Source: an uncultured Candidatus Saccharibacteria bacterium (GTDB lineage: Bacteria > Patescibacteriota > Doudnabacteria > UBA920). From it: a stretch of 64,000 nt of DNA. Shown here piece after piece: positions 1-64,000 of this stretch. The translations under genes were made by a program, and so were the position numbers. Positions within the stretch are counted from its first letter, which is position 1, and every line of letters begins with the position of its first letter. The stretch spans positions 168,647 through 232,646 of the forward strand of contig CAZRKK010000001.1 in the NCBI GenBank assembly GCA_964600695.1. The letters are read 5' to 3'. The notes under the pieces were generated by a model. It worked only from the letters and a program-made list of their open reading frames with translations. It did no database searches and was not told where the DNA came from.

Positions 1-402
1 ATAATGCGCCAAACCAATATTGGTCAAAACGGAAATATCTGGCTTAGCGATCGACAATAGATAATCCATATCACCAGGCTTATCTACTCCCATTTCTAAA
101 ATTAAAACTTTTGGATAACCACCTATCCATAAAGTAAAATAGCCTTTAATAAAAACCATTAACCACTTAAAAATATTTCGCTCTGGACCTGATACTCCCA
201 AGACAGCAAAAGGCAAACCAAACTCATTGTTAAAATTCTTTTCACCTTTGCGCACAGAAAATGCTGTAGAGACTACAGCATAAATTGCATCGCGCGTGGA
301 GGTCTTACCGACACTACCAGTTATGCCAATTATTTTCGGTTTGTGTTTAGCGAGAATTTGACGTGCTAAGTTTGCCAACATTCGCTGCACAAAATTTTTC
401 AT
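1..402 (-). CDS. Mur ligase family protein (MurF-like), partial at window edge. The P-loop lies only about 27 aa from the start, so the usual N-terminal domain is absent.
   Basis: Reverse-strand translation from ATG at 402-400 gives MKNFVQRMLANLARQILAKHKPKIIGITGSVGKTSTRDAIYAV...NFNNEFGLPFAVLG. This carries a Mur-ligase P-loop GxxGKTST and a MurF-like NxNNxxGxP motif. The ORF runs off the window start. Confidence 0.6.
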   Translation of the reverse strand, partial: MKNFVQRMLANLARQILAKHKPKIIGITGSVGKTSTRDAIYAVVSTAFSVRKGEKNFNNEFGLPFAVLGVSGPERNIFKWLMVFIKGYFTLWIGGYPKVLILEMGVDKPGDMDYLLSIAKPDISVLTNIGLAHY

Positions 403-403
403 G

Positions 404-1759
404 TTATTTCTTCTTAATAACGTCGGTGCCTACATAAGGAACTAAAATTTCTGGAACTTTTACACTACCATCTGCTTGTTGATAATTTTCTAAAATTGGA
501 ATCAAAATCCGAGGACTAGCTACAGCAGTATTGTTTAAAGTATAAGCGTGTTTGATTGTGCCATCTGCGTCGCGATAACGAATATTCAATCGACGAGCCT
601 GCCAGTCGGTTAGATTCGAATCACTATGAGTTTCACCGTAACCTTTACGACCTGCCATCCAAGTTTCAATGTCATACATTTTGTATTTACCCGCGCCCAT
701 GTCACCAGTACAAATATTTAAAACACGGTATGGTAATTTTAAATCTTGAAGAATTTCTTCGGAAATTTCTCGAAGTGCGTCTAACCACTTTTCGGCTTCA
801 TTATCATCTGCTTTACAAATAATAACCTGCTCGACCTTCATAAATTCTTTGACACGGTACAAACCTTTAGCATCCTTACCATAACTTCCTACTTCACTGC
901 GATAACAAGGAGAGATTCCACAAACCTGAATCGGTAATTGATGAGCTTCTAAAATTTTATCTGCATAGTAAGCAATTAAAGATGGTTCGGATGTTCCGGC
1001 TAAATATTGCTTTTCTTTTTCGGCGCCATTTTCTGTTTCTGCCATTCCCGCAGCGTTAGCCACTTGATAAACTTCTGCCTTGCCAGCTGGAAAATGACCA
1101 CTTCCGATTAAAGCTCGCTCACGCACCAAAGTCGGAGTTTGCATAATCGTGAAGCCTTTTGCACGAAGTTTATTAATAGCATAAGCAAATAGTCCGTACT
1201 GAATTAATACGGCTTCATTCTTTAAAAAGTAACCACGAAAACCAGAAACTTCTGTACCCTGTTCAAAGTCTACTAAATCTAAATCTGTTGCTAGCGCGAT
1301 ATGGTCTTTTGGTTCGAAAGCTAACTTGGTTGGCACACCGGCTACTTTATCGGTTTCTTTTGGATCGACATGACCAAGCTCAGGTGACCAGTAGCTCCAT
1401 GGTACATTACCGCTGTCATCTTTCCCGATTGGTGATTCTGGAGAAGGAATATTCGGCACAAACAACATTAACTTGTTGTATTCTTCTTCGATTGATCGAA
1501 GACTTTCTTTTAATTCTGTTTGCCTGCTATCAAGCTCTTTCATTTCTAATAACTTTGCTTGCTTGTCGGCATCAGCTAAAGTTGGGATTTCTTTAGAAAA
1601 TGAATTTTTGGTGGCTTGTAAGTCTTCTACTTCTGCCAAGAGACCACGACGTTTTGTGTCGATATCTAAAAGATTATCTAAATCTAAATCTACACCCTTG
1701 TCGGTGATGGCTTTTCGTACAGCGTCTACATTGTCGCGAATGAATTTTATGTCTAACAT
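404..1759 (-). CDS. serS: seryl-tRNA synthetase
   Basis: The N-terminal coiled-coil MLDIKFIRDNVDAVRKAITDKG and class II core motifs identify SerS. At 451 aa it is slightly longer than typical. Confidence 0.9.
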   Translation of the reverse strand: MLDIKFIRDNVDAVRKAITDKGVDLDLDNLLDIDTKRRGLLAEVEDLQATKNSFSKEIPTLADADKQAKLLEMKELDSRQTELKESLRSIEEEYNKLMLFVPNIPSPESPIGKDDSGNVPWSYWSPELGHVDPKETDKVAGVPTKLAFEPKDHIALATDLDLVDFEQGTEVSGFRGYFLKNEAVLIQYGLFAYAINKLRAKGFTIMQTPTLVRERALIGSGHFPAGKAEVYQVANAAGMAETENGAEKEKQYLAGTSEPSLIAYYADKILEAHQLPIQVCGISPCYRSEVGSYGKDAKGLYRVKEFMKVEQVIICKADDNEAEKWLDALREISEEILQDLKLPYRVLNICTGDMGAGKYKMYDIETWMAGRKGYGETHSDSNLTDWQARRLNIRYRDADGTIKHAYTLNNTAVASPRILIPILENYQQADGSVKVPEILVPYVGTDVIKKK

Positions 1760-1780
1760 GGAAGTAATTTATAATGATGA

Positions 1781-2326
1781 TTAATTTTGCTTAGATAGAA
1801 GATGCTCAGAAAGTTTGGTTACAGCTTTATGCCTATGGCTCATACTATTTTTTTCTTCTGGCAACATCTCGGCATAAGTTTTTTCGTAACCATCTGGTAA
1901 GAAGATTGAGTCCCACCCGAATCTAACTTCACCACGGGAACTAACTATTTTACCTTCTACAGCTCCTTCAAAAAATTCGATGCTGTCATTATCTTTAGAA
2001 TATCCAATTATAGTTTTTGCAGTAGCTTTAGTATTATCAATTTTATTAGCTAAGCCTGTTAAACCATCGTGACCTAAAGATTGAAGAAACCATTTTATAA
2101 GAGGTCCAGGTAAACCATTTAAACCTTCAAAGTAAAGTGAAGTATCTTCGACGATAAACTCACCGTCATGATGCTTCCGCGCTTCGTGCAATTTTGCTTT
2201 GATAATCTCGTGTGCATCGATTTCTTGTAGCTCAGGCAAATCTAACTCAAGCTGTTCCACGTTGGGTATCATGGCTTGAATCTCTGCCAATTTGTTTTTA
2301 TTTCCTGTAATGAAGAAAAGTGCCAT
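1781..2326 (-). CDS. rdgB: non-canonical purine NTP pyrophosphatase (Ham1/RdgB family)
   Basis: The motif ALFFITGNKNKLAEIQAM...FEGAVEGKIV...FGWDSIF is typical of the ITPase family. The start is taken at the internal Met (MALFF) of the 199-aa ORF, which avoids overlap with lysS. Confidence 0.8.
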   Translation of the reverse strand: MALFFITGNKNKLAEIQAMIPNVEQLELDLPELQEIDAHEIIKAKLHEARKHHDGEFIVEDTSLYFEGLNGLPGPLIKWFLQSLGHDGLTGLANKIDNTKATAKTIIGYSKDNDSIEFFEGAVEGKIVSSRGEVRFGWDSIFLPDGYEKTYAEMLPEEKNSMSHRHKAVTKLSEHLLSKQN

Positions 2327-2330
2327 TCTA

Positions 2331-3860
2331 TTATTCCTGTTCTTTAGTTTCGTCTTTAGTTTCTTGCTTAGTCTGATCAACTTCTGCTTTCATCGGTGGG
2401 AAGATAACTGTCTCACGCACAGACTTGTCCGCTAAAACAGCAAAAAGGCGCTCTGAGAGACCAAAACCTGCTGCTGGTGGCATTCCATACTCCATGGCTT
2501 CCATATAGTCTTCATCAAGCATTTGAGCCTCACTGTCACCTGCTTCTCGAAGCTTCATCTGATCTTCAAATCTTTGACGCTGGTCGAGTGGATCATTTAA
2601 TTCACCAAAGCCTTTACCGAGTTCTGTTCCGTAAGCAACGATCTGTAAACGTTGAACAACTTTTGGATTATTTGGATCACGCTTTGCAAGAGGTTCTAAT
2701 TCTATTGGTTGGTTAACCAAAAATACTGGTTTGTCGGTTTTAATATTACCGCGGATCTTTTTAAAGATTAAATCTATTAAACGACCGCGTTGCGCAAAGT
2801 CTTCAAACTTAATATGATGAACATCTTTTGCATAAGTTTTTAATTCATCGTCTGTGCATGATTCTAAATCTAATCCGGTATGTTCTTTAAACAAAGCCAT
2901 GTAATCGACTTTTTCCCAGTCACCACTCCAGTCACAGGTAACTCCGTCAGAAGTAATTTGTAAAGTGCCGAAAGTTTCTTGCAACACATGTTGATACATT
3001 TCTTGTAAAAACTTTTGGAGTTTTTCAAAATCACCATATGCCCAATAAAATTCCATTTGCGTATAGTCTTGTAAGTGAGTTGTGGAGATTCCTTCGTTAC
3101 GGAAGATGCGACCAATTTCGAAAACTTTTTCGTAACCGGCGACAAGCATTTTCTTCAAAGGAAGTTCTAGTGAAATACGAAGATAAAAATCACGGTCAAG
3201 TGCATTGTGGTGTGTAACAAAAGGTTCTGCTTCGGCACCACCAGCAATTGATTCTAAGATTGGCATTTCTAATTCTAAAAAACCACGTTCAACTAAAAAG
3301 GCACGCATACTGCTCCAGAACTTATTTTTCTTGGTAAACAAATCTTTTGTTTCCGGATTAAGAAGAATATCTAAGTAACGTTGGCGAAGTTTAGTTTCGA
3401 TGTCAGCAATTCCAAAATGATCACTTGGAATTGGACGTAAAGATTTTGCCAACATTTTATATTCATAAGCCTGAACAGTTTTTTCGCCAGTCTTAGTAAT
3501 AAACAACTTTCCTGTAGCTTGAATAAAATCACCGAGGTCATAATTGTCTAAAAAGAAACCAAAACGATCATCACCGATGTCATCTGCCTTCAACAAGACC
3601 TGAATACGACCGCCGCCAGCCTGACCTGAGCCGTCATCAATATGAGCAAAAATAAGTTTGCCCATACCACGCATACTACGAATACGACCAACAATAGTTA
3701 CTTGTTGATGCTGACTCTCTAGAGTTTCAAAATTATCTAAAACTTCTTGGTTTGTGTGAGTGCGATCAGTGCTTGATGGATATGGATCTTGCCCAGCATT
3801 TTTTAAATTCTCCAGTTTTTGCTTGCGGTGATTGATGATATCTTCTAGTCTTTCGCTCAT
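2331..3860 (-). CDS. lysS: lysyl-tRNA synthetase, class II
   Basis: It has an OB-fold anticodon-binding N-domain. Class II motifs FEIGRIFRNEGISTTH and GFGLSERL fit LysRS. Confidence 0.9.
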   Translation of the reverse strand: MSERLEDIINHRKQKLENLKNAGQDPYPSSTDRTHTNQEVLDNFETLESQHQQVTIVGRIRSMRGMGKLIFAHIDDGSGQAGGGRIQVLLKADDIGDDRFGFFLDNYDLGDFIQATGKLFITKTGEKTVQAYEYKMLAKSLRPIPSDHFGIADIETKLRQRYLDILLNPETKDLFTKKNKFWSSMRAFLVERGFLELEMPILESIAGGAEAEPFVTHHNALDRDFYLRISLELPLKKMLVAGYEKVFEIGRIFRNEGISTTHLQDYTQMEFYWAYGDFEKLQKFLQEMYQHVLQETFGTLQITSDGVTCDWSGDWEKVDYMALFKEHTGLDLESCTDDELKTYAKDVHHIKFEDFAQRGRLIDLIFKKIRGNIKTDKPVFLVNQPIELEPLAKRDPNNPKVVQRLQIVAYGTELGKGFGELNDPLDQRQRFEDQMKLREAGDSEAQMLDEDYMEAMEYGMPPAAGFGLSERLFAVLADKSVRETVIFPPMKAEVDQTKQETKDETKEQE

Positions 3861-3935
3861 GTTGGTTAATTTATTGAATATTTACGCTTAAATTAGTCCC
3901 TAAATTATAGCAAAACTAAGCCAAATTACATATAT

Positions 3936-3964
3936 TGACATTTTAGTAAAAAAGTGGTATAATC
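3936..3964 (+). promoter_or_regulatory. sigma70-type promoter TTGACA-N17-TATAAT, with TG immediately upstream of the -10 element
   Basis: ttgaca at 3936-3941 is followed by a 17-nt spacer and tataat at 3959-3964. An aaggag RBS at about 3980 precedes the ATG at 3999. Confidence 0.6.
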
Positions 3965-3998
3965 CTTATAAATCTACTTAAGGAGTGGTTAATATATT

Positions 3999-4250
3999 AT
4001 GTGCGAAAAATGCAGCGAACAGCGCAAGGAACGTAGGTTCTGTACGTCATGTGGTCGCCCAAATGCCAATTACGTTGAAGCAGAAGGGGAAGACCTCCTT
4101 CTGGAGAAGTATCATGCAGTTGATGAATGTGGAACAGGTCATCCGGTCTTGAGAGGAGTAAATACCCTTTCACCAAATGATCCAACGAATCCAAAGTTCT
4201 GCCCGCAGTGCGGCGAATCGCTTTCTGCAGCCCAGTCGGCTGCTGGGTAA
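3999..4250 (+). CDS. small zinc-ribbon protein (two CxxC pairs), function unknown
   Basis: The 83-aa product MCEKCSEQ...CTSCGRP...CPQCGESL has CxxC...CxxC...CxxC spacing. It has its own consensus promoter and terminator. Confidence 0.55.
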   Translation: MCEKCSEQRKERRFCTSCGRPNANYVEAEGEDLLLEKYHAVDECGTGHPVLRGVNTLSPNDPTNPKFCPQCGESLSAAQSAAG

Positions 4251-4255
4251 CAATA

Positions 4256-4290
4256 GACCGCTTCTGTAATTTAGAAGCGGTCTTTATTTT
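4256..4290 (+). terminator. rho-independent terminator
   Basis: Hairpin gaccgcttctgtaatttagaagcggtc is followed by tttatttt. Confidence 0.6.
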
Positions 4291-4301
4291 GTTCAAATAT
4301 T

Positions 4302-4763
4302 TTAACTGATAGAAGCAATTTCGTATTCCTTATCCCCTGCTGGAGTAGAAACTGAAACTTTATCGCCAACTTTTTTTCCTAATAGAGCTTTACCAACAGT
4401 AGATTCATTAGAAATTTTTCCAGCACCTGGATTAGCTTCATTACTTCCAACGATCGAATAAGTTCTTTCTGCACCTTCAACTTTTACAACAACTGTAGAA
4501 CCAATACTTACGTTATTTGTTTGAGTAGAATGAGTAATAATTTCTGCATTCTTGATCATGTCTTCAATTTCTTGAATACGACCTTCGATAAAACTCTGTT
4601 CTTCGCGAGCTTGGGCATAGTCTGCATTTTCGGAAAGATCACCATGAGCAGCAGCTTCGCGAATACGTTCGATTACATCTTTACGTTTTTCGGTAATTAG
4701 AATTTTTAATTCATCATTCAATTTTACAAGACCCTCTTGGGTCAATAGATATTTTTTTGACAT
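4302..4763 (-). CDS. greA: transcription elongation factor GreA
   Basis: MSKKYLLTQEGLVKLNDELK...AAAHGDLSENADY is a GreA coiled-coil followed by an FKBP-like domain. Confidence 0.85.
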   Translation of the reverse strand: MSKKYLLTQEGLVKLNDELKILITEKRKDVIERIREAAAHGDLSENADYAQAREEQSFIEGRIQEIEDMIKNAEIITHSTQTNNVSIGSTVVVKVEGAERTYSIVGSNEANPGAGKISNESTVGKALLGKKVGDKVSVSTPAGDKEYEIASIS

Positions 4764-4889
4764 AGAAATTTTAAAACTTCCCTGCAAGGCACAAATTTGT
4801 ACCTACAAGAAAGTATGAATAATAAGCTTAACTTCGCTTAGTTTACATTTTTTATAAAACAATGTCAACCACAGCTATGCACAATAAAT

Positions 4890-5759
4890 TCACTTCCCTC
4901 TTAATTCCGCCACCTTTACAACATTTTCTAGTAATTTAGCAACTGTTAAAGGACCAACACCTCCTGGAACAGGTGTAATATACTTAGCTTTATCTAGGCA
5001 ACTTTCGAAGTCTACATCGCCAGTGATAATTGTCTCGATAGTATTTTCATCCTTACTAACTGCCTCAGATGTTCCAGCGTCAATAATAATTACTCCTTCT
5101 TTAACTTGATTGCCTGTAATAAAATTAGACTTCCCAACTCCAGAGATAATTACATCAGCACTTAACAATAACTCTGCGGAATTTTGAGTCTGACTATGAA
5201 CAACTTCAACATTATAACCTCGCTGTTTTAATAAATATGCGATTGGCTTTCCAACTAATTCACCTCTGCCTAAAACTATAAACTTCTTTTCTAACCAATC
5301 TTCTGGAAGTGAATCGAGAATGTGCAAAATAGCGCCGGCTGTTGGTGGTATAAATTGATTAGGGCTTTGTGCTTTTTCGTTTGTATAAAATTGTTCTGAA
5401 CTTTCTTGATTTAACAAATCTACATCAAGATTGCTTGGTATACAATTTAGCACAGCTTGTTGATCTATATGCTTAGGCAAAGGTACTTGCACAATCAGAC
5501 CACAGATATCATCACGTTTAACCAATGCACGAATAAATTCAACCACATCTTCTGTAGTAGATGTTTGTGGTAAATGATGAGCTTCAAAAGCCATACCATA
5601 TTTTTGTGCGGTACGTTGCTTAATACCCATATATGAAAGTGAAGCTGGGTCATCACCAACCACTACATCCACCAGTAAAGGTCGAAAAGCTAACTTATTA
5701 ATTCTAGCTTGGGTATGTAAATTTAAATCTTGTGCGAGAGCACGTCCATTGATAATCAT
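4890..5759 (-). CDS. folD: bifunctional methylene-THF dehydrogenase/cyclohydrolase
   Basis: Length is 289 aa. MIINGRALAQDL...VVVGDDPASLSY...GLIVQVPLP...ITPVPGGVGPLTVA matches FolD motifs. Confidence 0.85.
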   Translation of the reverse strand: MIINGRALAQDLNLHTQARINKLAFRPLLVDVVVGDDPASLSYMGIKQRTAQKYGMAFEAHHLPQTSTTEDVVEFIRALVKRDDICGLIVQVPLPKHIDQQAVLNCIPSNLDVDLLNQESSEQFYTNEKAQSPNQFIPPTAGAILHILDSLPEDWLEKKFIVLGRGELVGKPIAYLLKQRGYNVEVVHSQTQNSAELLLSADVIISGVGKSNFITGNQVKEGVIIIDAGTSEAVSKDENTIETIITGDVDFESCLDKAKYITPVPGGVGPLTVAKLLENVVKVAELRGK

Positions 5760-5768
5760 AAAATATTC

Positions 5769-7736
5769 TTATTTTCCCATACGGTTTTTTGCCCACCACT
5801 CTAAAGCATTTCTAACAATCGGTACAGCCGCGGCATGACCTTCCCCACCAGCTTCCACTAATACCGTAATAGCAATTTGTGGATCTTCGAATGGAGCATA
5901 GGCAGTATACCATGCGTGGGTCCTGCTTGGATCGGAACCGTCAAACTGTGAAGTCCCTGTTTTACCCGCAGAAGTAATCGGCAAACTAGCTAACTGCCTA
6001 CCACTTCCCTTTGCTGACGTAACATTGTCACGCATTCCATTTTGCACCACCTTTAAATGCTCTGGATTAATTCCAGCATTAATTAAATTTTGAGCTTCTG
6101 GTGTAAAAATAGTTTTACCACTTTGGTCTAATACTTGCTTTAACAGGCGTGGCTTATTCAACATTCCATTATTAGCCACCGCAGCGGTCCACACTGTTAC
6201 TTGTAAAGGAGTTGCTAACATATCTCCCTGCCCAATTGCGATATGATAAGTGTCCCCAAGATACCATTTACCTTGCAAGGGATCATTTTTAAAATAATTT
6301 AATTTCCAAGCTGGATCTGCTACACGACCAGGTTTTTCGCCATTAATATCAATACCAGTTTCTGCACCCATGCCAAATTTGCGGTAATACTCAGCAAGTT
6401 TTTCGGCACCAATACCTTTAATAGTAGACGAAGGATGTCCGCCAGCCACTGTATAAAAATAAATGTCGCTACTCTGAGCAATAGCACTACGCACATCCAT
6501 AGCTCCCAAACCATTACGTTTCCAGCCATAAAAATTATAAGTTACACTTGGGTTAAACTGATTAGGAATCACTAAAACTCCTCGATCATTAATAATAGTG
6601 TTCGCATTCACAATGCCTTCTTGCAACACCGCTGCTGAAATTATAGGTTTAATTGTCGAACCTGGTGGATACGTTCCACTAACAGCACGGTTGTACAAAG
6701 GCAAGTTTTTATCGTCTAACAAAGCTTGATAATCTTCTGTTTTTATACCTGGGGCAAATAAATTATTATTAAAGCCTGGTACGGATACCAAAGCTAAAAC
6801 TTCTCCAGTTTTTGGATTGATTGCTACAGCAGCCCCTTTATTCCCTACTGGGCTGGCGGTAAAATCATCGTAAAGTTTTTTTTGCAGACCAGCGTCAATG
6901 TTAAGCTGAACAATGTTTCCTGGTTGTGGCTGAGCTTCGCCTAATTCTTTGATTGGCAAACCCATGCTATCTACCTCAACTTGTTTATTACCATTAACAC
7001 CGCGCAAATATTTTTCGTAAGACTGTTCGATACCAGACTTGCCAATAAAATCATTAAGTCCATAATTATCAGCTTTCAAAACCTTGTATTGTTCATCAGA
7101 AATTACACCTGTATAACCTAGTAAATGTGAGTAAACTTCTGCAGAAACATAATCTCTAACCGGAATGTTCACCAAAGAAAATCCTGGTAACTTATTAGAC
7201 AGTACTTCAAACTGAATACTTTCTTGCTGAGTTAAGTTTCTTTTGATAATAATAGGTTCCAAAACTCCACCTGTACTAGATTTTAACTTAGCTTCTATTT
7301 CGGCAGGAGTAACACCAAATTTTTGATTAATCAAATCAAATGTTTCGCCACGACCTTCTTTGGGCAAATCTACCGGAGTGACAGCCAAATTAAAACTAGC
7401 GGTATTCTTGGCAATGATTTCGCCATTACGATCTTCAATAAACCCTCTTGGGGCTAAAATTGTTTGCAATCGCAATCTATTACCTTCTGCTAAAGCCCGA
7501 TACCGACTACCTTGCATTACCTGTAAATTAAATAGTTGCCCTACTAAAATAATACTAATGCCTAGCAATAGCCATTTTGGCCAACTGATCTTTCTCTCGT
7601 CTCGACTGTCTTCATCAAAAGCTTGTACGTCTGTAGAGTGATTAGCAACTCCTTCTTCCCACTCTAAACCAGACCCAGATCTAATACGACCTGATTGACT
7701 AAAACTATTAAATGGATTAAATCGAGATTTTCTCAT
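5769..7736 (-). CDS. mrdA: penicillin-binding protein 2 (elongasome transpeptidase)
   Basis: It has an N-terminal TM helix, a dimerization domain and a transpeptidase domain with the STIKP (SxxK) motif. It sits downstream of mreBCD. Confidence 0.85.
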   Translation of the reverse strand: MRKSRFNPFNSFSQSGRIRSGSGLEWEEGVANHSTDVQAFDEDSRDERKISWPKWLLLGISIILVGQLFNLQVMQGSRYRALAEGNRLRLQTILAPRGFIEDRNGEIIAKNTASFNLAVTPVDLPKEGRGETFDLINQKFGVTPAEIEAKLKSSTGGVLEPIIIKRNLTQQESIQFEVLSNKLPGFSLVNIPVRDYVSAEVYSHLLGYTGVISDEQYKVLKADNYGLNDFIGKSGIEQSYEKYLRGVNGNKQVEVDSMGLPIKELGEAQPQPGNIVQLNIDAGLQKKLYDDFTASPVGNKGAAVAINPKTGEVLALVSVPGFNNNLFAPGIKTEDYQALLDDKNLPLYNRAVSGTYPPGSTIKPIISAAVLQEGIVNANTIINDRGVLVIPNQFNPSVTYNFYGWKRNGLGAMDVRSAIAQSSDIYFYTVAGGHPSSTIKGIGAEKLAEYYRKFGMGAETGIDINGEKPGRVADPAWKLNYFKNDPLQGKWYLGDTYHIAIGQGDMLATPLQVTVWTAAVANNGMLNKPRLLKQVLDQSGKTIFTPEAQNLINAGINPEHLKVVQNGMRDNVTSAKGSGRQLASLPITSAGKTGTSQFDGSDPSRTHAWYTAYAPFEDPQIAITVLVEAGGEGHAAAVPIVRNALEWWAKNRMGK

Positions 7737-7741
7737 TAAGC

Positions 7742-8287
7742 TTATAATTTATAAATTGAACGAGCACCTGCAGCACCACTAGAACGTTGGGTAATTTTTG
7801 CTAACCATTCAGTAATTATTAAAATCGGATAGGTAAATAAAGTGTTCATTAACAACGCTGGTAATAAACTGCGCAACATCATTTTGCCACTTACATAAAT
7901 TTGCGTCCAACCAAACACATGAAGACCATTAGTATACAACCATAAAAACAGATGAACTATCACTGTTCCAACAATCATTGCACCAAAAAAATATTGCCAA
8001 GGCTTTTCTGAGTACAACCAGCGATTAATTAATAAGTAAGATAAACTCCCGATTAATATTAAACTTAAGATCATACTACCAACAGGAAACCCAGATAAAG
8101 TTTCCAACCAGAATCCTCCTAGTACAGCAAAAATCAAAAAATCGTAGTTATTAAATGACCACACAACTGACAACACAAACAACAATAATAAATCCGGCGT
8201 AAACAATCCCAAATGAAAAACATTGAACAAACTTTGGTCAATGATGGCTATTAATAAAATTATTACTACATATAAAAGCCACTTCAT
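7742..8287 (-). CDS. mreD: rod shape-determining protein MreD (polytopic membrane protein)
   Basis: This 181-aa protein is all-hydrophobic with multiple TM helices. It is called by its position between mreC and mrdA. Confidence 0.55.
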   Translation of the reverse strand: MKWLLYVVIILLIAIIDQSLFNVFHLGLFTPDLLLLFVLSVVWSFNNYDFLIFAVLGGFWLETLSGFPVGSMILSLILIGSLSYLLINRWLYSEKPWQYFFGAMIVGTVIVHLFLWLYTNGLHVFGWTQIYVSGKMMLRSLLPALLMNTLFTYPILIITEWLAKITQRSSGAAGARSIYKL

Positions 8288-8297
8288 AAATATAAGT

Positions 8298-9095
8298 TTA
8301 CTTAACTACAAAGACATAATCTAACTGATGAGCCTTAATAGGAGAAATTAGAGTAAGTTTTTTAAACAAATCATTCGGACCCGAAAGTTGCTGACCAATT
8401 TGACCAATGAGTATATTTTTCGGAATCTGGGGGTCAATTCCAGCAGTGACAACTAAATCTCCAGGGGCTACATCAGCACTTTGAGAAACTAAATCAAAAA
8501 CCAAACCAGAACCATACGAACCCTTTAACACACCCTCTACATTGTTTTTAGAGACTTTAGCGTCTACCGATGTTTGGCTATTGGTTATTAACACAGCAGT
8601 TGAGGTATAGGTTCCGACATATACAACTTTGGCGACTAAATAACCACCGCTAATCACAGGTTGACCTGCAACAACACCATCACCAACGCCACAATCCAAA
8701 ATCAAGGCATCACTAGAATTCTGAGCATCTCGCGATAGAATAGTGCATGGCTGAAGTTCTTCCGCAGATTTAGACTTAAACCCTACCTCATCTTTTAATA
8801 GCTGATTTTCTAGCTTTAACTGCTCTAAAGCTATTTGTTTTTGTCTAAGATCTGAAAGCTCTGTTTTTAAATTATTATTTTCGGCAACCACACTACGTAA
8901 TGAACTTAGTGTACTGATCACTGTTGTGACAGGTCGGAAAATTGTAGATACAACATTTGCTACAGGCTTCGGGGCTTGTGTAAACAGGTATTGAATTCCA
9001 CCAAGCCAGCCATTAACTTGCAAAAACAAAGCAATTACCACTGCTACCAAAACGCCCGCAAATATTAGAAATGTTTTTGTATATATAAATCTCAT
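8298..9095 (-). CDS. mreC: rod shape-determining protein MreC
   Basis: It has an N-terminal TM helix and a coiled coil (LKTELSDLRQKQIALEQLKLENQLL) followed by beta-rich repeats. Its position is immediately after mreB. Confidence 0.75.
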   Translation of the reverse strand: MRFIYTKTFLIFAGVLVAVVIALFLQVNGWLGGIQYLFTQAPKPVANVVSTIFRPVTTVISTLSSLRSVVAENNNLKTELSDLRQKQIALEQLKLENQLLKDEVGFKSKSAEELQPCTILSRDAQNSSDALILDCGVGDGVVAGQPVISGGYLVAKVVYVGTYTSTAVLITNSQTSVDAKVSKNNVEGVLKGSYGSGLVFDLVSQSADVAPGDLVVTAGIDPQIPKNILIGQIGQQLSGPNDLFKKLTLISPIKAHQLDYVFVVK

Positions 9096-9142
9096 TTTTA
9101 TTTCAAATTATTTACTGACAATAGATAGTCATTACTCCAAAC

Positions 9143-10195
9143 TTATCGCGGGATGCGGGAAAAATCTGTTGGCAAGAGAACGTCGCGCAAAGTTTCTAGT
9201 TCTTCCACTACAATACCACAACCACGTGCCACACAAGTAAGAGGGTCATCAGCAATTGCAACTGGCATTTTAGTTTCATCTCTTAACAATTGGTCAAGTC
9301 CACGAAGTAACGCGCCACCACCGGCTAACATGATTCCGCGATGCATTATGTCAGAAATTATTTCTGGTGGAATTTCTTCGATTACAGCTTTAACATTATT
9401 AACAATAGATTTTATAGAAGGAGTCAAAGCTTCGCGAATGTGAGTGTCGCTGATCATAATTTCTTTTGGTAAGCCAGAAACTAAATCGCGACCACGCATC
9501 TGACTGGTAAGCTGCTCGGCTAATGGATAACAAGAGCCAATTTTAATTTTTAGTTCTTCTGCAGTACGAGAACCAATTAACATTCCAAAATTATCACGAG
9601 CATATTGAACAATATGTTCATTCATTACATCACCTGCTACACGAAGTGAGCGTGCAATTACAACACCTCCTAAACTTAGAACTGCGATTTCTGTTGTGCC
9701 ACCACCGATGTCGATTATCATAGAACCAGTCGCATCCTGAACTGGCAAGCGAGCACCAATACTTGCAGCCATAGGTTCTTCTATTAAAAAGGCTTCACGA
9801 GCACCGGCATTAATTGCGGCGTCCTGAACTGCACGTTTTTCTACTTCGGTAACACCACTTGGAATTCCAATCACAACACGAGGGCGACGTAAAAACGAAT
9901 AGGTTTGATTATGAACTTTATCAATAAAGTAACGGAGCATGGCCTCGGTAATTTCGAAGTCAGAAACTACCCCATCTACTAATGGTCGGGTAGCAATAAT
10001 ATGAGTCGGGGTGCGACCCACCATGCGTTGGGCTTCGGTACCAATGGCTAAAATCTGCTTAGTTCTCTGATTAATTGCCACCACAGATGGTTCATTGATA
10101 ACAATACCCTTGCCTTTAACGTAGACGAGGGTATTTGCCGTGCCGAGATCTATGCCTAGATCTTGGGAAAATCTTTTAAATAAGGCGTCAAACAT
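9143..10195 (-). CDS. mreB: rod shape-determining protein MreB (actin-like)
   Basis: DLGIDLGTANTLVYVKGKGIVINEPSVVAI and the DIGGGTTEIAVLS phosphate motifs are present. Confidence 0.9.
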   Translation of the reverse strand: MFDALFKRFSQDLGIDLGTANTLVYVKGKGIVINEPSVVAINQRTKQILAIGTEAQRMVGRTPTHIIATRPLVDGVVSDFEITEAMLRYFIDKVHNQTYSFLRRPRVVIGIPSGVTEVEKRAVQDAAINAGAREAFLIEEPMAASIGARLPVQDATGSMIIDIGGGTTEIAVLSLGGVVIARSLRVAGDVMNEHIVQYARDNFGMLIGSRTAEELKIKIGSCYPLAEQLTSQMRGRDLVSGLPKEIMISDTHIREALTPSIKSIVNNVKAVIEEIPPEIISDIMHRGIMLAGGGALLRGLDQLLRDETKMPVAIADDPLTCVARGCGIVVEELETLRDVLLPTDFSRIPR

Positions 10196-10282
10196 GAGTA
10201 AAATTTCTTTCTATAATAACAGCGTCTCTATGTATATTACCGAGATTTTATGGTTATGTAAACTAATTCTTAGATACACAAA

Positions 10283-10312
10283 AACCGCTCAGTTGAGCGG
10301 TTTTGTTTTGGG
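10283..10312. terminator. bidirectional rho-independent terminator
   Basis: Hairpin ccgctcagttgagcgg is flanked by A-runs and T-runs on both sides. It lies between mreB and the tRNA-like gene. Confidence 0.5.
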
Positions 10313-10381
10313 TCTCGGAGACCTATTTTAAACCGGATTACCATGCATATCATACCATGCATATGAATTCTTTTTCAAGAA

Positions 10382-10455
10382 TGGTGGACTGGACGGGAGT
10401 CGAACCCGCTACGAAAGGGTGGTAATCCGGTTCGTCCTACCGAGGAACCCAGCCC
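10382..10455 (-). tRNA. atypical tRNA-like gene (74 nt with encoded CCA). The acceptor stem and T-arm are canonical, but the D-arm and anticodon arm are not. A possible UAC anticodon lies within an extended arm.
   Basis: Reverse complement reads GGGCTGG...GCGGGTTCGACTCCCGTCCAGTCCACCA. The acceptor stem is 7 bp, and the T-stem GCGGG/CCCGT carries a TTCGACT loop. Between them, ACGAA...TTCGT enclose a 15-nt segment rather than a 7-nt loop, and no normal variable loop is present. Confidence 0.5.
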
Positions 10456-10513
10456 ACATACTTATAGCTTTACATAGGGCCGATAAAATCTACTTTAAGA
10501 AAAACTCAAAGTA

Positions 10514-10545
10514 CAATAAATCCCCAGAAATATCTGGGGATAAGT
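10514..10545 (-). terminator. rho-independent terminator downstream of proS
   Basis: Hairpin tccccagaaatatctgggga is followed on the minus strand by a T-rich run. Confidence 0.5.
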
Positions 10546-10579
10546 TATTTAATATTGATTTACGAGTAATTTTTTACTC

Positions 10580-11815
10580 CTAGGATATTTTTGATAACAG
10601 TTCTTCCGTCGTTATCAACTCCGAGTCTTTTGAACTACGGTGTTTAAATTCAACTTTATTTTCGGCCATAGTTTTAGATGATACTACGACTCTATAAGGT
10701 ATCCCGATAAGATCACTGTCTGCAAACTTTTCACCTGCACTTGCATCACGATCATCATATAACACTTCTACTCCTGCAGAAAGCAAAGCTTGATACAAAT
10801 CATCTGCTGATTTAGCCACAGAAGAATCCTTAGAAGAAAGTGAAATTAAGTGAACCTTAAATGGAGCAACGCTTTCTGGCCAAATGATTCCCTTTTCATC
10901 ATTACTCTGCTCGACTATTACACCCATACATCTAGATGGGCCAATTCCATAACAACCCATGATTGGAGTTTGTAAAGAACCATCTTCTGCCGTAAATTTA
11001 AAATTAAAACTATCCGAAAACTTAGTCTTTAATTCAAAAATATTTCCTACTTCGCTACCCTTTGTTTCTCGATAATCTTTTTCGCCACAATCAGTACAAA
11101 TTTTAGCATCATCAAAGATTTCTTTATTTACAGCTAGGCTGCATTTGTTACAAACATAAATAGTGTCTTCACCGCTTGCGGTTTCAACTTGAAACTCATG
11201 TGAATACTTACTAAACGAACCACCTGAAGCTTCAACGTATAAAGCAGGGATACCTAATCGTTCAAAGATTTTTTTGTAAGCACCAGCAACAGACTGATAA
11301 TAATTAGCTAAATCTTCTTCTGAAGTATGAAAGCTATATAAGTCCTTCATTCTAAACTCACGACCACGCATCAATCCAGACTTAGCACGAGCTTCGTCAC
11401 GGAACTTAGTTTGAATTTGGTACACAGCCAAAGGCATGTCTCGGTAAGAAGAAATAACATTCTGAGCCATTGGTGTGACGATTTCTTCGTGAGTTGGACC
11501 TAGAGCTAATTGGTAACCATGCTGAGATTCAACCTTAAACAGAACGTCTAAGCTATTCCAACGACCAGTAGTTTCCCAGTTTTCTTTTGGCTGCATTGCA
11601 GGCATTAAGACCTCTTGTCCACCTATAGCATTCATTTCTTCTCTTATGATGTTTTCTACCTTCTGAAGAACTCTTAAACCTAAAGGGAGGTAAGAATAAA
11701 CACCTGCCATTACTTTTTGAACAAAACCACCTTGTTCTAAGAGCCGTGCATTTACAGATACATCATCCTTAGGTGCTGTCTTTGAAGTTTTTAAAAAATA
11801 TTGTGATTGTTTCAT
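10580..11815 (-). CDS. proS: prolyl-tRNA synthetase, short form without the INS editing domain
   Basis: It has class II motifs. YLPLGLRVLQKVENIIREEM is ProRS-like. At 411 aa it is too short to carry the bacterial insertion domain. Confidence 0.8.
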   Translation of the reverse strand: MKQSQYFLKTSKTAPKDDVSVNARLLEQGGFVQKVMAGVYSYLPLGLRVLQKVENIIREEMNAIGGQEVLMPAMQPKENWETTGRWNSLDVLFKVESQHGYQLALGPTHEEIVTPMAQNVISSYRDMPLAVYQIQTKFRDEARAKSGLMRGREFRMKDLYSFHTSEEDLANYYQSVAGAYKKIFERLGIPALYVEASGGSFSKYSHEFQVETASGEDTIYVCNKCSLAVNKEIFDDAKICTDCGEKDYRETKGSEVGNIFELKTKFSDSFNFKFTAEDGSLQTPIMGCYGIGPSRCMGVIVEQSNDEKGIIWPESVAPFKVHLISLSSKDSSVAKSADDLYQALLSAGVEVLYDDRDASAGEKFADSDLIGIPYRVVVSSKTMAENKVEFKHRSSKDSELITTEELLSKIS

Positions 11816-11832
11816 ATCATTAACCTTTCGAC

Positions 11833-12972
11833 TTAACTAAACAAATTCTTAATTGATTCAAGTTGCCATACATCGCGGGCAGTAATCACAAACATTAATA
11901 GAAGTAATAACATAAACCCAATAGCGTTGGCGTACTGCTCGACAGATTGATTGTTGGGTTTGCCACGAAGTTTTTCTATAATCAAGAACAACATTCGCCC
12001 ACCATCTAATGCTGGGAATGGCAACGTGTTTAATATTGCCAAATTCAATGACAAGAAAGCAGTAAACTGAAGTAACGGCAATAATCCAAGATCAGCAACC
12101 TGACCTGTAAGTTGAGCAATTTTTACTGGACCGCCAACTCCTTTAACACCATCTTTGGAACTAAATATTTTTACAATTCCTGTGGCAATAGCTTTTAATT
12201 GATTCACAGTGGTTTGCGCTCCCTGCCAAACAGCCTGCACAGGACCAAATTTAATCTTACCGTAATAAGCTAAGCCTATCCCTACCAAACCTTTGTCCGC
12301 ATCACCTTCTAAGGAGGTAGTTACATCGGCAGTAATAACTTCATTAATTCGCATAACCTCGAACTTCATTGTCTTGCCACGATTAGCTTTAATGTACTCT
12401 TGTAATTGTTCAATTTGTGTAAAGGCTTGACCATCAACTTTAGTAATGATGTCGCTATCTTTTAAGCCAGCAGCTTGAGCTGGTGAATCTGCTCGGACTT
12501 GACCAATGAGTACTTGCTGTTCCGAAAACTGAGCGTTCTTAGGAACTTCATCTAAACCATTAATAGCAATTGGCAAACCGATCATAAATCCGATAGATAA
12601 AATCACCCATGCTGTAAGTACATTCATCCCCACACCTGCAAATAAAGTTCCGAATCGAGCCAAAAATGATTTATGTGTAAAACTACGAGGATCGGAAGCT
12701 TCGTCATTATCTTCTCCCATGATTTTTACGAAACCACCAAGAGGAATTGCATTGATAGAATAAACCGTAGATTCTGGATCAACTGGCTTCTTACCCCAAA
12801 TCAACTTCCACTTACCATTTTGTTTTTGGATACCAAAAACTCGGGGAGGGAAACCAAATCCAAATTCATGCACACCCATACCACTGCGCTTGGCAACTAT
12901 AAAATGCCCTGCTTCGTGAACAAACACTAGCAAGCTCAGAATTACAATAAAAATTATTACGGTTATTATCAT
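11833..12972 (-). CDS. rseP: RIP zinc metalloprotease (site-2 protease) RseP, with a PDZ domain
   Basis: The HEAGHF (HExxH) motif lies in TM1. A PDZ segment (GDIITKVDGQAF) and a C-terminal LDGG motif are present. Confidence 0.8.
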   Translation of the reverse strand: MIITVIIFIVILSLLVFVHEAGHFIVAKRSGMGVHEFGFGFPPRVFGIQKQNGKWKLIWGKKPVDPESTVYSINAIPLGGFVKIMGEDNDEASDPRSFTHKSFLARFGTLFAGVGMNVLTAWVILSIGFMIGLPIAINGLDEVPKNAQFSEQQVLIGQVRADSPAQAAGLKDSDIITKVDGQAFTQIEQLQEYIKANRGKTMKFEVMRINEVITADVTTSLEGDADKGLVGIGLAYYGKIKFGPVQAVWQGAQTTVNQLKAIATGIVKIFSSKDGVKGVGGPVKIAQLTGQVADLGLLPLLQFTAFLSLNLAILNTLPFPALDGGRMLFLIIEKLRGKPNNQSVEQYANAIGFMLLLLLMFVITARDVWQLESIKNLFS

Positions 12973-12986
12973 TTAATTTTCCCAAC

Positions 12987-13544
12987 CTAAACGGTCATTA
13001 ATTCTTTATCTTTATCACTCGCTGTATCTTTGATTTGATCGTTATATTTATCAACCACCTCTTGAATTTTCTTTTGAGCATGAGCTACATCATCTTTTGT
13101 TATAGAACCATCAGCTTCGGCTTTTTTTACTGCCTTAATGATTTCTTCACGAACTTGTCGGATAGCAATGCGTGCGTTCTCAGAAATCTGACCAACTAGT
13201 TTTACCATTTCTTTACGACGATCTTCTGTTAACATCGGTAAAGTTACTCGGACTACTTGCCCATCACTAGAAGGATTGAATCCTAAATTAGCCACTTGAA
13301 TTCCTTTTTCGATTTCACCAATCTGCGATTTATCCCACGGACTAATAGTTAAAGTTTTAGCATCACTAACAGTCACACTCGCAACCTGCTGAAGAGGTAC
13401 TTTAGAACCATAACTTTCTACCATAACAGTTGCTAATAAAGCTGGATTTGCCCGTCCAGTACGAACACTAGATAGCTCGTGATGAAAATGTTCGATTGAT
13501 TTTTCGAACTGTTCTTTATGTTGATTGATAATATCTTGAATCAT
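12987..13544 (-). CDS. frr: ribosome recycling factor
   Basis: Length is 185 aa. MIQDIINQHKEQFEKSIEHFHHELSSVRTGRANPALL is a typical RRF N-terminus. Confidence 0.9.
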   Translation of the reverse strand: MIQDIINQHKEQFEKSIEHFHHELSSVRTGRANPALLATVMVESYGSKVPLQQVASVTVSDAKTLTISPWDKSQIGEIEKGIQVANLGFNPSSDGQVVRVTLPMLTEDRRKEMVKLVGQISENARIAIRQVREEIIKAVKKAEADGSITKDDVAHAQKKIQEVVDKYNDQIKDTASDKDKELMTV

Positions 13545-13566
13545 ATACTTTTAATTATTTATAAAT

Positions 13567-14619
13567 TTACTTCGAAACACCGGCAAAAGCTAACTGAGGC
13601 AAATCTGGAGTAACTAATAGTGAAGTAACTAGACCATTAGTATTAGTGTCGGTAGAACTCCAATTACGACCACCATCAATTGTTTTAAAAATTATCGAGC
13701 CACTACTGGCATAAACTGTCGACCCAGAACTGGAAGCTACAGAAATCGCAAACGGCCCAGAATTTTTTTGCCCACCAAAGGGCATACTAACATAATTCCA
13801 ACTGTTTCCGCCATCAACAGATTGGTATAAACCTTTATCTGTAGTTAGCCACATACTTTGAGAGTTACTAGGATCGATGGCCAACTGACGGTAGTCTGCA
13901 ATATTATTACCAAAAATCGAGGAACGAGAGCGGTCTGGATTTGCTACTAAACTTTTAGAAATCTGCTGGAAACTTGTGCCATTATCAACGCTCTTGAATA
14001 ATCCTGTTTTTTGAACCACTACATAGACCTCAGAATTACTTTGCCAATAAATCCAACTGATTCTATCGTTGTAATTATTTACTAATCTCCAAGATTGTCC
14101 AGCATCTGAACTTTGAATTAAAGCACCTTTACCTAATCCAATCATGATCTCACTAGGGTTATTAGGATTTAATGCCACAGCCCGAACAGGATTTTTTGTA
14201 CTGGCATCACTGTATACTTCTGTCCAAGATTTTCCACCATCTTTAGTAGCAATTAGGCGACCCCGTTCACCTAAATAACTGGCTGCGTACATTACCTGAT
14301 CATCGTAAGGATTGATCACAAAATCATAAATCGCTACACCACCAAGTACCTCGGTCCAGTTTTCTCCAGCATCCTCTGTGGAATACAAACCTCCGTCAAA
14401 ACTAGAAGCAAAAATCTTTTCTTTATTACCACTAAATTTTAATTGAGAAATGCTACGAGCTAGCAGAGACTTCTCGTTATTCACGATTTTATTTGCAGGT
14501 TGCCAATCAACTCCACCATTCGCGGTTTTTACAATACCCACTTTTATTTCTTGTTGATTAAACGTACACGACGCTCCAATTAAACTGATGGCTATTAATG
14601 AAAGAAAAATCTTTTTCAT
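13567..14619 (-). CDS. lipoprotein with BNR/Asp-box repeats (Ycf48-like beta-propeller)
   Basis: A lipobox is present (LIGASC). Repeated SxDxGxxW boxes occur: TEDAGENW, TKDGGKSW, SSDAGQSW, SVDNGTSF, SVDGGNSW and IDGGRNW. Confidence 0.6.
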   Translation of the reverse strand: MKKIFLSLIAISLIGASCTFNQQEIKVGIVKTANGGVDWQPANKIVNNEKSLLARSISQLKFSGNKEKIFASSFDGGLYSTEDAGENWTEVLGGVAIYDFVINPYDDQVMYAASYLGERGRLIATKDGGKSWTEVYSDASTKNPVRAVALNPNNPSEIMIGLGKGALIQSSDAGQSWRLVNNYNDRISWIYWQSNSEVYVVVQKTGLFKSVDNGTSFQQISKSLVANPDRSRSSIFGNNIADYRQLAIDPSNSQSMWLTTDKGLYQSVDGGNSWNYVSMPFGGQKNSGPFAISVASSSGSTVYASSGSIIFKTIDGGRNWSSTDTNTNGLVTSLLVTPDLPQLAFAGVSK

Positions 14620-14628
14620 ATTTTTGTA

Positions 14629-15492
14629 TTAGTGAGTTTGAATTATAAATTGCTGTAAAACTAATTTTGTATTATAACTTCGTTGTAAATCTTCATTCGT
14701 GTTTTGAGCTACCTTAAGATTATGAATAATAGTAGCTAACATTTCGGGTTTATTGTCTTGGCCAAGATGTTGTTTTAAAGAATGAATCCACAACTTGATT
14801 AACAATTTTAAATCTTCTGTTTCTAGATCAATAAGAGAATTTAAATTCATTAAACCCAAATGACGATCCTGGAGCTTGTTTAACAGTTCACTTACAACCT
14901 TAGTCTTTTCGGGGTCATTCTCTAACCTTTGTAATAATTCGGGATATTCGGAAACAATTGTAACTAAATTTTGCGGTAAGTTTGAATTTACTTTTAAATC
15001 TGCGACAGGAAAGCAACGAATACGAATACATCGAGACATGACTGTTGGCAACACTCCATTACTATTAGCAACTAGTATAAACATACTGCTAGCTGGAGGT
15101 TCTTCTAAAGTTTTTAGCATGATGTTGCTACTCGCAACAGAGGCAAGGTCAAAATTCTTTAGTAAGAAAATTTTACGTGAATTGTTAGCAGAAGTCAGGC
15201 TTGTAAAACCCATTAACTCACGAAGATTTTCTACACTACCAGAGTCTGCGAAGTCGAATTCTAAAATTTCTGCAACGGACTTTTCTTCATCTTTATTGGT
15301 GCTGTTTAGCGCAGAAATCTTTTGGGCAAACTCTTTGGCTAATAAAGTTTTACCCACCCCGCTGGGACCCAAAAACAAAAAAGCATGCGGTAAGTCTTGT
15401 TTAGTAGACTCACGCAAAAAATTGTTCAACAAATTTTTGGCTCCAGACTGCCCCGGAGTCAACCAAATTAAAGATTTCTGATCTATTTTCAC
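14629..15492 (-). CDS. holB: DNA polymerase III delta-prime clamp-loader subunit
   Basis: An AAA+ P-loop (GPSGVGKT) and the clamp-loader SRC motif (MSRCIRIRCFPV) are present. Length is about 287 aa. Confidence 0.65.
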   Translation of the reverse strand: MKIDQKSLIWLTPGQSGAKNLLNNFLRESTKQDLPHAFLFLGPSGVGKTLLAKEFAQKISALNSTNKDEEKSVAEILEFDFADSGSVENLRELMGFTSLTSANNSRKIFLLKNFDLASVASSNIMLKTLEEPPASSMFILVANSNGVLPTVMSRCIRIRCFPVADLKVNSNLPQNLVTIVSEYPELLQRLENDPEKTKVVSELLNKLQDRHLGLMNLNSLIDLETEDLKLLIKLWIHSLKQHLGQDNKPEMLATIIHNLKVAQNTNEDLQRSYNTKLVLQQFIIQTH

Positions 15493-15552
15493 ACATTAAT
15501 TATAACATAAAAACGGCTAAAAACTTAGCCGTTTTAAAGGTTTTAGTTAGTT

Positions 15553-16101
15553 CTATTCAACTGTAATCGAGCCAAAAGCAGAAGGAGTTAAGTGATCATG
15601 AAAACCCCAAGTACCGGTTTTAGTGAATTTGAATTCAAATTTTCCACCCGCAGAAATAGCCTTCTTAGCATCAAATTCAGGATAGTTTGTATGTTGTGGG
15701 TGTGGACCAGAGGCAGGCCAAAAATTCTTATCACTATTATTTTTAAAGATTACGATATCGCCATTCTTGATGGTTAGTTTTGAAGGGCTAAAGGCTGTGC
15801 CAGAGAAGCTGATTTCATGAACAGCGATGTCAGGTGCCTGAATATCATCTTCATTACTGAATCGTGCTTGATCTGTCTGGTCAGCTTTGTCTTTCGGTGC
15901 TGTTGGAGTTGTTGCCGGGCTATTAGTAGTAGAATCATCAGCAACAATTTTATTATCTGAATCAGCTAGTTGTGACTGCGCCTCTACCGAAGACTTGTCA
16001 GCAGATTCAGTGGAAGTTTGAGTTTTTGGCTTCCAAAGTAAAAATGCCGCTGCTCCGACCAGAATCACGATAATCGCAATATATAGTCCTTTGCTTTTCA
16101 T
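15553..16101 (-). CDS. membrane-anchored secreted protein with a low-complexity linker and a C-terminal beta-sandwich-like, His-rich domain
   Basis: An N-terminal TM helix (LYIAIIVILVGAAAFLLW) is followed by a T/P/D-rich linker. The C-terminus reads IKNGDIVIFKNN...HPQHTNYPEF...WGFHDH. Confidence 0.45.
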   Translation of the reverse strand: MKSKGLYIAIIVILVGAAAFLLWKPKTQTSTESADKSSVEAQSQLADSDNKIVADDSTTNSPATTPTAPKDKADQTDQARFSNEDDIQAPDIAVHEISFSGTAFSPSKLTIKNGDIVIFKNNSDKNFWPASGPHPQHTNYPEFDAKKAISAGGKFEFKFTKTGTWGFHDHLTPSAFGSITVE

Positions 16102-16145
16102 ATATTTTATAAGTTAATTATGTTATTTTTATTATATCATCGCTT

Positions 16146-17147
16146 ATGAACACTCTAACGAAAAATTTGATAAAAAGTTACGACCTTATTTGTGTTGTGG
16201 GGCCAACCGCTTCTGGTAAAAGTGAATTGGCTGTTAAACTAGCCAAAAAATATAACGGCGAGATTATCTCGGCTGATAGTCGCCAAATCTATAAAGGTAT
16301 GGATATTGGTTCTGGTAAAGTTGAAGGCAAATGGCAAGCAGTCACAGACACCAAAAAGATAGGAACAAAGAATCCGAAACGATCTTCTAAAAAAACTAAA
16401 GTCTTTATATACAAGACTATTCCGCACTACTTAATTGATGAAGCTAATCCCCGCGCCCAATATTCTGCAGCGAAGTTTCAGCGCCGCGCCCGCGCCGCGA
16501 TTAATGATATTTTAAACCGCGGCAAGTTGCCAATTATTTGTGGTGGCACAGGACACTGGATTGACGCAGTTGTTTACGAAAGCAATTTTCCAAAAGTTAA
16601 ACCTGACAGCACCATAAGACAGATGCTCAGTCATCTGACCAAACAGGAAATGTTTGAGATGTTAAAAAAACTAGATCCTCACCGGGCCGCGGAGTTAGAT
16701 AAAAATAATCCTCACAGATTGATTCGGGCTTTAGAAATTGTCATCACAACTGGAAAACCTGTTCCAAAACTTTCTGGTAATTTGGATGAATCAACCCAAG
16801 AGCGACAAACATTCAATGACTACAAAATCTTATGGCTAGGTTTAAACCCTAGCATGGAAACTTTAGAAAAAAATATTGCGAAGCGTCTTAAGGAAAGATT
16901 GAAGATTGGCATGATAAATGAAGTCTCGGAACTACATAAGCCAACTACTCAAGGTGGGGCTGGTTTGAGTTGGAAAAAACTAGAAGCATTTGGGCTTGAG
17001 TATAAGTACTGTGCCCTATTCTTGCAAAATAAAATCCCATTAGAAGACTTACAACAAGGCATTTTGGTGGCAAGCAGACAATATGCAAAGCGCCAACTAA
17101 CCTGGTGGAAAAGGAATACTGATATCCATTGGTTGGATAAGCCCTAA
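16146..17147 (+). CDS. miaA: tRNA dimethylallyltransferase
   Basis: A P-loop (VVGPTASGKSELA) and ADSRQIYKGMDIGSGK are present. There is a Lys-rich insertion. Confidence 0.85.
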   Translation: MNTLTKNLIKSYDLICVVGPTASGKSELAVKLAKKYNGEIISADSRQIYKGMDIGSGKVEGKWQAVTDTKKIGTKNPKRSSKKTKVFIYKTIPHYLIDEANPRAQYSAAKFQRRARAAINDILNRGKLPIICGGTGHWIDAVVYESNFPKVKPDSTIRQMLSHLTKQEMFEMLKKLDPHRAAELDKNNPHRLIRALEIVITTGKPVPKLSGNLDESTQERQTFNDYKILWLGLNPSMETLEKNIAKRLKERLKIGMINEVSELHKPTTQGGAGLSWKKLEAFGLEYKYCALFLQNKIPLEDLQQGILVASRQYAKRQLTWWKRNTDIHWLDKP

Positions 17148-17262
17148 AACCAAAACCAAAGCAATATTTGAACCTCTTGCCAAAAACCCAGCTTTTTGAT
17201 AGTATTACTTTTCGTTAAGCAAATAGTTGCTTGTCGAAAATCAAAAGTTCAAGGAGAAATAA

Positions 17263-17715
17263 ATGAGTTCAGCCGCAGTAAAAGAATCTCTTAAAATTGA
17301 CGAAAGTCAGAGTATGGGAATGGCCAAATTCTCGGTAGACATACCCGAAGGCCATATCGCGATAATCGAACACAACGGGAATTTTACAGAGATTCCCACG
17401 GTGCCATTTACCGATTCTGTTGTTCACTTTTTAAAGACAGTAACCATGAAAAATGGTTGCGAAATTGAAACCAACCGCGGAGCCACTGTAGTAGAATACA
17501 AATGCTCAGTATTGCCAAAATCCCTGGACAAGCGTAGTATTTCCAAATTTCCAACTTTTGACATTAACAAAATGTTGGAAAGAATTCAGGGTATCGCTGA
17601 TAACTTAGCAGTCATATTGTTCGGAGACGGACTTGTCGGTGTTAATTCACTCACAACCAATATTGTTGCTGAAGGAGAGGAATACGAACTTAGATTTGAG
17701 TTTGAACTCAAATAA
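17263..17715 (+). CDS. hypothetical protein
   Basis: The 150-aa ORF has an aaggag RBS 8 nt upstream and a clean terminator downstream. No recognizable motif was found. Confidence 0.5.
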   Translation: MSSAAVKESLKIDESQSMGMAKFSVDIPEGHIAIIEHNGNFTEIPTVPFTDSVVHFLKTVTMKNGCEIETNRGATVVEYKCSVLPKSLDKRSISKFPTFDINKMLERIQGIADNLAVILFGDGLVGVNSLTTNIVAEGEEYELRFEFELK

Positions 17716-17723
17716 GCAAACAA

Positions 17724-17751
17724 CGACAGCCAACCCTGGCTGTCTTTTTTT
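17724..17751 (+). terminator. rho-independent terminator
   Basis: Hairpin gacagccaaccctggctgtc is followed by tttttttt. Confidence 0.65.
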
Positions 17752-17759
17752 ATACAATT

Positions 17760-18629
17760 TTAATGTTGCAACCACGCTAATAACATCACACCACCAATAG
17801 CCAAAGCAACTCCTAAGTACTGGTGATGTCTTAATCTTTCTCGGTTGATGAACACTCCCAACAAGACAGCAAGAATGATATAACTTTCACTAATAGTAAT
17901 TGCAACAGAAATTGGAATATAAATTACTGCAAATGCAAAAGCTATCCAAGCTACATTATCAAAAGTAATTTCGGCTAGTACTGTAAGAGGGTATGTTTTT
18001 ATATGCCTCATCATCAACCCAAAACGATTAGTAAAAATATAGTAAATCATGCAGGGAATTAAAATTATTAAACTAGTTGCCCAAATACTCATCAAGGGGC
18101 TAGTTTCTTGGCTTGCGTAACCGATAGTAAAATTACCAAGCGCCATCATTATGGCACCTCCAAAGGCCAGCAATGTCCCTTTCTCTAATTTTTTTAAAGC
18201 ACCCTTAAAAACATGACGTCCTTCGGTAACTGTTAAAAATATTCCTGAAAATACCAAAGCAATAATTAAGTAGGTTAACAGATCTAATCTTTCATGACCT
18301 AGAAACCCAGCTATCACAACTGTAAATGGTAATTCCAGACTAGCCACTGGTTCAACAATCGATAACTTCCCTTGTTTGAGTGCGGTAAATAAAAAGAACG
18401 AGGCGCCAATCAACACCACACCAGCAATAAGTAAAATATAAATAGTTCGAGAATCCAGCAATGCTAATTCGTCCCAAACAAAGGGCAACAACACAACTGC
18501 CGCTACAATATCGATAAAGAACATGGCATCAATTATGCCAGTTTTGCGAGATGTTCTTTGAATAAAAAAATCACCAAAGCCCCAGCTGACTAACGCAACC
18601 ACTGCAAAGATGATTCCTAAGTATTCCAT
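17760..18629 (-). CDS. EamA/DMT-family transporter (10 TM)
   Basis: A duplicated 5-TM architecture spans the whole protein, consistent with a drug/metabolite transporter. Confidence 0.65.
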   Translation of the reverse strand: MEYLGIIFAVVALVSWGFGDFFIQRTSRKTGIIDAMFFIDIVAAVVLLPFVWDELALLDSRTIYILLIAGVVLIGASFFLFTALKQGKLSIVEPVASLELPFTVVIAGFLGHERLDLLTYLIIALVFSGIFLTVTEGRHVFKGALKKLEKGTLLAFGGAIMMALGNFTIGYASQETSPLMSIWATSLIILIPCMIYYIFTNRFGLMMRHIKTYPLTVLAEITFDNVAWIAFAFAVIYIPISVAITISESYIILAVLLGVFINRERLRHHQYLGVALAIGGVMLLAWLQH

Positions 18630-18662
18630 AAATTTATTTTTGTTTTAGAAAGTTAAAAACTT

Positions 18663-20183
18663 TTAGCTAAGTTTTTTCTTAAGCAATTCGTTAACCACTT
18701 GTGGATTCGCCTTGCCTTTCATTTCTTTCATTACCGCCCCAACAATAGAACCAAACGCTCGTTCGTTGCCTGCTTTGTAATCCGCAACAGCTTTTTCGTT
18801 CGCAGCCATTGCAACTTCTATAGCTGCTTCGATTGCGCCTTCGTCACTAACTTGAGTTAATCCTAAATCTTCTACGATACCATCTGGTTCACCACCAGTT
18901 TCGTACATCTTTTTAAAGACTTGTTTAGCGGCACTGCTAGAAATTTTTCCACTATCAATTAATTTAACTAGCTCTGCCATATTTTCTGCAGACACTCTTG
19001 ATTCTAATGGATTGGCTAGTTCGCTATTTAGCAAGGCTGAAAAATCCTGTAAACACCAGTTTGCAGCAGATTTAATTAATTTGGCACGAAGTTCTGTATT
19101 ACTAGTACTATCAGCGATCATCCATGCATCAATTTCACTTACAACATTTTCAAAATACTCATTCAACTCTTTCCAACCCAAAAGATCTTCGATTGTATCT
19201 GAGTTCAAACCAAATTCTTGCGCAAAGCGTACACGCTTTTGAGCTGGTAATTCTGGAAGGTTGCCACGTAGATCTTCTATAAACTCTTTTGTAAAATGAA
19301 GTTCTGGCAAATCTGGTTCGGGCATATAACGATAATCATTAGCTTCACCTTTGGTGCGCTGTTCGACAGTAATACTTTGTTTTTCATTCCAACCCATTGT
19401 CACCTGCTTTGGCATTTCACCATTTTCTAACATTTCGATATGACGAGGAATTTCGTAATTAATTGCTGCTTCGGCAAATTTAAAACTGTTGATGTTCTTC
19501 ACTTCAACTTTATACTTCGGTAAAGACTCTTCCCCTGGCTTACGAACAGAAATATTTGGCTCGCAACGCATCGTGCCTTTTTCCATGTCTGCAGTACTAG
19601 CGCCAACATAACGAACTATTCTCTGAAGTTCTTGTAAAAAGATTCGAGCTTCTTCGGCAGTTTCTACGTCAGGCTCAGTAACGATTTCTAGTAATGGTGA
19701 ACCAGCGCGATTGTAATCGACTAACGAATAAGGTAACCCTTCTGGATGGGTATTTTTCCCTGCGTCTTCTTCTAAATGAGCACGAGTGATGCGGATTCTT
19801 TTGGTGTATGCATCAGGATTTGTTTCGCGTTGTGGGTTCGCTGGTACAGAAATCTCAATCCAACCCTTCACTGCGACAGGATGGTCTAACTGAGAGATCT
19901 GATAACCTTTCGGTAAATCTGGGTAAAAATAATGCTTGCGATCAAATTTAGAATATTCGGGAATTTCACAATTAAGAGCTAGACCAACCATTACACCCAA
20001 GCGAACAGCTTCTTTGTTTATAACTGGTAATGTACCAGGTTCGCCTGTTACGACTTCATCTATATTAGTGTTCGGTTCTTTTTGATTAGGATCATTGGGC
20101 GCACTCGAAAACATCTTACTTTTAGTAGCAAGCTGAACGTGGATTTCTAATCCGACAACTGGTTTATAGCCTTTTAATTCCAT
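18663..20183 (-). CDS. gatB: Asp/Glu-tRNA amidotransferase subunit B
   Basis: MELKGYKPVVGLEIHVQLATKSKMFSS and a C-terminal GatB/YqeY domain are present. The start is trimmed from the ORF call to the conserved Met, removing the overlap with gatA. Confidence 0.9.
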   Translation of the reverse strand: MELKGYKPVVGLEIHVQLATKSKMFSSAPNDPNQKEPNTNIDEVVTGEPGTLPVINKEAVRLGVMVGLALNCEIPEYSKFDRKHYFYPDLPKGYQISQLDHPVAVKGWIEISVPANPQRETNPDAYTKRIRITRAHLEEDAGKNTHPEGLPYSLVDYNRAGSPLLEIVTEPDVETAEEARIFLQELQRIVRYVGASTADMEKGTMRCEPNISVRKPGEESLPKYKVEVKNINSFKFAEAAINYEIPRHIEMLENGEMPKQVTMGWNEKQSITVEQRTKGEANDYRYMPEPDLPELHFTKEFIEDLRGNLPELPAQKRVRFAQEFGLNSDTIEDLLGWKELNEYFENVVSEIDAWMIADSTSNTELRAKLIKSAANWCLQDFSALLNSELANPLESRVSAENMAELVKLIDSGKISSSAAKQVFKKMYETGGEPDGIVEDLGLTQVSDEGAIEAAIEVAMAANEKAVADYKAGNERAFGSIVGAVMKEMKGKANPQVVNELLKKKLS

Positions 20184-20184
20184 A

Positions 20185-21693
20185 TCATTGTGGTTTCTTA
20201 GTATGCCAATCAGTTGCCTCCTGATAAGCAACACCAACATTAAACACTTTCTGTTCACCCCATTGCGGGCCAATAATTTGTAGACCAACTGGCATTTCTG
20301 TCGCTCCACCATCACTTGGTTTTGCAAACCCACAAGGAATAGATAAGCCTGGTGTTCCAGCTAAACTTCCTGGAATGTTCAACTGGTCAGCAATATATCC
20401 AAATAACGGATCACTAGCTGCTTTACCTAATGGCAAAGCAACATTCGGAGAGCTCGGCGCAACTAACACATCAACCTGTTTAAAAACTTCTTCGAATTCA
20501 TTTAAAATTAAACGACGCACCTGCTGAGCTTTCTTGTAATACGCATCGTAATACCCAGCGGACAAAACATAAGTTCCGGTCATAATCCGACGCTTGGCTT
20601 CGTCACCAAAACCTTCGGCACGGGTTTTTGAATATACTTCAAACAAATCTTTACCCTCTTGTGTGGAGTGACCATAACGAATACCGTCATAGCGTGCTAG
20701 GTTGGAAGAAACTTCACTTGGACACACAATGGCGTAAACCAAAGAGCCATACTTTGTATTAGGTAAACTCACATCAACAATTTCTGCGCCTAACCCTCGC
20801 AACACCTCTACAGCTTCCATAACTCGAGCCCGCACCCCATCTTCCATGCCATCGACAAAATATTCTTTCGGCACACCGATCTTCAACCCTTTAATATCGC
20901 TTTTAAGTTCGCGACTATAAGCAGGAACTTCAACTGGTCCAGTTGTAGAATCTTTTTCATCCTGACCGCTAAGAACTTCGGCAATCATCGCTAGATCGCG
21001 AACACTACCAGCCATTGCACCCATACTATCCAAACTCGAAGCCATAGCAGCAACACCATAACGAGAAACACGACCATAAGTTGGCTTCCATCCCGACACA
21101 CCTGTCAAACTTGCTGGCTGACGAATACTACCACCTGTTTCTGTTGCCAACACCCAAGGTGAAAGACCGGCAGCCACACTTGCCGCACTACCACTACTAG
21201 AACCACCAGGCATACGAGAAGTATCCCAAGGATTACGAGTCGCACCATAAAAGCTTGTCTCGCCGCTAGAACCGTGAGCGAACTGATCCATATTAGTCTT
21301 GCCAATCATCACTGCGCGTTGCTCTTTAAGCTTAGCGATTACAGTAGCATCATATGGAGGAATATAGTTATCTAAAATTTTTGACGCCGCGGTTGTGCGA
21401 ATGCCTTTGGTTAAAAACAAATCTTTTGCTGCAAATGGAATTCCACACAAAGGTGGGTTAGAGCCTTCGCTGGCGATATACTCATCTGCCTCTTGCGCCT
21501 GACGCAATGCTTCGTCTTCGTCTACTGTGATAAAAGCATTTAATTTTGATTGGTCACCAACAGGAGACTGTTCGTTAATGCGTGCCAAAAAATATTTCGT
21601 CAGTTCGACCGACGAAACTTCTTTGTTGTCTAATTTTTGTCTCAATTCAGTAAGTGATAATTCTTCAAATTTCATAAAAATATTTTCCAGCAC
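20185..21693 (-). CDS. gatA: Asp/Glu-tRNA amidotransferase subunit A (amidase)
   Basis: An amidase signature (GGSSGGSAASVAAG) is present. The start may instead be the Met 6 codons in (MKFEELSL). Confidence 0.9.
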   Translation of the reverse strand: MLENIFMKFEELSLTELRQKLDNKEVSSVELTKYFLARINEQSPVGDQSKLNAFITVDEDEALRQAQEADEYIASEGSNPPLCGIPFAAKDLFLTKGIRTTAASKILDNYIPPYDATVIAKLKEQRAVMIGKTNMDQFAHGSSGETSFYGATRNPWDTSRMPGGSSSGSAASVAAGLSPWVLATETGGSIRQPASLTGVSGWKPTYGRVSRYGVAAMASSLDSMGAMAGSVRDLAMIAEVLSGQDEKDSTTGPVEVPAYSRELKSDIKGLKIGVPKEYFVDGMEDGVRARVMEAVEVLRGLGAEIVDVSLPNTKYGSLVYAIVCPSEVSSNLARYDGIRYGHSTQEGKDLFEVYSKTRAEGFGDEAKRRIMTGTYVLSAGYYDAYYKKAQQVRRLILNEFEEVFKQVDVLVAPSSPNVALPLGKAASDPLFGYIADQLNIPGSLAGTPGLSIPCGFAKPSDGGATEMPVGLQIIGPQWGEQKVFNVGVAYQEATDWHTKKPQ

Positions 21694-21974
21694 TATAATA
21701 TTGATTTAACCTTATAATATTTATCTTTACTTTGCGGTGCGTTAGACAGAATATTTTCTTGGTAATCAACCAGCTCAGCTTTATCTGGGCGTTCAACATT
21801 TTCTAAACCTGTCACACTAGCTACGATATCCAGCCCTTCGGTATCAACATTTTTAAGCTCTTCAACATAATCCAAAACAGACGAAAGATCTTTTTGGAAC
21901 TTCGCGACTTCTGCGTCAGTTAATTCAATTCGAGCCATTTCGGCTACTTTTTTAACTTCATCTTCTGTTAACAT
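21693..21974 (-). CDS. gatC: Asp/Glu-tRNA amidotransferase subunit C
   Basis: The 93-aa product MLTEDEVKKVAEMARIELTDAEVAKFQKDLSSVLDYVEEL is typical GatC. It is the first gene of gatCAB. Confidence 0.85.
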   Translation of the reverse strand: MLTEDEVKKVAEMARIELTDAEVAKFQKDLSSVLDYVEELKNVDTEGLDIVASVTGLENVERPDKAELVDYQENILSNAPQSKDKYYKVKSIL

Positions 21975-22078
21975 GGATTAATTATAATGAAACTTTGGCA
22001 AAAAGAAAAGCATCGCTTTGCCATAGATTTGCCTGTTTGATTTTGATATAATAGAGGAAATCATTAATTTATTAATTT

Positions 22079-22627
22079 ATGTGGATTTTCTTAGGCATTA
22101 TCGCCATTGTTGTAGTGGCAATTATCTTTGTATACAACGGATTAATTCGATCTAAAAATCGAGTTGATGAAGCTTGGAGCGACATTGAAGTTCAATTAAA
22201 ACGTCGCTATGACCTTATTCCTAACTTAGTAAACACTGTCAAAGGTTTTGCTGCTCAGGAATCTGGTGTTTTAGAGCGTGTTACCGAAGCTCGTACTCGT
22301 GCTATGGGTGCACAAACTCCAGAAGAAAGTGCAAAAGACGAAAACATGCTTTCCGGTACTCTAAAAAGCTTGTTCGCAGTTTCTGAAAACTATCCAGACT
22401 TAAAGAGCAATGCAAACTTTATGCAATTGCAAAGCGACCTTACCGACACAGAAAACAAGATCCAAGCATCTCGTCGTTTCTACAATGGTAACGTTCGTGA
22501 CTTCAATACTAAAGTTGAAGTATTCCCTACAAACTTATTCGCTTCCATGCTTGGCTTTAGCAAACGCGCCTTTTTCGACATTGATGACAATGGCCCAGAA
22601 GCACAGAATGTAGAAGTTAAGTTTTAA
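22079..22627 (+). CDS. lemA: LemA-family membrane protein
   Basis: An N-terminal TM helix is followed by NGLIRSKNRVDEAWSDIEVQLKRRYDLIPNLV, a LemA hallmark. Confidence 0.85.
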   Translation: MWIFLGIIAIVVVAIIFVYNGLIRSKNRVDEAWSDIEVQLKRRYDLIPNLVNTVKGFAAQESGVLERVTEARTRAMGAQTPEESAKDENMLSGTLKSLFAVSENYPDLKSNANFMQLQSDLTDTENKIQASRRFYNGNVRDFNTKVEVFPTNLFASMLGFSKRAFFDIDDNGPEAQNVEVKF

Positions 22628-22631
22628 ATGC

Positions 22632-23219
22632 ATGCCTAAACAATTTAAATACTCTCTAGCAGCAATCTTAATCTTGCTTGTTGCTGTTTTACTAGCAATA
22701 TACTGGAATAACAATAAAAAATTTGTTATTAATGATACCGATGTACAAAACTCCAAAGCCACATTACCGCCAGATAAGACGACAATCGAAAAGGCTACAG
22801 AAATAGGCACAGGTGATTATAGTAATCAAGATTTCGGCATTTCTTTTGACTATGATAATAATGTATATACAGCACCTAAAGCTGAGAGAGATGGTAACGG
22901 CCAAATTCAACTTAGAATGCAAGATGCAACATCGCCGACTCCGATGCCAGAAGCTCCCTTTGTATTAATTCGAAAAGTTCCAGGGTATCAAAACTATATT
23001 GACGAACAAGTTGCAGTACTAGAAAAAAACCAATACGTAAAAATTATCAATCGCAACAAAGTTGACGGCAATGACGCTGTTAAATACAGCGAAGATGGCA
23101 TGGGAGAACCAATCACAGTGATAATAAAGCACCCTCTCGGATTTCATTTACACATCACAGCAAACTTCCCAGGCACGGCTTTCGACAAACTCATCAAAAG
23201 CATTCAGATTCTAAAATAA
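22632..23219 (+). CDS. membrane-anchored hypothetical protein located between lemA and htpX
   Basis: It has a single N-terminal TM helix and no recognizable motifs. It is translationally coupled to lemA. Confidence 0.5.
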   Translation: MPKQFKYSLAAILILLVAVLLAIYWNNNKKFVINDTDVQNSKATLPPDKTTIEKATEIGTGDYSNQDFGISFDYDNNVYTAPKAERDGNGQIQLRMQDATSPTPMPEAPFVLIRKVPGYQNYIDEQVAVLEKNQYVKIINRNKVDGNDAVKYSEDGMGEPITVIIKHPLGFHLHITANFPGTAFDKLIKSIQILK

Positions 23220-23222
23220 CCA

Positions 23223-24140
23223 ATGCTCACCTACACCGAAATATCGAAAAACAAAACCTATTCGGTTTTGCTAATATTTGTTTTTTTGCTCGTAATCATC
23301 GGGTTAGGTTTTGTATTCTCCCAAGTCTACAATGCTCCGGAGTTTGTACTAATTGCAGTAGTGTTTAGTTCTGTATCGGCTTTTATTTCCTACTTCTTTT
23401 CTGACAAAATCACTTTGGCGATCTCTCATGCTAAAGAAATTGATTTAAAAACTCAACCACAACTCTATCAAGTAGTAGAAAATTTAACTATTGCCGCGGG
23501 TTTGCCAATGCCTAGAGTGTATATCATAGAAGACACTGCCATGAATGCTTTTGCCACGGGTCGCGATCCGAAGCATGCTGTGATCTGTGTTACTACCGGA
23601 TTACTATCACGGTTAGACCGTACTGAACTCGAAGGAGTATTAGCACATGAACTTTCACATATCGGCAATTACGACATTCGATTTATGACTCTAGTTGTTG
23701 TGATGGTTGGTGTAATCACTTTACTCGCCGACTGGATGGTTAGATTTTCTTTGTTTGGTGGTAAAAAACGTGACAGCAACGATGGAGGGAATGGAATATT
23801 TTTAATCATCGGAATTATCCTAGCAATTTTATCTCCAATTATTGCTACGCTAATTAAATTAGCTGTTTCTCGTCGCCGTGAATTTTTGGCAGATTCATCC
23901 GGAGCATTACTTACTCGTTATCCAGAAGGTTTAGCTTTAGCTCTAGAAAAAATTGCCGCAGATACCGAACCACTTGAAGCTGCCAACAAAGCCACAGCTC
24001 ATCTATATATAGCCAACCCTTTCAAATCTAATGCAAGAAGTGAAGATGGTAAAAGCTCTACTAGCTGGATAGCAAACTTATTTAATACCCACCCACCAAT
24101 TGAAGAACGTATCAAACGACTTCGCCAAATGGGATCTTAG
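23223..24140 (+). CDS. htpX: M48 zinc metalloprotease HtpX
   Basis: The HELSH (HExxH) motif sits between TM segments. The LemA-HtpX neighbourhood supports the call. Confidence 0.85.
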   Translation: MLTYTEISKNKTYSVLLIFVFLLVIIGLGFVFSQVYNAPEFVLIAVVFSSVSAFISYFFSDKITLAISHAKEIDLKTQPQLYQVVENLTIAAGLPMPRVYIIEDTAMNAFATGRDPKHAVICVTTGLLSRLDRTELEGVLAHELSHIGNYDIRFMTLVVVMVGVITLLADWMVRFSLFGGKKRDSNDGGNGIFLIIGIILAILSPIIATLIKLAVSRRREFLADSSGALLTRYPEGLALALEKIAADTEPLEAANKATAHLYIANPFKSNARSEDGKSSTSWIANLFNTHPPIEERIKRLRQMGS

Positions 24141-24165
24141 AAAGAATCTAATTAATTAGACCTTT

Positions 24166-24438
24166 ATGGGAACACTTAACGAACATGGCATGATTGGTTC
24201 TATAATGCATGCCGACGAAGATTTCAATCCTAATTTTAAAAACAAAGAAGAAGAAATAGCTTACCTCGAAGAAACTCTAAAAATCCGGTATCGTGAAGCA
24301 GACGAAGCCTTCAATCTAACAACCGAAAACCCGGAAGATATTACTCTATTAGATAAGGCTATGGAAGCGACCAAAAAAGCTTCCGATCTTGAGAATAAAA
24401 TCGCTGAGCTCAAAGGTTTAAAATCAGAAGAAGATTAA
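24166..24438 (+). CDS. small acidic hypothetical protein
   Basis: The 90-aa ORF is followed by a terminator. Confidence 0.4.
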   Translation: MGTLNEHGMIGSIMHADEDFNPNFKNKEEEIAYLEETLKIRYREADEAFNLTTENPEDITLLDKAMEATKKASDLENKIAELKGLKSEED

Positions 24439-24440
24439 AA

Positions 24441-24466
24441 ATACCCATTAAATTGGGTATTTTTAA
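24441..24466 (+). terminator. rho-independent terminator
   Basis: Hairpin atacccattaaattgggtat is followed by ttttt. Confidence 0.6.
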
Positions 24467-24467
24467 A

Positions 24468-24496
24468 TTGACAATACCTTACTTTTAAGGTATAAT
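24468..24496 (+). promoter_or_regulatory. perfect consensus sigma70 promoter TTGACA-N17-TATAAT
   Basis: ttgaca at 24468-73 is followed by a 17-nt spacer and tataat at 24491-96. An aggagg RBS lies at about 24534. Confidence 0.65.
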
Positions 24497-24549
24497 GTCT
24501 GAAGTTAGTCTTTAGTCAAGTTTTAAAGCATTTTAGGAGGAATTTATAG

Positions 24550-25104
24550 ATGCCAAAGCTTAAACCTGCAGAAATATGCTCGTTGGATTTTTTTGAGCCC
24601 GACGCCAGAGTTGTGCTCCCCACGCGAGGAGAAACCTCGTTGTCCCAGAAAATCATTAACGATTGTAATAAAGAAGCAATCAAATTTTCGGGATTCGAAG
24701 ACTTCTACATGCCATCGTACATGCAAGATGATGATCGCAATTTGGTTTTTCCAAAGAATGCAAAATGGAAGCTCCACATTGCAGGTCGTGATGTAGATGA
24801 TGAAATCCACACTTCCGTGCAACCTGCAAATGGTCTCAACCCCTGCCAAGCCGGTACATGTAACCTGTGTCGAATTGACGATGAGTTAACAAGTTTCGAA
24901 GATTATTTTCTTCGGAACGAGCTTTCGCAAATGATTCGCGAAGCTACAGGTCATACTCTCGTTTGGAACAGTGATGAACAGAAAGAACTGGCCCGTCTCG
25001 ATCGTATTCACGAAGAAGCTCGAATCGGCGATGAAGCCGAATTCTACCATGAACGATTAAGGGACGAAGGTTATTACGATAACCCGCCTATCATGTCTAA
25101 GTAA
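24550..25104 (+). CDS. hypothetical protein (184 aa) under a consensus promoter
   Basis: A strong promoter and RBS precede it. No recognizable domain was found. Confidence 0.5.
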   Translation: MPKLKPAEICSLDFFEPDARVVLPTRGETSLSQKIINDCNKEAIKFSGFEDFYMPSYMQDDDRNLVFPKNAKWKLHIAGRDVDDEIHTSVQPANGLNPCQAGTCNLCRIDDELTSFEDYFLRNELSQMIREATGHTLVWNSDEQKELARLDRIHEEARIGDEAEFYHERLRDEGYYDNPPIMSK

Positions 25105-25167
25105 TCAGACATACCGCGATAACGCACAACAAAATTGTGATGAGTCGCGGTTTTTATTTTGTTACTT

Positions 25168-25650
25168 TTATATTAACTTTGTAGCTGTATCCATACCAAA
25201 GCCGCGTGACATTAGTTTGCGCAAAACTTTTTGTTTCTCGTCATATTCTAACTTTTTGATTGCTTTTAAATCTGGGTATAATCTTTGTAAAAATCTCTTT
25301 GCAATTTCTAATTCATCAGACTCTGTTAGGAGCTCTGATAGTTTTTCTTCGATCAATTCTACTGGTAACTTCTTTTCGTACATCTTTTTCTTCATCATAA
25401 ACCTCCCCCAGCTTTTATAATTTTTCATGCTGTTAATAAATATCTCGGCATAGTTATCATCATCTAAATATTTATCTTGCAATAAACTGTTTATAACTTC
25501 CTTTACCACTTTTTGATCGTAACCCCGTTGCTTCATTTTTTCTTTTACCTCACCAACTGTGCGCATACTTAAATTGAGCAAGAATAAGGCATATTGATAG
25601 CCATGGTCATAATCAGAAGGGTCTTTTAATGCTCGTGCTTTTTTAAACAT
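25168..25650 (-). CDS. recX: RecX-like regulatory protein
   Basis: The 160-aa protein is all-helical. YALFLLNLSMRTVGEVKEKMKQRGY fits the RecX repeat pattern. Confidence 0.5.
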   Translation of the reverse strand: MFKKARALKDPSDYDHGYQYALFLLNLSMRTVGEVKEKMKQRGYDQKVVKEVINSLLQDKYLDDDNYAEIFINSMKNYKSWGRFMMKKKMYEKKLPVELIEEKLSELLTESDELEIAKRFLQRLYPDLKAIKKLEYDEKQKVLRKLMSRGFGMDTATKLI

Positions 25651-25746
25651 ATTTTAGAAATAATTAAGAAAAACTTTAACTCAAACACAACCTTTTACGT
25701 GTTACAATTTAAGTATTAATAACGTTATTATAGTAGCAAACTGTTC

Positions 25747-25775
25747 TTGACAATGCGACTAAAATAGCTTATAAA
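25747..25775 (+). promoter_or_regulatory. sigma70 promoter TTGACA-N17-TATAAA for clpC
   Basis: ttgaca at 25747-52 is followed by a 17-nt spacer and tataaa at 25770-75. Confidence 0.55.
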
Positions 25776-25779
25776 TAAA

Positions 25780-25806
25780 TTAGCAGTCTCCATTAAAGAG
25801 TGCTAA
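25780..25806 (+). promoter_or_regulatory. CIRCE-like inverted repeat (HrcA operator) TTAGCAGTC-N9-GAGTGCTAA
   Basis: It matches the consensus TTAGCACTC-N9-GAGTGCTAA at 17 of 18 positions with exact N9 spacing. It lies immediately downstream of the -10 element. Confidence 0.6.
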
Positions 25807-25864
25807 TATACTGTAACTAGCTTGTGGAATACAAGCCATAAACTAATTTAAAAATATCCTACTT

Positions 25865-28435
25865 ATGAACAACTTTGCCTTTATATTAGAAAGACTATCC
25901 AGTAGAGCCAAAAACGCCTTAATTGCGGCTCAAATGGTCTCTGAAGAACTCCATCACGATCACATCGGGACGGAGCATTTATTGTTCGGGGTTGTAGCAG
26001 AAAAGTCTAGCTTTGCTGGAGAAATCTTAACCAAAGCCAAACTTACCCCAGATCTGATCAAATTAGAATTGGAGTCAGTTAATCAGAATAACGAAATCAC
26101 TGTCTGGAAACCGGTATTATCAACCAATTTAAAAACCGCCATCGAAAAATCTGCCATCATCGCCAGTCAATATGGTTATCAATTTATTGGCACCGAGCAC
26201 TTTTTGTACGGGTTAATTACAACCGAACATAATAAAGCTCGTGTAATTCTTTCTAAACTAGGAGTTGATATTGGCGAACTCGAACACAACTTAATTACTG
26301 TCTTCGAAAATATTTCTAAATTCCCTGACATGCCTCAACAAGAAGGTAGTAACGCTAATCCAATGGGCGAACAAGGTGGTCACATGCATCAATCCCCTAT
26401 GCCTGGCGGTGGACCAGAAGCAAAGCGTGGCAACATGCTAGAGTACTTCGCAACAGACCTAACTAAAAAAGCTGCACAAGGTAATATCGATCCTGTAATC
26501 GGGCGTAAAAAAGAAATTGAACGTCTAATTAGCATTCTAGGTCGTCGCACTAAGAACAATCCTGTGCTTATCGGTGAAGCAGGAGTTGGTAAAACTGCAA
26601 TCGTCGAAGGTCTTGCTTTGGCAATCGCCAATCGTGAAGTTCCAGACAACCTACTTGATAAGAAAATTTTATCTTTGGATCTTGCTCTAGTAGTTGCTGG
26701 TTCGATGTTCCGTGGTGAATTCGAAAACCGACTTAAACAAATTATTGACGAAGTTAAAGCTAATCCAAACATCATCCTATTTATAGACGAACTTCACACC
26801 ATGATGGGTGCTGGCGCAACAACTGGTAGCTTAGACGCGGCCAACATTTTTAAACCTGCACTTGCTCGCGGTGAGTTAAGCACTATCGGTGCTACAACTT
26901 TAGCTGAATACAAAAAACATATCGAACACGACGCAGCCTTAGAACGACGCTTCCAACCAATTTTGGTAGAAGAGCCAACTAAAGAAGAATCTCTGGCTAT
27001 CCTAAAAGGAATCCGACCAAATTACGAAAAGCATCATAACGTTCATATTACCGACGAAGCTCTTCAAGCTGCAGTCGATCTTTCTGATCGATATATTCAA
27101 GATCACTTCTTACCAGACAAAGCCGTAGATTTAGTAGACGAAACAGCAGCTTTCTTACGAAGCATTCACAGTAATTCAAAGTTGGCTAAAACTAAACGCA
27201 AAGTAGAAATTGAACTAGAGCAATTAGAAGAAGAAAAAACGAAAGCAGTATTATCACAAGATTTTACTACTGCTCTACATTTACGTAGCCAAGAAGAGCG
27301 TTTACTAGCTCAAAAGAAAGAACTTGAAGCCATGGCCAAAGAAGACACAGGCCCAGTTTATTCAATTTCTGCCGAAGATATTGCTCATACTGTATCTTTG
27401 ATGACTAAAATTCCTTTGAAAAAGCTAGCTCAAAATGAAATCGGTAAACTTACTAACTTAGAAAAAGTATTAAAGACTAAAATCGTTGGTCAAGATGCAG
27501 CCATTACAGAGATCTCTAAAACTATTCGCCGTTCTCGAGCTGGGTTATCCGATCCAAAGCGCCCGATTGGTTCCTTCATGTTCTTAGGACCAACAGGTGT
27601 TGGTAAAACTGAAACTGCGAAGATGATTGCTCAAGAAGTATTCGAAGACGCAGATGCTCTAATTAGAGTTGATATGTCCGAGTTCATGGAACGTCACAAT
27701 GTTGCCCGTTTAATAGGTGCACCAGCAGGATATGTTGGATACGAAGAAGGTGGACGTTTAACCGAAGCAGTTCGACGTAAACCTTATGCGGTAGTCTTGT
27801 TTGATGAAATCGAAAAAGCTCACCCAGAAGTATTTAATATCTTATTGCAGATTTTAGAAGATGGGCAGTTAACTGACGCGCAAGGCAAGCGTGTTAATTT
27901 TGCTAACACAGTGATTATCATGACTTCTAATTTGGGTATGCAAGAACTGAACACTGCCGCAACAAAGATTGGCTTTGCAGACCGTGATGAAGCTAAGGAA
28001 ACCGAAAAAGTTAAGTTAGAAAATGAATACGAACGAATTAAAGCTGGTTTAGTAGAGAAACTCAAGAAGGAGCTCCGCCCAGAATTCTTGAACCGTATTG
28101 ATAAAATTATTATCTTCCACCCACTTGGTTTAGTTGATTTAAAAAAGATCACTCAGTTACAACTGAACGATCTCCAAAAACGCCTGGATATGCAAAAAAT
28201 TAGTTTTAAAACTACTCCAGCATTGATTAGATTAATTACCGAGAAAAGTTTTGACCCATTGCAAGGTGCAAGATATATTCGCAAGAGCATCCAAGATTTA
28301 ATTAGCGATCCTCTAGCCGAAGAAATTATCCAACAAAATCTACGCGAAGGCGCAACAATCACAGTTGGTGCTGAAGGAGATAAAGTCACCTTCAAAATCC
28401 AACAATCCAAAAAAGTTGCAGCGGTTCCAGTTTAA
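25865..28435 (+). CDS. clpC: ClpC-type AAA+ chaperone ATPase (Clp_N repeats, D1, short M-domain, D2 with an IGF loop)
   Basis: Two Walker A motifs (GEAGVGKTAI, GPTGVGKTETAK), a short coiled-coil middle domain and a KIGFADRD ClpP-docking loop are present. There is an insertion between the N-domain and D1. Confidence 0.8.
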   Translation: MNNFAFILERLSSRAKNALIAAQMVSEELHHDHIGTEHLLFGVVAEKSSFAGEILTKAKLTPDLIKLELESVNQNNEITVWKPVLSTNLKTAIEKSAIIASQYGYQFIGTEHFLYGLITTEHNKARVILSKLGVDIGELEHNLITVFENISKFPDMPQQEGSNANPMGEQGGHMHQSPMPGGGPEAKRGNMLEYFATDLTKKAAQGNIDPVIGRKKEIERLISILGRRTKNNPVLIGEAGVGKTAIVEGLALAIANREVPDNLLDKKILSLDLALVVAGSMFRGEFENRLKQIIDEVKANPNIILFIDELHTMMGAGATTGSLDAANIFKPALARGELSTIGATTLAEYKKHIEHDAALERRFQPILVEEPTKEESLAILKGIRPNYEKHHNVHITDEALQAAVDLSDRYIQDHFLPDKAVDLVDETAAFLRSIHSNSKLAKTKRKVEIELEQLEEEKTKAVLSQDFTTALHLRSQEERLLAQKKELEAMAKEDTGPVYSISAEDIAHTVSLMTKIPLKKLAQNEIGKLTNLEKVLKTKIVGQDAAITEISKTIRRSRAGLSDPKRPIGSFMFLGPTGVGKTETAKMIAQEVFEDADALIRVDMSEFMERHNVARLIGAPAGYVGYEEGGRLTEAVRRKPYAVVLFDEIEKAHPEVFNILLQILEDGQLTDAQGKRVNFANTVIIMTSNLGMQELNTAATKIGFADRDEAKETEKVKLENEYERIKAGLVEKLKKELRPEFLNRIDKIIIFHPLGLVDLKKITQLQLNDLQKRLDMQKISFKTTPALIRLITEKSFDPLQGARYIRKSIQDLISDPLAEEIIQQNLREGATITVGAEGDKVTFKIQQSKKVAAVPV

Positions 28436-28467
28436 CTAGAAAGCCTAAATCAAATTTAGAAATTATA

Positions 28468-28506
28468 AAAACCCTTTAACAGATCTACTCTGTAAAGGGT
28501 TTTTGT
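28468..28506. terminator. bidirectional terminator between convergent genes
   Basis: Hairpin aaccctttaacagatctactctgtaaagggtt carries a T-run on the plus side. Confidence 0.5.
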
Positions 28507-28902
28507 TTATACCTGAACTGATTCAATACCCAACCACTTAATTGGAAATTGAGGAGGACTGAGCATAACTTCGTTACCATCAGGGTCTACGAGGTATAAA
28601 CTACCTCTTTTGCTATCTCTCCAACCCATTTGGTCTTTCCAGCCATTAGCGATTAATTGACCAACGACAGTGCTGATCTCACCGCTAGTGAACTCCAACC
28701 TATGAGGATGACTGATTGGTTTATCAGTCCGCTCTGCTGTTAGAGGATAAAGCTCCATACCAAGCCGCTCACCAAGTTTTGCGTAATAATGCTCTGGGCC
28801 ATCACCATGCTTTTCTAGCTTAAATGTTAGCCCTAAAGATTCGTAAAACCCCTTCATTTCTAATAATTGCTTTGTATATAGAACAATAAGTGATAATTTC
28901 AT
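28507..28902 (-). CDS. VOC/glyoxalase-family protein
   Basis: MKLSLIVLYTKQLLEMKGFYESLGLTF...GMELYP...VDPDGNEVML matches the VOC fold pattern. The start is taken at the internal Met. Confidence 0.55.
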   Translation of the reverse strand: MKLSLIVLYTKQLLEMKGFYESLGLTFKLEKHGDGPEHYYAKLGERLGMELYPLTAERTDKPISHPHRLEFTSGEISTVVGQLIANGWKDQMGWRDSKRGSLYLVDPDGNEVMLSPPQFPIKWLGIESVQV

Positions 28903-29016
28903 AGATCCTCCAGATCTTGTTTTATGCCCAAAATATAGCACACATTTCGCAAAACTTGAATAAGTCTTAATCGAGCCTTGAACGGGCCTTGAACGCTAAT
29001 CATTTATACTTTAAAC

Positions 29017-29694
29017 ATGTTGAATAATATTTGGGACATCAGTTTCCCAAAACAATGTATCAATTGCAGTGCATGGAATTTATACATTTGCTTAAATTGC
29101 CAACAACAATTAAGAATGACTACCGAGCAAAGGTGTATTGTATGCCAATTACCAAGTCAGTATGGATTCACTCATGAATATTGTCAGACAAATGATTCAC
29201 CCGATCGACTGATAACAATTTTTGATTACCGAGATAAGTTAGTGAGTAAAATCATTAATACCACTAAACTTGCTTTGGTATCAGAACTAATCACAGAATT
29301 ATCGTTTACTGCAGTAAATAAAATTGAAGTAAAAAATGATAAGATTAATCATTTTGTACTATGCCCTATTCCTATGACAAGATTAAAAAAGCGTTTTCGA
29401 GGATTTAACCAAACTGAATTAATAGCCAAAGTTTTTGCTGATAAATTAGATTTACCGATTGATCCATTACTTGCAAAATCTAGATCAACAAAACAACAAA
29501 AGATTTTAAACAAAGAACAACGACAAAAAAATTTACACAGTAGTTTTAAAGTTTTGTATCCTGAATCGATGCCAAGGAATGTACTTCTAATTGATGATGT
29601 TTCCACAACTGGTTCAACTTTTATAGAAGCTGCAAAAACCCTAAAGGCTGCTGGAGTGAAAAATGTTTGGTGCTTAGCCTTGGCTCAAGACTAA
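29017..29694 (+). CDS. comF: ComF/GntX-family phosphoribosyltransferase-like competence protein
   Basis: An N-terminal double zinc ribbon (CINCSAW...CLNCQQ...CIVCQ) and a C-terminal PRTase motif (LLIDDVSTTGSTF) are present. Confidence 0.75.
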   Translation: MLNNIWDISFPKQCINCSAWNLYICLNCQQQLRMTTEQRCIVCQLPSQYGFTHEYCQTNDSPDRLITIFDYRDKLVSKIINTTKLALVSELITELSFTAVNKIEVKNDKINHFVLCPIPMTRLKKRFRGFNQTELIAKVFADKLDLPIDPLLAKSRSTKQQKILNKEQRQKNLHSSFKVLYPESMPRNVLLIDDVSTTGSTFIEAAKTLKAAGVKNVWCLALAQD

Positions 29695-29704
29695 TATCGG
29701 TTAA

Positions 29705-29733
29705 TTGACCAAACCATCTATTTTCGCTAGAAT
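29705..29733 (+). promoter_or_regulatory. sigma70 promoter TTGACC-N17-TAGAAT upstream of tRNA-Ser
   Basis: ttgacc at 29705-10 is followed by a 17-nt spacer and tagaat at 29728-33. Confidence 0.5.
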
Positions 29734-29785
29734 AGTAAAGATTCTACACAGGTAGATTGACCCAAAAACTAAATCGATTAAACAT

Positions 29786-29878
<93 letters not shown>

Positions 29879-30001
29879 AAAAGCAATCACACCGCCGCGA
29901 GGCAACAGTGGTTGTTTTTTGTTAATTTCACGCTCAATAATATGCTAAAATATAGCTAATTGTAGCAAATAGAGACCGATACATACCCAAAAAAGCTTAT
30001 C

Positions 30002-30029
30002 TGTAACAAAAGACCAGAGGGCACGTCTA
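30002..30029 (+). promoter_or_regulatory. candidate ECF-type promoter, -35 TGTAAC, N16, -10 CGTCTA, ending 1 nt before the start codon
   Basis: tgtaac at 30002-07 is followed by a 16-nt spacer and cgtcta at 30024-29, with the ATG at 30031. This is the ECF-like AAC-N16-CGTC architecture. Confidence 0.4.
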
Positions 30030-30030
30030 T

Positions 30031-30585
30031 ATGAATGAACACACAAATATAAACTTAAATATTATAATTTCTGCTAAAGCAGGGCAACAAGATGCCTTGG
30101 CAGATATTTATGAAGCATATTATGCTCGAGTTTATAGATTCATATTCTATCGAGTCAGTCATAAAGAAACTGCGGAGGATATTACAGAAGAAGTGTTCAT
30201 TAAAGCCTTCAGTGGTTTAAAAAATTTAGAACAGCTCGAAGCCTTTGAAGGTTGGTTGTTCCAAATAGCAAGAAATTTAGTTATTGATTACTACCGAAAG
30301 AAAAAACAACTAGTTCCTCTCGATAGTGTAGAAAACACTCTTGAATACGACACAAACGTTGTTGATATAATCAATTTACAAATTGAACAATCGATTCTTA
30401 TCAAACTTCTTAAGGAACTAAATGATGAACAACAATCAGTCATCAAAATGAAGTTCTTCGAAGAACTAGATAACTCAACCATCGCCACGATACTAAATAA
30501 AACGGAAGGTGCGATCAGAGTCATTCAGCACCGAGCCATAACTCGACTTAAAGACATATTTAAAGATTCCATATCCGGAGAATAA
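30031..30585 (+). CDS. ECF-subfamily RNA polymerase sigma factor
   Basis: Sigma70 region 2 (YRFIFYRVSHKETAEDITEEVFIKAF) and region 4 (LDNSTIATILNKTEGAIRVIQHRAITRLK) are present. Confidence 0.8.
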   Translation: MNEHTNINLNIIISAKAGQQDALADIYEAYYARVYRFIFYRVSHKETAEDITEEVFIKAFSGLKNLEQLEAFEGWLFQIARNLVIDYYRKKKQLVPLDSVENTLEYDTNVVDIINLQIEQSILIKLLKELNDEQQSVIKMKFFEELDNSTIATILNKTEGAIRVIQHRAITRLKDIFKDSISGE

Positions 30586-30597
30586 GTAAAAGAATAG

Positions 30598-31779
30598 ATG
30601 AAAGATAATAACTCAGACTACATATTAGACCAAGCCTTACAAAGCCTCTCAAAAGGAGAGATTTTTGATGATGCAAATTTAACCCCAGAACAAAAGCTAG
30701 AGCTCTCCTCTACTCTACAGATTGCCCAACTCCTATCAAATATACCAAAGGCAAACATTCCGACTCCGACTAAACAACACCGCTACGCTCAAAAAGTTAG
30801 CGTGTTTACAAAATTTGTTGAATTTATTTCTTCTCATAGAATAGCTGTTACAGCTGCCATGTTCGCCTTTATTATTACTGGTACTTATTCTGGTTATCAC
30901 GCAGCGGAAAACAGTTTACCTGGTGATAAACTTTATGGCATCAAGCTTATTGGCGAAGAAGCCCGAATCAACCTGACTTTCGATCAAGACAAAGTTGCTA
31001 ATCTTCACTTAGCATTAGCAGAAAAGAGATTAGACGAAACCAAGCGAGTAATAGAAATTAATAACCCAGAACAAGAAGCAGCAGCAATTGTAGCTTTAAC
31101 CACACAAACAGAAAAAACTTTTAGTGCTGTTTCTGAAATAGCTACAGCTAAAGCGGTTTCCCAAAACGATTCTCGCCTGCTAGATAATTTAGTTGCCATC
31201 AACAAAGAGCAAAAGTCGGTACTAGAAAACGCCTCTCGATCTGAAAGCACAAAGGAATCTGCAGAAGTAGCTTTGTCTGCTACTAAACAGACAGGAAAAA
31301 GCTTGGCAAAAATTATTGCCACAGTGAACGAACAGGCGCTTCTAGATTTACCAAACAAGATTTCTATTACAGGTACAGTTAATAGTTATGGAAAAAACAA
31401 GTTAGTAATAGAAAAAAGTACTTTTGTAGTTAATGACGCGACAGTTGTGATTGGGTCAACAGGTGAATTAGTAGTAGACCGTTTTGATAAGATTGAAGGT
31501 AAGGTGACAGTCATTGGAACCAAAGATAACGATTCTATTTTAGCTAAAAAGATTATCATCATTGATGGATCAACTAGCCTCGCTTCTGATAAAACTCCAA
31601 CCAAAGGAGAAGTAAAAGGAGTAACAACTACTAAACCAGAGGTTAAACCAACCACAACCAATACCCCAAACACGACTACAACCCCTTCAGAACCAGTAGA
31701 CAACATCTCACCACAAAAACCTAGTCAAACCCAAGCTGGATTCATTATTGAACCTAGCGAACAACAATACGTACCGTAA
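30598..31779 (+). CDS. putative anti-sigma factor-like membrane protein (DUF5667-like) with a Thr/Pro-rich tail
   Basis: It is coupled downstream of the ECF sigma gene. A single TM helix (VTAAMFAFIITGTY) and a C-terminal TTTKPEVKPTTTNTPNTTTTPSEP tail are present. Confidence 0.45.
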   Translation: MKDNNSDYILDQALQSLSKGEIFDDANLTPEQKLELSSTLQIAQLLSNIPKANIPTPTKQHRYAQKVSVFTKFVEFISSHRIAVTAAMFAFIITGTYSGYHAAENSLPGDKLYGIKLIGEEARINLTFDQDKVANLHLALAEKRLDETKRVIEINNPEQEAAAIVALTTQTEKTFSAVSEIATAKAVSQNDSRLLDNLVAINKEQKSVLENASRSESTKESAEVALSATKQTGKSLAKIIATVNEQALLDLPNKISITGTVNSYGKNKLVIEKSTFVVNDATVVIGSTGELVVDRFDKIEGKVTVIGTKDNDSILAKKIIIIDGSTSLASDKTPTKGEVKGVTTTKPEVKPTTTNTPNTTTTPSEPVDNISPQKPSQTQAGFIIEPSEQQYVP

Positions 31780-31895
31780 TATCCCCACACAAATATTCTA
31801 ATTGATCATTTCTGGATCCCTGCCTGCTAGAACTTAAGCTAGCGTGCAGACTTCCCGAAACGATAGTACCGAAAGAAACACAAACCCAACAAAAA

Positions 31896-31926
31896 ACGAG
31901 CCTATCTAGAGTACGGCTCGTTTTTG
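31896..31926 (+). terminator. rho-independent terminator
   Basis: Hairpin cgagcctatctagagtacggctcg is followed by ttttt. Confidence 0.6.
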
Positions 31927-31948
31927 ATTTATCCACATTTACAGTGGT

Positions 31949-32347
31949 ATGCCATACCGCTATAATTTCCTTATGAGACTTACTCAACGCAAAGGCGATA
32001 TTGCTGTTTCTCAAGCAGTCGCGACATTCACAAAGTATGGATATGATGTATCAATACCCTTAACTGAATCTGCTGCTTACGACTTGATTGTAGACACAGG
32101 TTTAAAATTAAAGCGGGTACAAGTACGATATACAAGCGGAAAAAAAGTTGACTTAAGACGAATTCATTCCAACTCACAAGGATATGTTGTAAAGAAGACT
32201 ACCGAAAACGCATACGATTGGCTTTATATTTATACTATCGAAAATGAAGAATTTCTCATCAAATCATGTCTTCATAATCGCCGATCAATTTCTCCAACTA
32301 AGAAGGATTTAATAGCAAATACCCTAAAATTAGAAAATCAGGTATAA
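31949..32347 (+). CDS. PD-(D/E)xK nuclease-fold-like protein (Hjc-like) with an apparently degenerate catalytic triad
   Basis: The order GD...YDLIVD...VQVRY matches the GE / D / ExK arrangement, but E is replaced by D and ExK by QxR. Length is 132 aa. Confidence 0.35.
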   Translation: MPYRYNFLMRLTQRKGDIAVSQAVATFTKYGYDVSIPLTESAAYDLIVDTGLKLKRVQVRYTSGKKVDLRRIHSNSQGYVVKKTTENAYDWLYIYTIENEEFLIKSCLHNRRSISPTKKDLIANTLKLENQV

Positions 32348-32386
32348 TATATGAAGTGAGAGAAAACTCAGAAAAACAGGTAATCT

Positions 32387-32474
<88 letters not shown>

Positions 32475-32496
32475 GAGATAACATTTAAAACAAACA

Positions 32497-32970
32497 ATGC
32501 CAAAAAAGCCGTTAACAGTTTTTGAATGGGAAGCGCCGGAATTTAGGCACTACCCCAAAAATCCAGCATGGTATATCACTTTTGTGATAGTTGTTGGCTT
32601 GTTAATTGCCTACGAAATTTTTGCTAAAGATATTTTTGGTGCTATAAGCTTGGTGTTCGTTGCTCTTCTAGCTATCTATTTTGCAAGACAGACTCCGAAG
32701 ATAATTCCAATGCAAATCAGCGATTTAGGAATTCATATCAACAATGATATTATCCCCTACCAACGTATAAAAATGTTTTGGATTGTCGATGACGGTGTCC
32801 ATAAAACACTTAACTTCGAAACCACTGCGTACCTTAACCACCTCCTCACTGTAGAACTAGAAGATATGGATGCCGATGAAATTCGCGACTTTTTAATAGA
32901 TGTACTCCCAGAACACGAAGAAATTATTCCTACTACTGCTCAAAAAATTTCTCACAGATTTAAATTTTAA
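32497..32970 (+). CDS. hypothetical membrane protein (2 TM)
   Basis: The 157-aa protein has hydrophobic segments WYITFVIVVGLLIAYEIF and AISLVFVALLAIYFA. Confidence 0.45.
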   Translation: MPKKPLTVFEWEAPEFRHYPKNPAWYITFVIVVGLLIAYEIFAKDIFGAISLVFVALLAIYFARQTPKIIPMQISDLGIHINNDIIPYQRIKMFWIVDDGVHKTLNFETTAYLNHLLTVELEDMDADEIRDFLIDVLPEHEEIIPTTAQKISHRFKF

Positions 32971-33001
32971 GTAACTCATACTTTCGAAATTATTTTCATA
33001 A

Positions 33002-35113
33002 ATGTATTCTTTAAATACAAAAATAGAACGATTGCCTGGCATTGGGCCAAGCCTAAAAAAAACCCTCAACAATTTGGGTCTTTTTTATATAGAAGATCTT
33101 TTTTATCATATCCCATTCCGCTACATAGACTTTTCGCAAAAAATTGCTATCGGTAAAGCTGAGCCAGGACAAATGGTCACGTTAGAAGGAAAAATTACCT
33201 CCATTAATGCCAGAAGATCTTTTCGATCGCGACTGCAATTTACAGAGGCGATTTTAGAAGACAATACTGGAGAAGTTCACTTAATGTGGTTTAATCAACC
33301 ATATTTAGCCAAACAATTTTCCGAAGGTGATTTAATTGTCATAGCTGGTAAAATTGAATGGCGATTAGGTAAAAAACAGATAACTAACCCATACTTCGAA
33401 AAAATTGCTTCAGATGAACTCTCAGAATCAAAAGCTACTGGAAAGATTTTACCGATCTATCACCTAACTAAAGGTATAACCAATCTACGGTTGTTAAAAC
33501 TTGTAAAAATAAGTTGGGACAATTGTAAAAAAGATTTCGCCGAACTTTTAAATCAACAGTCTTTAAAAACATACAACCTGCCGAGTATAGCAAAGTCTCT
33601 TCAGGAACTTCATTTTCCTACCAATCAATCACAAATTAACTCTAGTAGATACCGAATCGCTATTGATGACTGTTTACCACAACAAGTAGCGTCTAGTATC
33701 AAACAAAAAATCCTAATCGAAAGTTCAGCTCCAAAACTCACCAACAATGTTGAGGTGATTAAAGATGTCGTTAGCAAACTCCCTTTTACTTTAACTGATG
33801 GGCAAAAAAGAGCTACGTGGGATATCCTGCAAGACATGGCTACAGGCCACCCTATGAACCGTTTACTTGAAGGTGACGTAGGAAGCGGTAAAACGGTAGT
33901 AGCGTGGCTAGCGGCCTATATGGCGGCTTTAGACGGCTATCAAACCATTATCCTTGCCCCAACAGAAATACTAGCTAGTCAACACTATGAAACCTTTTTA
34001 AATTTAGCTAGCGACCAAGATGGCCAAAAAACCGGTGGGCAAACCACCGGACAGATAAAATCCCAGATTGCTTTGCTGACCCGAAATTTTGTTAAAGTTG
34101 GAACCAACTACTCGACAGACAAAGAAGATCTAACTAAGCAGCTTAGTACTGGCGACATTAAAATTATAATCGGTACACACGCACTACTTAATGATAATCT
34201 TCACTTCTCTAAATTAGGGTTAGTTATTATAGATGAACAACATCGCTTCGGTGTAAGCCAACGTGCTTTCCTACAAAAAACCCACAAGAGCGATCTTATT
34301 CCACACTTGTTGAGCATGACAGCAACTCCAATTCCGAGAACACTCGCCTTATCATTATTTGGGAATCTCGAGATATCACAACTTACCCAACTCCCCGCCA
34401 AAAGACAAAAGATTACTACCAAACTATTATCAGAAGCAGATCGAAATATCGCTTACGATAAGATTAGTACAGAGATTTTAGCTGGTAGACAATCCTTTAT
34501 AATCACTCCTAAAGTTGAAGAATCTGAAACAGAGGTTAAGTCTGTAAAAGCAGAGTACGAAAGACTCCAAAAGTTATTTCCTAAGTTTAAACTGGGGTTA
34601 GTTTATGGCGGCCTCAGAGGAGAAGAAAAAGATAACACCATGAATCTATTTAAAGCAGGTAAAATTGATATTCTTGTTGCCACCACAGTCATCGAAATTG
34701 GTATTGATATTCCCAATGCATCTGTGATATTAATTGAAGGCGCCGAAAACTTTGGCTTAGCCCAATTACACCAATTACGTGGACGCGTTGGTAGAGGGCC
34801 CTTCCCTAGTTTTTGCTACCTCTTTACCACTACCGAAGAACAAATGGAAACTAATCGATTAAAAATTTTTGAACAAGTTAGTGATGGTTTTGCTCTAGCA
34901 GAACACGACTTGCAAGAACGAGGATTTGGAGACTTATTCGGTGAACAACAATCAGGTTTTGCGTTCCGTTTTCCAAAATTTGTCACAATCGCTGCTTTAA
35001 AACAAGCCAGAGAGATAGCACAAGATATTCTTCGCAACGACCCACAACTCACAAACCATCAAGCCCTAAAAAAATTATCCGATAAATACCTCGAGGTAAT
35101 TCATACTGAATAA
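33002..35113 (+). CDS. recG: ATP-dependent DNA helicase RecG
   Basis: A wedge/OB N-domain and SF2 helicase motifs are present: GDVGSGKT, DEQHRFG and a TATPIPRT-like segment. Confidence 0.85.
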   Translation: MYSLNTKIERLPGIGPSLKKTLNNLGLFYIEDLFYHIPFRYIDFSQKIAIGKAEPGQMVTLEGKITSINARRSFRSRLQFTEAILEDNTGEVHLMWFNQPYLAKQFSEGDLIVIAGKIEWRLGKKQITNPYFEKIASDELSESKATGKILPIYHLTKGITNLRLLKLVKISWDNCKKDFAELLNQQSLKTYNLPSIAKSLQELHFPTNQSQINSSRYRIAIDDCLPQQVASSIKQKILIESSAPKLTNNVEVIKDVVSKLPFTLTDGQKRATWDILQDMATGHPMNRLLEGDVGSGKTVVAWLAAYMAALDGYQTIILAPTEILASQHYETFLNLASDQDGQKTGGQTTGQIKSQIALLTRNFVKVGTNYSTDKEDLTKQLSTGDIKIIIGTHALLNDNLHFSKLGLVIIDEQHRFGVSQRAFLQKTHKSDLIPHLLSMTATPIPRTLALSLFGNLEISQLTQLPAKRQKITTKLLSEADRNIAYDKISTEILAGRQSFIITPKVEESETEVKSVKAEYERLQKLFPKFKLGLVYGGLRGEEKDNTMNLFKAGKIDILVATTVIEIGIDIPNASVILIEGAENFGLAQLHQLRGRVGRGPFPSFCYLFTTTEEQMETNRLKIFEQVSDGFALAEHDLQERGFGDLFGEQQSGFAFRFPKFVTIAALKQAREIAQDILRNDPQLTNHQALKKLSDKYLEVIHTE

Positions 35114-35205
35114 ACAAACCTTGACCACAGAGGTAATTTTTGTTATAAATATCAAGTATCCACAGTTTATTCTGTGATACTAATAAAAACCCCAAACCTA
35201 CAGGA

Positions 35206-35475
35206 GTGCCCATGCAAAAGAGAAGCTACGGAGAGAGATTTGCAACATTAACCCAAAACCTTGCCAGAAGGCATCAAAAGGGAGAGGATACTTTAATCCA
35301 CATCTCTAAGGAACCAGTTAATGAACCATTCTTGGAACCATTCCAAGAAGTAAATCAAATGCGGCTTGATATCGTTTCTGGAAAGGTGAAGACCAACCCA
35401 AACCACTGGAAACCAGTGGACCCCATCGAGAAACAATACGCAGTATCTCACCTACTTGGAGTTTTCCCCAAATAA
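35206..35475 (+). CDS. small hypothetical protein
   Basis: The 89-aa ORF has an RBS (caggagtg) and a clean terminator downstream. Confidence 0.45.
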   Translation: MPMQKRSYGERFATLTQNLARRHQKGEDTLIHISKEPVNEPFLEPFQEVNQMRLDIVSGKVKTNPNHWKPVDPIEKQYAVSHLLGVFPK

Positions 35476-35491
35476 AACTCTAATTATCACA

Positions 35492-35520
35492 AAAGCGATG
35501 TTGCCATCGCTTTTTTATTT
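35492..35520 (+). terminator. rho-independent terminator
   Basis: Hairpin aaagcgatgttgccatcgcttt is followed by ttttattt. Confidence 0.6.
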
Positions 35521-35558
35521 TACAAAAATATAATCTTAATCAATTACAGTCTTTATTA

Positions 35559-36869
35559 TTAGAGCTTTAGGCTCCTGATTGACTTGGTAGTTTTAGAATT
35601 AACCACATTGGCAAAACCTAATTTTTTGGCTTCTTTTTGTCGCTTCTCTACCTGAGACACAGTTCTAATTTCCCCTAATAAACCAATTTCACCAAAAGCG
35701 GTTGTCGCTTTTGGCCAAGCTTTACCTTGATAAGAAGACAAGATAGCCATCATCACTGGTAAATCTGCGGCACGCTCTGTAACCTTAAAACCACCGGCAA
35801 TATTTACGTAAACATCTTGGTTACCCAAATTGACCCCTAATGTCTTTTGCATGATCGCAATCAATAACTGAAGACGATTAACATCAAAACCCGATGCTAC
35901 TCTCCTAGGATAACTTGCATTGGTAGTATTTGTTAGAGCTTGAATTTCTACCAACAAAACTTTATTCCCCTCAAGTAGCGTTGCGACGCAGCTACCTGGT
36001 AAAGCTTGATCCTTATGTTCCAAAAACATTGCCGCAGGGTTATCTATTTCGACTAATCCTGTATCGCGCATCTCGAATACACCAACTTCGCCAATGCTTC
36101 CAAATCGATTTTTACTACTGCGCAATATTCGTAAATTACCTAGTCTCTCACCTTCTAAGTACAACACACAATCAACCATGTGCTCGATGGTTTTTGGTCC
36201 TGCCAAAATTCCTTCTTTAGTAACATGACCGATTAGTATAATTGTAGTGTGGGTAGATTTTGCTAAGCGGATTAAAGAATTAGTAACGAAAGATAATTGC
36301 GCAACACCACCAGTGACTCCACCTGCTTCTTCGCTATACATTGTCTGAACGGAGTCGATAATAACAACTTCTGGGTTTAATTGTTGGATTGATGCAATGG
36401 CAGATTCTAAATTTGTTTCCGCTAAGACCATCACATCCTGCCTTAACCCTAACCGCACATTGCGCATCGCAATTTGTTGGGCAGATTCTTCGCCAGAAAC
36501 ATACAAAGCAGTATGCTCTGTGCCGACTAATAAATTTGCTAATTGAAGAGCCAAGGTGGATTTACCAATTCCCGGATCACCACCAAGCAAAACAACAGAA
36601 CCAGTAACTAAACCACCACCCAAGACAACATCAAATTCATCTATCCCAGTAGATAGACGTTGTACTTTGTTCTGTTTAACTTCAGAAAGTAGGACCGGTT
36701 TGATCCCAGCAAATCCCCGCCCAGATCCAGAGCCAAGAGTGGATTTTTTTGTGGACTGAATAGTCTGTTCTGCAAAGGTATTCCATTGCTCACAAGAAGG
36801 GCATTTACCTTGCCAACGAGGGCTAGAAAACCCACAGTTTTCGCATATAAAAACGATTTTGGTACTCAT
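35559..36869 (-). CDS. radA: DNA repair protein RadA/Sms
   Basis: An N-terminal C4 zinc finger (CENCGF...CPSCEQW), a RecA-like Walker A (GDPGIGKST), a KNRFG motif and a Lon-like C-terminal domain are present. Confidence 0.85.
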   Translation of the reverse strand: MSTKIVFICENCGFSSPRWQGKCPSCEQWNTFAEQTIQSTKKSTLGSGSGRGFAGIKPVLLSEVKQNKVQRLSTGIDEFDVVLGGGLVTGSVVLLGGDPGIGKSTLALQLANLLVGTEHTALYVSGEESAQQIAMRNVRLGLRQDVMVLAETNLESAIASIQQLNPEVVIIDSVQTMYSEEAGGVTGGVAQLSFVTNSLIRLAKSTHTTIILIGHVTKEGILAGPKTIEHMVDCVLYLEGERLGNLRILRSSKNRFGSIGEVGVFEMRDTGLVEIDNPAAMFLEHKDQALPGSCVATLLEGNKVLLVEIQALTNTTNASYPRRVASGFDVNRLQLLIAIMQKTLGVNLGNQDVYVNIAGGFKVTERAADLPVMMAILSSYQGKAWPKATTAFGEIGLLGEIRTVSQVEKRQKEAKKLGFANVVNSKTTKSIRSLKL

Positions 36870-36910
36870 AAAATAATTATACCTTATGAGTGATAAAATC
36901 TAGATAAAGT

Positions 36911-38050
36911 TTATTGAAGTATATGGTAATAGAGGGAGCCGTCTTGATTATTGCGGAAGAAGAGAATATCTCCATTTAGGCTTAGAAATGGCTCTGCCAC
37001 ATCAACATCTGTTCCTGGAGGGAATTCAGTTTTTTCTCCACTGCTGATTTCTATTTTATAAACTGAGTCTGTAGTTACACCTTGTCCAGCAATTCCTGAA
37101 GTTGGCACACCCGCAACAATATATGAACCGTCCTTTGACCAAACAGCTTTTGATGTAGAAGTTGCCACACCTAGATTTCGAATTTCCCCACTGGCAAGGT
37201 CTGACACCCAAAGATTAAACTTTTGAGTAGATGGATCTAAGCGGCTAAACAAAAACTTCTTGCTGTCAGGTGACCATAACACACCTTTGTTATAACCATC
37301 ACGAACTACAGACTTAAAAGTCTTCCCATCTATGCTAACTGAATTGATTGTATTTTTTGTTTGATCAGATATCTGATTACGATAGAATAGAATAGTTTGC
37401 CCATCCGGAGAAACAACAATCTCGTTATCAGGTTCGTATAAATCGGTAAGCATCTGGTAATTATTTGTGTCTGGATCAGAAATATTTAAGGTAGCCTTAC
37501 CGTCGCTTCCTACCCACACAAATAATATTTTATTTCCACTAGGGACCCAGTCTAAACTTTTTACCTGTGATGGCAAATCAATATAGTTACCTGTATCAGG
37601 ATTATAATAACTCCACTGCTTGCTAATACCACTGCCAGATTCAGCTATATAACTATTACCCACTGCTGGCCATAAAATTCGAGAAATATTAGTTTTTGCT
37701 GGAACAGTGAGTTCTGTTTTATCACTTAATAATACTGTGCTGCCTGTTACTGACATATTAGTTCGGAACAATTGACCTTGACGATTAAAGTAAGCAATCC
37801 CATCACCTTGAAAGAACAAAGCTGGAGTTATTACTGCTTCGTCTGTTAACTTAGTAGCTTGACCACTACTAGGGGTTTCTTCGGTTGGATCTTCTTGGGG
37901 AACTTCCTCGGTTGGCTCTTCTACCACGACAGGGGTTTCTTCGGTTGGAGTTGTATCGTCTTTAGATGATCTACTCCAAATAATAAATCCCAGGGTTCCG
38001 ACTATAAGGATAAATATTCCTCCTAAAATGGCGATAGCTTTTTTATTCAC
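36911..38050 (-). CDS. TolB-like PD40 beta-propeller protein with an N-terminal TM anchor and an acidic Pro/Glu/Thr linker
   Basis: PD40-type repeats are present: SPDGQTILFY, WSPDSKKFLFS and WSKDGSYIVAG. It has an N-terminal signal anchor. Confidence 0.55.
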   Translation of the reverse strand: MNKKAIAILGGIFILIVGTLGFIIWSRSSKDDTTPTEETPVVVEEPTEEVPQEDPTEETPSSGQATKLTDEAVITPALFFQGDGIAYFNRQGQLFRTNMSVTGSTVLLSDKTELTVPAKTNISRILWPAVGNSYIAESGSGISKQWSYYNPDTGNYIDLPSQVKSLDWVPSGNKILFVWVGSDGKATLNISDPDTNNYQMLTDLYEPDNEIVVSPDGQTILFYRNQISDQTKNTINSVSIDGKTFKSVVRDGYNKGVLWSPDSKKFLFSRLDPSTQKFNLWVSDLASGEIRNLGVATSTSKAVWSKDGSYIVAGVPTSGIAGQGVTTDSVYKIEISSGEKTEFPPGTDVDVAEPFLSLNGDILFFRNNQDGSLYYHILQ

Positions 38051-38136
38051 GATTCTATTTGTTTAATTTTGTTTCAATGTGTGCCAATGGCCAAAGAATG
38101 ATCTTCAAACCTTTTATATATTATAGCACAATATGC

Positions 38137-39369
38137 TTAAAACTTACTTATATCAGTGCAAACTTCATTAAAAGTAGAAGCAAATTCATTACCACTCCAC
38201 CAGTCTATAGCTTTTGTGGCCAAATTAGAAAAGAAGCCAGTACCCAGCCCTGAGGTTTCGCATATATACCAAAATATACTAGCTACAAAAGCTAAAAATA
38301 TAATGATGGCTAGTAAATCAAATAATAACAGGAAGATTTGCATTGGTTTTTTAGATAAGCCTTGCAAATACCCTTGAGTAGGAAAAACTACCCCAGCAAA
38401 CATATAAAAACTCATAAGTATTAACATTGGAATCCCTATTATCCATCCTAATATACTGAAGGTCATCCCGACAGCAATTATCAACAAAAAACCCATTAAT
38501 AAAAGCATGGAAGCTTTCTCTGCATGGAATCTAGCTTTCTTATGATGTTCTGCTGCTCCTTTAACATCTCCTTTTCTTAAGGCATTAGCAGCAGAGCCAA
38601 GTTCAAACGTACAGTCTACAGCATCACTTAAACCTAAATACATAGCTATCTCTAACAGTAAACCGATTAACAGGCCGATACCTAGAGTTTCTGGAGCAGA
38701 AGCAACTGCAGCACCACCAACTACCGTAGCTGCAGTCCCGCTAACCGCAGCGGAACCAGCTCCTGCAGCAACTTTACCTCCGACCTCTGCAGCACCTCTG
38801 ACAGCGAGCTTAGCGCCTTGTTTACCTAACTCTTCCCCAACCTTTTTGCCAACCTTTTTGACTGCTTTTTGTGCTGTCTCTTTAGCAGCCTTCTTTATAG
38901 CATCCTTGCTAACATCTTTAACTTCTTGACCGAACTTATCCTTAATTTTGTCTTTGGCGTATTTCTTTATCCTGTCTTTAGCTTCTTGCTTAATGCGTTC
39001 TCTGTTTTCTGGAGTATCAGCAGCAACACCTTTTATATTATCTAAGGCAGATTTTGCTTTTCCTATTGCGTTGCCAGCTTGCTTTGCCAAACCACCTTTT
39101 TGCGCTTGTTGATAAGAAGATTGAAACTCCGGATCTTTTTGACCATACTTTTCATTAGCAAAATTATAACCACTGTCATCATTCGTTGGTGCTTGCCTTG
39201 GGTTATTAGACTGATAACTATCTTCGTCTGTTAAAGGATTGTTCTGATAAGAACCTTGAGCATTTTGCCCAGGCACGTATTCGTCAGCATCTGACCCGCG
39301 AAAATTTGTTCCATCAAGTAACATCATATCTTTAAAATAATGGGCCCCACCAGCACTAGAGGGACCCAT
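38137..39369 (-). CDS. membrane protein of the T4SS-like locus: a Q/N/Y-rich N-terminal region, a Lys-rich coiled-coil middle and a C-terminal multi-TM region
   Basis: A Q/N-rich disordered N-terminus is followed by a KxxK-rich segment and then an Ala/Gly-rich and hydrophobic region with 4 or more TM helices. Confidence 0.5.
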   Translation of the reverse strand: MGPSSAGGAHYFKDMMLLDGTNFRGSDADEYVPGQNAQGSYQNNPLTDEDSYQSNNPRQAPTNDDSGYNFANEKYGQKDPEFQSSYQQAQKGGLAKQAGNAIGKAKSALDNIKGVAADTPENRERIKQEAKDRIKKYAKDKIKDKFGQEVKDVSKDAIKKAAKETAQKAVKKVGKKVGEELGKQGAKLAVRGAAEVGGKVAAGAGSAAVSGTAATVVGGAAVASAPETLGIGLLIGLLLEIAMYLGLSDAVDCTFELGSAANALRKGDVKGAAEHHKKARFHAEKASMLLLMGFLLIIAVGMTFSILGWIIGIPMLILMSFYMFAGVVFPTQGYLQGLSKKPMQIFLLLFDLLAIIIFLAFVASIFWYICETSGLGTGFFSNLATKAIDWWSGNEFASTFNEVCTDISKF

Positions 39370-39376
39370 GGTAGCT

Positions 39377-41227
39377 TTATTTTATTTCTGCTAAATCTTC
39401 TTTGCTTTGTTCAATTTCTAGCAACTGTTTTGGGTCCGTGGTAATAATCTGGTCTTCCACATAAGATGCATATATCTTGATAGCTGCGTGCTTTAACCCA
39501 GCAAAGAAAATTCCTTCTCCAACATCACTTTCTAATAATAGATATTTCTCCCCTTCGGTTAAAAAGAAAGTTTCGGCAACAATATCTACAGCCGCAGGGC
39601 TTTGTTTAAGCAATAATTGAATTGAAGAGTTGGTAACAATTGGTTTACCATAACTACTAGCCATAAAGTCGGCTACGTCTTGAGTGATAGTAGTCAATCC
39701 TAAGTAATACTTACGAGCCCGCTTAGCGATACCAAATACGAATCGAGCAGAATCTTCATGTTGCATCATAATCCAAGCCTCATCTAATACCAAAATTCGG
39801 CGCTTTAATTGACTTCGCACCACATTCCAAATATGCCCCAAAATAATGTACATTGCGATTGGTCGAAGAGAATCTTCTAGGTCTCGAATAGAAAATACTA
39901 GTAGCTGATTTTGTAATACTACGTTAGTTTGGTTATTTAATAATCCTGCGAAAGTTCCTTCGGTAAATTTACCTAATCTCATAGCCAAAGATTCGCCACC
40001 GACCATTCCACTTAAAATTTCGATAAGATCGCTCATAACTGGCATTTCGACTGTCGCAAAATCAGATGTTTCGTTTATATCTTTCTTAGCGTATGTTTGC
40101 CACATAGCTTTATCTAAAATGGCTTCTTCTGTCGGATCAAGCTTACCTAAGACCAAGCCCATCAAGCCGATTAAATTAATAATGGCGCTACGAAGAATAT
40201 CACCCTTGTCTTCATCTTCTAAGCCAATTGGCAAATCGAATGGATTGATACGAAAATCTGAGTTTAAAGAAATATTTAAATAAGTTCCGCCAACAGCTTC
40301 GGCTAAATGCTGATATTCATTTTCTGGATCCACGACTATCACTTCGATACCCACCATCAATGAGCGGAGGATTTCTAATTTTACAGCATAAGACTTTCCT
40401 GCCCCAGATTTTGCAAACACAACAAAGTTAGCATTTTCCATCTGAAATCTATCGAACAAAATTAAACTGTTATTATGACGGTTAATACCATACAAAATTC
40501 CATCGTTACCGGTTAGATCCGAAGATACAAATGGAAAAGTACTAGATAGCGGGCTAGTGTTAAGATTGCTAGCAACATCAAGATCATCGATTGCAAGCGG
40601 TAATGTAGAATTATACCCTGCCTCCACAGCCAACAAAGCTCTTTTTGTCACTACTAATTTGGCACCCAAAGCACTCTCTAAAATTTTGGAGTTCTTGTCT
40701 AATTCTTCTAAGTTTTCGCAATAAAGGGTGAAGTACAACGCAAAACGGAAGAAATGTTCTACACCTTGCTGAAGTTCGTCACGCAATTCTTCTACGTCAT
40801 GATAAGCGGTTTCTAGCAAAGGATTACGAGCTAAACCTTTTTCTTGTTCAATAGTCATCTGAGAACCAATTTCACCCACCTTGCTACGCAATTTTTTTAG
40901 AACCATTCCGGAGTCGATTGGATAAATAAACATCGAAACATCCAAAGCACTCTCGGAGTTTATAATAAACGATAACCAATTTGTAGACAAGAATCGAGGA
41001 TATGCCAAAACAAAGAAGCTACGTCCAAATTTACCGTTTAGTTCAAAATACGAATTAGAAAATTTTAAACTACTTGGGGCAAGTAAATCTTTAAGAGTAG
41101 TAACACCTTCGCGATACTCTTTTTCGACTTGAGCCAACTTTCCCTCGGCAGAAATCTGCCCCTTAAGGTGCTCTAACTCTTCCTTCTTTTTGTCGAGCTC
41201 TGATTTGTTAAATGAAAATAAACCCAT
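39377..41227 (-). CDS. VirB4/TraE/CagE-family T4SS ATPase, C-terminal ATPase portion (616 aa)
   Basis: Walker A (FAKSGAGKSY) and Walker B (RILVLDEAWIMM) are present. The YPRFLSTNWL segment is typical of Gram-positive-type VirB4 proteins. Confidence 0.8.
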   Translation of the reverse strand: MGLFSFNKSELDKKKEELEHLKGQISAEGKLAQVEKEYREGVTTLKDLLAPSSLKFSNSYFELNGKFGRSFFVLAYPRFLSTNWLSFIINSESALDVSMFIYPIDSGMVLKKLRSKVGEIGSQMTIEQEKGLARNPLLETAYHDVEELRDELQQGVEHFFRFALYFTLYCENLEELDKNSKILESALGAKLVVTKRALLAVEAGYNSTLPLAIDDLDVASNLNTSPLSSTFPFVSSDLTGNDGILYGINRHNNSLILFDRFQMENANFVVFAKSGAGKSYAVKLEILRSLMVGIEVIVVDPENEYQHLAEAVGGTYLNISLNSDFRINPFDLPIGLEDEDKGDILRSAIINLIGLMGLVLGKLDPTEEAILDKAMWQTYAKKDINETSDFATVEMPVMSDLIEILSGMVGGESLAMRLGKFTEGTFAGLLNNQTNVVLQNQLLVFSIRDLEDSLRPIAMYIILGHIWNVVRSQLKRRILVLDEAWIMMQHEDSARFVFGIAKRARKYYLGLTTITQDVADFMASSYGKPIVTNSSIQLLLKQSPAAVDIVAETFFLTEGEKYLLLESDVGEGIFFAGLKHAAIKIYASYVEDQIITTDPKQLLEIEQSKEDLAEIK

Positions 41228-41228
41228 A

Positions 41229-41915
41229 TTATTTTTGTAAATCTTTAATCGTCACCTTAGTTAATTGCTCTGCGTCGATATTTGGGCCAGAAGCAAAATT
41301 GTAAGAGTTATAAACTAATTCAATTAATTGGTCGGTGTTAAGCTTTACGACTCGTAAACCAGAGCTAGATAACGACGCCGAGACGGTATTAGCTCTTTCG
41401 TCTAACTGCTTTTTGTATGTGACTAAATTAGCTTCACGGTCCGTGACAGCCTTGGTTTTACCGGTTCCAAATATACGGCTAAAAATACTGGTCGCAGCTG
41501 GGTTAATACTGGTATCGTAAGGAACGATAACATAAAAGTTCTTACTCATAACATTAGCTGACTCTACTAATCGGTCAATAAACTCTATATATTCCTGAGT
41601 TTGCATTCTAAGAAGTTCATTAGTCTGCTTTTCCATCATCACTTTAAGTCTTTCGGTATATTCGGCTATGTCCATTTTGCGAGACTGCATCAAAATTTGA
41701 ACATGAAATTCCAAAGAATTCAAAAATCTTTGGTAACTATACACCAAAGCATTTTGCTCCTCTTCGCTCTTTAAATCAAAATTAGTACTAGACACAGCCA
41801 ACACTGCACGCAATGTGCCATTGTCCATAATAATCACATCATCACGTATTTCTGCGAGACGTAAAAATTGCTGAGTTGGACTGCCAATTTGTTTTTTATT
41901 TTTTGTTATTGCCAT
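41229..41915 (-). CDS. VirB4 N-terminal domain encoded as a separate 228-aa ORF
   Basis: DDVIIMDNGTLRAVLAVSSTNFDLKSEEEQNALVYSYQRFLNSLEFHVQIL follows the VirB4/PrgJ N-terminal pattern (dG.l.....v.g.nf.l.s.ee). Its stop codon sits 1 nt before the ATG of the ATPase ORF. Confidence 0.6.
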   Translation of the reverse strand: MAITKNKKQIGSPTQQFLRLAEIRDDVIIMDNGTLRAVLAVSSTNFDLKSEEEQNALVYSYQRFLNSLEFHVQILMQSRKMDIAEYTERLKVMMEKQTNELLRMQTQEYIEFIDRLVESANVMSKNFYVIVPYDTSINPAATSIFSRIFGTGKTKAVTDREANLVTYKKQLDERANTVSASLSSSGLRVVKLNTDQLIELVYNSYNFASGPNIDAEQLTKVTIKDLQK

Positions 41916-41921
41916 TTGATT

Positions 41922-42383
41922 TTATTTAGCACGATCAGTTTCTCTATTTTTTTTAATTCGCTCGATCAGACTTAACTCTTCGGTTTGCTCTTTTTGTAAT
42001 AAATAATTTAACTCTTTAATCTTTACAGCGGTACCTTTTAAGTCCTTTGGTGCCTGTTTTTCTTCGGAAATTATTGGAATGTCCATTTCGACAGATTCTT
42101 TTCCTTGTTTATGGTAAACGTACAACTTTGGACCAAAAAGGTAACTAAAAAAGTTTCCTGCGCTGGCATAGAGTGGCCGCCCGTTCAATTTACCAAAAAC
42201 CAAAGCCAACGCCGGTAATCCTGTCAGAACTGCGGTTGTAATTGTAACTGCTAAGTTTTTACTTATTGTGTAAATAACAAAAGTAAACACGGCTGCACCA
42301 AAAATTATGGCAAACTGTTTAAAGGTTAGGCCGGCAATGATTTTATCTTCGACGTCTGTAAATTGTGGGACTGGAAATTGCAT
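41922..42383 (-). CDS. VirB3/PrgI-like small 2-TM T4SS protein
   Basis: The N-terminal EDKIIAGLTFKQFAIIFGAAVF (the LT.rQ motif) is followed by two TM helices, at 153 aa. It sits immediately upstream of VirB4. Confidence 0.55.
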   Translation of the reverse strand: MQFPVPQFTDVEDKIIAGLTFKQFAIIFGAAVFTFVIYTISKNLAVTITTAVLTGLPALALVFGKLNGRPLYASAGNFFSYLFGPKLYVYHKQGKESVEMDIPIISEEKQAPKDLKGTAVKIKELNYLLQKEQTEELSLIERIKKNRETDRAK

Positions 42384-42397
42384 ATATATTATATCAT

Positions 42398-43354
42398 TTA
42401 AAAACGATTAACCTTGAGAGAAAGGAGAATGTCGGCTATAAATTCAAATTCTTCTTGTGATAAAGCCAAATTATCTTTTTTACCCATTAACATACTCTTA
42501 CCGTAATTCAAATAATCTTGATACAAAGGGCTCTGCTCAAGATTTGTAACAACCTGAAAGTAACCGTACTGAGCCGCTAGTTCATTGATAGTCTTATGAA
42601 ATGTTTCTCGATTCTGTTGATGTAGTGCTGAGCTAGTGAGATTACTGATATCCTCAAACTTACTAAGAACCATTGTATTCATAGACGAAGATACGTCTCT
42701 AATCGGAGATTTAGGAATAGACAGCGGATTAACAGGCGGCATAGGGACAGTCTCTGTAGGCTTAGGACTTGAAGGTGGCATAGGTATCGAACGTGGCCTG
42801 ATCGGAGCAGCTTGAGAATGCATTGGCATCGGCGCAGAAATGGGTCGTGGTGCGGTTTGTGGTGCTGCTGGTGATGGAGCTGATTGGAAGGTTAGAGGGT
42901 CCTGTTTTTGATCTGAAAGTTGATTAGGTAAATTACTAATATGCGACAAAGACGAGCCACCTAATGGCTTTGGTGCAGTAGCAGCTGGTGGAGTAGAAGC
43001 CACTGGCGGTATTGGAGATACTGCTGGCACCGACCTAGTTAGTGGCACTGGCCTTGTTGGTGGCATTGGCTTAGTTGGCGCGGATGGTGTTGGTGGTGTG
43101 ACTGGTGTGGTTGGTGGCATCGCCACAACTTGTGGTTGCTGTTGCGGTTGTGGTTGTTGTTGCGGTTGTTGTTGCGGTTGTGGTTGAGCGACAGGTTCTG
43201 GCTTTGGTTTTTGTAAAATTTCTTCTAGCTCTGCAATTTGCTTATCATTCATCAATTCAATTAAAGCCATCCATTCATTTTTTTCTTGCTCGCTTAAAAC
43301 AGTAGCACTTCTTACTAAGTTTTGTATCTGTTTTAATTTTTGTTCGTTTAGCAT
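42398..43354 (-). CDS. Pro/Gln-rich low-complexity protein
   Basis: A (PQQQ)n tract and a long PT/PS-rich region are present, with no TM helix. Structured N- and C-terminal ends flank the tract. Confidence 0.45.
   Translation of the reverse strand: MLNEQKLKQIQNLVRSATVLSEQEKNEWMALIELMNDKQIAELEEILQKPKPEPVAQPQPQQQPQQQPQPQQQPQVVAMPPTTPVTPPTPSAPTKPMPPTRPVPLTRSVPAVSPIPPVASTPPAATAPKPLGGSSLSHISNLPNQLSDQKQDPLTFQSAPSPAAPQTAPRPISAPMPMHSQAAPIRPRSIPMPPSSPKPTETVPMPPVNPLSIPKSPIRDVSSSMNTMVLSKFEDISNLTSSALHQQNRETFHKTINELAAQYGYFQVVTNLEQSPLYQDYLNYGKSMLMGKKDNLALSQEEFEFIADILLSLKVNRF
43131..43195. repeat. imperfect tandem trinucleotide/nonamer repeat (gttgtggtt/gttgttgcg units) encoding the PQQQ tract
   Basis: The tandem run reads gttgtggttgctgttgcggttgtggttgttgttgcggttgttgttgcggttgtgg. 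Confidence 0.6.
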
Positions 43355-43358
43355 TTTT

Positions 43359-44339
43359 TTAACTTTTAGTTTGGCCCTTGTTTCTGTTCTTGAGTTCTTC
43401 TAGTTTAGTTCGAATTTTTAATTCTTTAAGTTTTTGCTCGGCACGTTTTTCTCTACTAACAGCCTCTTGTTTTAAGTCTATGTTAGTCGGAATGTCGAAC
43501 ACCAAACCTTTTTTAGGTTGAGTGCTTAGATCTAGATCTTTTTGAGGGGCTATTTTGTAAGGAGATTGGGGTGTTTGAGGTAGTTCAGGTTCTGGAATTA
43601 TGTTCTGATCTTTTATTGGTGGTATTTCTTGCGGAGGTGTTATTTCTGGTTCTTCAGAGATTGGCTCTTCTGCTACAATTGGCTGTTCGAGCTCTGCCCC
43701 GTACTCTTCTTCAAACTTTTTTACTGCCCAATCTTGAAACTCTCGAGTGTCCTCTGGTGACAACTTTTCTGGGAGCTCTTCATAAAGATTAACTAAAGAA
43801 TCGACTCTATCATAAATTCTAAGAATACTTTGCAAGGCCTTGCGCTGACCAATAGAAAGAATCTTTAAATTAGGGCCAGTATTTATATATTTCATCTCAC
43901 CTAAAGCATCTTTCATTTCTGGATTAACCATGGATTGATAATCTAAAATCCAGTTTGCAATAGTCGGAGTTACCTGCTTCCCGTTTACATTTATTTTTTG
44001 ATCACCTAATAATTCTTGATGATTTACTAAAATTGCTTTCAATTTATAGAGAAAATCTATTTGCACATCAACATATTCTAACAGTTCAAAATAATCTGCT
44101 AATCTACTATCTAGATCAAAATCAGGAATTTGATAAGCTGCTAGAATAGACTCTTTGATGACCCCCAATAGACGTTCGGAATCCAAAGCATTCATACGTA
44201 AATAGTTGAGGCGTAAATAATCCGTACGAGGTAACTGGATTTGACTATCTCTTGCAGCCGCAACTAAAACTTCCCATGCTCTTTGAGCGTCACGGAATTT
44301 TATAGCTTCTTCAATTTTTAATTGAATTTCTGGGATCAT
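43359..44339 (-). CDS. hypothetical cytoplasmic protein with an acidic Pro/Glu-rich C-terminal region
   Basis: The 326-aa protein has no TM helix. It is translationally coupled to both neighbours. Confidence 0.45.
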   Translation of the reverse strand: MIPEIQLKIEEAIKFRDAQRAWEVLVAAARDSQIQLPRTDYLRLNYLRMNALDSERLLGVIKESILAAYQIPDFDLDSRLADYFELLEYVDVQIDFLYKLKAILVNHQELLGDQKINVNGKQVTPTIANWILDYQSMVNPEMKDALGEMKYINTGPNLKILSIGQRKALQSILRIYDRVDSLVNLYEELPEKLSPEDTREFQDWAVKKFEEEYGAELEQPIVAEEPISEEPEITPPQEIPPIKDQNIIPEPELPQTPQSPYKIAPQKDLDLSTQPKKGLVFDIPTNIDLKQEAVSREKRAEQKLKELKIRTKLEELKNRNKGQTKS

Positions 44340-47300
44340 ACAACTATATGGGGTTTAAAGATTCTTGCAACCCTTGGAGTAGCCACTTCAACCAAAGCAG
44401 AAGCAACGTGATTTCCAATTGAGTTGACTTCTTCAGGATTAGACTCAAACTTGCTTAAAATATGATCAGCAATAGGTCTGTCGATTTTCTGTCGCAAACT
44501 CTTAGACTTTTCTTTTGTATCGTAAGCTCTCAACTTTTCCTTAATTTTCGCATTAAACTGTTCAACTCCGTTACTGTCAGTATGAGTAACATCGCCCTTT
44601 TTCCACTCTGTAACCTCTTTAACCTTTTTGGTTTCCAAAACTTGCTGTTGTTGGGTAATCGTATTTAATATCCCACCACCGTTTGCTAAACTTTTTACTG
44701 CGTTAGACAAAGAAGTGTTGCCATTTTTTTCACTAGAATTAGATACTTCACGAATTATGTTAATTTGAGACTTCCCACTAACCTTTCCAAATTTTTCCTT
44801 AACAAACCCAGCGAGGTCTTCAACATTGTTTTTCTTTCCACTAGCCTTAAGCAATCTATCCAAAACTCCATTATCGGCCATCTGCTTAAAATGGGCTCTA
44901 GCAGCTGCCATATTATTCTCTTGCAAAGCTTTGTTAAAACCACTCTCTAGTTGATCATAATCAAGATCACCAAGATTTTTTTGAATATCACGAGCTTCGG
45001 AATCTTCTTTTGCCGCCAAGGCTTTGGAGAAAGGTCTTTCTCTGTATTGAGCCTTTTCGGCATCATCAGATGCTTCTTTCATATACCTCTTACGAACATC
45101 ATCATCCATAGTTCCGGTAAAGCCTAATTCAGTCCTTATGTTATTGTCATTCGTCAATACAACCGTGGCATCAGAAATATCTGCCGTAAGCTTGGCTTTT
45201 GTAGCATCGATATTTCTATTGAAGTCAGTACCCATATCATTTATATCAATGTCATTTAACCCATTAGCATCCGCGATTCCAATTGCAACATCAAGGGTAT
45301 TTTTATCATTTCGAAGTCTAGCAACTTTTGCCCGAGTGCCTGGTGTGCTATTTTGGGAATCCTCGGCTTCTGCCGCATTTAACTTTCCTTCAATATCAGA
45401 CAAGTTATCTCTTGCCATTTCGATATCCGCACGACCATTATTAAGAGCATTTAAATATCGTTGGTTAGTATTGAGATTAGTTGCCAATTCTCCCATATCT
45501 GAGTCATTACGAATTTCTGTAAATCGTTTCTTCTGCTCAGCCTGAGTCATTAATTTTTTAGAATCTTGACCCATAGCTTTCCAATACGCCATCTTCAATG
45601 GGAATAGTTTATTTTCACCCCACGGCTGGAATTTATCGGTAACGTCACTGAACTTTTCGGTAAAGCGCTTGTTCATCTCTTCCTTAGGATTATCAAACAA
45701 ACCCTTCTTTATTGCCTTACCAGCTTGAATAGGACGAGCAACGCCCATAATTGCTTTTTGTAAACCAGGGCGACCCTTTAACATTTTTGAACTAGCTAGT
45801 GCATCAGCCCCAGTATCCTTAGCCCACTTACCAGCTGCGAGAGCGCCACGTCCTGCTGCTGCAGGAACAGTCTTAGTAACAAAATCAAATCCCTTCTTGG
45901 CACCATCAACAATTTGCTTAGCACCAAATGTACCACTCTTTAAAGCGAAGTGCATACCAGCATAAAGGAAAACCAAAACAACAAAGTGAGAGATGATTGT
46001 AATGGCATACTCTGTAATTTCTTTGGCTGGATCCATACCAGCAAAAAGATAACTTGGATTTCTACCAGCTTCCACTGCATCACCAGAACGAGAAGCGAAA
46101 GTTGTTGCCATCAACGCTGTTATATTCAAGAAGAATGCCAAAATCGGAACAGTAAAAGCGTACTTAATAAACTGAGACCACCACTGATCAAAATAACTTT
46201 TTGTCTCAGGAAGTATGCGTGCTACATATGCCAAAGGTGAAACCATATACAAAAGCCACAAAGCCACGAGTCGGACTAAAATAAAAGCAATCAAAGCAAC
46301 AAACGAGAAGAAAGATGCTATGGCTAAAATTAACAGTACAATAGGTTTTGTAATATCACTTGCACTTAATTGAACAGTAAAGTTACTGTTTTCGGTTATA
46401 TTTTCTGCGAAACCACCAGAGCTATCTTGTCCTCTAAAGAACTTAATCGGATCAACCATTAACTTTTGACCCAATGCTTCTATAACTTTACTTTCAGCAG
46501 GTAAAAATTGGGATTGCACAGTATCAGCTATCCCTACAACTCCTTGGGCAATGACTAAACTAAAGTTAACTAACAAAGCCATTAACACAAGCCATAAAAT
46601 AAATCCGCGTGACTTACCAGCATCATCAACTTGAAATAAGGTACGCAAACCCATCCACAACAAAGCCAAAATAAAACCAATGTTTGCTACGTTACGTAAG
46701 ATAATCCATCCAGGGTAAATAAAGTTAACAAACTGATCTTCGTATGGTCTGATTTTTAACAATGCATTTAGTATCGGTACTAATATAATCGCAAAAATCC
46801 AGTACAACACACTGGTCATCAAGAGCACTAAATAAGAGATGACCTTACGAAGGAAATTAAATAAGTCGCTACCAGCAGTTGTCTCAGACTTAGCTTCATC
46901 AGAGGTAGTGGTTTGGGATATTGGTTCTGCAAATCCAAACTTTGCAAAATTAGGATCTTTGCTACACTTTTCCTTATCTTCTGGTTTTACATCTGCCTCA
47001 CAAGCTGCAATGATATCCTTAATATCTTTATACACCTCAACAGTAAACTTTTGTAAATTTCCAGAGCCAGCAACTAAAATAACAGGGTTAACATAGCCCC
47101 CACCACCAATATATGCTTGTGGACCAGCAGTGCCTGTAACCCCAATTATACCTGGCAAGGCAACAAACTCTGCTTGACCGATCATCTTTCCGCTACTAGT
47201 ATTTGTAGTTGCAGAACTTGTAGCAGGTTTGTCGGTGGATGTTTTTGTGGTTTTATTCTTCCACGCAGCAGATTTTAAAATAGGTTTAAAATCACCTGGT

Positions 47301-48406
47301 ATTTGACCTGGGGCTGCTTCATCACCATTACCACTACTATCACCTTTCCTAAAAACCACCTTAGAGCAATTCGTCCCAATCCAACCCGCCTCACAGGCTA
47401 TAGGCACTATACTCTTTGCGGTATCGTAGTAACTAAAATAAACTGTACTATTTTTATAGATAGGTTGATAAGTAATCCCTGCTTGCTTTCCATCATCCTT
47501 CTTGGGTAGACTGAATTTCTGCTCCGGAACTAATTTTTTTGAACCCCACTCTAAATGAACAGCATCCAAACCAGCTGTGGTTCCAAAATTTAAATCACCG
47601 TCTGTCTCTAGTACTCGATATTTTGATCTTAAACCAGCACCACCTTCTTTTGGTTTAATACTAATAGGGATTGTTTGATAGTCAACTACTTCCCCTTCCT
47701 TTACATTAGTTTGACTATTACCACTCGCTCCTACTTCAGGCAAGGTTGTTTCTTCTGGACTATCAGACTTAGCCTTGTCGTGCTTCATGTTAACCTTACC
47801 AATCGAACCAGTTGAGGAACTTAAGGTTCCATTTTTGAAAAAATAACCATAAACACAGTAATTTGTCTGGTAAGTTCTAAGGCTAGTGTCTGATAAATTT
47901 TCTATACTCAAATTTTTTATTCTCGCCCTAAACATGTTTTTCTCTGGTACGAACTCTGCATCATAACCAGTTAAACCATTTCTTGCCACTAAAGAAGTTG
48001 CGCATGTACCTGCTACATTTTCACCATATAAAAATGGTGCAAAACTATATCCTGCCCCGTTATTTGCAGTCTTACAAGCATCGGAAGTTGCTTGATCTAC
48101 AACTACCTCCATATACATATCAAACTTTTCTTTTGTCCCGACCACAGATTTATTTGCTAGGACCCGATAACTCTTAAGGCCAGAAATGATAGTTCCTACG
48201 GAAATATTACAACTAGCCCCTCTAATTGAAGGGATAGATGGCAAGCTCAACTGCGCCTCAGCAACTTTCACCCTGATAGGTAAAACAGGCAAAAATAAAG
48301 AAGCAACGAGAATCCCTAAGATAAATCTTTGGAGAATTCCCCTGCTTATTTTTAATGAGTTTGGGGTTAAAAATTTAAGTAATTTTTGTATTGATTTCTT
48401 GGTCAC
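44336..48406 (-). CDS. giant VirB6/TrbL-like polytopic membrane protein (1356 aa) with a large N-terminal extracellular region, a roughly 6-TM core and a long charged C-terminal domain
   Basis: A signal/TM segment starts the protein. About 500 aa of hydrophilic sequence is followed by a cluster of 6 to 7 hydrophobic helices from aa 520 to 830. The final roughly 500 aa are a coiled-coil-rich charged domain. This architecture resembles expanded VirB6 homologs. Confidence 0.5.
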   Translation of the reverse strand: MTKKSIQKLLKFLTPNSLKISRGILQRFILGILVASLFLPVLPIRVKVAEAQLSLPSIPSIRGASCNISVGTIISGLKSYRVLANKSVVGTKEKFDMYMEVVVDQATSDACKTANNGAGYSFAPFLYGENVAGTCATSLVARNGLTGYDAEFVPEKNMFRARIKNLSIENLSDTSLRTYQTNYCVYGYFFKNGTLSSSTGSIGKVNMKHDKAKSDSPEETTLPEVGASGNSQTNVKEGEVVDYQTIPISIKPKEGGAGLRSKYRVLETDGDLNFGTTAGLDAVHLEWGSKKLVPEQKFSLPKKDDGKQAGITYQPIYKNSTVYFSYYDTAKSIVPIACEAGWIGTNCSKVVFRKGDSSGNGDEAAPGQIPGDFKPILKSAAWKNKTTKTSTDKPATSSATTNTSSGKMIGQAEFVALPGIIGVTGTAGPQAYIGGGGYVNPVILVAGSGNLQKFTVEVYKDIKDIIAACEADVKPEDKEKCSKDPNFAKFGFAEPISQTTTSDEAKSETTAGSDLFNFLRKVISYLVLLMTSVLYWIFAIILVPILNALLKIRPYEDQFVNFIYPGWIILRNVANIGFILALLWMGLRTLFQVDDAGKSRGFILWLVLMALLVNFSLVIAQGVVGIADTVQSQFLPAESKVIEALGQKLMVDPIKFFRGQDSSGGFAENITENSNFTVQLSASDITKPIVLLILAIASFFSFVALIAFILVRLVALWLLYMVSPLAYVARILPETKSYFDQWWSQFIKYAFTVPILAFFLNITALMATTFASRSGDAVEAGRNPSYLFAGMDPAKEITEYAITIISHFVVLVFLYAGMHFALKSGTFGAKQIVDGAKKGFDFVTKTVPAAAGRGALAAGKWAKDTGADALASSKMLKGRPGLQKAIMGVARPIQAGKAIKKGLFDNPKEEMNKRFTEKFSDVTDKFQPWGENKLFPLKMAYWKAMGQDSKKLMTQAEQKKRFTEIRNDSDMGELATNLNTNQRYLNALNNGRADIEMARDNLSDIEGKLNAAEAEDSQNSTPGTRAKVARLRNDKNTLDVAIGIADANGLNDIDINDMGTDFNRNIDATKAKLTADISDATVVLTNDNNIRTELGFTGTMDDDVRKRYMKEASDDAEKAQYRERPFSKALAAKEDSEARDIQKNLGDLDYDQLESGFNKALQENNMAAARAHFKQMADNGVLDRLLKASGKKNNVEDLAGFVKEKFGKVSGKSQINIIREVSNSSEKNGNTSLSNAVKSLANGGGILNTITQQQQVLETKKVKEVTEWKKGDVTHTDSNGVEQFNAKIKEKLRAYDTKEKSKSLRQKIDRPIADHILSKFESNPEEVNSIGNHVASALVEVATPRVARIFKPHIVV

Positions 48407-48438
48407 AGAAGGTAAAATTGACTGTAAAACTTATAAAT

Positions 48439-48447
48439 ATTATACCA
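48439..48447 (-). promoter_or_regulatory. extended -10 element TGGTATAAT (minus strand), a candidate internal promoter for the VirB6-like gene
   Basis: The plus strand reads attatacca, which is TGgTATAAT on the minus strand. It lies 32 nt upstream of the ATG at 48406. Confidence 0.4.
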
Positions 48448-48480
48448 TATCGATCCTCAAAAACCCAAATATTTTGGACA

Positions 48481-48521
48481 AATAAAAAACCACTCATTTT
48501 ATTAAAATTAAATAAGTGGTT
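48481..48521 (-). terminator. intra-operon rho-independent terminator or attenuator (minus strand)
   Basis: Read on the minus strand, the hairpin aaccacttatttaattttaataaaatgagtggtt is followed by ttttttatt. Confidence 0.45.
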
Positions 48522-48541
48522 TTGAAGAAATTTATGATACT

Positions 48542-50212
48542 TTATTCACCTCTAGGATTGAATTTGGCCGAAGGACTTGGACCACGAGGGTTAATTGAGG
48601 TAACACCTTTTACAGAACCTTCTTCACTAATGACACCATTATTGTTAAACTGTGCTTTTGGCAAATTAGAAGCTAACTCACCAATCGCACCATTCATGGC
48701 CTGGAACCCAGCTTCCTTAAAGATCTTTGATGAACTCTTACCTCCAGTTAATAAATTACTAAGGAAGTTACTAGCAACGTCGGAAAGGAAGTTAGCATAG
48801 AATGGTAAGTTATCGCTCTTCAGCTGAGAACCTTGGTCTAGATGTTGTTTTACAAAGTTATTTAACTGATCACCGACAAATGAAGCAGGTGAATCGATTG
48901 CTTTACAAATATCAATTACAGGCTCAGCATCTTGTGATGGTAAATCCTTGTACTTCTTTTCGATCTCATTGAAGGCTGCCTGAGCTTTATCCAACTCGGC
49001 TTTAGTTGTCTTTTTAGCTTTATAAGCCTTTTGTAATTTAGAGAGAACATCTGCTGCAGCTACTAACTCGTTAGTAGCGGTTTCGTACTTAGTATCAATT
49101 TGTTGTTGTAATTCTAACGAACCAGAACAATCACGTGGTGGGGCAAAGCCATTACTTTGATCCACCTCAGCTTGAGCAGATTGTTGTCCGGCTGCTTTAA
49201 CTTTTAGTGCTTGATCTTGAGCTGTTTGGAACTGAAAAGCAGTACTTGCCTGCTCACTGCCAAACGCTGCTAAACACTTCAAAGAATCCATATTCTCTAC
49301 ATCTAGCTGACCAATGCCGTTACATTGAGAGCCTAAGTAGTCTTGGGCTTTAGTTGAAGCAAAAGCTTGGGCAATTTTTGCTTTTTGAGGAATTTTGTCA
49401 CTTTGAATAAGTGAACGCATCATCATTTGAGTCCGAGCATCACCTTTAAAATTCTCGTTGATATACTTCATGGAATAAACCTGAGTAGCTACAGCATCAC
49501 CATAAGCGAGGTAATCATCAATCTTATACTTCTCTACCATGCTGTTTACTAATTTTGTAGTCAGGTTTTTATTCAAATTTAGAACAAGTTTAACCATAAA
49601 GGCTTTTAACACATCCTTTACGCTTGCATTCTGACGAGCTTTTAAATCTTCGGTAATCTTTCTAAGGGATTCACTCACTTTAGTATATTTGTCTTGCTCC
49701 CTTTGAACATCTTGACCCATAGTCAAAGTTTGACTAGAAATCTCGCTAAGTAATCGAATATAAATATCTACACACTCTTTAGCTGCAACTGCTTTAACTA
49801 TGCTTTTTGATAACTTTGTAGATTCCCCAATTCCTCCCCCAATTATGCTTAAGAACGAACTACTAGAAACGTCAATAATTGTATCCACCTTGTCTGCGGA
49901 ATCAACAGCCTTTAATATTTTGTCGCAAGTCTCTCCTACTGCACCACGAGCAGCCTTTATAGTACCCTCTGAAACACCTGGTGTATAAATTCTTAAATTA
50001 AGTGGCGACAATGGTGATTCAATTGTCGGCACAGCTAAGGCCTGTGCATAAGAAGACTTCGCGGAAAATAAAAACGCACCACTCATTGAAGTAGTAACTA
50101 AAACAAAAATTAAAGTAGCAACTACTTTATTTTGGATATTATTATTTTTACGAAGTAAATTCATTTTTGTTTTTCGACTATAAAGAAATTTGATACTTAG
50201 ACTCGATTTCAA
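48542..50212 (-). CDS. secreted or membrane-anchored hypothetical protein (556 aa) with a coiled-coil-rich mature part
   Basis: It has an N-terminal signal anchor (VVATLIFVLVTTSMSGAFLF...AQA). The start may instead be the internal Met at about 50164, which would remove the overlap with the upstream gene. Confidence 0.5.
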   Translation of the reverse strand: MKSSLSIKFLYSRKTKMNLLRKNNNIQNKVVATLIFVLVTTSMSGAFLFSAKSSYAQALAVPTIESPLSPLNLRIYTPGVSEGTIKAARGAVGETCDKILKAVDSADKVDTIIDVSSSSFLSIIGGGIGESTKLSKSIVKAVAAKECVDIYIRLLSEISSQTLTMGQDVQREQDKYTKVSESLRKITEDLKARQNASVKDVLKAFMVKLVLNLNKNLTTKLVNSMVEKYKIDDYLAYGDAVATQVYSMKYINENFKGDARTQMMMRSLIQSDKIPQKAKIAQAFASTKAQDYLGSQCNGIGQLDVENMDSLKCLAAFGSEQASTAFQFQTAQDQALKVKAAGQQSAQAEVDQSNGFAPPRDCSGSLELQQQIDTKYETATNELVAAADVLSKLQKAYKAKKTTKAELDKAQAAFNEIEKKYKDLPSQDAEPVIDICKAIDSPASFVGDQLNNFVKQHLDQGSQLKSDNLPFYANFLSDVASNFLSNLLTGGKSSSKIFKEAGFQAMNGAIGELASNLPKAQFNNNGVISEEGSVKGVTSINPRGPSPSAKFNPRGE

Positions 50213-50915
50213 TTTTGATACTAGAAATTTTATCCATCAGACTAAACAGTGCACTACTGTATTGAGCTAAACCACTATCATCGCCGGAAAAAGATTCTGC
50301 TAATTTAGAAATTGTCTGGTAATAAAAAATGTTGTACTTATGATAATTTACTAGTTCAGTCGGTACAGCAATTTCTGACATGTCTTTAATAATATCTTTC
50401 GCTTGGGCCGAAGTTTTTGCATACAAAGCTTTGTCACTGCTATTTAAGTTTGCGAATAATTCTGCAGTGTCATAATAGCTTTCGATTTGCAAAATCTTAT
50501 CTGCATAATTTTGAATTGTTTGCGTGTTAGTTGGAACAACTGTTTTAATAGAAATTAAATCTAATTGTTCTTGACTAAACAATTGTTCGGCACTTGGTAC
50601 TTCGTCTAATCCGATTGCGGCACCAAGCACTGCACCATCTGCTTGACCACGATCTAATAATGCAAATTGATTTTCTAATTCTTGTTGATATTGTTCTTCA
50701 TCTATCACACCAGCATCTGCGTAAACTTGATTACGAACTTGATCGTAAGTTAACATGGGTTGTGTTTCTTCTTCTGCCTGAGAGAACATCGCTGAGACAC
50801 TAATGTTTGTTCTTGGAATAACCAGTAAACCAAAAACAAATACCGCCGCTAACATAATGAAAGCGTGGTTAAGTGTAAATCCTAATTCTTGTAATTTTGT
50901 TTTTATTTTATTCAT
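50178..50915 (-). CDS. bitopic membrane protein (245 aa) with a VirB8-like topology (N-terminal TM helix plus a periplasmic domain)
   Basis: The TM helix is AFIMLAAVFVFGLLVIP. Topology and size are reminiscent of VirB8/PrgL, but there is no sequence motif to confirm it. Confidence 0.4.
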   Translation of the reverse strand: MNKIKTKLQELGFTLNHAFIMLAAVFVFGLLVIPRTNISVSAMFSQAEEETQPMLTYDQVRNQVYADAGVIDEEQYQQELENQFALLDRGQADGAVLGAAIGLDEVPSAEQLFSQEQLDLISIKTVVPTNTQTIQNYADKILQIESYYDTAELFANLNSSDKALYAKTSAQAKDIIKDMSEIAVPTELVNYHKYNIFYYQTISKLAESFSGDDSGLAQYSSALFSLMDKISSIKIEIESKYQISL

Positions 50916-50943
50916 TTTGTTTTTGATGTTCTATCTAGATACG

Positions 50944-51303
50944 TTAGGATGTTCCTATTTGAGAAATTGGAAAGATCGGATACATCGGGCAAGGAATTGG
51001 TGGTACTAAAAAAGTTCCAAGAACAAGAGTACCTTTAGTGTATAAATTGAAGCGCTCATAAACTTGAGAAGTTGGAACAACTGTAATCGGTAAGGGAGAA
51101 CCTGTCATATAATTATTAACAATCGTATGAGCCACAGGACAAGTCGGTGTTGGTGGTACAAATTCTTCTACAGAACCAGCAAAAGGGATACCAGAAGGTA
51201 TCACAAATTGTGCTTGAGTTTTGTACGCTTGACCAGGCAAAATAAGAAAAAGCCCAGCTAATAAAACTACCGAAGCTATTCTTTCGAGATATTCTTTATA
51301 CAT
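50944..51303 (-). CDS. small secreted Pro-rich protein (119 aa), the first gene of the T4SS-like operon
   Basis: A signal peptide (VVLLAGLFLILPGQAYKTQA) is followed by a roughly 90-aa Pro-rich mature region with two Cys. Confidence 0.45.
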   Translation of the reverse strand: MYKEYLERIASVVLLAGLFLILPGQAYKTQAQFVIPSGIPFAGSVEEFVPPTPTCPVAHTIVNNYMTGSPLPITVVPTSQVYERFNLYTKGTLVLGTFLVPPIPCPMYPIFPISQIGTS

Positions 51304-51336
51304 ATTCGATTGTATTTTTATTTTTGTTTCGATTTT

Positions 51337-51356
51337 GTTCTACACATTGGTAGAAC
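51337..51356. promoter_or_regulatory. inverted repeat GTTCTAC-N6-GTAGAAC in the leader of the T4SS-like operon (candidate operator)
   Basis: gttctacacattggtagaac forms perfect 7-bp arms. It lies between the -10 element and the first start codon. Confidence 0.45.
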
Positions 51357-51374
51357 TTCTAAACTTGTAGTATT

Positions 51375-51403
51375 ATTATAGCAGAAATTACTAAATTTTG
51401 CAA
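51375..51403 (-). promoter_or_regulatory. consensus sigma70 promoter (minus strand) TTGCAA-N17-TATAAT driving the T4SS-like operon
   Basis: On the minus strand, ttgcaa (plus 51398-51403) is followed by a 17-nt spacer and tataat (plus attata 51375-80). The leader is about 65 nt. Confidence 0.6.
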
Positions 51404-51406
51404 GTC

Positions 51407-51925
51407 ATGAAAACCAAAATCTATTTACTCATTTTAAGTTCGTGTATTGTGCTATTAAGTGCTGGTTGCTACAAACAAGATCACGAGCTATTACGTCCCA
51501 GCATGGAGAATAACCAATCAACAGTTGACACAATTTTAGCCGAAAACTACAACACACCAATTACAGTTGGAGATAGAAAACTTTCCGTAGAAATTGTTGA
51601 TACTGACGAGAGCAGAAAACTTGGTTTGTCTAATCGCGCAACTTTATTAGAGGGTAAGGGAATGTTATTTGATTTTACAAACACAGACACTACCCTACCA
51701 AGCTTCTGGATGAAGGATATGAATTTTGATCTCGATATAATTTGGATTAATCAAAATAAAATTATAGGAATAACAACAAACGTACCAGCACCAAAAAATA
51801 AAAACATTAGCGAGACGTTATTACCAAGTTATCCTCCACCCTCGGCCATTACCCACGTCTTAGAAGTTCCGAGTGGTTGGAGTAAAAAAAATAATATTAA
51901 GACTGGTGACGAAATAAAAATATAA
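51407..51925 (+). CDS. DUF192-family lipoprotein
   Basis: A lipobox (LLSAGCY) and GMLFDF...WMKDMNFDLDIIWIN, the DUF192 core, are present. The ATG at 51407 is preferred over the TTG at 51398. Confidence 0.6.
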   Translation: MKTKIYLLILSSCIVLLSAGCYKQDHELLRPSMENNQSTVDTILAENYNTPITVGDRKLSVEIVDTDESRKLGLSNRATLLEGKGMLFDFTNTDTTLPSFWMKDMNFDLDIIWINQNKIIGITTNVPAPKNKNISETLLPSYPPPSAITHVLEVPSGWSKKNNIKTGDEIKI

Positions 51926-51953
51926 AAACTCTTCCTGATGGAAGAGTTTTAAA

Positions 51954-52802
51954 TTATTTTACAGAGTTGAGTTCGGTGACTAAATCTATCCATTGCTTGA
52001 TAGTTAACTGTTGAGGTCGAAGCTGTGGATCAAGTTTTAATTTACTTAGAATTTTTAAAACAACATCTTTCGGCATTCCAAAATTATTTGTCAACGTATT
52101 GTGAATCTGTTTTCGTTTACCTGTAAAGCACGCTCGTAATACTTTAAATAATTTTTGCTCTGTTGTAGAATCCATTTTGTATTTAGATTTTTTATGCAGT
52201 TCAATATGCACCACTGCACTGTCTACTTTTGGTGCCGGAAAAAACTTTCTCGCTGGAACGACTTCAACTAATTTTGCATCCGCATAAAGTTGAACAGAGA
52301 TTGCCAGCAGGTTCAAGCTCCCCTCTTTGGCAGTAAGATTATTAGCAACTTCTTTTTGCATTAACAAAGTTAAACTTGTTGGTTTATGTTCACGCTTCAA
52401 AAAGTACTGAACAATTTTTCCAGTTACATAGTACGGAATGTTTGCCACAACTTTATAATCATTTTTAACTGCATCACCGGTTAACACAGAATCAATATCA
52501 GTTTCTAAAATATCTGCTAACACATATTTAAAATTCTTATGCTTCTTTTTAAGAGAGTTAAGGACATTTGTAAACTGTGGATCTTTTTCGACAGAAAATA
52601 CTGAGCCAGCTTTTTCTAATAAAAATTTTGTTAGGTTACCAATTCCAGGACCAACTTCTACTACAACATCTTTATCACCAACTTTAGCGACATCCAACAT
52701 ATCTTGTAAAACAATTTCGTCCAATAAAAAATGCTGACCAAAAGTTTTGTTTGGGCTTAGTCCGTAATCTATTAATAATTGTTTAAGAGTTTCTGGAGTC
52801 AT
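51954..52802 (-). CDS. rsmA: 16S rRNA (adenine1518/1519-N6)-dimethyltransferase
   Basis: FGQHFLLDEIVLQDML and a SAM-binding VVEVGPGIGNLT motif are present. Confidence 0.85.
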   Translation of the reverse strand: MTPETLKQLLIDYGLSPNKTFGQHFLLDEIVLQDMLDVAKVGDKDVVVEVGPGIGNLTKFLLEKAGSVFSVEKDPQFTNVLNSLKKKHKNFKYVLADILETDIDSVLTGDAVKNDYKVVANIPYYVTGKIVQYFLKREHKPTSLTLLMQKEVANNLTAKEGSLNLLAISVQLYADAKLVEVVPARKFFPAPKVDSAVVHIELHKKSKYKMDSTTEQKLFKVLRACFTGKRKQIHNTLTNNFGMPKDVVLKILSKLKLDPQLRPQQLTIKQWIDLVTELNSVK

Positions 52803-52811
52803 GAAATTAAA

Positions 52812-55085
52812 TTAATCATCGAACGGAACGTATCTAACATTCTCTTCGTCGTCTTCACCCTCGAGCCCGCTACTTTCAATAGCAGCCAGATTGCCATTCA
52901 ACTTAATAGCTCCTTGTGGTAATGCCCGTAAAATCCGAGAAGGAGCATTGGCCTGAAAACTTCCGTACATTTGCCTGCTCTTAGCATACACTAAAAATAA
53001 TCTTTTGCGTGCCCTAGTTAAACCCACATATGCCAAACGAATCTCTTCGGCTAATTCACTTGGATTAAGTAAACTGTTTGAATGAGGCAAAACTCCTTCT
53101 TCCAAACCAACAAAAAACACTGTATCAAACTCCAAACCCTTTGCCGCATGGAGAGTCATTAACGTCACAACATTTTTTGTATCTGAGGTTTTATCTAAAT
53201 CTGTAATTAAAGCGACTTCCTCTAAAAACTCTAATAAACCTTCTTGCCAAGGCAGATGGTCAAACTTTGAAGTTACATTGAATAATTCGCGGATATTTTC
53301 TATCCGAGTTTCGCCTTGATCAGTACCGTCTTTATAAAACTCTTCGATACCAGAAAGCTTCACTACAACCTTTAACAACTCGCTGACTGTGGTTTCCTCG
53401 GGGACAATCTGAGCTTTGTGCAACATTTCGAAGAATTTATGCAGACTTTCAGTTTGCCGCGGGGGTAGGCTAATTAAACCGAGCCGTCTGACTGCCTCTG
53501 CAACATCTGTCACACCTGTCTGAGTTAACACAAATTCACGAATAGTATCCATGGCCTTATCTCCTATTCCGCGCGGTGGTAAATTCACTACTCTTCGCAA
53601 TGAAGTGAAATCGAAAGGATTAACTAACAAACGCAAGTAAGCTAAGGTGTCTTTTATTTCTTTACGTTCATAGTACTTAACTCCACCAACAATTTGATAT
53701 GGAATACCTGCTTCAATAAAAACTTCTTCAATTTCACGGGACTGCGCATGAGTTCTATACAATACAGCCATCTCGTTTAATCCACTATGATCTTTTGGAA
53801 GTTGTGGTACGAAACCTCCATAAGTTCCGCGACCGCCTCCAAAACCGCCTGTAGAAGTGAAACCACCGTTTGAAGAAAAACCACCGCCGCCATTGCGTTT
53901 GTAACTATTTCTTTGTTTAGCCAAGAATGTATCTAAAATAGAAAAAGACTGGGTTTGAATTTCTTGCTCTTCTTCAACAAAATCTTCTTCGTGAAAACCA
54001 TCATCACCGTTGAAATCACCAACAGTAGCATCTTGTTCATATTCAAGATCGTCATGCTTCTTTGTAGCCAAACGCACTACGTGCTTAGCAATAAACAGAG
54101 CCTCCGCACGCCCATCGTAAACCTCCTCGATTAATACCTTGTCACCATCATCATTATTAGTCCAAAGTGTTTTTGGTTTTTGATCATGATTTAACTCAAT
54201 GACTTTTTGAGCAGCAGCCAATATATTTTTGGTCGAACGATAATTTTGCTCTAGTTTAATTACAGTACTTTTTGGAAAGTCTTTTTCGAAATTAAGAATA
54301 TTGGCTATATTACTCCCACGGAAACCATAAATACTCTGAGCATCATCACCTACCACAAATAAATTTCCTTTATTTGCTAACAAATGCAAGAAAGTATACT
54401 GAGCCTGATTAGTATCTTGATATTCATCTACTAATACATAAGGCCACAACGTTTGGAATTGACGTAAAATTTCTGGAAAGGTTTGGAACAAGACTATTGG
54501 CAACATTAACAGGTCATCAAAATCAACAGAATTTTGTTTATACAAAAAGTCTTGATATCTTGCGTAAACCTGACCAACTATATCGTGCATATGACCTTCA
54601 AGACCCACATTTAGATTAGCTGAGGTTTGCAACAAGTTCTTGGCTCCAGAAATGTAGGCGCGGAATAATGTCGGTGCATACTGTTTGGGTATGTTCAGAT
54701 CTTTTAAGATATCCTTAATAATCTTGACCTGATCATCACCATCAAGAATGGCAAATCCAGAATTATAACCAAGCTTAACTATATACTTTCTTAAAATCCG
54801 AACCCCAATAGAATGAAAAGTTCCTAAGGCAGGTTGAGTATAAAATTTATGATCACTTTCTGCTATTAAGTTAGCCACTCTGGTCTGCATTTCTTTGGCA
54901 GCTTTATTAGTAAAAGTCACAGCTAAAATCTGATCTGGCTTAAAGAGGCCTTGCTCTATAATATAAGCTATTCGGTAGGTCAAAACCCTGGTCTTACCAC
55001 TGCCAGCACCAGCCAAAACTAAAACCGGCCCAAGTGGGGCGGTCACAGCTTGTCTTTGACGATCGTTGAGTGAATTTAAGTCCAT
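52812..55085 (-). CDS. uvrD: UvrD/PcrA-family SF1 DNA helicase with a Gly-rich insertion
   Basis: Walker A (AGAGSGKTRVLTYRIAYII), DEYQDTN and the QNYRST motif are present. An inserted NGGGGFSSNGGFTSTGGFGGGRGTYGGF segment sits at about aa 395-425. Confidence 0.85.
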   Translation of the reverse strand: MDLNSLNDRQRQAVTAPLGPVLVLAGAGSGKTRVLTYRIAYIIEQGLFKPDQILAVTFTNKAAKEMQTRVANLIAESDHKFYTQPALGTFHSIGVRILRKYIVKLGYNSGFAILDGDDQVKIIKDILKDLNIPKQYAPTLFRAYISGAKNLLQTSANLNVGLEGHMHDIVGQVYARYQDFLYKQNSVDFDDLLMLPIVLFQTFPEILRQFQTLWPYVLVDEYQDTNQAQYTFLHLLANKGNLFVVGDDAQSIYGFRGSNIANILNFEKDFPKSTVIKLEQNYRSTKNILAAAQKVIELNHDQKPKTLWTNNDDGDKVLIEEVYDGRAEALFIAKHVVRLATKKHDDLEYEQDATVGDFNGDDGFHEEDFVEEEQEIQTQSFSILDTFLAKQRNSYKRNGGGGFSSNGGFTSTGGFGGGRGTYGGFVPQLPKDHSGLNEMAVLYRTHAQSREIEEVFIEAGIPYQIVGGVKYYERKEIKDTLAYLRLLVNPFDFTSLRRVVNLPPRGIGDKAMDTIREFVLTQTGVTDVAEAVRRLGLISLPPRQTESLHKFFEMLHKAQIVPEETTVSELLKVVVKLSGIEEFYKDGTDQGETRIENIRELFNVTSKFDHLPWQEGLLEFLEEVALITDLDKTSDTKNVVTLMTLHAAKGLEFDTVFFVGLEEGVLPHSNSLLNPSELAEEIRLAYVGLTRARKRLFLVYAKSRQMYGSFQANAPSRILRALPQGAIKLNGNLAAIESSGLEGEDDEENVRYVPFDD

Positions 55086-55094
55086 GTGTGATTA

Positions 55095-55103
55095 ATTATA
55101 CCA
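55095..55103 (-). promoter_or_regulatory. extended -10 element TGGTATAAT about 9 nt upstream of the uvrD ATG, predicting a near-leaderless transcript
   Basis: The plus strand reads attatacca at 55095-55103. The ATG (minus strand) is at 55085. Confidence 0.4.
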
Positions 55104-55755
55104 TCAATTTTGACCCATTAGTTTTGATGTGCTGACTGCCAATTTTCCGCATATTTATGCGGTGTGTGGATAAAAAATGGCTTAACTCTAGGGTGTATTC
55201 CGAGTAATCCCCAACTAAGCTTGAAATCCCCAAACAGCCCTGTTAAACTACAAAAGTAATTGCTCAACTTGTTAAGTTTTGGTAGCAATTTTTCTATTAA
55301 ATACACGTTTTTAGTTAACTATTATTCATATATTTGGTGGCATCCGGAGGGAGATTTTGACTACAAATAGTCGATTCTGAAGCTGATCAAAAGTATGATT
55401 TACAGGTACGAATATACCCGCTTCACATTTAACTCAATATATCGTAAAACTACTTAAAAGATACTGGCTAATTAGTCAGTACCTGTTTAAGAAAATTTGG
55501 CACTCTACAAAGTCCCAATACCCACACATCTCAAAACTTTATACTAATCATTTTCCTTCTGTTCAGATTAATCAAAAACTGAACGTCTGGGATTATTCTG
55601 TAAACTTCTCTAGCGAAATATTAGTTGGAGTTGTAGTTTTTGCTATCGCGATTGTAAACCTAATCGTTTTTAATCCGTTAAAAGCTGAGTACAACCACAA
55701 CGACAATAGTCTCGCTGCTCAACTACTTCACTATCACCCTACTCTTAATGTAGCT

Positions 55756-56643
55756 TTGGCTAATAAACAAAACACAGTAAGTACAAAAGTAGCCAGCGAA
55801 GGTGTCTTCTCCCAAGCTAGCGCAAGTTCTAATGATATTCTTGGATCCACCCAAGAAGCTACAGAACTACCTCAAGAAATTCAAATTGAAGATAGTGGGA
55901 TTACTAAACCAAACCCAGACAGCGTTAAGAGTTTAGCTGCTCATCAAGTAAAAATTTATAAGACCAAACCTTTTGACACTGTTTACACTGTTGCGGCCCA
56001 GTTTGGCTTGAGTCCAAAAACAATCAGAGAGACTAACAGCCTACCAAGCAATGCCCTATTAGCTGATTGGGATTTAATTATTCCACCTGTTGATGGAATT
56101 GTTATTCAAGTTACTAACCCTAATCTAACCTTAACTGATGTTGCGCAATACTATTCTGCTGACATTAAGCAAATCGTTTCTAAGAATGGACTAGAAGACG
56201 AAGAAGACATGGTAGACATGGGTGGTTTCTTAGTTATCCCTGGTGGAAGCCTGCCAAAGCCAAAAGCACCAGTAGCTAGTGTTCCTAAAAAATTCACTCC
56301 TTCAGTACCACGCGCTGCTAATATTAGTGGCAACCATAAGTTTGCTGGCGGATACTGTACCGATTACGTCGCTCGCAATGTCTCTGGAGTAACTTGGGGT
56401 GGCAATGCTAACCAATGGATTGGCAACGCTAAAGCTAAAGGTGTTAAGGTTGACAGGAATCCGGTTGCAGGTGCAATTTTAGTAACGAGTGAAAACCGTC
56501 GCTATGGTCACGTAGCCAAAATTGAAAGCGTTAGCGGAGACAAAGTTACTTTTAGTGAGTGGAACTACGCTGGTCTATACAAGAAGACGACCAGAACTAT
56601 GGATATTGACGATGCGCGCATCAAAGGTGTAATCCATCCTTAA
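55756..56643 (+). CDS. LysM-LysM-CHAP peptidoglycan hydrolase. The start is uncertain: the called start is TTG, and the in-frame upstream sequence encodes a TM helix.
   Basis: Two LysM motifs (YKTKPFDTVYTVAAQFGL, VIQVTNPNLTLTDVAQYY) and a C-terminal CHAP domain (GGYCTDYVARNV...GHVAKIE) are present. An open in-frame stretch from 55573 encodes ILVGVVVFAIAIVNLIVF. Confidence 0.7.
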   Translation: MANKQNTVSTKVASEGVFSQASASSNDILGSTQEATELPQEIQIEDSGITKPNPDSVKSLAAHQVKIYKTKPFDTVYTVAAQFGLSPKTIRETNSLPSNALLADWDLIIPPVDGIVIQVTNPNLTLTDVAQYYSADIKQIVSKNGLEDEEDMVDMGGFLVIPGGSLPKPKAPVASVPKKFTPSVPRAANISGNHKFAGGYCTDYVARNVSGVTWGGNANQWIGNAKAKGVKVDRNPVAGAILVTSENRRYGHVAKIESVSGDKVTFSEWNYAGLYKKTTRTMDIDDARIKGVIHP

Positions 56644-56680
56644 ATCTACTCTGATAACCACTCTCAAAAATTTAGTACTA

Positions 56681-56712
56681 AAAACCCCTGCCAAATTGGT
56701 AGGGGTTTTAAA
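56681..56712. terminator. bidirectional terminator between convergent genes
   Basis: Hairpin aaacccctgccaaattggtaggggttt carries T-runs. Confidence 0.5.
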
Positions 56713-56729
56713 TTGTCTTAATTCATTGA

Positions 56730-57101
56730 TTACCTAATAGCTTCCGTGTTAATAACCTGAATACAGCCTTCGATTTCTAATTGGTGAGCTATGTTAACTA
56801 ATTGATCATAATTGAGAGGTTTAGTAGTTAACCCTTTGACAAACAACTCATTCAAACCTGTACACCAAACTTCGTTATCAGAACTAGCACTAGCAGACAT
56901 GGCTGATAAGCCGATAGTAGGCATTTTAGCAAATCTGGCAAGGATTTGTTTTTGCTCGGCTTGATCCTTACCTTTCATATCAGAAAGTAAAATTTTAGCA
57001 GCGGAGAGATCGCGCTTTTCTTGTGCATCTTTCAACAACGGCACAACTCCGTTTAACCCCACCAATAGAGCTAACAATAAAAATATAACTAACTTATTCA
57101 T
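56730..57101 (-). CDS. small secreted hypothetical protein
   Basis: A signal peptide (LVIFLLLALLVGLNG) and two Cys are present, at 123 aa. Confidence 0.45.
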   Translation of the reverse strand: MNKLVIFLLLALLVGLNGVVPLLKDAQEKRDLSAAKILLSDMKGKDQAEQKQILARFAKMPTIGLSAMSASASSDNEVWCTGLNELFVKGLTTKPLNYDQLVNIAHQLEIEGCIQVINTEAIR

Positions 57102-57844
57102 TAGGGTTGTTCTTGTGGCTGAAATTGATCGTAAAATCCAGGAGGAGGTGTAAATTTTTGAACAGGCTCTTCGTTTCCAAAAAAGATCTTAGGATCGGCA
57201 ACATAAACGATCCCTATAAAAAATCCTGCTACAAACAAAACTATAATTGCCGTAAGCCAAATATTAGCTTTGGCTTTTGCAACGTAAGCAAAACGTGAAC
57301 TTAAATCTGTTCGAACAAAATCAAGCTCTTTGTCTATTGGTCGTGTTTCTGATTTTTGAGTCGATTGATAATAAGCCTTGTCATGGACTGGAGTTGGAGG
57401 TGCTAAAAGTTTAATCAAATCACTTCTAGAAATAATGCCTAATAACTTATTAGCATGGTCTACAACAGGAATAGGGTTTTGATTTTTATTCATAAAGACT
57501 TCTGCCAAACCTTCGATAGGCATTTCCGGAGAAGCAAAATAAGCAGTACCAGTCATAATATCCTTAGCAGCAATCTTGGTAAGCTGTTGAGCAGCGTAAG
57601 GCAGTTCTTTATCTCCACCTAAAAACTTTGCGTCCTGTAAGATACGCATAAACCCAGGTAGGTAAAATTTTGAATCAGCAGAGAATAGTTCTCGCTCGGT
57701 AATTAAACCAAGAATCGTACCCTGTTCGTTAACTACTGGGATTCCATTAAAGCCGTGGGTATGTAAAATATCAGCGACTTCACTTACAGGAGTTTCGGCT
57801 TTGACTGTTAACACCCCTGTTGTCATTAAATCTTTTACCAACAT
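57101..57844 (-). CDS. CBS-pair domain protein with a C-terminal TM anchor
   Basis: A tandem CBS domain (MLVKDLMTTGVLTVKAE...GIPVVNEQGTILGLITEREL) and a C-terminal TM helix (IWLTAIIVLFVAGFFIGIVYV) are present. Confidence 0.65.
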   Translation of the reverse strand: MLVKDLMTTGVLTVKAETPVSEVADILHTHGFNGIPVVNEQGTILGLITERELFSADSKFYLPGFMRILQDAKFLGGDKELPYAAQQLTKIAAKDIMTGTAYFASPEMPIEGLAEVFMNKNQNPIPVVDHANKLLGIISRSDLIKLLAPPTPVHDKAYYQSTQKSETRPIDKELDFVRTDLSSRFAYVAKAKANIWLTAIIVLFVAGFFIGIVYVADPKIFFGNEEPVQKFTPPPGFYDQFQPQEQP

Positions 57845-57853
57845 ATATTTTGG

Positions 57854-59668
57854 TTATTTCTTGACACGACCATTATTAGAGCCGCCTGGTAAATTATTAG
57901 TTCCTAAGTCGTCAACATCCAAGGCAATGCTTTGTCCTGTAAAATCGTCTGTGGCACTAAAATTGACGTTCTTAAACAAGACTACACTTTGGCCTGCTTG
58001 AGAATTAGAAGGGTTAATCTTAACATTGAATTCAAGCTTGCGTTCTGGTTCTCCATCGCCTGCATGAGCCACGAGTTGACCCAAACTCCAAGTTAGCTTT
58101 CCGGTCGAGCTATCATACTTAACTAAGTTTCTTTCACTATTAGTAAAGCTTCCAGTATCAATAGTAACTCCAACAGGTACAAACCCAGTTAAAATGCCAT
58201 TGCGGAAATTATTAGAACTGTTAGATAAACTTAAAGATACTCTAAAACTACTTTCAGTACCCACTTGAGGCGGTAAAGATCCTCCGATATGGCTAACCCC
58301 GCCAGACAAACCAGCTGGACTAGAAATTTTTAATTCAAGATCAGAACCTGGAATAAAGCTACTATTTTGATTAGACTTTATCTTTGGAACAATTGTAATT
58401 ACTAAATCTGTGTCACCAGAATCCGTGGCTGGGTCTTTAACCTTAAAGGAGAATTTAATTGTCCCGGAATCACTTGGATTCAAGTTCGCTAAAGTAGATA
58501 ACGAGGAACCATTCCACGAGACTGTTTGGTCTTGCACATAACCAGACTCTGTTTTAATTGATCCATCAACAATTGCGTCAGATTCAATCTGAGCAACTAC
58601 TTGTACTCCAGTATTTACTACTTGAGTATTGTTCTGGAATTTAAGTTCTACAGTTACATTATCACCTGGTTCAACCACACCACCTTTACCACTACCTGAG
58701 GCAGTTTTTGCTTCAATAGACAGCGGTCTGGCCGAAATACTAGTTGTAAAGCTAGTGCTGGATTGAGTAAAGAAGTTACCATTATCATCAAGTACCAGCA
58801 ATTCAGCTTGGAAATCAAAGGATTGGCCAGAACGAGCAGTTTTAAATGATCCTTGAAAACTAATCTTACCGTTACCATTTGCTTTTAGAGTACCTAAATT
58901 CCAAGTGTTATTGCTTAACGAAGGATCTGGTGAACTGGACCCGTAAACAAAGCCTTCTGGGTAAGAAATTTGAATTCTAGCATTATCAATATTTTTAGAA
59001 GAGCTGTTTCTGTAGAATAAATCATATTTAACCACTTCGCTGTTATTAGCCTGTTCTGGGCCAGATAGATCTAAGACTACATCGGCTGCCACTAACTTTG
59101 CAGTATGCGATTGTTCTAAAGTAAATGGTGAGTTGAAGTTATCAAATCTATAACGTAAACGGGCCACTAATTTCTTATCATCATTCACATTCCCTTGGGC
59201 AACAGTCTTAACAATAATTACTGCGTTTTGACCAGTGCTAAGATCTGGGACTTTAAAACTTGAACCAGACAAGTTTTCTGCCTTAGGAGTACTGGCAGAA
59301 TATGTAATGCCTTCATCGTAGACTAACTCCAAATTCATATCTACCAACTTAGATGAGTCTTGATTCAATATTTTAATCTTATACACAAGTTCACCACCAG
59401 CCTGAGTTGTTTCTGGGGCATCAATTGTAAGTTGCACTTTGGCTTGCTCTGTCCGTTCATCCTTCTGTGGCCAAAAAGCAAACACAGCTAAAGCACCAAT
59501 AATCACCACACCAACGACAATTGCTGCGACATACCACTTATTATCAACTAAAAACTGCCGAAACCGTCCGAGACGACTATCGGGTATTTGAGGGACCTCA
59601 GGAGCTAATCCCGAGCTAGGTGTAATATTATCTGGGCCTTTTACAGGCTGAGGAGAAAAGTCTTCCAT
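57854..59668 (-). CDS. cell-surface protein with 4 DUF11/CARDB-like beta-sandwich repeats and an N-terminal TM anchor
   Basis: The TM helix is WYVAAIVVGVVIIGALAVFAFW. Roughly 110-aa repeat modules recur, with patterns such as G.L.Y.I.I.N...V.L.Y..G..Y..S.P. Confidence 0.55.
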   Translation of the reverse strand: MEDFSPQPVKGPDNITPSSGLAPEVPQIPDSRLGRFRQFLVDNKWYVAAIVVGVVIIGALAVFAFWPQKDERTEQAKVQLTIDAPETTQAGGELVYKIKILNQDSSKLVDMNLELVYDEGITYSASTPKAENLSGSSFKVPDLSTGQNAVIIVKTVAQGNVNDDKKLVARLRYRFDNFNSPFTLEQSHTAKLVAADVVLDLSGPEQANNSEVVKYDLFYRNSSSKNIDNARIQISYPEGFVYGSSSPDPSLSNNTWNLGTLKANGNGKISFQGSFKTARSGQSFDFQAELLVLDDNGNFFTQSSTSFTTSISARPLSIEAKTASGSGKGGVVEPGDNVTVELKFQNNTQVVNTGVQVVAQIESDAIVDGSIKTESGYVQDQTVSWNGSSLSTLANLNPSDSGTIKFSFKVKDPATDSGDTDLVITIVPKIKSNQNSSFIPGSDLELKISSPAGLSGGVSHIGGSLPPQVGTESSFRVSLSLSNSSNNFRNGILTGFVPVGVTIDTGSFTNSERNLVKYDSSTGKLTWSLGQLVAHAGDGEPERKLEFNVKINPSNSQAGQSVVLFKNVNFSATDDFTGQSIALDVDDLGTNNLPGGSNNGRVKK

Positions 59669-59698
59669 TAATATAATTATATCACGGTTAAGTCGGGT

Positions 59699-60412
59699 TT
59701 AAACGATTGTAAAATATAAAGTAGCCTTCAGTTCTCTTTCTAATTGATAACTGGCAAATCTTGTTAATAAACTAAGAAGCTCTCTGATAGCTGGTTCTTG
59801 TTCGTGAGAATAATGTGATGGTATATCAAAACTGCGAGAAAGCATGCTTTTGTAAATCTGATAAGCCTCGGTATTCACCGAAACATCCCCACTATCTTCA
59901 TATTGATTAGAAAACTGTCCATTCTTTAGACTGAAGTACGCTGCTTCTGCTTGAGCAAGACGTGGTGCAAAACCAATGGCTTGCAAAGACTCTATATAAA
60001 ACTTTGTGAGTACTGCAATCTCTGAGTGTCCGGAATTTAATGACTGAAGTGAGTCATGATAAATAGCAAATAATTGCTCATTAGGTTGTCCATCTGCCAG
60101 TGAACGAAGTACTAGTTCTTGCATAGCCAACAATACATTCATACCATGCATACTAGAGATAATATTTACGTAACGAGCTAAGGGTTGAACAGTAATAACC
60201 TTTTGCAAGCTTCCCTCTCCGACTAATGTAACTTGCACTAAAATATATGGCTGTAAGTTACCACTAAGCCTACTGGTCATTTTCTTTGCAGACCTTACAA
60301 CAGCTCTAACCTTGCCTTCGGTTTCCGAAAAAAAAGTGAGGAGCAAATCTGCCTCACCTAAATCTTGGCTCTTAATTATAAATCCAGAAATAATCTGATC
60401 TGATTTGTTCAT
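59699..60412 (-). CDS. recO: DNA repair protein RecO
   Basis: An N-terminal OB fold (IISGFIIKSQDLGEADLLLTFFSETEGKVRAVVRSAKKMTSRLSGNLQPY) is followed by a helical C-terminal domain. Confidence 0.6.
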   Translation of the reverse strand: MNKSDQIISGFIIKSQDLGEADLLLTFFSETEGKVRAVVRSAKKMTSRLSGNLQPYILVQVTLVGEGSLQKVITVQPLARYVNIISSMHGMNVLLAMQELVLRSLADGQPNEQLFAIYHDSLQSLNSGHSEIAVLTKFYIESLQAIGFAPRLAQAEAAYFSLKNGQFSNQYEDSGDVSVNTEAYQIYKSMLSRSFDIPSHYSHEQEPAIRELLSLLTRFASYQLERELKATLYFTIV

Positions 60413-60417
60413 AAGTA

Positions 60418-61128
60418 CTATCTGCGCTGGTTAGTTGGTAAATATTTTGGTTCTGGATCACCTTTAAAAATGTTTGGATCTGCAACATATATAATTCCAG
60501 CGATAAACCCTACAATAAACAAAACGATTGCGGTTGTTAACCACACATTTGCCCTAGCCTTGGCTACATAGGCGAAAGTTGAACTAAAATGACTTTGGGC
60601 AAATTCTACCTCGGAGTCTATCATTCGACCACGACCAACGGGTTCAACTGAAGGAATATAAGAACTGCGCACCATATCTGGAGAGAAAAATTTAATCAAA
60701 TCACTTCGAGAGATAACCCCGAGTAATTTATTAGTACTATCAGTGACAGGGACCGGGTTAACACGTTGTTCGGCAAACATTCTGGAGACTTCTTCGATTG
60801 TGGTTTCTGGCCTAGCAAAAGGAATGTTTTGATTCATAATATCCTTGGCTTTAGCGTTTACAATTTGCTCTACAACATGCGGTAAATGCTTACCACCACC
60901 TTGAACGTAGTCCATATTTGATAGCATATGAATGTACGTTGGAAGGTATAAATGAGAGTCTGCTGTAATGAAATCGCGTTCCGAAATTGTACCGAGTACT
61001 CGCCCATCTTCGTTTACCACTGGTACACCAGTAAAATGATGTTGATGAAGTAGCTCTGCCACTTCACTAACAAGAGCATCCGGTTTAACGGTGATGACAT
61101 TGGTGGACATTAAATCTTTGACGAGCAT
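60418..61128 (-). CDS. CBS-pair domain protein with a C-terminal TM anchor, paralog of 57101..57844
   Basis: It has the same architecture and about 50 percent identity (MLVKDLMSTNVITVKPDALVSEVAELLHQHHFTGVPVVNEDGRVLGTISERDF). Confidence 0.65.
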   Translation of the reverse strand: MLVKDLMSTNVITVKPDALVSEVAELLHQHHFTGVPVVNEDGRVLGTISERDFITADSHLYLPTYIHMLSNMDYVQGGGKHLPHVVEQIVNAKAKDIMNQNIPFARPETTIEEVSRMFAEQRVNPVPVTDSTNKLLGVISRSDLIKFFSPDMVRSSYIPSVEPVGRGRMIDSEVEFAQSHFSSTFAYVAKARANVWLTTAIVLFIVGFIAGIIYVADPNIFKGDPEPKYLPTNQRR

Positions 61129-61214
61129 ACGTATATTATATCAGATATTGATGTTAAAGCCCTTGATAATATAAAAAACCATCAACTTAATGATGGTCTT
61201 TAGATTTATATTAG

Positions 61215-61472
61215 CTAGTCTTGGTCGCAGAGCCAAAAACAAGAGGCATCGGCAGATGCAGAATTAGCAGTTTGCCTGACTTTAGTATCTTCCAAGAAAG
61301 CTTGGATCACTTGTCGCGCTTCTTGCTGAGTTTTTGCTTGAGCTACAGCAGCAGAAAAAGCTACCTGCTTCTTATGAAGCTGGCGTTCTAGGTATGTGGT
61401 CCATCCCAGCAATATTGCGCTGGTAACAAGAACCATAACTAATGCGTATTTTAAGCCTTTAAGTGCGTCCAT
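61215..61472 (-). CDS. small membrane protein (85 aa)
   Basis: It has an N-terminal TM helix, a terminator hairpin downstream at 61176-61200, and a C-terminal CFWLC motif. Confidence 0.4.
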   Translation of the reverse strand: MDALKGLKYALVMVLVTSAILLGWTTYLERQLHKKQVAFSAAVAQAKTQQEARQVIQAFLEDTKVRQTANSASADASCFWLCDQD

Positions 61473-61490
61473 AAAATTGCTTGTCCTAAA

Positions 61491-61787
61491 TTAGCGAATA
61501 GGGTTACCATAATCATCTGTATCACCTGGCCCAGCAGGTAAAACTCTCACATTAGTACCTGTTCTTTGTGTAGTTTGAGACTGATTACGGAATCCAGAGT
61601 AAGGATTTCCACAAATCATTCCATCTTCACCACAATAAGAGGTTCCATCACTTGGAGCATTAGCGCTGCTAAATAATGGGGTTTTTGCATAAGCATCGAA
61701 CAAACCGATAGTAATACCACCAGCGATTAAACCAACTAAGAATGCATAGGCAATTTGCCTAGTGATATAAGGAACTTTTTGATTCAT
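61491..61787 (-). CDS. small membrane-anchored protein (98 aa)
   Basis: A TM helix (IAYAFLVGLIAGGITIGLF) is followed by a Gly/Cys-containing tail. Confidence 0.4.
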   Translation of the reverse strand: MNQKVPYITRQIAYAFLVGLIAGGITIGLFDAYAKTPLFSSANAPSDGTSYCGEDGMICGNPYSGFRNQSQTTQRTGTNVRVLPAGPGDTDDYGNPIR

Positions 61788-61883
61788 TTTAGTTTCTCTT
61801 AATAATTTTTAACTACTTAAATCTATCTTTATTATATCCTAATTTCAGGACTACCTGTGGATAACCTACAAAAACCAGAATTT

Positions 61884-64000
61884 TTAAACTTCCACCAAGC
61901 CTAACCAAACCCCTACTCCATTTACTGAAGTTTGAATTTCATAATCGGCTTCTACTTCTAAACTTGTTTTGATCTGGTTGATAAAAGTCTTTTTTCGATC
62001 AACTAACTTGGTTAAAACTTGAGTTAAGTTTTCGTCTGTTGTCGTATAATACAAATCGACAATCTGACCAACCTGTAGACCACTCTTTTTACGCAAATCC
62101 TGAATAGCTCGCTCTAACTCTCGAGCCAAACCTTCATCTTTAAGCTCTGCTGTAATTTCTAAATTTAAATTAACGCTAAGCTTGTTATCAACTTTTGACA
62201 CCCAACCAGAACGAGCAACTACTTCGGCCTTAGATACTTTTTTGACATTCAACTCCTCAGCCAAAATTGCTTCCAAACCCGCATCCAAACTTTGATCACT
62301 ATCACCCAAAGCATCACCTAAACTATACTGTAATTCACCTAAAGGCTGGCGAACTTTTAGATTTTGCTCCTTTCGCAAACTTAAACCCAGTTCTACTAAA
62401 CTTCGCACAGCTTCCATTTCTTGCAAACTACTTTGTCGATATTCTCGAACATCACTCCATTTAGCAAGATGAACAGATGATAGTCCTGTTAAGTCACGGT
62501 AAATTTGCTCGGAAATATAAGGCATTAGAGGTGCTAACATTTTAGTAATCTCTACTAAAGTAAAACCAAACACAGCCAAGGCTTCTTGCGATTCTGGTGT
62601 TCCTGCTTTCATGCGATCACGACTACGGCGAACAAACCAAGTAGAGAGCTCAGTAACAAGTTCGCTTATAGCTCGGCCAGTTTTAGCGGTGTTATACTTA
62701 TCCATCTGTTCCGTAACTTCTTTATGAGTGGCAAAGAGTTTTGATAACATCCAGACATCCAAACTATGTGTCGCTGTCGGTACACTCTCCCCAATCAGAG
62801 CTGTAGAGTACATTCTAAAGAACGTCCATGTGTTCCACAAAATCAAACTAAGTTTACGATTTACTTCGGCGACACCAGCTTCAGAAAAACTTAAGTCTTC
62901 TCCTGCAGTAACAGAGCTATTCAATAAATAAAAGCGTACCGGATCAACCCCATACTTCTGAATAATTTCGTTAGGGTCAGGAAAATTATTTTTGGATTTC
63001 GACATTTTACTGCCATCTTCCGCTAAAATTGTTCCGCTGGTAACCACATTCTTAAAAGGAGCTTTATCAAATAAAATTGTACTGAAAACATGCATGACAT
63101 AAAACCATGCTCTAGTTTGAGGGATGTATTCGGCCACAAAATCTGCTGGCATACGTTGTTTGAATAACTCTTGATTTTCGAAAGGTGCATGGAGTTCTGC
63201 AAATGGCATACTAGCAGATTCCACCCAACAATCGACAACTTCTGGAACGCGAGTCATTGTAAAACTGCACTTATCACATTGTAATTTAACTCGATCAATA
63301 TATGGGCGATGCAAATCTAGCTCGTTAAGTTTTTCCGGATTGAAATCTGGATAAACTGCTCCAAAATTGGTCGATTTTTCTTGCAACTCATTAATAGAAC
63401 CAATACAAACTACGTTATCACATGAATCACTTTCACACTTCCAAAACGGCAAAGCAGTTGCCCAATAACGGTTACGAGTAATATTCCAATCAGGTGCATT
63501 CTGAATCCCTTGCGCAAAGCGACCTTCTTTTAAGTGTTCTGGATACCAATTAATATCTTGATTGAGTTCGAGTAAACGAGATTTGATTTTTTGAATATTG
63601 ATGAACCACGCCGATAGCGCAGAGTAATACAGAGGTGTACCACAACGCCAACAGTGCGGATAGCTATGAGTAAAATTAAGGAACTTATAAACCAAACCTT
63701 TCTCTTTTAGTTCCTTTAAAACTATCTGATCGGCATCTTTGAAAAACTTCTCGCGAAGAGATTCCGGAGCGTTGCTCATGAATTCACCTTTGCTATCCAA
63801 CATTTGTTGACGAGGGAGATTACGATTTTTTGCTGCTAAATAATCTACTTCTCCATACATTGCAGCGTTATGAACAATCCCTGTTCCATCTTCGCCGGTG
63901 ACATAATCTTCTAAATAAATTTTGAAAGCTGTATTATCTGGGTTAGTAATAACGTCATTATAAAGCGGTTCGTAAAATAGACCTTCTAGTGACCGTGCCG
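61884..64000 (-). CDS. ileS: isoleucyl-tRNA synthetase, partial (C-terminal roughly 700 aa; the ORF continues past the window end)
   Basis: KMSKSKNN, PHCWRCGTPL, GTGIVHNAAMYGEVDY and the anticodon-binding domain are present. The reading frame is open to position 64000. Confidence 0.85.
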   Translation of the reverse strand, partial: ARSLEGLFYEPLYNDVITNPDNTAFKIYLEDYVTGEDGTGIVHNAAMYGEVDYLAAKNRNLPRQQMLDSKGEFMSNAPESLREKFFKDADQIVLKELKEKGLVYKFLNFTHSYPHCWRCGTPLYYSALSAWFINIQKIKSRLLELNQDINWYPEHLKEGRFAQGIQNAPDWNITRNRYWATALPFWKCESDSCDNVVCIGSINELQEKSTNFGAVYPDFNPEKLNELDLHRPYIDRVKLQCDKCSFTMTRVPEVVDCWVESASMPFAELHAPFENQELFKQRMPADFVAEYIPQTRAWFYVMHVFSTILFDKAPFKNVVTSGTILAEDGSKMSKSKNNFPDPNEIIQKYGVDPVRFYLLNSSVTAGEDLSFSEAGVAEVNRKLSLILWNTWTFFRMYSTALIGESVPTATHSLDVWMLSKLFATHKEVTEQMDKYNTAKTGRAISELVTELSTWFVRRSRDRMKAGTPESQEALAVFGFTLVEITKMLAPLMPYISEQIYRDLTGLSSVHLAKWSDVREYRQSSLQEMEAVRSLVELGLSLRKEQNLKVRQPLGELQYSLGDALGDSDQSLDAGLEAILAEELNVKKVSKAEVVARSGWVSKVDNKLSVNLNLEITAELKDEGLARELERAIQDLRKKSGLQVGQIVDLYYTTTDENLTQVLTKLVDRKKTFINQIKTSLEVEADYEIQTSVNGVGVWLGLVEV

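Follow-up and report, generated by a model that had tools for sequence, protein, structure and literature searches.

The locus examined here raises the question of how a Clp ATPase gene, clpC, is controlled in a member of the Patescibacteria, and in particular whether the inverted repeat just downstream of its promoter is an operator of the heat-shock repressor HrcA. All coordinates refer to the window, the whole stretch of 64,000 nucleotides (64 kb) that was analysed. The repeat at 25780–25806 is very probably a CIRCE operator for an HrcA-type repressor, which would place clpC in the class I heat-shock regulon. The CIRCE element lies on a conserved promoter and is conserved across a clade of relatives at clpC only; the identity of the binding protein and the heat inducibility of clpC are predicted from these observations.

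The 64-kb window was scanned with the CIRCE query TTAGCACTC-N9-GAGTGCTAA, allowing up to 3 mismatches. The sole match was 25780–25806, which reads TTAGCAGTC-TCCATTAAA-GAGTGCTAA with 1 mismatch, fits the consensus at 17 of the 18 arm positions and has a spacer of exactly 9 nt; the chance expectation for the window, estimated from shuffles, was 0.01 (1 of 100 shuffles gave a match). No CIRCE was found in approximately 20 kb of the same organism's DNA outside the window ends, and 25780–25806 is the only CIRCE in approximately 84 kb of this genome, including flanks taken from other assemblies. The features of the region are given below.

25168–25650, minus strand: recX, the divergent neighbour (RecX_HTH1/2/3 domains, NCBIfam RecX)
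25747–25752, plus strand: −35 hexamer TTGACA of the clpC promoter (from sequence; same distance in relatives)
25770–25775, plus strand: −10 hexamer TATAAA (5/6 against TATAAT)
25780–25788, plus strand: CIRCE left arm TTAGCAGTC (consensus TTAGCACTC; G at position 7)
25789–25797, plus strand: CIRCE spacer TCCATTAAA (length invariant at 9)
25798–25806, plus strand: CIRCE right arm GAGTGCTAA (perfect consensus)
25807–25864, plus strand: remaining clpC 5′ leader (second small hairpin; without an obvious Shine–Dalgarno sequence)
25865–28435, plus strand: clpC, 856 aa, class I Clp/Hsp100 ATPase of the ClpC type (Pfam, structure alignments)

The −35 and −10 hexamers are separated by 17 nt, the left arm begins after a gap of 4 nt, and the clpC ATG at 25865 lies 58 nt beyond the right arm. 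The initial annotation had reported a 17-of-18 match with the exact 9-nt spacer, placed directly after TTGACA-N17-TATAAA; both statements were borne out, by the window scan and by a layout conserved in seven loci, and its distance of 60 nt before clpC was about right. The consensus promoter scanner requires a T at position 6 of the −10, which TATAAA does not have, and therefore omits this promoter; the call is supported by seven diverged loci in which TTGACA-N17/18-TATAAA-N4-CIRCE is present with spacers unrelated to one another. TTGACA was found at the fixed distance in L001, L274/L208, L210, L213, L212 and L209, the sequence of the 17–18 nt spacer differing among them, and TATAAA is invariant across the seven diverged loci. 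Transcription of clpC is likely to start within the CIRCE left arm. Among 12 distinct sites of the window layout, the arms held 2.0 bits per position except at position 7, and the spacer centre was unconserved (0.04–0.8 bits). The fold of the leader (25778–25875) gave z = −2.35; neither its length nor its sequence is kept in relatives, and Rfam returned two tRNAs in the whole window and no match in the clpC leader. The second leader hairpin, GCTTGT-GGAAT-ACAAGC at 25820–25836, is not conserved in L001.

The product of 25865–28435 was identified as ClpC type on the basis of its domains, its single-stretch alignments to ClpC structures, its KIGF loop and its ClpB and ClpA scores, which fall below the NCBIfam equivalog cut-offs. 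The Pfam domains are Clp_N (two copies), AAA, UVR, AAA_2 and ClpB_D2-small, giving D1 and D2 modules and a short middle domain of the UVR type. The nearest solved relatives (S. aureus and B. subtilis ClpC, and M. tuberculosis ClpC1) each align in one end-to-end stretch, and the ClpP-docking tripeptide IGF lies in D2 within ‘TKIGFADRDE’. A ClpB identity was rejected: the ClpB structure aligns to this protein in two pieces, and the docking loop is present. Between the N-domain and D1 there is a low-complexity insertion rich in Q, P, G and M (26310–26430, residues approximately 150–190), which varies in length and sequence in every relative.

The nearest ClpC loci belong to metagenome-assembled genomes (MAGs) labelled Candidatus Saccharibacteria or Doudnabacteria (87–63% identity, one genome per species), and Firmicute ClpC is approximately 47% identical to the window protein. 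Wall genes (mreB, mreC, PBP2, murF and ddl) are present in the window and its flanks. On both grounds the host is a cell-walled Patescibacterium, neither a Firmicute nor a mollicute, and the analogy with wall-less bacteria drawn in the initial annotation does not apply to it. The same organism was found in GCA_044227685.1 and in several Logan runs. In addition to MreB, MreC and PBP2, the window (GC 38%) encodes RRF, several tRNA synthetases, GatA/B, an ECF sigma factor, RecG and RadA, together with a VirB4/TrbL-type secretion cluster and many open reading frames (ORFs) without a family match. This type IV secretion-like cluster (39377–48406, minus strand) includes a TraG/VirB4-type ATPase at 39377–41227 and, at 44336–48406 (minus strand), a TrbL/VirB6-domain protein of 1356 aa, and is flanked by ORFs without a family match.

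Comparison of the clpC upstream regions of relatives had been proposed as a test of the element, and was carried out on metagenome and genome loci. Used as the query of a metagenome scan, an alignment of the clade-specific ClpC N-domain gave 79 loci (710,705 bases); loci from both sources were counted if they had at least 150 nt of upstream sequence, and CIRCE was scored within 400 nt of the clpC start. At N-domain identities of at least 73%, CIRCE was kept with up to 3 mismatches in 38/44 loci, and in 42/44 with up to 4. Below 73% it was found upstream of clpC in 0/39, and no further CIRCE (up to 3 mismatches) occurred anywhere else in the 710,705 bases of relatives' loci. A one-mismatch CIRCE lies just 5′ of clpC in L001, L002, L005 and L006, which are all the relatives of at least 71% ClpC identity with upstream DNA, and the intergenic DNA around it is barely alignable among them. 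Loci without the element include L007 and L008 (both 63% identity), other Patescibacteria loci, and every Firmicute, Melainabacteria or further clpC locus that was retrieved.

The arm positions TTA.CA..C / GA.TG.TAA vary little or not at all across 35 distinct sites; invariant arms around a free spacer centre are the signature expected of a dimeric DNA-binding protein. The conservation of the site on the promoter speaks for a repressor acting on clpC, with HrcA the most plausible candidate, and to this extent the HrcA-dependent control put forward in the initial annotation stands; its Gram-positive framing does not. A symmetrical variant, TTATCACTC-N9-GAGTGATAA (G4T with C24A), is common in the clade (L214–L225, L231, L243 and others). 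Half-site pairs among the 35 distinct sites numbered 13 G/C, 13 T/A, 7 G/A and 2 T/C, a co-change with a Fisher p-value of 0.005, not corrected for phylogeny; the paired change hints at a relaxed or shifted repressor specificity. A decayed element, TTATCAAAC-N9-GAGTGATAA (left arm TTATCAAAC), was seen in L227:9879, L229, L232 and L234, and L211, L281 and L282, within the CIRCE-bearing clade, have lost the element and kept a plain promoter. Since some members have a decayed or lost site, CIRCE control would not be indispensable in the clade, and such sites show what appears to be ongoing turnover.

In a sister clade without CIRCE (ClpC N-domain 51–68% identical), the clpC promoter reads TTGAC(A/T)-N7-TATAAT-ATAAGTATAGTATA and a 20-bp AT-rich near-palindrome, TATAATATAAGTATAGTATA, lies over the −10 box (L260:9973–9992, L264:9974–9993, L269:9870–9889, L255:622–641, L008:2933–2952, L273:7413–7432 and others). 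At up to 3 substitutions this palindrome was found only upstream of clpC in approximately 0.76 Mb, and it may be the operator of some further regulator. Operators thus seem to turn over at the clpC promoter, because the sister clade uses a different AT-rich palindrome in the same place. L002 and L235 have a promoter core similar to that of the sister clade, with CIRCE downstream.

In every case CIRCE overlaps the core promoter, and three layouts were distinguished. Layout A, the window type, is TTGACA-N17/18-TATAAA-N4-CIRCE (seven diverged loci). Layout B has the −35 hexamer TTGAC(A/T) within the CIRCE spacer and the −10 approximately 17 nt later, and is carried by most metagenome loci and by L006 and L014. 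In layout C (L005, L237, L240 and L242), TTGACA lies directly next to the left arm, and a TAGACT −10 arises from GACTG, a variant of the right arm. In all three, a protein bound to both arms would be expected to occlude RNA polymerase. Two Saccharimonadia MAGs carry the element approximately 190–220 nt upstream of nusA, with clpC directly after nusA: L014 has a perfect CIRCE and L015 one with 2 mismatches, each overlapping a consensus promoter. In L014:1536–1756, TTGACA in the CIRCE spacer, N18 and TATAAT form a near-perfect promoter. There and in L015:1515–1686, a leader of approximately 190 nt with a terminator-like hairpin and T-run is followed by nusA and clpC, which suggests that putative HrcA control and attenuation are stacked on nusA, the gene for an essential transcription factor.

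The repressor itself was sought in several ways. Domain scans of the ORFs found no hrcA, groES/EL, dnaK or ctsR in the window; tblastn and a three-sequence HrcA HMM found no hrcA in the window or in the clpC-centred loci of relatives; the window ORFs left without annotation were rescanned against Pfam at E ≤ 1, again with no HrcA; and approximately 10 kb past each window end, read from other assemblies of the same organism, contained no hrcA (left flank, murF/ddl/glycosyltransferases; right flank, ileS/argS/smpB). With B. subtilis HrcA as query, all the protein matches listed were from Bacillaceae. In the cultured Saccharibacterium Southlakia epibionticum, SEML1_0720 (729 bp, 242 aa) is annotated merely as ‘transcriptional regulator’ (PMC10633639); it has Pfam PF01628 and PF03444, KEGG K03705 (HrcA) and a fold match to 1stz (PMC10633639, Wang et al. 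2023 supplements). It lies immediately 5′ of grpE and dnaK and is essential in all three Tn-seq conditions, and the ClpC of S. epibionticum is non-essential; the genome order is nusA-clpC-hypothetical-radA, as in L014/L015 (PMC10633639). At 242 aa it compares with approximately 340 aa for the HrcA of B. subtilis and T. maritima. Since S. epibionticum encodes SEML1_0720, the class in which NCBI places the closest MAGs does possess HrcA, and from this we infer the presence of HrcA in this genome as well.

Other readings of the repeat were weighed against these data. It is unlikely that the palindrome is a clpC operator for a different, lineage-specific repressor, for instance because HrcA was lost or another factor acquired its specificity. 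Such a repressor would suit the failure to find hrcA in the window, in the flanks of approximately 10 kb or in the relatives' clpC loci, the replacement of TTAGCA...TGCTAA by TTATCA...TGATAA in 13 of the 35 distinct sites, and the use of an AT-rich palindrome of quite another kind at the clpC promoter of the sister clade. The window site, however, fits the pan-bacterial CIRCE at 17/18 positions with exact spacing, an HrcA homologue is present and essential in a cultured Saccharibacterium, and we know of no protein besides HrcA that binds CIRCE. It is very unlikely that the repeat acts mainly as an RNA stem-loop in the 5′-UTR, governing the stability or translation of clpC mRNA (as a thermosensor, for example), and not as a DNA operator. 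In most relatives the −35 sits within the spacer or directly beside the left arm; with these layouts (B and C) transcription starts downstream of the left arm, which cannot then be in the RNA, yet the two arms are conserved to the same degree. The hairpin, moreover, ends 58 nt before the ATG and sequesters no ribosome-binding site. In favour of the idea, a start approximately 7 nt past TATAAA would put the whole repeat in the transcript, the repeat folds as a hairpin with 8 of 9 pairs (leader z = −2.35), and a destabilising role has been reported for transcribed CIRCE in B. subtilis.

The position of the site bears on the proposal that it regulates the divergent recX, or recX together with clpC, rather than clpC alone, which we consider highly improbable. 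The two genes have the 214-bp intergenic region in common, and in opposite orientation their putative −35 boxes overlap, the reverse complement of the clpC TTGACA overlapping a possible recX −35 (TTGTCA). Against this, CIRCE is situated between the clpC −10 and the clpC start, and in relatives it has clpC promoter elements within it. CIRCE travels with clpC and not with recX, because in L014/L015 the genes upstream of CIRCE-nusA-clpC are unrelated; recX is probably not the operator's target. There is a negligible probability that the repeat arose by chance or serves as a transcription terminator, without any part in regulation. AT-rich intergenic DNA can hold palindromes, but 0.01 were expected per window, and the element is kept in 38/44 relatives and missing from the rest of 0.71 Mb. 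The stem has no T-run after it, and there is no convergent gene; the conservation data effectively refute this explanation.

Under the preferred reading, repression of clpC by HrcA bound to CIRCE, the following sequence of events is proposed. In unstressed cells an HrcA dimer, kept active by GroEL/ES, would bind both arms and cover the clpC transcription start, and initiation or promoter escape would be blocked. Unfolded proteins would titrate GroEL, HrcA would lose activity and clpC would be derepressed. The extra ClpC unfoldase, presumably feeding ClpP through its IGF loop, would then clear damaged proteins. A hairpin formed by CIRCE in the 5′ leader might have a secondary effect on the transcript. 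Established CIRCE systems all use HrcA, whose activity depends on GroEL/ES (PMC7737663), and titration of HrcA by GroEL is established in other reduced genomes (PMC5138195; PMC7737663).

Compared with classical CIRCE/HrcA systems, the locus has the same 9-N9-9 inverted repeat, on or just past a sigma-70-type promoter, and the same repressor logic with GroEL titration is presumed (PMC7737663). It differs in that the target is clpC and not a chaperone operon, in that the organism is a Patescibacterium, in the symmetrical TTATCA...TGATAA carried by many sites of the clade, and in the length of HrcA, which, judged from SEML1_0720 of S. epibionticum, is approximately 242 aa in this lineage against approximately 340 aa classically. 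In Mollicutes (Mycoplasma, Spiroplasma), CIRCE is found on dnaK, clpB, lon and groESL (PMC5138195; PMC7737663), so that there too HrcA/CIRCE reaches an Hsp100 ATPase and proteases beyond the chaperonins in a reduced, regulator-poor genome. The Hsp100 of the Mollicutes is ClpB, a disaggregase without a ClpP-docking loop, whereas here it is ClpC with an IGF loop, and Mollicutes are wall-less Firmicute derivatives, whereas this organism encodes MreB, MreC, PBP2 and Mur enzymes. The initial annotation had cited CIRCE on a Clp ATPase gene in wall-less, genome-reduced bacteria; the precedent exists in Mollicutes, but for clpB and lon, not for clpC. A Firmicute-like, Clostridia-like contig (L151:986–1012) has a perfect CIRCE with TTGACG in the spacer and a TATAAC −10, approximately 95 nt upstream of a ClpB-type gene (seen in part), with an integrase adjoining. 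It resembles many relatives of the window in having the promoter inside the operator, and differs in its ClpB-type N-terminus and its Firmicute-like organism.

To our knowledge, CtsR is confined to Firmicutes. It is a repressor of Clp genes in Gram-positive bacteria (PMC3472708), and the initial annotation had expected it here on account of a Gram-positive-type clpC. The whole window was searched for the CtsR box (A/G)GTCAAA-NAN-(A/G)GTCAAA with up to 2 mismatches; no box was found near clpC, and the only match in the window, at 48401, compares with 1.33 expected by chance. No ctsR-mcsA-mcsB lies upstream of clpC, and no CtsR or McsB domains were found in the window ORFs scanned. The class III regulon (ctsR-mcsA-mcsB-clpC) is similar in having a clpC promoter with a dedicated heat-shock repressor and a ClpC approximately 47% identical, but the operator here is an inverted repeat of another sequence and not a heptad direct repeat. 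Control of clpC by CtsR was rejected, the upstream neighbour being a divergent recX, and the expectation was misplaced because the host is not a Firmicute and neither a CtsR box nor ctsR-mcsAB is present.

As CIRCE on Hsp100 and protease genes (clpB, lon) is documented in Mollicutes, clpC is a new regulon member in a new phylum, under a mechanism already known; HrcA regulons of reduced genomes have repeatedly absorbed Clp/Hsp100 genes, and the present case adds to this theme. In the literature searched there was no paper discussing HrcA in Patescibacteria/CPR, and, in the parts consulted, papers dealing with CIRCE, the HrcA regulon and clpC did not evidently describe CIRCE control of clpC. Gene regulation in Patescibacteria/CPR is almost unexplored, and the conserved CIRCE offers one of the few directly testable predictions, namely that clpC (nusA-clpC in Saccharimonadia) would be derepressed by proteotoxic stress through HrcA. 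The more unusual leads are the operator turnover in the sister clade, the symmetrical half-site variant and the CIRCE upstream of nusA-clpC. A combined account is offered tentatively, as a possibility that is less likely than not. CIRCE might have been recruited to the clpC promoter in one clade of Patescibacteria, where it would be read by a truncated HrcA of approximately 240 aa, essential in cultured Saccharibacteria; it might then have been re-embedded in three geometries and have drifted symmetrically to TTATCA...TGATAA, the sister clade keeping TATAATATAAGTATAGTATA over the −10 and core Saccharimonadia bearing CIRCE on nusA-clpC. If this were true, the heat-shock repressor would be linked, through CIRCE on nusA-clpC, to an essential transcription factor.

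CIRCE was also seen on viral contigs. The symmetrical variant TTATCACTC-N9-GAGTGATAA gave only coding-sequence coincidences in phages, and HrcA patterns on viral contigs matched only Bifidobacterium-like and Clostridia-like hrcA. A perfect CIRCE occurs in at least 120 IMG/VR contigs (loci L084–L203), on some of them in two or three copies, as in L140:5424–5548 (three copies 49 nt apart); further loci are L163:7037–7100, L148:4885–5243 and both ends of L099. These sites might mark prophage borders, reflect contamination, or mean that phages use the host's heat-shock operator. L204, also from IMG/VR, carries two CIRCE sites and hrcA beside an integrase.

Follow-up and report, generated by a model that had tools for sequence, protein, structure and literature searches.

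The first-pass annotation of a 64-kb stretch of DNA (hereafter, the window) from a CPR-like organism described one operon for a type IV secretion system (T4SS)-type apparatus, which raises the question of what such a machine does on a chromosome when the usual partners of conjugation are not beside it.

A T4SS-type gene cluster with a conserved order

The organism, which is uncultivated, does belong to the CPR and is Doudnabacteria-like. Every coordinate given for the locus holds, on the minus strand, and the T4SS-type gene cluster stands, although with 11 same-strand ORFs (g1 to g11, from 51303 to 36911) rather than about twelve genes. Spacing between successive genes, from g1 to g11, is 28, 13, 135, -4, 4, 14, 6, 1, 7 and 86 nt, bearing out the description of co-directional, mostly tightly coupled genes. 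The order pcrA-ksgA-...-VirB6-g5-PrgI-TrsD-VirB4-...-PD40 is kept in Doudnabacteria, and its core is also kept in loci from Moran-, Portnoy-, Sungi- and Uhrbacteria. Seven families are position-stable across CPR classes: g2, VirB6, g5, PrgI, TrsD, VirB4 and the TolB-like g11.

The motor evolves more slowly than its chromosomal neighbours

Profile searches confirmed VirB4, PrgI and TrbL/VirB6 and, with them, the T4SS-type assignment. Three of the genes encode the motor and its closest companions:

39377..41227, minus strand: g9, VirB4 ATPase of the CD1110 / MPF-FATA type
41229..41915, minus strand: g8, TrsD/TraD-like protein, a free-standing VirB4 N-terminal piece
41922..42383, minus strand: g7, PrgI/VirB3-like protein with two transmembrane (TM) segments

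The g9 protein matched the NCBIfam model for CD1110-family VirB4 at 2.6e-101 (340 bits; cutoff 325) and has intact Walker A (AKSGAGKS, residues 272–279) and Walker B (ILVLDE, 478–483) motifs, as had been read from the sequence. Its best solved relative in the PDB is 4AG5 (1.9e-42), and TrwK was matched at 7.5e-6. The Gram-positive-type N-domain that had been assigned to this ATPase is, however, partly a separate gene, with g8 covering positions 3–137 of the VirB4 model and g9 positions 156–728. Against the NCBIfam TrsD model, g8 scored 2e-7 (31 bits, below the curated cutoff of 200 for that family); it also matched the N termini of three VirB4 models, including positions 98–236 and 3–137, and a protein identical to g8 carries a precomputed Pfam assignment to PF26593 (TraC-like). 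In 75 of 75 loci, TrsD has an ORF to itself. The two-TM protein g7, present in 72 loci, was correctly called PrgI/VirB3-like (Pfam PrgI, 1.5e-8, 35.5 bits; cutoff 27).

VirB4 evolves more slowly than RadA and KsgA, which are encoded next to the locus. Across three divergence bands, median identity was 87, 76 and 59% for VirB4, compared with 65, 54 and 43% for RadA and 62, 41 and 35% for KsgA in the same loci and bands, and virB4 genes with 58–141 nucleotide differences showed no amino-acid change at all. Constraint on the motor exceeds that on the neighbouring repair and ribosome-maturation genes.

The locus is chromosomal, with no relaxase or coupling protein nearby

The rest of the window holds housekeeping genes, and its GC content is even (0.34–0.42). 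The locus is flanked by ksgA on one side and by comF, recG and radA on the other; nearby genes include recG, a comF-like gene, recX, recO and pcrA, and the flanking housekeeping genes are the same across classes. A LysM-CHAP protein is encoded 4.4 kb upstream (55756–56643), with no sign of linkage to the locus. The locus is chromosomal and, on sequence comparison, appears to be vertically inherited.

Pfam searches of ORFs of at least 120 aa in the 64-kb window found no T4CP, VirB11, relaxase or integrase, in agreement with the earlier report that VirD4, VirB11 and relaxase are missing there; its conclusion that this is not a conjugative element holds as far as the window shows, with no relaxase, T4CP or integrase flanking the locus. 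The window also contains no VirB2-like pilin (no match to PF18895 or PF04956 and no small two-TM ORF, all unannotated small ORFs having been examined), and no VirB1-type hydrolase is encoded among g1–g11. A coupling protein, a relaxase or VirB2-like pilins could sit elsewhere in the genome; a published Patescibacteria survey places VirD4-like genes mostly at a distance from virB4 (PMC12102498). Because no coupling protein or relaxase lies nearby, we judge conjugative DNA export unlikely.

It is extremely improbable that the locus is merely an ordinary integrated conjugative element or what is left of one. Its VirB4, TrsD, PrgI and VirB6 do have homologues among the conjugation genes of Firmicutes and Actinobacteria (VirB4 identity, 28–35%), but relaxase, T4CP and integrase are absent from the 64 kb, composition is even, the same chromosomal neighbours are found over class-level distances and VirB4 is more conserved than the housekeeping genes around it.

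VirB6 has two strain-variable blocks

The largest protein of the locus combines a conserved membrane core with two blocks that differ between strains, and two fast-evolving cytoplasmic proteins are encoded after it:

44336..48406, minus strand: g4, extended VirB6/TrbL-like protein of 1356 aa
46870..48282, minus strand: hypervariable ectodomain cassette of g4 (about aa 42–512), from strain comparison
44317..45589, minus strand: second variable block, from the g4 C-terminal cytoplasmic domain to the start of g5, from strain comparison
43359..44339, minus strand: g5, 326-aa cytoplasmic protein encoded just upstream of PrgI
42398..43354, minus strand: g6, cytoplasmic protein of 318 aa, P/Q-rich in its centre

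The g4 protein comprises a signal anchor, a 475-aa ectodomain, a polytopic core (approximately residues 521–830) and a 525-aa cytoplasmic tail. Pfam TrbL/VirB6 matched residues 580–777 (2.6e-9, 37.6 bits; cutoff 25.9) and at least six TM segments lie between 527 and 822, which upholds the call of a 1356-aa VirB6-like polytopic protein. The core is conserved in 60 loci. By contrast, the ectodomain gave no nucleotide alignment to that of three related loci (L082, L001 and L087), with the same two break points each time. It shares about 25% amino-acid identity with the ectodomain in L082, whereas VirB4, TrsD and the PD40 protein of the two strains are 100% identical; the L082 and L001 ectodomains are 94% identical to each other. 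The second block likewise gave no nucleotide alignment to L082, and its amino-acid identity is 22–54%, against 87–100% for the membrane core. From these alignments, the exposed VirB6 domain appears to be a discrete recombining cassette that is swapped between near-identical strains. Looking for a source of the cassette's variability in the form of repeats or a DGR-like template, we found only short imperfect DNA repeats at 43024–43186, which encode the PQ tract of g6.

Ectodomain variability could stem from escape from phage or host defence instead of from host choice. Moreover, the cytoplasmic g5 and g6 share about 30% identity where VirB4 shares 87%, so that rapid change is not limited to exposed parts. 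The g5 protein, with a helical N-terminal domain, a Pro-rich linker and a K/E-rich tail, is encoded in 61 loci, including those of Uhr-, Moran- and Portnoybacteria, and had no Pfam or PDB relative in family-member scans and profile searches; g6 is limited to Doudnabacteria-like loci.

Secreted and membrane-anchored proteins

Five further proteins carry a signal, a membrane anchor or membrane helices:

50944..51303, minus strand: g1, 119 aa, N-terminal signal/anchor, 13% Pro
50178..50915, minus strand: g2, 245-aa bitopic membrane protein
48542..50164, minus strand: g3, 540 aa, Sec-type secreted
38137..39369, minus strand: g10, 410 aa, no known family
36911..38050, minus strand: g11, membrane-anchored extracellular PD40/TolB-like beta-propeller

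The fast-evolving g1 belongs to no known family in Pfam/NCBIfam profile searches; an iterative profile search recovered just two ORFs in two loci, and BLAST found a 46% identical homologue in L055. For g2, earlier described as a protein of VirB8 topology, bitopic membership of the membrane was borne out (TM helix, residues 15–36), but we rejected a VirB8-like NTF2 fold, since the structure model is a four-helix bundle, predicted to be extracellular and C-terminal (131–241). Some g2 relatives carry TSP3 repeats in per-member Pfam/NCBIfam scans. The secreted protein g3 had been given as 556 aa, which is the length of the maximal ORF (to 50212); from the ATG it is 540 aa. It is predicted to be elongated and all-helical, with invariant cysteines, is lineage-restricted and matched only its own narrow family in a full-library profile search.

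Found in close relatives only, g10 has a disordered Q/N- and K-rich cytoplasmic half followed by three or four TM helices and two invariant cysteines; its homologue in L023 additionally bears a VanX-type DD-dipeptidase domain. Scanned member by member against Pfam/NCBIfam, the g5, g2 and g10 families yielded nothing beyond the TSP3 repeats of g2 and this one VanX domain, family alignments of g2, g3, g5 and g10 had no match below E = 0.07 among all PDB sequences, and, for the more distant loci, proteins encoded in the VirB4–PD40 interval matched no Pfam family. The propeller g11, by contrast with these, was rightly called TolB-like (Pfam PD40, 9.9e-13; TolB in the PDB, 8e-7); it lies downstream of VirB4 across CPR classes, in 68 loci including those of other classes. 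The roles that we propose for g1–g3, g5, g6 and g10 are suggested by topology, gene position and generic helical models.

A surface part that varies and secreted proteins encoded in the locus are what one might expect if the machine delivered effectors or toxins, with proteins being injected into the host bacterium so as to draw resources from it. Non-conjugative T4SSs usually serve this purpose, and the same has been proposed for Saccharibacteria (PMC10633639). We consider it a tentative option on the unlikely side: the window encodes no coupling protein to recruit cytoplasmic substrates, Pfam/NCBIfam scans of the locus proteins recognized no effector, toxin or immunity domain, and the g3 family is narrow and not polymorphic-toxin-like.

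A conserved terminator and promoters divide the locus

The description of a single 14.4-kb operon did not survive the comparison with relatives, which pointed to several control elements:

51375..51403, minus strand: promoter P1, TTGCAA-N17-TG(c)TATAAT, upstream of g1
48478..48523, minus strand: intrinsic terminator following g3, with a 14-bp hairpin and then UUUUUUAUUU
48439..48468, minus strand: promoter P2, TTGGGT-N18-TG(g)TATAAT, upstream of g4
38120..38128, minus strand: promoter P3, extended -10 TG(c)TATAAT, directly 3' of the g10 stop codon

P1 is the best site of the region (10/12 with the TG extension), although promoter-like sites overall were not above expectation (56, versus 49 +/- 7.6 after shuffling). 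It had been called perfect, which is true of its -10 element but not of its -35. It does lie in the expected intergenic region, and a site of the same type, TTGnCA-N17-TGnTATAAT, precedes the first gene in five relatives (L003, L005, L014, L055 and L036). The terminator after g3 has a dG of -13.9 kcal/mol (z, -4.35), and about 12 relatives have a hairpin with a T-run at the corresponding position, the stem sequences being unrelated. Of 16 relatives, 12 keep the P2 sequence TGGTATAAT, always equally far from the start codon of VirB6, and TGnTATAAT or TGnTATACT occupies the place of P3 in 13 of 13 relatives examined. With a conserved terminator and an extended -10 promoter between g3 and g4, and a conserved promoter before g11, g1–g3 and g4–g10 appear to form separate units, and the TolB-like gene and radA appear to have promoters of their own.

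A promoter–terminator unit for g1–g3 ahead of the machinery genes, as is often seen for major subunit genes, would also fit a machine that only assembles a surface appendage or attachment organelle, with VirB4 extracting membrane-anchored subunits (g1, g2 or others) that are polymerized on VirB6 and no cargo being moved. In conjugative pili, VirB4 extracts membrane-anchored subunits for polymerization; it is the pilus-biogenesis ATPase of Gram-negative systems, and the T4CP is not needed for that step. Southlakia has an essential pilin array beside its machine (PMC10633639). We nevertheless regard assembly without cargo as quite unlikely, given that the window lacks a VirB2-like two-helix pilin by the searches above and that the g2 and g3 models resemble bundle or hairpin proteins rather than pilins.

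At the other end of the locus, radA begins 41 nt downstream with no terminator between in this strain. We rejected radA as a twelfth operon gene as a general feature: it has its own TATAAT 6 nt before the ATG and most relatives have a terminator after the PD40 gene, so that the linkage of radA is one of gene order and not of an operon. This bears on a somewhat unlikely alternative, ComB- or Ced-like import, in which VirB4 would power the uptake of host or environmental DNA for recombination or nucleotide salvage in an organism unable to make nucleotides. ComB is among the T4SSs that work without a coupling protein, and import would agree with the lack of T4CP and relaxase in the window, with the closeness of radA in this strain and with the recG, comF-like, recX, recO and pcrA genes close by. 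The comF, recG and radA context has been noted for ABY1 in the survey (PMC12102498), import was raised earlier for Saccharibacteria, and proposals of DNA uptake and of host interaction for such systems are already in the literature. Against import, radA has its own promoter and, in most relatives, a terminator before it, and it is not adjacent in other CPR classes. The CedB and CedD models scored just 47 bits (cutoff 700) and 19.6 bits (cutoff 600), indicating generic VirB4/HerA similarity only, and no DNA-binding or nuclease component was recognized within the locus.

Relation to known systems

The locus is the already described chromosomal, non-conjugative T4SS of Patescibacteria, the ultrasmall CPR bacteria that depend on a host, here in a Doudnabacteria-like genome. 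The assembly is therefore not 'essentially uncharacterized', as first stated: the system has been catalogued across Patescibacteria (PMC12102498), and the saccharibacterial version is essential for epibiotic growth (PMC10633639). The Patescibacteria survey (Quinonero-Coronel 2025, PMC12102498) defines a T4SS clade akin to the conjugation machines of monoderms, describes VirB4, TrsD, PrgI and VirB6 without a relaxase in a dataset with 2,474 virB4 genes, names TrsD as the commonest virB4 companion and gives the comF/recG/radA context for class ABY1. The present locus resembles this ABY1-type clade in its VirB4, separate TrsD, PrgI and VirB6, in the absence of relaxase and T4CP nearby, and in its chromosomal place with ksgA on one side and comF/recG/radA on the other. 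It differs in that no VirB2-like pilin, VirB8 or VirB1 homologue was detected in the locus and in that g3, g6 and g10 are lineage-specific; a VirB2-like pilin array characterizes the versions in Saccharimonadia and Microgenomatia. Neither the strain-level cassette arrangement within VirB6 nor the split into transcription units appears in the available text of that survey (PMC12102498).

In Southlakia epibionticum, the T4SS (SEML1_0006-0019) is essential for epibiotic growth (Wang 2023, PMC10633639). Functional measurements in this clade are confined to Saccharibacteria, and essentiality has been demonstrated only in Southlakia, where comEC is dispensable (PMC10633639, PMC12857230). Both clusters have VirB6-like, PrgI, TrsD-like and VirB4 genes in that order on a single strand; in both, the VirB6-like proteins are very large and bear hydrophilic extensions, and no relaxase or coupling protein is recognizable (PMC10633639). 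However, the Southlakia cluster has two VirB6-like genes and encodes a VirB8-type protein (NTF2-like); six VirB2-like pilins form a divergent array, and downstream of VirB4 come a peptidase and a lysozyme. Here there is one VirB6, there are no pilins in the window, and g10 and the TolB-like propeller follow VirB4 (PMC10633639).

Among conjugation machines, MPF-FATA systems (pGO1 TrsC-TrsD-TrsE; pIP501, pCF10; the CTn2 CD1110 family) share the VirB3-like, TrsD, VirB4 order, a CD1110-family VirB4 and the lack of an outer-membrane core; unlike the present locus, with which they share the 28–35% VirB4 identity given above, they have T4CP, relaxase, VirB8-like proteins and a VirB1-type hydrolase and reside on mobile elements. 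H. pylori ComB and archaeal Ced likewise have a VirB4-type ATPase without coupling protein or relaxase, but ComB has VirB7, VirB9 and VirB10 outer-membrane parts, and uptake has been demonstrated in no CPR T4SS. The locus proteins matched none of the ComB/VirB7, VirB9 and VirB10 families, as expected for a monoderm. For the variable VirB6, the closest parallel is found in the Rickettsiales, in Anaplasma phagocytophilum, whose VirB6 proteins combine a conserved polytopic core with large hydrophilic extensions that vary strongly from strain to strain, the other T4SS parts being conserved (PMC3556328). In that diderm pathogen, variation mainly concerns the number of tandem repeats within C-terminal regions of several paralogues (PMC3556328), whereas here whole non-repetitive domains are replaced in one gene.

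A probable VirB4-driven machine at the host-contact surface

The reading that we favour, with a probability of roughly 0.7, is a VirB4-driven machine at the host-contact surface that descends from MPF-FATA conjugation systems and is no longer conjugative. VirB4, TrsD and PrgI would form a motor at the cytoplasmic face of a VirB6 membrane platform, whose large, strain-variable ectodomain would be exposed outside the cell. Together with this ectodomain, the secreted proteins g1–g3, separately and probably more strongly transcribed, would make up a wall-spanning part that touches the host. The ectodomain cassette would then set which surface is recognized, and the machine would move material across the contact. 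The substrate is more likely to be host-derived material, or else proteins that are exported by Sec and passed on to the host.

A bolder proposal, which we hold to be unlikely, is a feeding conduit in which the swappable VirB6 ectodomain would be the host-range determinant. Its alleles would be ancient, kept under balancing selection and exchanged by recombination among strains with identical motors, choosing which host can be tapped, while the motor, working without a T4CP, would draw in DNA, nucleotides or lipids from the host instead of pushing cargo out.

Few machines are known to be indispensable to the epibiotic way of life; the CPR T4SS is among them, and its role is still called 'completely unknown' (PMC11665869), a picture that this locus leaves unchanged. 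What it adds is a core set of seven families held in position over class-level distances, a motor constrained above its neighbouring genes and an exposed VirB6 domain that appears to be a recombining cassette. As its alleles can be matched to co-occurring hosts, the cassette offers a concrete handle on whether the T4SS sets host specificity.

Gene content and component identities

Eleven minus-strand ORFs run from 51303 to 36911, with gene-by-gene spacing from g1 to g11 of 28, 13, 135, −4, 4, 14, 6, 1, 7 and 86 nt.

Genes of the T4SS-like locus
g1, 50944–51303, minus, 119 aa
g2, 50178–50915, minus, 245 aa
g3, 48542–50164, minus, 540 aa counted from ATG
g4, 44336–48406, minus, VirB6-like, 1356 aa
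g5, 43359–44339, minus, 326 aa
g6, 42398–43354, minus, 318 aa
g7, 41922–42383, minus, PrgI, 153 aa
g8, 41229–41915, minus, TrsD, 228 aa
g9, 39377–41227, minus, VirB4, 616 aa
g10, 38137–39369, minus, 410 aa
g11, 36911–38050, minus, PD40/TolB-like, 379 aa

The T4SS-like locus proposed in the first-pass annotation is real and was correctly recognised, its VirB4, PrgI/VirB3 and VirB6 calls all scoring above cutoff in profile searches. The g9 protein reached 340 bits (cutoff 325) against the NCBIfam CD1110-family VirB4 model and matched the solved Thermoanaerobacter VirB4 (4AG5, 1.9e-42) and TrwK (7.5e-6); its Walker A (272–279) and Walker B (478–483) motifs are kept in relatives. The ATPase call thus stands, but the N-domain assigned to the same protein is partly encoded by its own gene, because g9 covers only positions 156–728 of the VirB4 model and positions 3–137 come from g8, which stands as an ORF of its own in each of the 75 relatives in which both genes were visible. 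The VirB4 N-domain is likewise partly a separate gene in pGO1 and pIP501. g8 additionally matches the TrsD/TraD family, g7 is a PrgI/VirB3 protein above the Pfam cutoff, g4 carries a TrbL/VirB6 core above cutoff with at least six transmembrane segments, and g11 is a membrane-anchored PD40/TolB-type propeller. No family in Pfam or NCBIfam matched g1, g2, g3, g5, g6 or g10, and no relatives of g5, g6 or g10 were found among solved structures or curated families; the earlier hint of a VirB8 protein needs correction.

The locus is a member of an already known kind, contrary to its initial description as essentially uncharacterized. Quinonero-Coronel et al. 2025 (PMC12102498) cover exactly this clade. 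According to that study, the VirB4 proteins form a monophyletic group within Patescibacteria, with MPF-FATA as relatives; the commonest virB4 companion is TrsD, with PrgI and VirB6 nearby; VirB8 and VirB1 are seldom found and relaxases are almost absent; and ksgA is common near virB4, with comF, recG and radA typical of the ABY1 context. Wang et al. 2023 (PMC10633639) demonstrated for Southlakia that growth on the host requires the T4SS genes. The Southlakia order VirB6-like, PrgI, TrsD-like, VirB4 is that of our locus. Southlakia also has a pilin array, an NTF2-like protein and hydrolases downstream of VirB4 (PMC10633639), none of which was seen here.

Transcription units

Upstream of g1, the predicted TTGCAA-N17-TATAAT promoter is real as a motif, carries a TG extension (51403..51375; extended −10 at 51375–51383) and is kept in five relatives. 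Judged by conserved sequence signals, however, the single operon that had been proposed is split by a conserved terminator and promoter between g3 and g4 and a further promoter after g10. Beyond the 3′ end of g3 come a 14-bp hairpin and a U-run (48523..48478; ΔG −13.9 kcal/mol, z −4.35); in about a dozen relatives the matching position is also occupied by a hairpin and T-run, whose stem sequences are unrelated. The hairpin is followed by TTGGGT-N18-TGGTATAAT (48468..48439; extended −10 at 48439–48447); 12 of the 16 relatives share TGGTATAAT, with constant spacing to the VirB6 start. The third extended −10 (38128..38120), after the g10 stop codon, was present in 13/13 relatives examined. All three locus promoters are of the conserved extended −10 type (TGnTATAAT), and their −35 boxes are weak or variable; promoters of this lineage may usually take that form.

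Directly downstream, radA has its own TATAAT (36876–36881, minus strand) only 6 nt before the ATG (36867–36869), suggesting a leaderless or near-leaderless mRNA; TATAAT or TAAGAT also stands 6–7 nt before the radA ATG in the related loci L001, L055, L059, L041, L010, L012 and L016. Most relatives have a terminator between the PD40 gene and radA; the window strain has none. Given the terminator after g3 and the promoters before g4, g11 and radA, the likely units are g1–g3, g4–g10 with read-through into g11, g11 from its own promoter, and radA.

Conservation and chromosomal context

Families were traced by iterative profile search across 80 related loci. MAGs labelled Candidatus Doudnabacteria or Patescibacteria group supply the closest VirB4 proteins, and those of Moran-, Portnoy-, Sungi-, Uhr- and Azambacteria are about 59% identical. 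Doudnabacteria-like genomes keep the order pcrA-ksgA-(DUF192)-g1..g11-radA. Seven families (g2, VirB6, g5, PrgI, TrsD, VirB4 and the PD40 protein) hold their relative positions in other CPR classes, where ksgA and pcrA are also frequently upstream; g1, g3, g6 and g10 occur in close relatives only. In all three divergence bands, VirB4 identity exceeds that of the housekeeping neighbours RadA and KsgA.

Median identity in divergence bands 1, 2 and 3
VirB4: 87%, 76%, 59%
RadA: 65%, 54%, 43%
KsgA: 62%, 41%, 35%

Between strains, the VirB4 protein can be identical despite 58–141 differences in the 1,851 nt of virB4. Together with the conserved order and the excess of VirB4 identity over its neighbours, this speaks against a mobile element and for a machine that is old, inherited vertically and under strong constraint.

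The surroundings are those of an ordinary chromosome of even GC content, with aminoacyl-tRNA synthetases, mreBC, PBP2, gatAB, a Clp ATPase, an ECF sigma factor, recX, recO, recG, radA, ksgA, pcrA and a comF-like gene. A Pfam scan of ORFs of at least 120 aa elsewhere in the 64-kb window, and of most smaller unannotated ones, detected neither a coupling protein nor VirB11 nor a relaxase, in agreement with the first-pass annotation, and no integrase either; the flanking conjugative module (relaxase, T4CP, integrase) that would mark an ordinary ICE was sought in the window and not found. Conjugation is accordingly very improbable. Nor did Pfam hits or small two-TM ORFs point to a VirB2-like pilin in the window.

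Other features of the window
55756–56643, plus, LysM and CHAP-domain cell-wall hydrolase, 4.4 kb upstream of the locus, the sole VirB1-like candidate in the window
57854–59668, minus, probable surface protein of 604 aa, DUF11 and DUF7927 repeat domains, with CBS-domain and recO genes around it
29786–29878 and 32387–32474, two tRNA-Ser genes enclosing the next three
30031–30585, ECF sigma factor
30598–31779, DUF5667 protein
31949–32347, PD-(D/E)XK endonuclease

L082 and L087, two related loci, retain the sigma/DUF5667 pair, and neither has the endonuclease ORF among its called genes.

In one relative (L007:5369–7987) the VirB4 ORF continues into the g10 homolog as an 872-aa fusion, either real, which would hint at a physical VirB4–g10 link, or an assembly error. 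In another (L023:11859–13922) the 687-aa g10 homolog additionally contains a D-Ala-D-Ala dipeptidase domain of the VanX type (NCBIfam, 1.4e-28), reminiscent of the protein with a DD-peptidase fold that lies downstream of VirB4 in Southlakia. Outside CPR, the nearest VirB4 proteins are CD1110-family members of Firmicutes and Actinobacteria (28–35% identical). A compact cluster beside flagellar genes on a non-mobilizable 898-kb replicon of the Bacillota member Pontibacillus sp. (L081; NZ_CP062975.1, 344328–370088) encodes a pilin-like protein, 779-aa, 116-aa and 274-aa proteins, VirB4 (34.6% identical) and a DD-metalloendopeptidase, with no annotated relaxase nearby, and may be a non-CPR cousin.

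A strain-variable VirB6 ectodomain

We compared contigs encoding a VirB4 identical to that of the window. The g4 of L083 is identical. In L082 (GCA_044227685.1), TrsD, VirB4 and PD40 are 100%, g10 99% and PrgI 98% identical, yet the 1478-aa g4 matches the predicted outward-facing N-terminal ectodomain (about aa 42–512) at only ~25%, against 87–100% in the membrane core. Nucleotide similarity ends at the same two points, 48282 and 46870, against L082, L001 and L087. The ectodomains of L082 and L001 are nevertheless 94% identical, although the L001 backbone differs by ~12%. By sequence comparison, this pattern indicates that two deep ectodomain classes segregate on near-identical machines. One class has 8 Cys in ~475 aa, the other 4 Cys in ~549 aa. 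A second variable block is the cytoplasmic C-terminal domain of g4 (45589–44317). No repeats or template copies accounting for the g4 variation were found. Extended VirB6 proteins of Anaplasma are also strain-variable, but mostly in repeat number (PMC3556328).

Elsewhere in the locus, the P/Q-rich tract of g6, encoded by imperfect short direct repeats (43024–43186; spacing 12–18 nt), and the Q/N-rich N terminus of g10 (38678–39193) vary between close strains in both length and sequence.

Established for this locus are the four parts with known homologs, how well they are conserved, where they lie in the chromosome, and the variability of the exposed domain. In the machine that we infer, a VirB4–TrsD–PrgI motor would act on a VirB6 platform, and the VirB6 ectodomain with g1–g3 would form a wall-spanning contact structure. 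In reviews, the function of CPR T4SS is described as unknown, with effector delivery or uptake named as ideas; that the machine imports host material is a tentative reading, as is delivery of proteins, and its merely assembling an appendage is rather doubtful. The cassette-like VirB6 ectodomain is the one lead worth following.

Follow-up and report, generated by a model that had tools for sequence, protein, structure and literature searches.

A virB4 gene very probably divided by ancient fission within its N-terminal domain in a Patescibacterial genome

Results

The junction and its spacing

Canonical VirB4 is a single chain of ~800 aa. In the 64,000-nt stretch of an uncultured Candidatus Saccharibacteria genome analysed here (the window), a 228-aa ORF (ORF1) is followed at once by a 616-aa ORF (ORF2), and the original prediction read the pair as a VirB4 ATPase in two pieces. 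Are these two genuine genes, the remains of one, or an ATPase with an accessory neighbour, and where in VirB4 does the break fall? The features concerned are listed below in the order in which they are read.

44336-48406, minus strand: VirB6-like protein, 1356 aa (Pfam PF04610 TrbL, E 2.6e-9, residues 580-777), with a 4-nt overlap with the next gene
42398-44339, minus strand: two genes, for a 326-aa protein and a P/Q-rich 318-aa protein, with gaps to neighbours of -4, 4 and 14 nt
41922-42383, minus strand: prgI, a VirB3-like small membrane protein, 153 aa (Pfam PF12666 PrgI, E 1.5e-8, above the gathering score)
41229-41915, minus strand: ORF1, 228 aa, TAA stop at 41231-41229
41225-41231, minus strand: ORF1/ORF2 junction of TAA, a single spacer base (41228) and ATG, with a +1 frame offset
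39377-41227, minus strand: ORF2, 616 aa, ATG at 41227-41225
38137-39369, minus strand: predicted membrane protein, 410 aa, after a 7-nt gap downstream of virB4

The proposed TAA-N-ATG junction is seen directly in the window, where the minus strand reads ...TTA CAA AAA TAA T ATG GGT..., and the peptide strings first quoted for the smaller ORF, IIMDNGTLRAVLAVSSTNFDLKSEEEQ and EFHVQIL, are both located in ORF1. The ATG of ORF2 is the earliest possible start in its frame. This start is confirmed by the conservation of an M-x-L-F-S/T/A/K N-terminus, which is present in all 18 loci compared (window included).

Such a junction might be a dedicated translational-coupling device enforcing 1:1 synthesis of the two products. 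In favour of this, junctions of -4 to +2 nt occur at 12 of the 18 loci (window included) and no Shine-Dalgarno-like motif was found at the ORF2 junction. The missing motif is uninformative, however, because only 5 of the 53 window genes have one. Furthermore, the six remaining relatives have spacers of 20-81 nt at the junction, and half of the same-strand neighbour gaps in the window (20/40) are ≤14 nt; from the VirB6-like gene through the gene after virB4 they measure -4, 4, 14, 6, 1 and 7 nt. A 1-nt stop-start spacing is normal packing for a compact, Shine-Dalgarno-poor operon. We consider a dedicated device doubtful, if conceivable; translational coupling of some kind is possible on the sequence of the junction, the spacing of which is not conserved among relatives. 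A consensus promoter scan of the operon returned 38 sites, not above the 33.6 ± 6.2 of the shuffled background.

ORF2 is VirB4 without its first ~200 residues

ORF2 matches the Pfam families P-loop_TraG (89 bits), AAA_10 and DUF87, and scores above the VirB4 family cut-off on NCBIfam NF045971 (340.1 bits; cut-off 325) over model positions 156-728 of 752. Its residues 237-596 match the VirB4 C-terminal domain of PDB 4AG5 (E 1.9e-42) with the Walker A motif GAGKS aligned. The agreement of these three sources bears out the predicted Walker A/B ATPase. ORF2 is laid out as the second half of an N-terminal domain (~1-236) followed by the ATPase C-terminal domain (~237-596), and its residues 140-563 align to TrwK 301-735.

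What ORF2 lacks is the beginning of the protein. Against full-length VirB4 models its matches start at position 156 of 752, 283 of 894 and 213 of 792, so that ORF2 alone neither holds the complete ~400-aa N-terminal domain nor amounts to a one-chain VirB4 of ~800 aa. We conclude that ORF2 is VirB4 minus its first ~200 residues. Since the missing part sits on ORF1, the two ORFs are needed together for full VirB4 coverage. In annotation, the 616-aa ATPase should be marked neither as a truncation nor as a pseudogene.

ORF1, a probable TrsD-family protein, is the start of the VirB4 N-terminal domain

The original prediction took ORF1 for a homologue of the VirB4 N-terminus, and both profile and structure comparisons uphold this. 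ORF1 matches NCBIfam VirB4 models N-terminally, covering positions 3-137 of 752 in the CD1110 model (NF045971; 26 bits, below cut-off) and 98-236 of 894 in the VirB4_plasma model. A Foldseek comparison of its AF2 model (pLDDT 85) with the PDB returned TrwK/VirB4 chains as the top 14 matches (probability 0.97-1.00), and as the only match at E ≤ 0.001. The NCBIfam TrsD/TraD model NF041427 is matched with E 2e-7 and 31 bits, the curated cut-off being 200, and an ORF1 family profile aligned by hhalign to pSK41 TrsD almost throughout its length, over 176 columns (9-204 to 31-217; E 8e-5, 61% probability). Given these two scores, the link to staphylococcal TrsD is one of remote homology and not of close membership.

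ORF1 gave no meaningful match by sequence search against the PDB, where TrwK was recovered by fold only, and a Pfam scan gave no family at E ≤ 0.01, with weak ones at E ≤ 1; the copy scanned probably lacked PF26593 ('TraC-like'), a family precomputed for all 120 listed ORF1 homologues, one of them 99% identical. A profile of stand-alone ORF1 homologues aligned to TrwK over a non-significant 30 columns, though at a position-consistent place. Longer ORF1 homologues are extended at the N- and C-termini; these extensions were suspected of being VirB3 fusions, but are low-complexity P/Q/A-rich tails.

ORF1 is probably a TrsD-family protein. It corresponds to roughly the first 200 residues of canonical VirB4, the initial half of that protein's N-terminal domain, here made as a chain of its own. 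In annotation, TrsD / VirB4 N-terminal module should replace 'hypothetical protein' for this 228-aa product.

The surroundings are those of a VirB4-family gene, with PrgI (41922-42383) and the TrbL/VirB6-domain protein (44336-48406) adjoining. The window prgI opens a prgI-trsD-virB4 trio of 153, 228 and 616 aa in that order, in the position held by traC in pSK41, by PrgI in pJFP838A and by the PrgI upstream of fused relatives. Pfam scans gave no match for the 326-aa, 318-aa and 410-aa proteins or for the small ORFs around 48.5-51.3 kb. Going by position only, the 326-aa and 318-aa genes would belong to the secretion system, as would that of the 410-aa protein, a homologue of which also follows virB4 in one relative (L008; 31% identity over 284 aa). 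The locus is chromosomal and lies among the housekeeping genes radA, recG, ksgA and a uvrD-like gene.

The break falls inside the N-terminal domain

The original prediction placed the split exactly at the domain boundary. The split itself stands, but its placement does not: ORF2 keeps ~236 residues of the N-terminal domain ahead of the region matching 4AG5, and alignment to full-length VirB4 (~790-823 aa) puts the junction at about residue 180-212 rather than to the linker between the N-domain and the ATPase. [quoted passage not shown] One Pfam model of the N-domain, TraC_F_IV, spans both ORFs and is divided by the junction, and coverage of the CD1110 VirB4 model is complementary (ORF1 3-137, ORF2 156-728 of 752).

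A profile of ORF1+ORF2 concatenations aligned to TrwK over 1-797 with a probability of 98%; the residue mapping of the junction on TrwK is nevertheless weak, coming from a permissive alignment with low per-column confidence at the N-terminus and a marginal profile match (E 0.002). The break lies within the ~400-residue N-terminal domain, near residue 200, in a variable, poorly conserved, low-confidence linker.

Fused relatives hold one copy of each module

Two relatives carry both modules on a single polypeptide. In the 797-aa protein P0221, residues 8-211 correspond to ORF1 (its residues 14-209) and 226-796 to ORF2; in the 898-aa P0246, residues 1-208 correspond to ORF1 and 323-890 to ORF2. 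Identity is 41% and 35%, respectively, to ORF1 and 53-55% to ORF2. The order is the same in both, in keeping with the claim that the two ORFs together are collinear with full-length VirB4. A fused-relative model of moderate confidence (pLDDT 72, pTM 0.52) matched full-length TrwK over ~836 columns (E 3e-25). Full-length VirB4 proteins of Patescibacteria (Candidatus Colwellbacteria, Parcubacteria group and Patescibacteria group records) measure 775-807 aa and, like the window, have PrgI upstream; P0221 lies near dnaA. Unlike the window, the fused forms are single polypeptides, with a linker of 14 aa in P0221 and a P/A-rich one of ~114 aa in P0246. In a 16-sequence NJ tree the covalent link was gained or lost repeatedly at this one site, in at least two events.

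These fused forms bear on the reading of ORF1 as an accessory paralogue that duplicates an N-terminal piece of VirB4 and works next to a VirB4 already complete in itself. Such a reading is encouraged by the literature on Patescibacteria (PMC12102498), the passages of which on TrsD treat it as a separate T4SS component with no assigned function, describe it as of 'remote homology' to the VirB4 N-terminus, and place the trsD genes of Gracilibacteria mostly away from virB4. However, ORF2 lacks exactly the part found on ORF1 (the matches of ORF2 start at the model positions given above and at about residue 301 of TrwK), one Pfam N-domain model covers both pieces, and the fused relatives hold exactly one copy of each module, ORF1 then ORF2. 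We reject the accessory paralogue, which we consider very improbable.

Damaged virB4 genes also occur. One Colwellbacteria-type copy (L021) has lost residues 90-192 and changed frame, and has no clean start. A 600-aa ATPase (P0289) that is 88% identical to P0221 was considered as a recent fission, but its locus proved to be damaged, having suffered a deletion and changed frame.

The two-gene state is conserved and under purifying selection

The related genomes, MAGs of Saccharibacteria, Doudnabacteria and Patescibacteria, were compared at the same locus, and all 17 loci (53-97% identity) have two ORFs; it is this retention in every relative compared that exceeds chance. Their junctions measure -4, -1, +1, +2, 20, 35, 44, 47, 52 and 81 nt, fall in all three relative frames and take the form of ATGA, TAATG, TAA-N-ATG, TAA-NN-ATG or a spacer of 20-81 nt. 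An apparent 872-aa ORF2 in one relative (L008) is an artefact of a masked N run joining ORF2 to the downstream gene. ORF1 has 945 homologues, the best 120 of which are all 225-240 aa, and among the 150 top clusters at 50% identity 148 are stand-alone. Both genes are under strong purifying selection: dN/dS lies at 0.015-0.023 in ORF1 and at 0.004-0.03 in ORF2, while dS is at least 0.5 and often saturated. Even to the closest relative dS is 0.76, with a dN/dS of 0.015.

That a single ~845-aa virB4 was interrupted by a frameshift made in sequencing or assembly, or by a pseudogenising mutation of recent date, could be argued from the canonical single chain, from the fused forms of other Patescibacteria and from damaged copies such as L021, but is already refuted by the comparative data and has virtually no chance of being correct: 17 independent assemblies carry two ORFs each with differing junction sequences and spacers, the best 120 of the 945 ORF1 homologues are uniform in length, divergence is high under constraint even to the closest relative, ORF2 is conserved from its ATG onward, and the truly damaged L021 looks different, with its deletion and want of a clean start. 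Programmed +1 frameshifting or recoding at the A-rich CAA-AAA-TAA-T, fusing the ORFs into a full-length VirB4, finds some encouragement in a +1 frame that is open 7 codons ahead of the ORF2 ATG and in a run of five A before the ORF1 stop, yet we give it almost no credence: relatives have no conserved slippery motif (their pre-stop codons being CAA CAA, TCT AAA, TCC GAA, CTA AAA and GAA ACA), ORF2 sits in relative frame 0, 1 or 2, and the spacer varies in length between -4 and 81 nt, with 20-81 nt at six loci; in pSK41 it is 14 nt. Because junctions vary across the 17 relatives and dN/dS is ~0.02, sequencing error, pseudogenisation and programmed frameshifting are excluded. As originally suspected, this is a genuine two-gene arrangement and not a random frameshift.

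Discussion

We conclude that ORF1 and ORF2 very probably represent, one half each, a virB4 gene that underwent a natural and ancient fission. Judging from homology, the two polypeptides would reassemble non-covalently into a VirB4-like protomer, which would dock on PrgI/VirB3 at the membrane and there oligomerise as the motor of the secretion system. Termination-reinitiation may be possible across so short a spacing, although it would not be required, since the spacers of relatives reach 81 nt.

It is conceivable, if improbable, that the fission is functional rather than neutral, a detachable TrsD letting the cell set its stoichiometry apart from that of the ATPase and regulate docking and dimerisation. 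Regulation would then act on how the ATPase hexamer docks on PrgI/VirB3 and on dimerisation through the N-domain, and the essential Patescibacterial T4SS could, for example, be switched between assembly states. Were this true, the repeated gain or loss of the link at one site, together with the long disordered tails of many TrsD homologues, would reflect selection on the tether. The VirB4 N-domain linker is permissive, and could be used in protein engineering or in dissecting the function of the N-domain.

The split is not new; it is a conserved, already published arrangement of TrsD plus a shortened VirB4 in Patescibacteria. The T4SS that Quinonero-Coronel et al. reported in 2025 (PMC12102498) has the same set of VirB4, TrsD, PrgI/VirB3 and VirB6 as the window, with trsD directly beside virB4, in the lineage of the window's relatives. 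By the account of its TrsD passages, TrsD outnumbers every other T4SS component found in Patescibacteria, 1,664 of its copies lying next to virB4, and a TrsD homologue is listed as essential in Southlakia epibionticum ML1, where the T4SS is itself essential (Wang et al. 2023, cited in PMC12102498). Measured against those passages, nothing substantive differs and the window is another instance. The same passages are not explicit that the adjoining VirB4 lacks the N-terminal region to which TrsD is homologous, or on fused forms in other classes. The position of the break inside the N-terminal domain, its sharing with pSK41 and a clostridial megaplasmid, and the occurrence of fused and split forms within Patescibacteria, are modest additions to T4SS biology, none of which opens a long-standing question.

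R388 TrwK/VirB4 (PDB 7O41, 7O43, 8RTD) shows the undivided form and agrees in overall fold: its N-terminal part is matched by the ORF1 model, and the whole chain by that of the fused relative. The N-terminal domain of TrwK binds VirB3 and mediates dimerisation (PMC9259494). Unlike the window proteins, TrwK is a single 823-aa chain, with a sequence identity of ~14-21%, and belongs to a diderm system that has an outer-membrane core complex.

The divided form recurs in pSK41/pGO1 (MPF_FATA, pGO1 subclass), in the same order of VirB3-like protein, TrsD and VirB4-like ATPase; in pSK41 these are traC (135 aa), trsD (227 aa) and traE (672 aa), with a 14-nt spacer between trsD and traE. ORF2 aligns to TraE (24% identity) from ORF2 residue 47 and TraE residue 36. 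Its start is thus within ~11 residues of an equivalent N-terminal point, which puts the break at one and the same place in both systems. pSK41 differs from the window in being very distant in sequence, with a TrsD similarity visible to profiles only, and in being a conjugative plasmid that has both relaxase and coupling protein; the window locus is chromosomal and has a 1356-aa VirB6-like protein. The Clostridium perfringens megaplasmid pJFP838A has the same architecture, with a 102-aa PrgI, a 312-aa ORF1-like protein and a 641-aa ATPase. The break point is common to Saccharibacteria-like genomes, staphylococcal pSK41 and a clostridial megaplasmid.

ORF1 and ORF2 are the two halves of one VirB4

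Direct reading of the minus strand gives ...TTA CAA AAA TAA T ATG GGT... at the junction between the two genes. The original prediction had placed and described this TAA-N-ATG arrangement correctly, and the peptide motifs that it quoted were found in ORF1. [quoted passage not shown]

42398-43354, minus strand: 318-aa protein, P/Q-rich over a long central stretch
41922-42383, minus strand: PrgI (monoderm VirB3), 153 aa, upstream of ORF1
41915..41229, minus strand: ORF1, 228 aa, TAA stop at 41231-41229
41228, minus strand: single-nucleotide spacer between ORF1 and ORF2
41227..39377, minus strand: ORF2, 616 aa, ATG at 41227-41225, +1 frame relative to ORF1
38137-39369, minus strand: 410-aa protein, with several hydrophobic helices after a K/A-rich segment

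A Pfam scan of ORF1 (local copy) returned no match. ORF1 did match three VirB4 models over N-terminal positions (3-137 of 752, 98-236 of 894 and 19-179 of 789), together with the TrsD/TraD family model. An AlphaFold model built from 68 homologues was confident (pLDDT 85, pTM 0.75), and in a Foldseek search of the PDB its top 14 matches were all chains of TrwK, the VirB4 of plasmid R388 (probability 0.97-1.00; query TM-score about 0.3-0.5). ORF2 scored 340 bits on the CD1110-type VirB4 model (curated cut-off 325 bits), spanning positions 156-728 of 752, and contains the Pfam domains P-loop_TraG, AAA_10 and DUF87. Residues 140-563 match TrwK 301-735. The crystal structure of the VirB4 C-terminal domain (4AG5) is matched by residues 237-596 at E 1.9e-42, and the matched region takes in the Walker A motif GAGKS.

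An exhaustive representative search yielded two full-length relatives, both of them real fused genes. In P0221 (797 aa), residues 8-211 align with ORF1 at 41% identity and 226-796 with ORF2 at 53%; in P0246 (898 aa), the corresponding segments are 1-208 and 323-890. The P0221 gene is preceded by a PrgI gene and lies near dnaA, whilst P0246 recurs unchanged on five contigs that derive from three or more sequencing runs. A search with P0221 recovered 117 further clusters of 775-807 aa among the 119 matches listed (90%-identity clusters), labelled, where a source was named, as Candidatus Colwellbacteria, Parcubacteria group or Patescibacteria group. Furthermore, a profile of concatenated ORF1 and ORF2 aligns with TrwK residues 1-797 (probability 98%), and the structure model of P0221 matches full-length TrwK (E 3e-25, about 836 columns). 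ORF1 is thus the N-terminal piece of VirB4, as the three model N-termini, the TrwK folds and the collinear fused relatives show, and together with ORF2 it makes up one protein. Since ORF2 lacks the part that ORF1 supplies, ORF1 cannot be a redundant paralogue.

The break lies within the N-terminal domain

The original prediction set the split exactly at the domain boundary. Alignment to full-length VirB4 homologues showed this to be wrong: the junction is not in the linker between the N-terminal and ATPase domains but inside the N-terminal domain. In TrwK this domain comprises residues 15-400, with the C-terminal domain starting at about 400 (PMC9259494). The junction falls at approximately residue 180-212 of canonical VirB4 in profile coordinates, or about TrwK 207 in a permissive profile alignment, and about 236 residues of ORF2 precede its region matching the C-terminal domain. 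It cuts TraC_F_IV, which models the TraC/VirB4 N-domain in Pfam over 375 positions, with ORF1 160-217 corresponding to positions 133-182 and ORF2 125-212 to positions 287-374; fused P0221 gives a single match (169-394) spanning positions 133-371.

The break coincides with a variable, low-confidence linker. The final ~20 residues of ORF1 have a pLDDT of about 47-57, values fall to 59-64 over the corresponding stretch of P0221, and the linker of the fused relatives is 14 or about 114 residues long and mostly P/A-rich. Long low-complexity tails, 100-220 aa in length and rich in P/Q/A/N, extend many stand-alone ORF1/TrsD homologues (P0123, P0131, P0134, P0162, P0233, P0269 and others) at one terminus or the other, and the C-terminal ones resemble the P0246 linker.

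The split is a genuine two-gene arrangement

Each of the top 120 ORF1 homologues, at 64-99% identity, has a length of 225-240 aa, and 148 of the best 150 clusters (50% identity) are stand-alone ORF1-type proteins. Separate ORF1 and ORF2 genes, as the original prediction had proposed, were present in all 17 genomes compared, each a species representative (ORF1 identity 53-97%), a continuous ORF in none. The junctions take the form ATGA, TAATG, TAA-N-ATG or TAA-NN-ATG, or have spacers of 20, 35, 44, 47, 52 or 81 nt, and all three relative frames occur across the 17 genomes. The ORF2 N-terminus M-x-L-F-S/T/A/K is kept from the ATG across the compared loci. Values of dN/dS are low (0.015 for ORF1 against its closest relative, at dS 0.76; 0.004-0.03 for ORF2), and no slippery motif is conserved at the junction among the compared relatives. 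Taken together, these results exclude sequencing error, pseudogenisation and programmed frameshifting.

A damaged gene provides a contrast. The Colwellbacteria-type virB4 at L021:1282-3458, 88% identical to fused P0221 and called as a 600-aa ATPase, has residues 90-192 deleted and a changed frame without a clean start; pseudogenisation or a faulty assembly accounts for this.

In a neighbour-joining tree of the ATPase module (16 sequences), split Firmicutes forms fell outside a Patescibacteria group in which split forms (Saccharibacteria-like) occur alongside fused ones (Colwellbacteria-type, P0246). Tentatively, the architecture may have changed at least twice at this one VirB4 site, in either direction.

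Gene packing, promoters and proposed assembly

The 1-nt spacing is unremarkable for the window: of the 40 gaps between neighbours on the same strand, 20 measure ≤14 nt; those from the VirB6-like gene through the gene after virB4 are -4, 4, 14, 6, 1 and 7 nt. Close spacing is not conserved among the compared relatives (spacers up to 81 nt). Translational coupling is plausible given that the organism seldom uses Shine-Dalgarno sites, such a motif being found in just 5 of 53 genes. A TAnAAT (-10-like) hexamer begins 6-20 nt upstream of the start codon in 13 of the 53 (6-15 nt in 12 of these), against 4.9% of random 25-nt windows; examples lie upstream of 42383 (prgI), 36869, 55085, 59668, 61128 and 15492. 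Together, the two counts suggest leaderless or near-leaderless mRNAs for many genes. As GATATAATATAT stands immediately 5' of the prgI ATG, prgI-trsD-virB4 may have its own promoter.

ORF1 and ORF2 complement each other in domain content, are both under purifying selection and form a compact operon with prgI. The R388 structure shows VirB3 bound by the N-terminal domain of VirB4, through which VirB4 also dimerises (PMC9259494). By analogy, ORF1 and the N-terminal part of ORF2 would reassemble non-covalently into a membrane-proximal N-domain that docks on PrgI, with the ATPase ring formed by the ORF2 C-terminal domain.

A 1356-aa protein with a TrbL/VirB6 domain is encoded farther upstream of prgI. 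A Pfam scan matched neither the 318-aa nor the 410-aa protein; the latter is kept downstream of virB4 in the relative L008. The T4SS string sits in the chromosome and not on any obvious mobile element. Housekeeping genes flank the string (radA/sms-like, recG, ksgA/rRNA adenine dimethylase and a UvrD-family helicase), and the regions listed for them and the tRNA genes are:

35559-36869, minus strand: flanking housekeeping region
33002-35113, plus strand: flanking housekeeping region
51954-55085, minus strand: flanking housekeeping region
29786 and 32387: two tRNA-Ser genes

Comparison with known systems

ORF1-like proteins also occur on large Bacillota plasmids typed non-mobilizable, including an Aneurinibacillus megaplasmid (L022), and on haloarchaeal plasmids of Natrinema, Haloterrigena and Halorientalis. 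C. perfringens megaplasmid pJFP838A (L023, 48271-51577) encodes PrgI, a 312-aa ORF1-like protein and then a 641-aa DUF87 ATPase. Both L022 and L023 have a sigma factor gene and clpX upstream; none of these is a typical conjugation locus. Separately, the RefSeq translation of R388 trwK (NC_028464; L019:2738-5209) departs from PDB TrwK over ~45 residues around 508-550 (FNPFHAPADARKPDF... against FNPFQLPPTHANLIF...), which looks like compensating frameshifts between sequence versions.

Plasmid pSK41 shares the gene order traC (VirB3-like), trsD (227 aa), traE (672 aa). Its TrsD residues 31-217 align with positions 9-204 of the ORF1 family profile, and the ORF2 alignment to TraE begins no more than about 11 residues away from that point. 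Within Patescibacteria, the available parts of Quinonero-Coronel et al. 2025 (PMC12102498) report TrsD as the most abundant T4SS component, with 2,272 homologues, 1,664 of them adjoining virB4, and describe it as a remote homologue of the VirB4 N-terminus; the essential genes listed for Southlakia epibionticum ML1 include its TrsD homologue. What the window shows is accordingly one ordinary example of a published system. Relative to those parts of the paper, our small additions are the complementarity of the two proteins and the finding that a single phylum has fused as well as split forms.

Follow-up and report, generated by a model that had tools for sequence, protein, structure and literature searches.

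The question raised by this locus is what kind of protein its largest gene encodes, and what the large domains on either side of the hydrophobic core of that protein may do. In the window, by which we mean the whole 64 kb stretch of DNA that was analysed, the largest ORF lies at 44336..48406 on the minus strand (stop codon at 44336-44338) and encodes 1356 aa, just as the original prediction had it. Its GTG start is supported because the orthologues share the N-terminus MTKKSIQKLLKFL..., and the identical 1356-aa protein has been called on five independent metagenome contigs. A related system has been studied in Southlakia epibionticum, where a Saccharibacteria T4SS together with a 1088-aa TrbL/VirB6-like protein, SEML1_0013, is essential for epibiotic growth (PMC10633639, Tables S1 and S2). 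This essentiality was shown by Tn-seq, in S. epibionticum only (PMC10633639). VirB6 homologues adjoin virB4 across the Patescibacteria (PMC12102498). Saccharibacteria, which are ultrasmall parasites, depend on the saccharibacterial T4SS for life on their host bacteria. Its role is, according to one paper, completely unknown (PMC11665869), and no other T4SS has been reported as essential to the survival of its own carrier (PMC12857230). In the searchable literature on Patescibacteria VirB6, we found no description of these extra domains, of their conservation across the family or of their modular exchange.

A VirB6-type subunit of a chromosomal T4SS

The protein is a VirB6-type membrane subunit of a chromosomal Saccharibacteria T4SS, and thus a member of a kind that is already published. 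Its helical core (aa 513-825; 45932..46870, minus strand), delimited by the family matches, the family hydropathy profile and the identities of the modules, matches the Pfam TrbL/VirB6 family PF04610 at 37.6 bits, above the cut-off of 25.9 (E 2.6e-9; aa 580-777, profile positions 3-190 of 215). The VirB6 likeness originally proposed for this core therefore holds, and neither a permease nor an adhesin family was matched by the 1356-aa protein; among the NCBIfam models, none matches it. TrwI, which is VirB6 in the solved R388 T4SS (PDB 7o3v), can also be aligned directly with the core, over aa 693-866 and including the FDQW tryptophan motif. This evidence from PDB sequences is weak, being a single-sequence match at E 0.003; the family profile missed TrwI and returned from the PDB sequences only compositionally biased helical proteins at E>=0.078.

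The original prediction placed six to seven tightly spaced hydrophobic helices at about aa 520-830. Seven are found by Kyte-Doolittle hydropathy with a 19-aa window, at aa 527-545, 573-591, 602-620, 689-707, 713-731, 750-768 and 804-822, and the family-averaged profile reproduces all of them; the peptide IVLLILAIASFF... quoted earlier as an example corresponds to aa 689-725. Among eight relatives compared, the core is 66-99% identical. The loop before the last two hydrophobic helices carries an FDQWW motif (W742-W743; 46178..46183, minus strand), which was aligned to the FDQW of TrwI and in which W742 is invariant in the orthologues. VirB6 proteins have a conserved Trp in the loop before their last two hydrophobic helices (PMC7648143). 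Thus, W742 is a candidate equivalent of this tryptophan, which is essential in A. tumefaciens (PMC7648143).

One might instead take the protein for something other than a secretion-system subunit, namely a permease or a surface adhesin with a polytopic membrane anchor. SEML1_0013 and SEML1_0011 bear the KEGG-style label K01992 (ABC-2 permease) in Table S1 of PMC10633639, and the model of the N-terminal domain is adhesin-like. However, in Pfam scans of about 110 family members, TrbL/VirB6 is the only family hit for the core (found in 55 of them), with no ABC-2 match and no domain fusion other than one C-terminal DnaJ domain. Moreover, the gene is always linked to VirB3 and VirB4, and the TrwI alignment takes in the tryptophan motif of the family. 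These Pfam, linkage and TrwI tests already largely refute the permease or adhesin reading, which we regard as scarcely tenable.

The genes around VirB6 are likewise on the minus strand. Upstream are g245 (50178..50915), an N-terminally anchored protein by synteny and hydropathy, and, directly before VirB6, g556 (48542..50212), an exported or anchored protein with six Cys that was defined from the ORF list; both are syntenic. Downstream, g326 (43359..44339; 326 aa) overlaps the VirB6 stop by 4 nt with its own start, evolves fast and is always the next gene after VirB6; it has no TM segment or signal peptide and no Pfam or NCBIfam match. It is followed by g318 (42398..43354), a soluble protein without a signal peptide that has conserved ends and a variable P/Q-rich centre; both descriptions come from the ORF list, synteny and hydropathy. 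The next gene encodes a PrgI/VirB3-like membrane protein (41922..42383; PF12666, 35.5 bits, cut-off 27). A TrsD-like protein that resembles the N-terminal domain of VirB4 comes after it (41229..41915; NCBIfam TrsD at E 2e-7 but sub-threshold, with 31 bits against a cut-off of 200; precomputed assignment PF26593, TraC-like), and then a VirB4 ATPase of the CD1110 (monoderm) family (39377..41227; NF045971, 340 bits against a cut-off of 325; PF19044). PrgI/VirB3 and VirB4 thus lie 2-3 kb downstream of VirB6 on the same strand. The last of these genes, g410 (38137..39369), encodes a syntenic membrane protein that has three TM segments at its C-terminal end and a central part that varies, as judged from synteny, hydropathy and comparison with a sister genome, L002. 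The order UvrD-KsgA-g245-g556-VirB6-g326-g318-PrgI-TrsD-VirB4-g410-PD40-RadA is found in seven MAG loci, six from Saccharibacteria or unclassified Patescibacteria and one labelled Doudnabacteria.

Could this cluster serve an integrated conjugative element as its transfer apparatus, with VirB6 an ordinary subunit of a DNA-moving conjugation channel? The VirB4 of the cluster most resembles the CD1110 family, whose members are ATPases of conjugative transposons, and PrgI and TrsD are conjugation-type components. Nevertheless, the cluster is chromosomal, bordered in all seven MAG loci by the same housekeeping genes, KsgA/UvrD on one side and RadA on the other, and its VirB4, with 85-99.7% identity across the loci, has changed less than RadA and UvrD. 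The 54 window ORFs of at least 120 aa scanned against Pfam include neither a relaxase nor a coupling protein nor an integrase, in a scan that covered 64 kb of the genome and left out three ORFs of this size with real-gene potential (15553-16101, 16146-17147 and 17263-17715). Flanking repeats are likewise missing, with no direct or inverted repeats of at least 40 nt in 36000-52000, and the published system is without relaxases and essential for growth (PMC12102498, PMC10633639). On the synteny and the missing relaxase, coupling protein and integrase we reject a conjugative element, which is highly unlikely here. A VirB2-like pilin array is present in S. epibionticum; in the window there is no match to a pilin family, and of the small ORFs near the cluster, the single exported one (50944..51303) does not look like VirB2. 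Another part of the genome may carry the pilin genes.

Like the systems of S. epibionticum and other Patescibacteria (Wang et al. 2023, Quinonero-Coronel et al. 2025), the present one is chromosomal, has VirB4, TrsD and PrgI as partners and, among the scanned ORFs, lacks a relaxase. TrwI of R388 and VirB6 of A. tumefaciens share with the window protein the TrbL/VirB6 domain, the co-encoded VirB3 and VirB4, and the FDQW tryptophan loop with two hydrophobic helices after it. They differ in being only about 300-340 aa long without large hydrophilic domains and in belonging to diderm systems with VirB5, VirB7, VirB9 and VirB10, and in sequence they are only marginally similar to the window protein (E 0.003). 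By homology with TrwI, the core would oligomerise, as it does into a pentamer in R388, atop VirB3/VirB4 and so form the base of a channel for translocation or pilus assembly. The three-part layout foreseen for the protein is confirmed, with the core flanked by an N-domain of about 470 aa and a C-domain of about 530 aa, which is the make-up of the extended VirB6 subtype (PMC12857230). We consider an extended VirB6 subunit of a chromosomal Patescibacteria-type (monoderm MPF-FATA-related) T4SS, with the domain roles proposed below, to be the best explanation, at odds of about three in four.

The N-terminal domain and variation in the family

Hydropathy and sequence suggest that aa 1-46 (48269..48406, minus strand) act as a signal peptide or signal anchor. 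The first 27 residues include seven K/R, a hydrophobic segment follows at aa 28-46, where the original prediction of an N-terminal signal or TM segment is borne out, and after it comes an AEA|Q-type signal peptidase motif. This region is 85-89% identical in the closest orthologues. Beyond it, aa 47-512 (46871..48268, minus strand) form a variable beta-rich domain, defined from the AlphaFold2 model, the cysteine pairs and a block that cannot be aligned to L002. These residues had been described as about 500 aa of Ser/Thr/Gly-rich sequence. The enrichment is real but moderate (27.9% S/T/G against 20.9% for the whole protein), and the domain is not of low complexity: the model is folded and mostly beta (pLDDT 78.9, pTM 0.72), with disorder limited to short S/T-rich linkers at model residues 350-358 and 381-392 (about aa 396-404 and 427-438). 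The domain belongs to no Pfam family, and a Foldseek search of the model against the PDB gave nothing at E<=1e-3. Ig-like or adhesin-like neighbours are only weak, and the nearest, which are non-significant, are surface adhesins.

All eight Cys of the protein are in the N-domain, where they make up four probable disulfide pairs (66-111, 135-184, 338-347 and 469-481) that co-vary and are gained or lost pairwise. Of the sequences compared, 7 have both Cys 135 and Cys 184, 22 have neither and 2 have one alone. Across the family, the N-domains contain 749 Cys in 56,756 residues, and the count is even in 124 of 142 proteins; the cysteine background in the proteome of the window is 0.48%. The N-domain is most likely outside the cytoplasm because it carries paired cysteines. 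The signal or anchor segment, the restriction of the pairs to this domain, the even counts in the family and a beta-sandwich model near adhesins also support, indirectly, the extracellular location that had been predicted. We suggest that this ectodomain reaches across the cell wall to the host and serves there as a contact or adhesin module specific to the strain. It would then supply an adhesin, which surveys of these clusters had not found. An adhesin role is suggested by two features, the predicted fold class and the variability.

The layout of N-domain, core and C-domain of about 500 aa is the norm of a large family. A first word-index homology search returned six relatives only, and the family became visible by an exhaustive HMMER search, with 249 family clusters or representatives at E<=1e-30, mostly of 1000-1500 aa. 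Nearly all of the top 150 members fall in this size range, and their core starts at aa 250-550. SEML1_0013 of Ca. Southlakia epibionticum is also extended, its structure-based annotation being TrbL/VirB6 plus a helical 'ARM repeat'-like C-terminal domain; the N-terminal ectodomain of the window protein is much larger, at about 470 aa, since the core of SEML1_0013 seems to begin at about aa 156 (Table S2 ranges).

The modules of the family change at very different rates. The window protein shares 98.7, 81.8 and 73.1% of core residues with its relatives P0004, P0007 and P0003, respectively, against 25, 20 and 43% in the ectodomain and 51, 81 and 47.5% in the distal C-domain; some relatives have cores that are 97-99% identical and ectodomains that are about 25% identical. 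Compared with L002, the DNA is 86-90% identical except in two sharp unalignable blocks, 48281..46871 (aa ~43-512) and 45480..45125 (aa ~976-1094). The comparison of orthologues that had been proposed earlier thus separates a conserved core from a variable ectodomain and a variable arm in the middle of the C-domain. These alignments show a mosaic protein, in which the N-domain and part of the C-domain have been exchanged between lineages around an almost invariant core, and the ectodomain behaves as a replaceable cassette. A diversity-generating retroelement was rejected as the source of this variability, as the stretch 36000-52000 is free of direct or inverted repeats of at least 40 nt, there is no reverse transcriptase among the scanned ORFs, and the change is whole-domain replacement, not point variation.

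The likeness that had been drawn to expanded VirB6 proteins of obligate host-associated bacteria is apt, and an 'extended VirB6' subtype is recognised (PMC12857230, PMC7648143). Those of the Rickettsiales (Anaplasma, Ehrlichia, Rickettsia, Wolbachia) combine the core with large hydrophilic N- or C-terminal regions, and they are similar also in obligate host association and in strain-variable extensions, with several paralogues in some genomes (PMC7648143). However, they belong to diderm alphaproteobacteria, and their extensions are often tandem-repeat or low-complexity and unrelated in sequence, whereas both extensions of the window protein are predicted to fold, the N-terminal one into a beta ectodomain and the C-terminal one into a helical domain.

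The C-terminal domain and its side of the membrane

Three parts can be distinguished in the C-domain (aa 826-1356), all encoded on the minus strand. By the loop charges of the family and the AlphaFold2 model, aa 826-975 (45482..45931) comprise a basic juxtamembrane segment and the first long helices; aa 823-880 average 8.4 K+R against 3.7 D+E across the family, and model confidence is low for aa 823-932. Next, aa 976-1094 (45125..45481) form a variable helical-hairpin arm, a second cassette-like block, with helices at pLDDT above 90 and only 18-59% identity among close relatives. Alignments and the model (pLDDT 87-96) define aa 1095-1356 (44339..45124) as a conserved, compact, all-alpha distal domain with the invariant motifs NN...A.A..K.....G and KNGN. 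The original prediction of a K/E/D-rich coiled-coil domain of about 500 aa stands as far as charge and helicity are concerned (K+R+D+E 31%; K 10.9, A 10.3, N 8.5, D 8.3%), but the domain is not one long coiled coil. The model of the whole C-domain is all-alpha (pLDDT 83.4), with long helical hairpins at aa ~890-1094 followed by a compact helical domain at aa ~1100-1356. It has no Pfam family and no match to a PDB structure. A search with the distal C-domain profile for stand-alone copies in an index of 5.8 billion proteins was uninformative, returning nothing, the family itself included.

On which side of the membrane this domain lies is less easily decided. A simple positive-inside topology was rejected, as the charges of the inner loops are contradictory and fit no simple alternating model. 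We lean towards a cytoplasmic C-domain, which would share its side of the membrane with the conserved tryptophan loop. Basic residues strongly prevail in the juxtamembrane segment, and the total of hydrophobic segments (1+7) is even. In one family member, a DnaJ domain with the HPD motif forms the C-terminus, a single case that could be a gene-call artefact. The adjoining g326, with its overlap of the VirB6 stop, and g318, plausible partners, are soluble without signal peptides, and in A. tumefaciens VirB6 the tryptophan loop and the C-terminus are cytoplasmic (PMC7648143), which is the classical topology. The ambiguous loop charges speak against this placement, and the variability of the mid-C cassette, swapped between close strains, is easier to explain if it is exposed.

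An extracytoplasmic C-domain would leave the VirB6 identity unchanged. The first core helices alone would span the membrane, and the other hydrophobic helices and the C-domain would build an external stalk or tip, either as a stand-in for VirB5, which is absent from monoderm systems, or with the C-domain released towards the host like that of F-plasmid TraG. In the R388 structure, VirB6 has only two membrane-spanning helices (alpha1, alpha2), and the remainder of the protein lies in the periplasm (PMC9259494). Trypsin reaches the C-termini of Anaplasma VirB6-3 and VirB6-4 when the cells are intact, and F TraG has a C-domain with an extracytoplasmic function (PMC7648143); in conjugation, this domain serves mating-pair stabilisation and entry exclusion. 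TraG of F and SXT and the monoderm MPF-FA VirB6-like proteins (700-900 aa, e.g. TcpH) resemble the window protein in having a polytopic N-terminal part and a large hydrophilic C-domain (PMC12857230, PMC7648143), but their extensions have no detectable sequence similarity to its own. The C-domains of the family are nearly Cys-free, with 9 Cys in 75,534 residues where about 363 would be expected, which fits an exported domain without disulfides; however, some cytoplasmic proteins of the window are Cys-free as well, for example the 856-aa Clp ATPase and the 757-aa UvrD. Given the basic segment, the DnaJ fusion, the soluble neighbours and the classical topology, we hold an extracytoplasmic C-domain to be rather unlikely. 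If cytoplasmic, as we prefer, the C-domain could be a docking platform for g326 and g318, for VirB4 or for substrates, in a kind of system that has no coupling protein.

Possible implications for host recognition

The basic identity of the VirB6 gene is ordinary for the phylum. The system and a VirB6 homologue are already known; the fast-changing, adhesin-like outer domain and the large helical tail are undescribed so far. In one protein, an almost invariant core is combined with a probably disulfide-bonded ectodomain that is exchanged between near-identical strains, and with a conserved helical tail that has no known relative. VirB6 is thereby a typing marker for strain-level variation in metagenomes. 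Its modules are also experimental handles, as domain swaps could address host specificity and the tail could serve as bait for substrates or partners. As a speculative proposal, the ectodomain would be a built-in, cassette-swappable module for host recognition, whose allele would determine the host bacterium open to a strain, and the C-domain a cytoplasmic receptor that replaces the missing coupling protein. If this is true, host range would be readable from one gene, and the function of the secretion system would be testable by domain swaps.

The VirB6 gene and its cluster

The largest ORF of the window (44336..48406, minus strand, GTG start) encodes 1356 aa, and the ORF listing bears out the prediction that this is the largest protein of the locus. 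The gene is real, since five independent metagenome contigs carry a call for the identical 1356-aa protein, its N-terminus is kept in orthologues, and an exhaustive HMMER search finds relatives in the thousands. Hydropathy gives a hydrophobic segment at aa 28-46, preceded by a basic N-terminus, and seven segments within aa 527-822, in agreement with the predicted order of signal/TM segment, N-domain and core of 6 to 7 helices. The family-averaged profile reproduces the same seven core segments.

The VirB6-like identity of the core is supported. Residues 580-777 match Pfam TrbL/VirB6 at 37.6 bits (E 2.6e-9; gathering threshold 25.9 bits), and a weak direct alignment (E 0.003) with TrwI, the VirB6 of plasmid R388 from a solved system, spans the FDQW motif. 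W742 and W743, in the loop preceding the last two hydrophobic helices, are invariant among orthologues; a conserved tryptophan in this loop is found in the VirB6 family (PMC7648143).

Upstream of VirB6 lie g556 (48542..50212) and g245 (50178..50915), which encode anchored or exported proteins. Downstream, on the same minus strand, are g326 (43359-44339) and g318 (42398-43354), both soluble, genes for PrgI/VirB3-like and TrsD-like proteins, VirB4 of the monoderm CD1110 family (39377-41227; 340 bits, cut-off 325), the membrane protein g410 (38137-39369; C-terminal half with three TM segments) and a PD40 beta-propeller protein. The VirB3, TrsD and VirB4 neighbours also fit a VirB6. The start of g326 and the VirB6 stop codon overlap by 4 nt, an arrangement that points to translational coupling. 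The g326 and g318 proteins, neither with a family assignment or a signal peptide, are always encoded between VirB6 and PrgI; in g318 the two ends are conserved and the long P/Q-rich region between them varies in length. Directly upstream of g245, a 119-aa ORF (50944-51303, minus strand) whose product carries a signal peptide and two cysteines and is Pro-rich in its mature part may be the operon's first gene; it does not have the appearance of a VirB2 pilin.

The order UvrD-KsgA-g245-g556-VirB6-g326-g318-PrgI-TrsD-VirB4-g410-PD40-RadA is kept in related loci, which come from one-genome-per-species data and are nearly all labelled Candidatus Saccharibacteria. Across loci L001-L009, aa identity is 85-99.7% for VirB4, 64-99% for RadA (35559-36869) and 62-82% for UvrD (52812-55085). 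VirB4 is thus more conserved between Saccharibacteria genomes than the flanking housekeeping proteins, and the peripheral g326, g318, g410, g556 and g245 evolve much faster.

The scanned ORFs of the 64-kb window include no gene for a relaxase, coupling protein, integrase or pilin; the remainder of the window is housekeeping (RadA, RecG, Clp ATPase, KsgA, UvrD, RecO, IleRS, GatAB, MreBC, PBP2 and others). In monoderm T4SSs, CHAP-type enzymes act as VirB1 equivalents; a LysM and CHAP peptidoglycan hydrolase (55756-56643, plus strand), encoded at a distance of 5 kb from the cluster and in the opposite orientation, could by analogy be the wall-opening enzyme of this system. A 604-aa cysteine-free DUF11/DUF7927 repeat protein (57854-59668, minus strand) is probably a surface protein, and its gene is flanked by two paralogous CBS-domain genes (57101-57844 and 60418-61128). 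Two tRNA-Ser genes (29786-29878 and 32387-32474, plus strand; anticodons GCT and TGA) enclose genes for an ECF-type sigma factor, a DUF5667 protein and a PD-(D/E)XK endonuclease. GatB (18663-20333) and GatA (20185-21693), both on the minus strand, overlap by 149 nt as listed, and the true GatB start is probably downstream of the first GTG.

The cluster is the T4SS described for Patescibacteria, in which VirB4, TrsD, PrgI/VirB3 and VirB6 homologues are clustered on the chromosome, with relaxases absent and no adhesins detected in the clusters (Quinonero-Coronel et al. 2025, PMC12102498). In S. epibionticum, the SEML1_0006-0019 cluster is essential for epibiotic growth by Tn-seq (Wang et al. 2023, PMC10633639), and a review calls the role of the Saccharibacterial T4SS 'completely unknown' (PMC11665869). 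Expanded VirB6 homologues are known, as the original prediction held; reviews recognise an 'extended VirB6' subtype, with additional domains of no known function (PMC12857230). Since this T4SS and its VirB6 homologues are already published, the earlier interpretation is supported, and in its basic identity the gene is nothing new: the 1356-aa protein belongs to a known component class of a known, recently described system.

Three-part architecture of the family

The family search, with aa 500-1356 as the query, returned 11,836 matches at E<=1e-3; at the stricter E<=1e-30 there are 249. Among the top 150 representatives, almost every protein is 1000-1500 aa long and has a core that starts at residue 250-550, and thus the three-part layout is the family norm and not peculiar to this gene. 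The N- and C-domains have median lengths of 318 and 506 aa. Apart from one C-terminal DnaJ domain, Pfam scans of about 110 members gave no families besides TrbL.

The N-domain had been predicted as about 500 aa of Ser/Thr/Gly-rich sequence. Its S/T/G enrichment is only moderate, and the AlphaFold2 model (pLDDT 78.9, pTM 0.72) is folded and mostly beta, with disorder only in short S/T-rich linkers. All eight cysteines of the protein are in this domain. Cysteine makes up 1.3% of N-domain residues in 154 representatives (749 in 56,756), against 0.48% in the window's proteome, and 124 of 142 full-length members have an even number. The pairs 66-111, 135-184, 338-347 and 469-481 are retained or lost together among homologues; for 135/184, seven have both, 22 neither and two one alone. 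The paired cysteines and even counts, along with the signal or anchor segment ahead of the domain, argue for a disulfide-bonded extracytoplasmic domain. Foldseek found no PDB match at E<=1e-3. Short of this threshold, surface proteins built of several beta-sandwich domains (streptococcal antigen I/II C123, CNA, invasin, EBV gp350) are closest over the full length, and the best local matches are Ig-like sandwiches (probability 0.9-0.97 over about 145 columns). A viral library search added nothing further.

Of the predicted K/E/D-rich coiled-coil C-domain, the charged and helical character stands, but the AlphaFold2 model (pLDDT 83.4) is all-helical with long hairpins followed by a compact helical domain, and not a single continuous coiled coil. 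Confidence is low over the basic stretch aa 823-932, whereas aa ~932-1356 are confidently modelled as helices; the invariant motifs are distal (aa ~1095-1356). The model is unmatched in the PDB (best E-value 0.24, designed and natural alpha-solenoids), and the family profile has no significant match among PDB sequences. In S. epibionticum, SEML1_0013 (3267 nt, 1088 aa), essential at later time points, is structurally TrbL/VirB6-like with a C-terminal domain of 'ARM repeat'-like type; SEML1_0011, a second large paralogue, carries a comparable tail (PMC10633639 supplementary tables).

Module exchange between strains

The nearest relative differs for each of three modules of the protein. Identities to the family members P0004, P0007 and P0003 are, respectively, 25%, 20% and 43% in the ectodomain, 98.7%, 81.8% and 73.1% in the core, 18.5%, 59% and 23% in the mid-C region (aa 976-1094), and 51%, 81% and 47.5% in the distal C-domain. 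Judging from these identities, a single tree with rate differences cannot yield such a pattern.

In DNA, the window and a sister-genome locus (L002) are 86-90% identical over the whole cluster (VirB4 protein, 99.7%), with unalignable blocks at 48281..46871 (aa ~43-512, the complete ectodomain) and 45480..45125 (aa ~976-1094, a helical arm), whose boundaries fall on domain borders. A further block in the middle of g410 (38679-39192), within DNA that is ~88% identical, looks like another cassette-type replacement. Since 36000-52000 has no direct or inverted repeats of 40 nt or more, a diversity-generating retroelement is rejected as the source of the blocks. They are most simply read as replacements through recombination of divergent alleles. 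Two Saccharibacteria MAGs have, on short contigs, a second VirB6 copy that is divergent (L005, same MAG as L001; L008, same MAG as L009), in L005 flanked by fragments resembling g556 and g326. Either the copies are paralogues, or alleles of co-existing strains interrupt the assembly at a hypervariable gene.

Location of the C-domain and a proposed mechanism

Homology predicts that the core oligomerises above VirB3/VirB4 as the base of a channel or a pilus-assembly platform. For the ectodomain, the best explanation is a strain-specific contact module that reaches towards the host.

The C-domain and the conserved tryptophan loop lie on the same side, wherever that is, because two hydrophobic helices separate them. 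We place the C-domain in the cytoplasm with a probability of roughly 60-65%. Beyond the last helix, the sequence that follows is strongly basic (8.4 K+R against 3.7 D+E across the family), and the 1+7 hydrophobic segments are even in number. The g326 overlap and the signal-less g326 and g318 proteins are also counted for this placement, as is classical VirB6 of A. tumefaciens, with its tryptophan loop and C-terminus inside (PMC7648143). In one member (P0049, 1342 aa), a long G/P/S-rich linker leads to a terminal DnaJ domain (residues ~1275-1342) that has the HPD motif, possibly a clue to a cytoplasmic C-terminus or a gene-fusion artefact. A C-domain external to the cytoplasm is less likely. 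Counting against the cytoplasm, only 2 of 7 VirB6 helices cross the membrane in the R388 structure (PMC9259494), Anaplasma extended VirB6 proteins have surface-exposed C-termini, and the C-domain of F TraG is active outside the cytoplasm. In addition, the inner-loop charges of the family match no simple topology model, and the variable cassette within the C-domain suggests exposure. Cysteine scarcity in the C-domain (9 in 75,534 residues across the family, ~363 expected) does not settle its location, since several cytoplasmic proteins of the same genome are also without cysteine.

The family-wide three-part architecture, the disulfide-bonded adhesin-like ectodomain, the conserved, uncharacterised helical tail and the cassette-like module exchange between near-identical strains do not appear in the literature searched. 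These findings offer starting points for tests of host specificity and of what an essential secretion system does.
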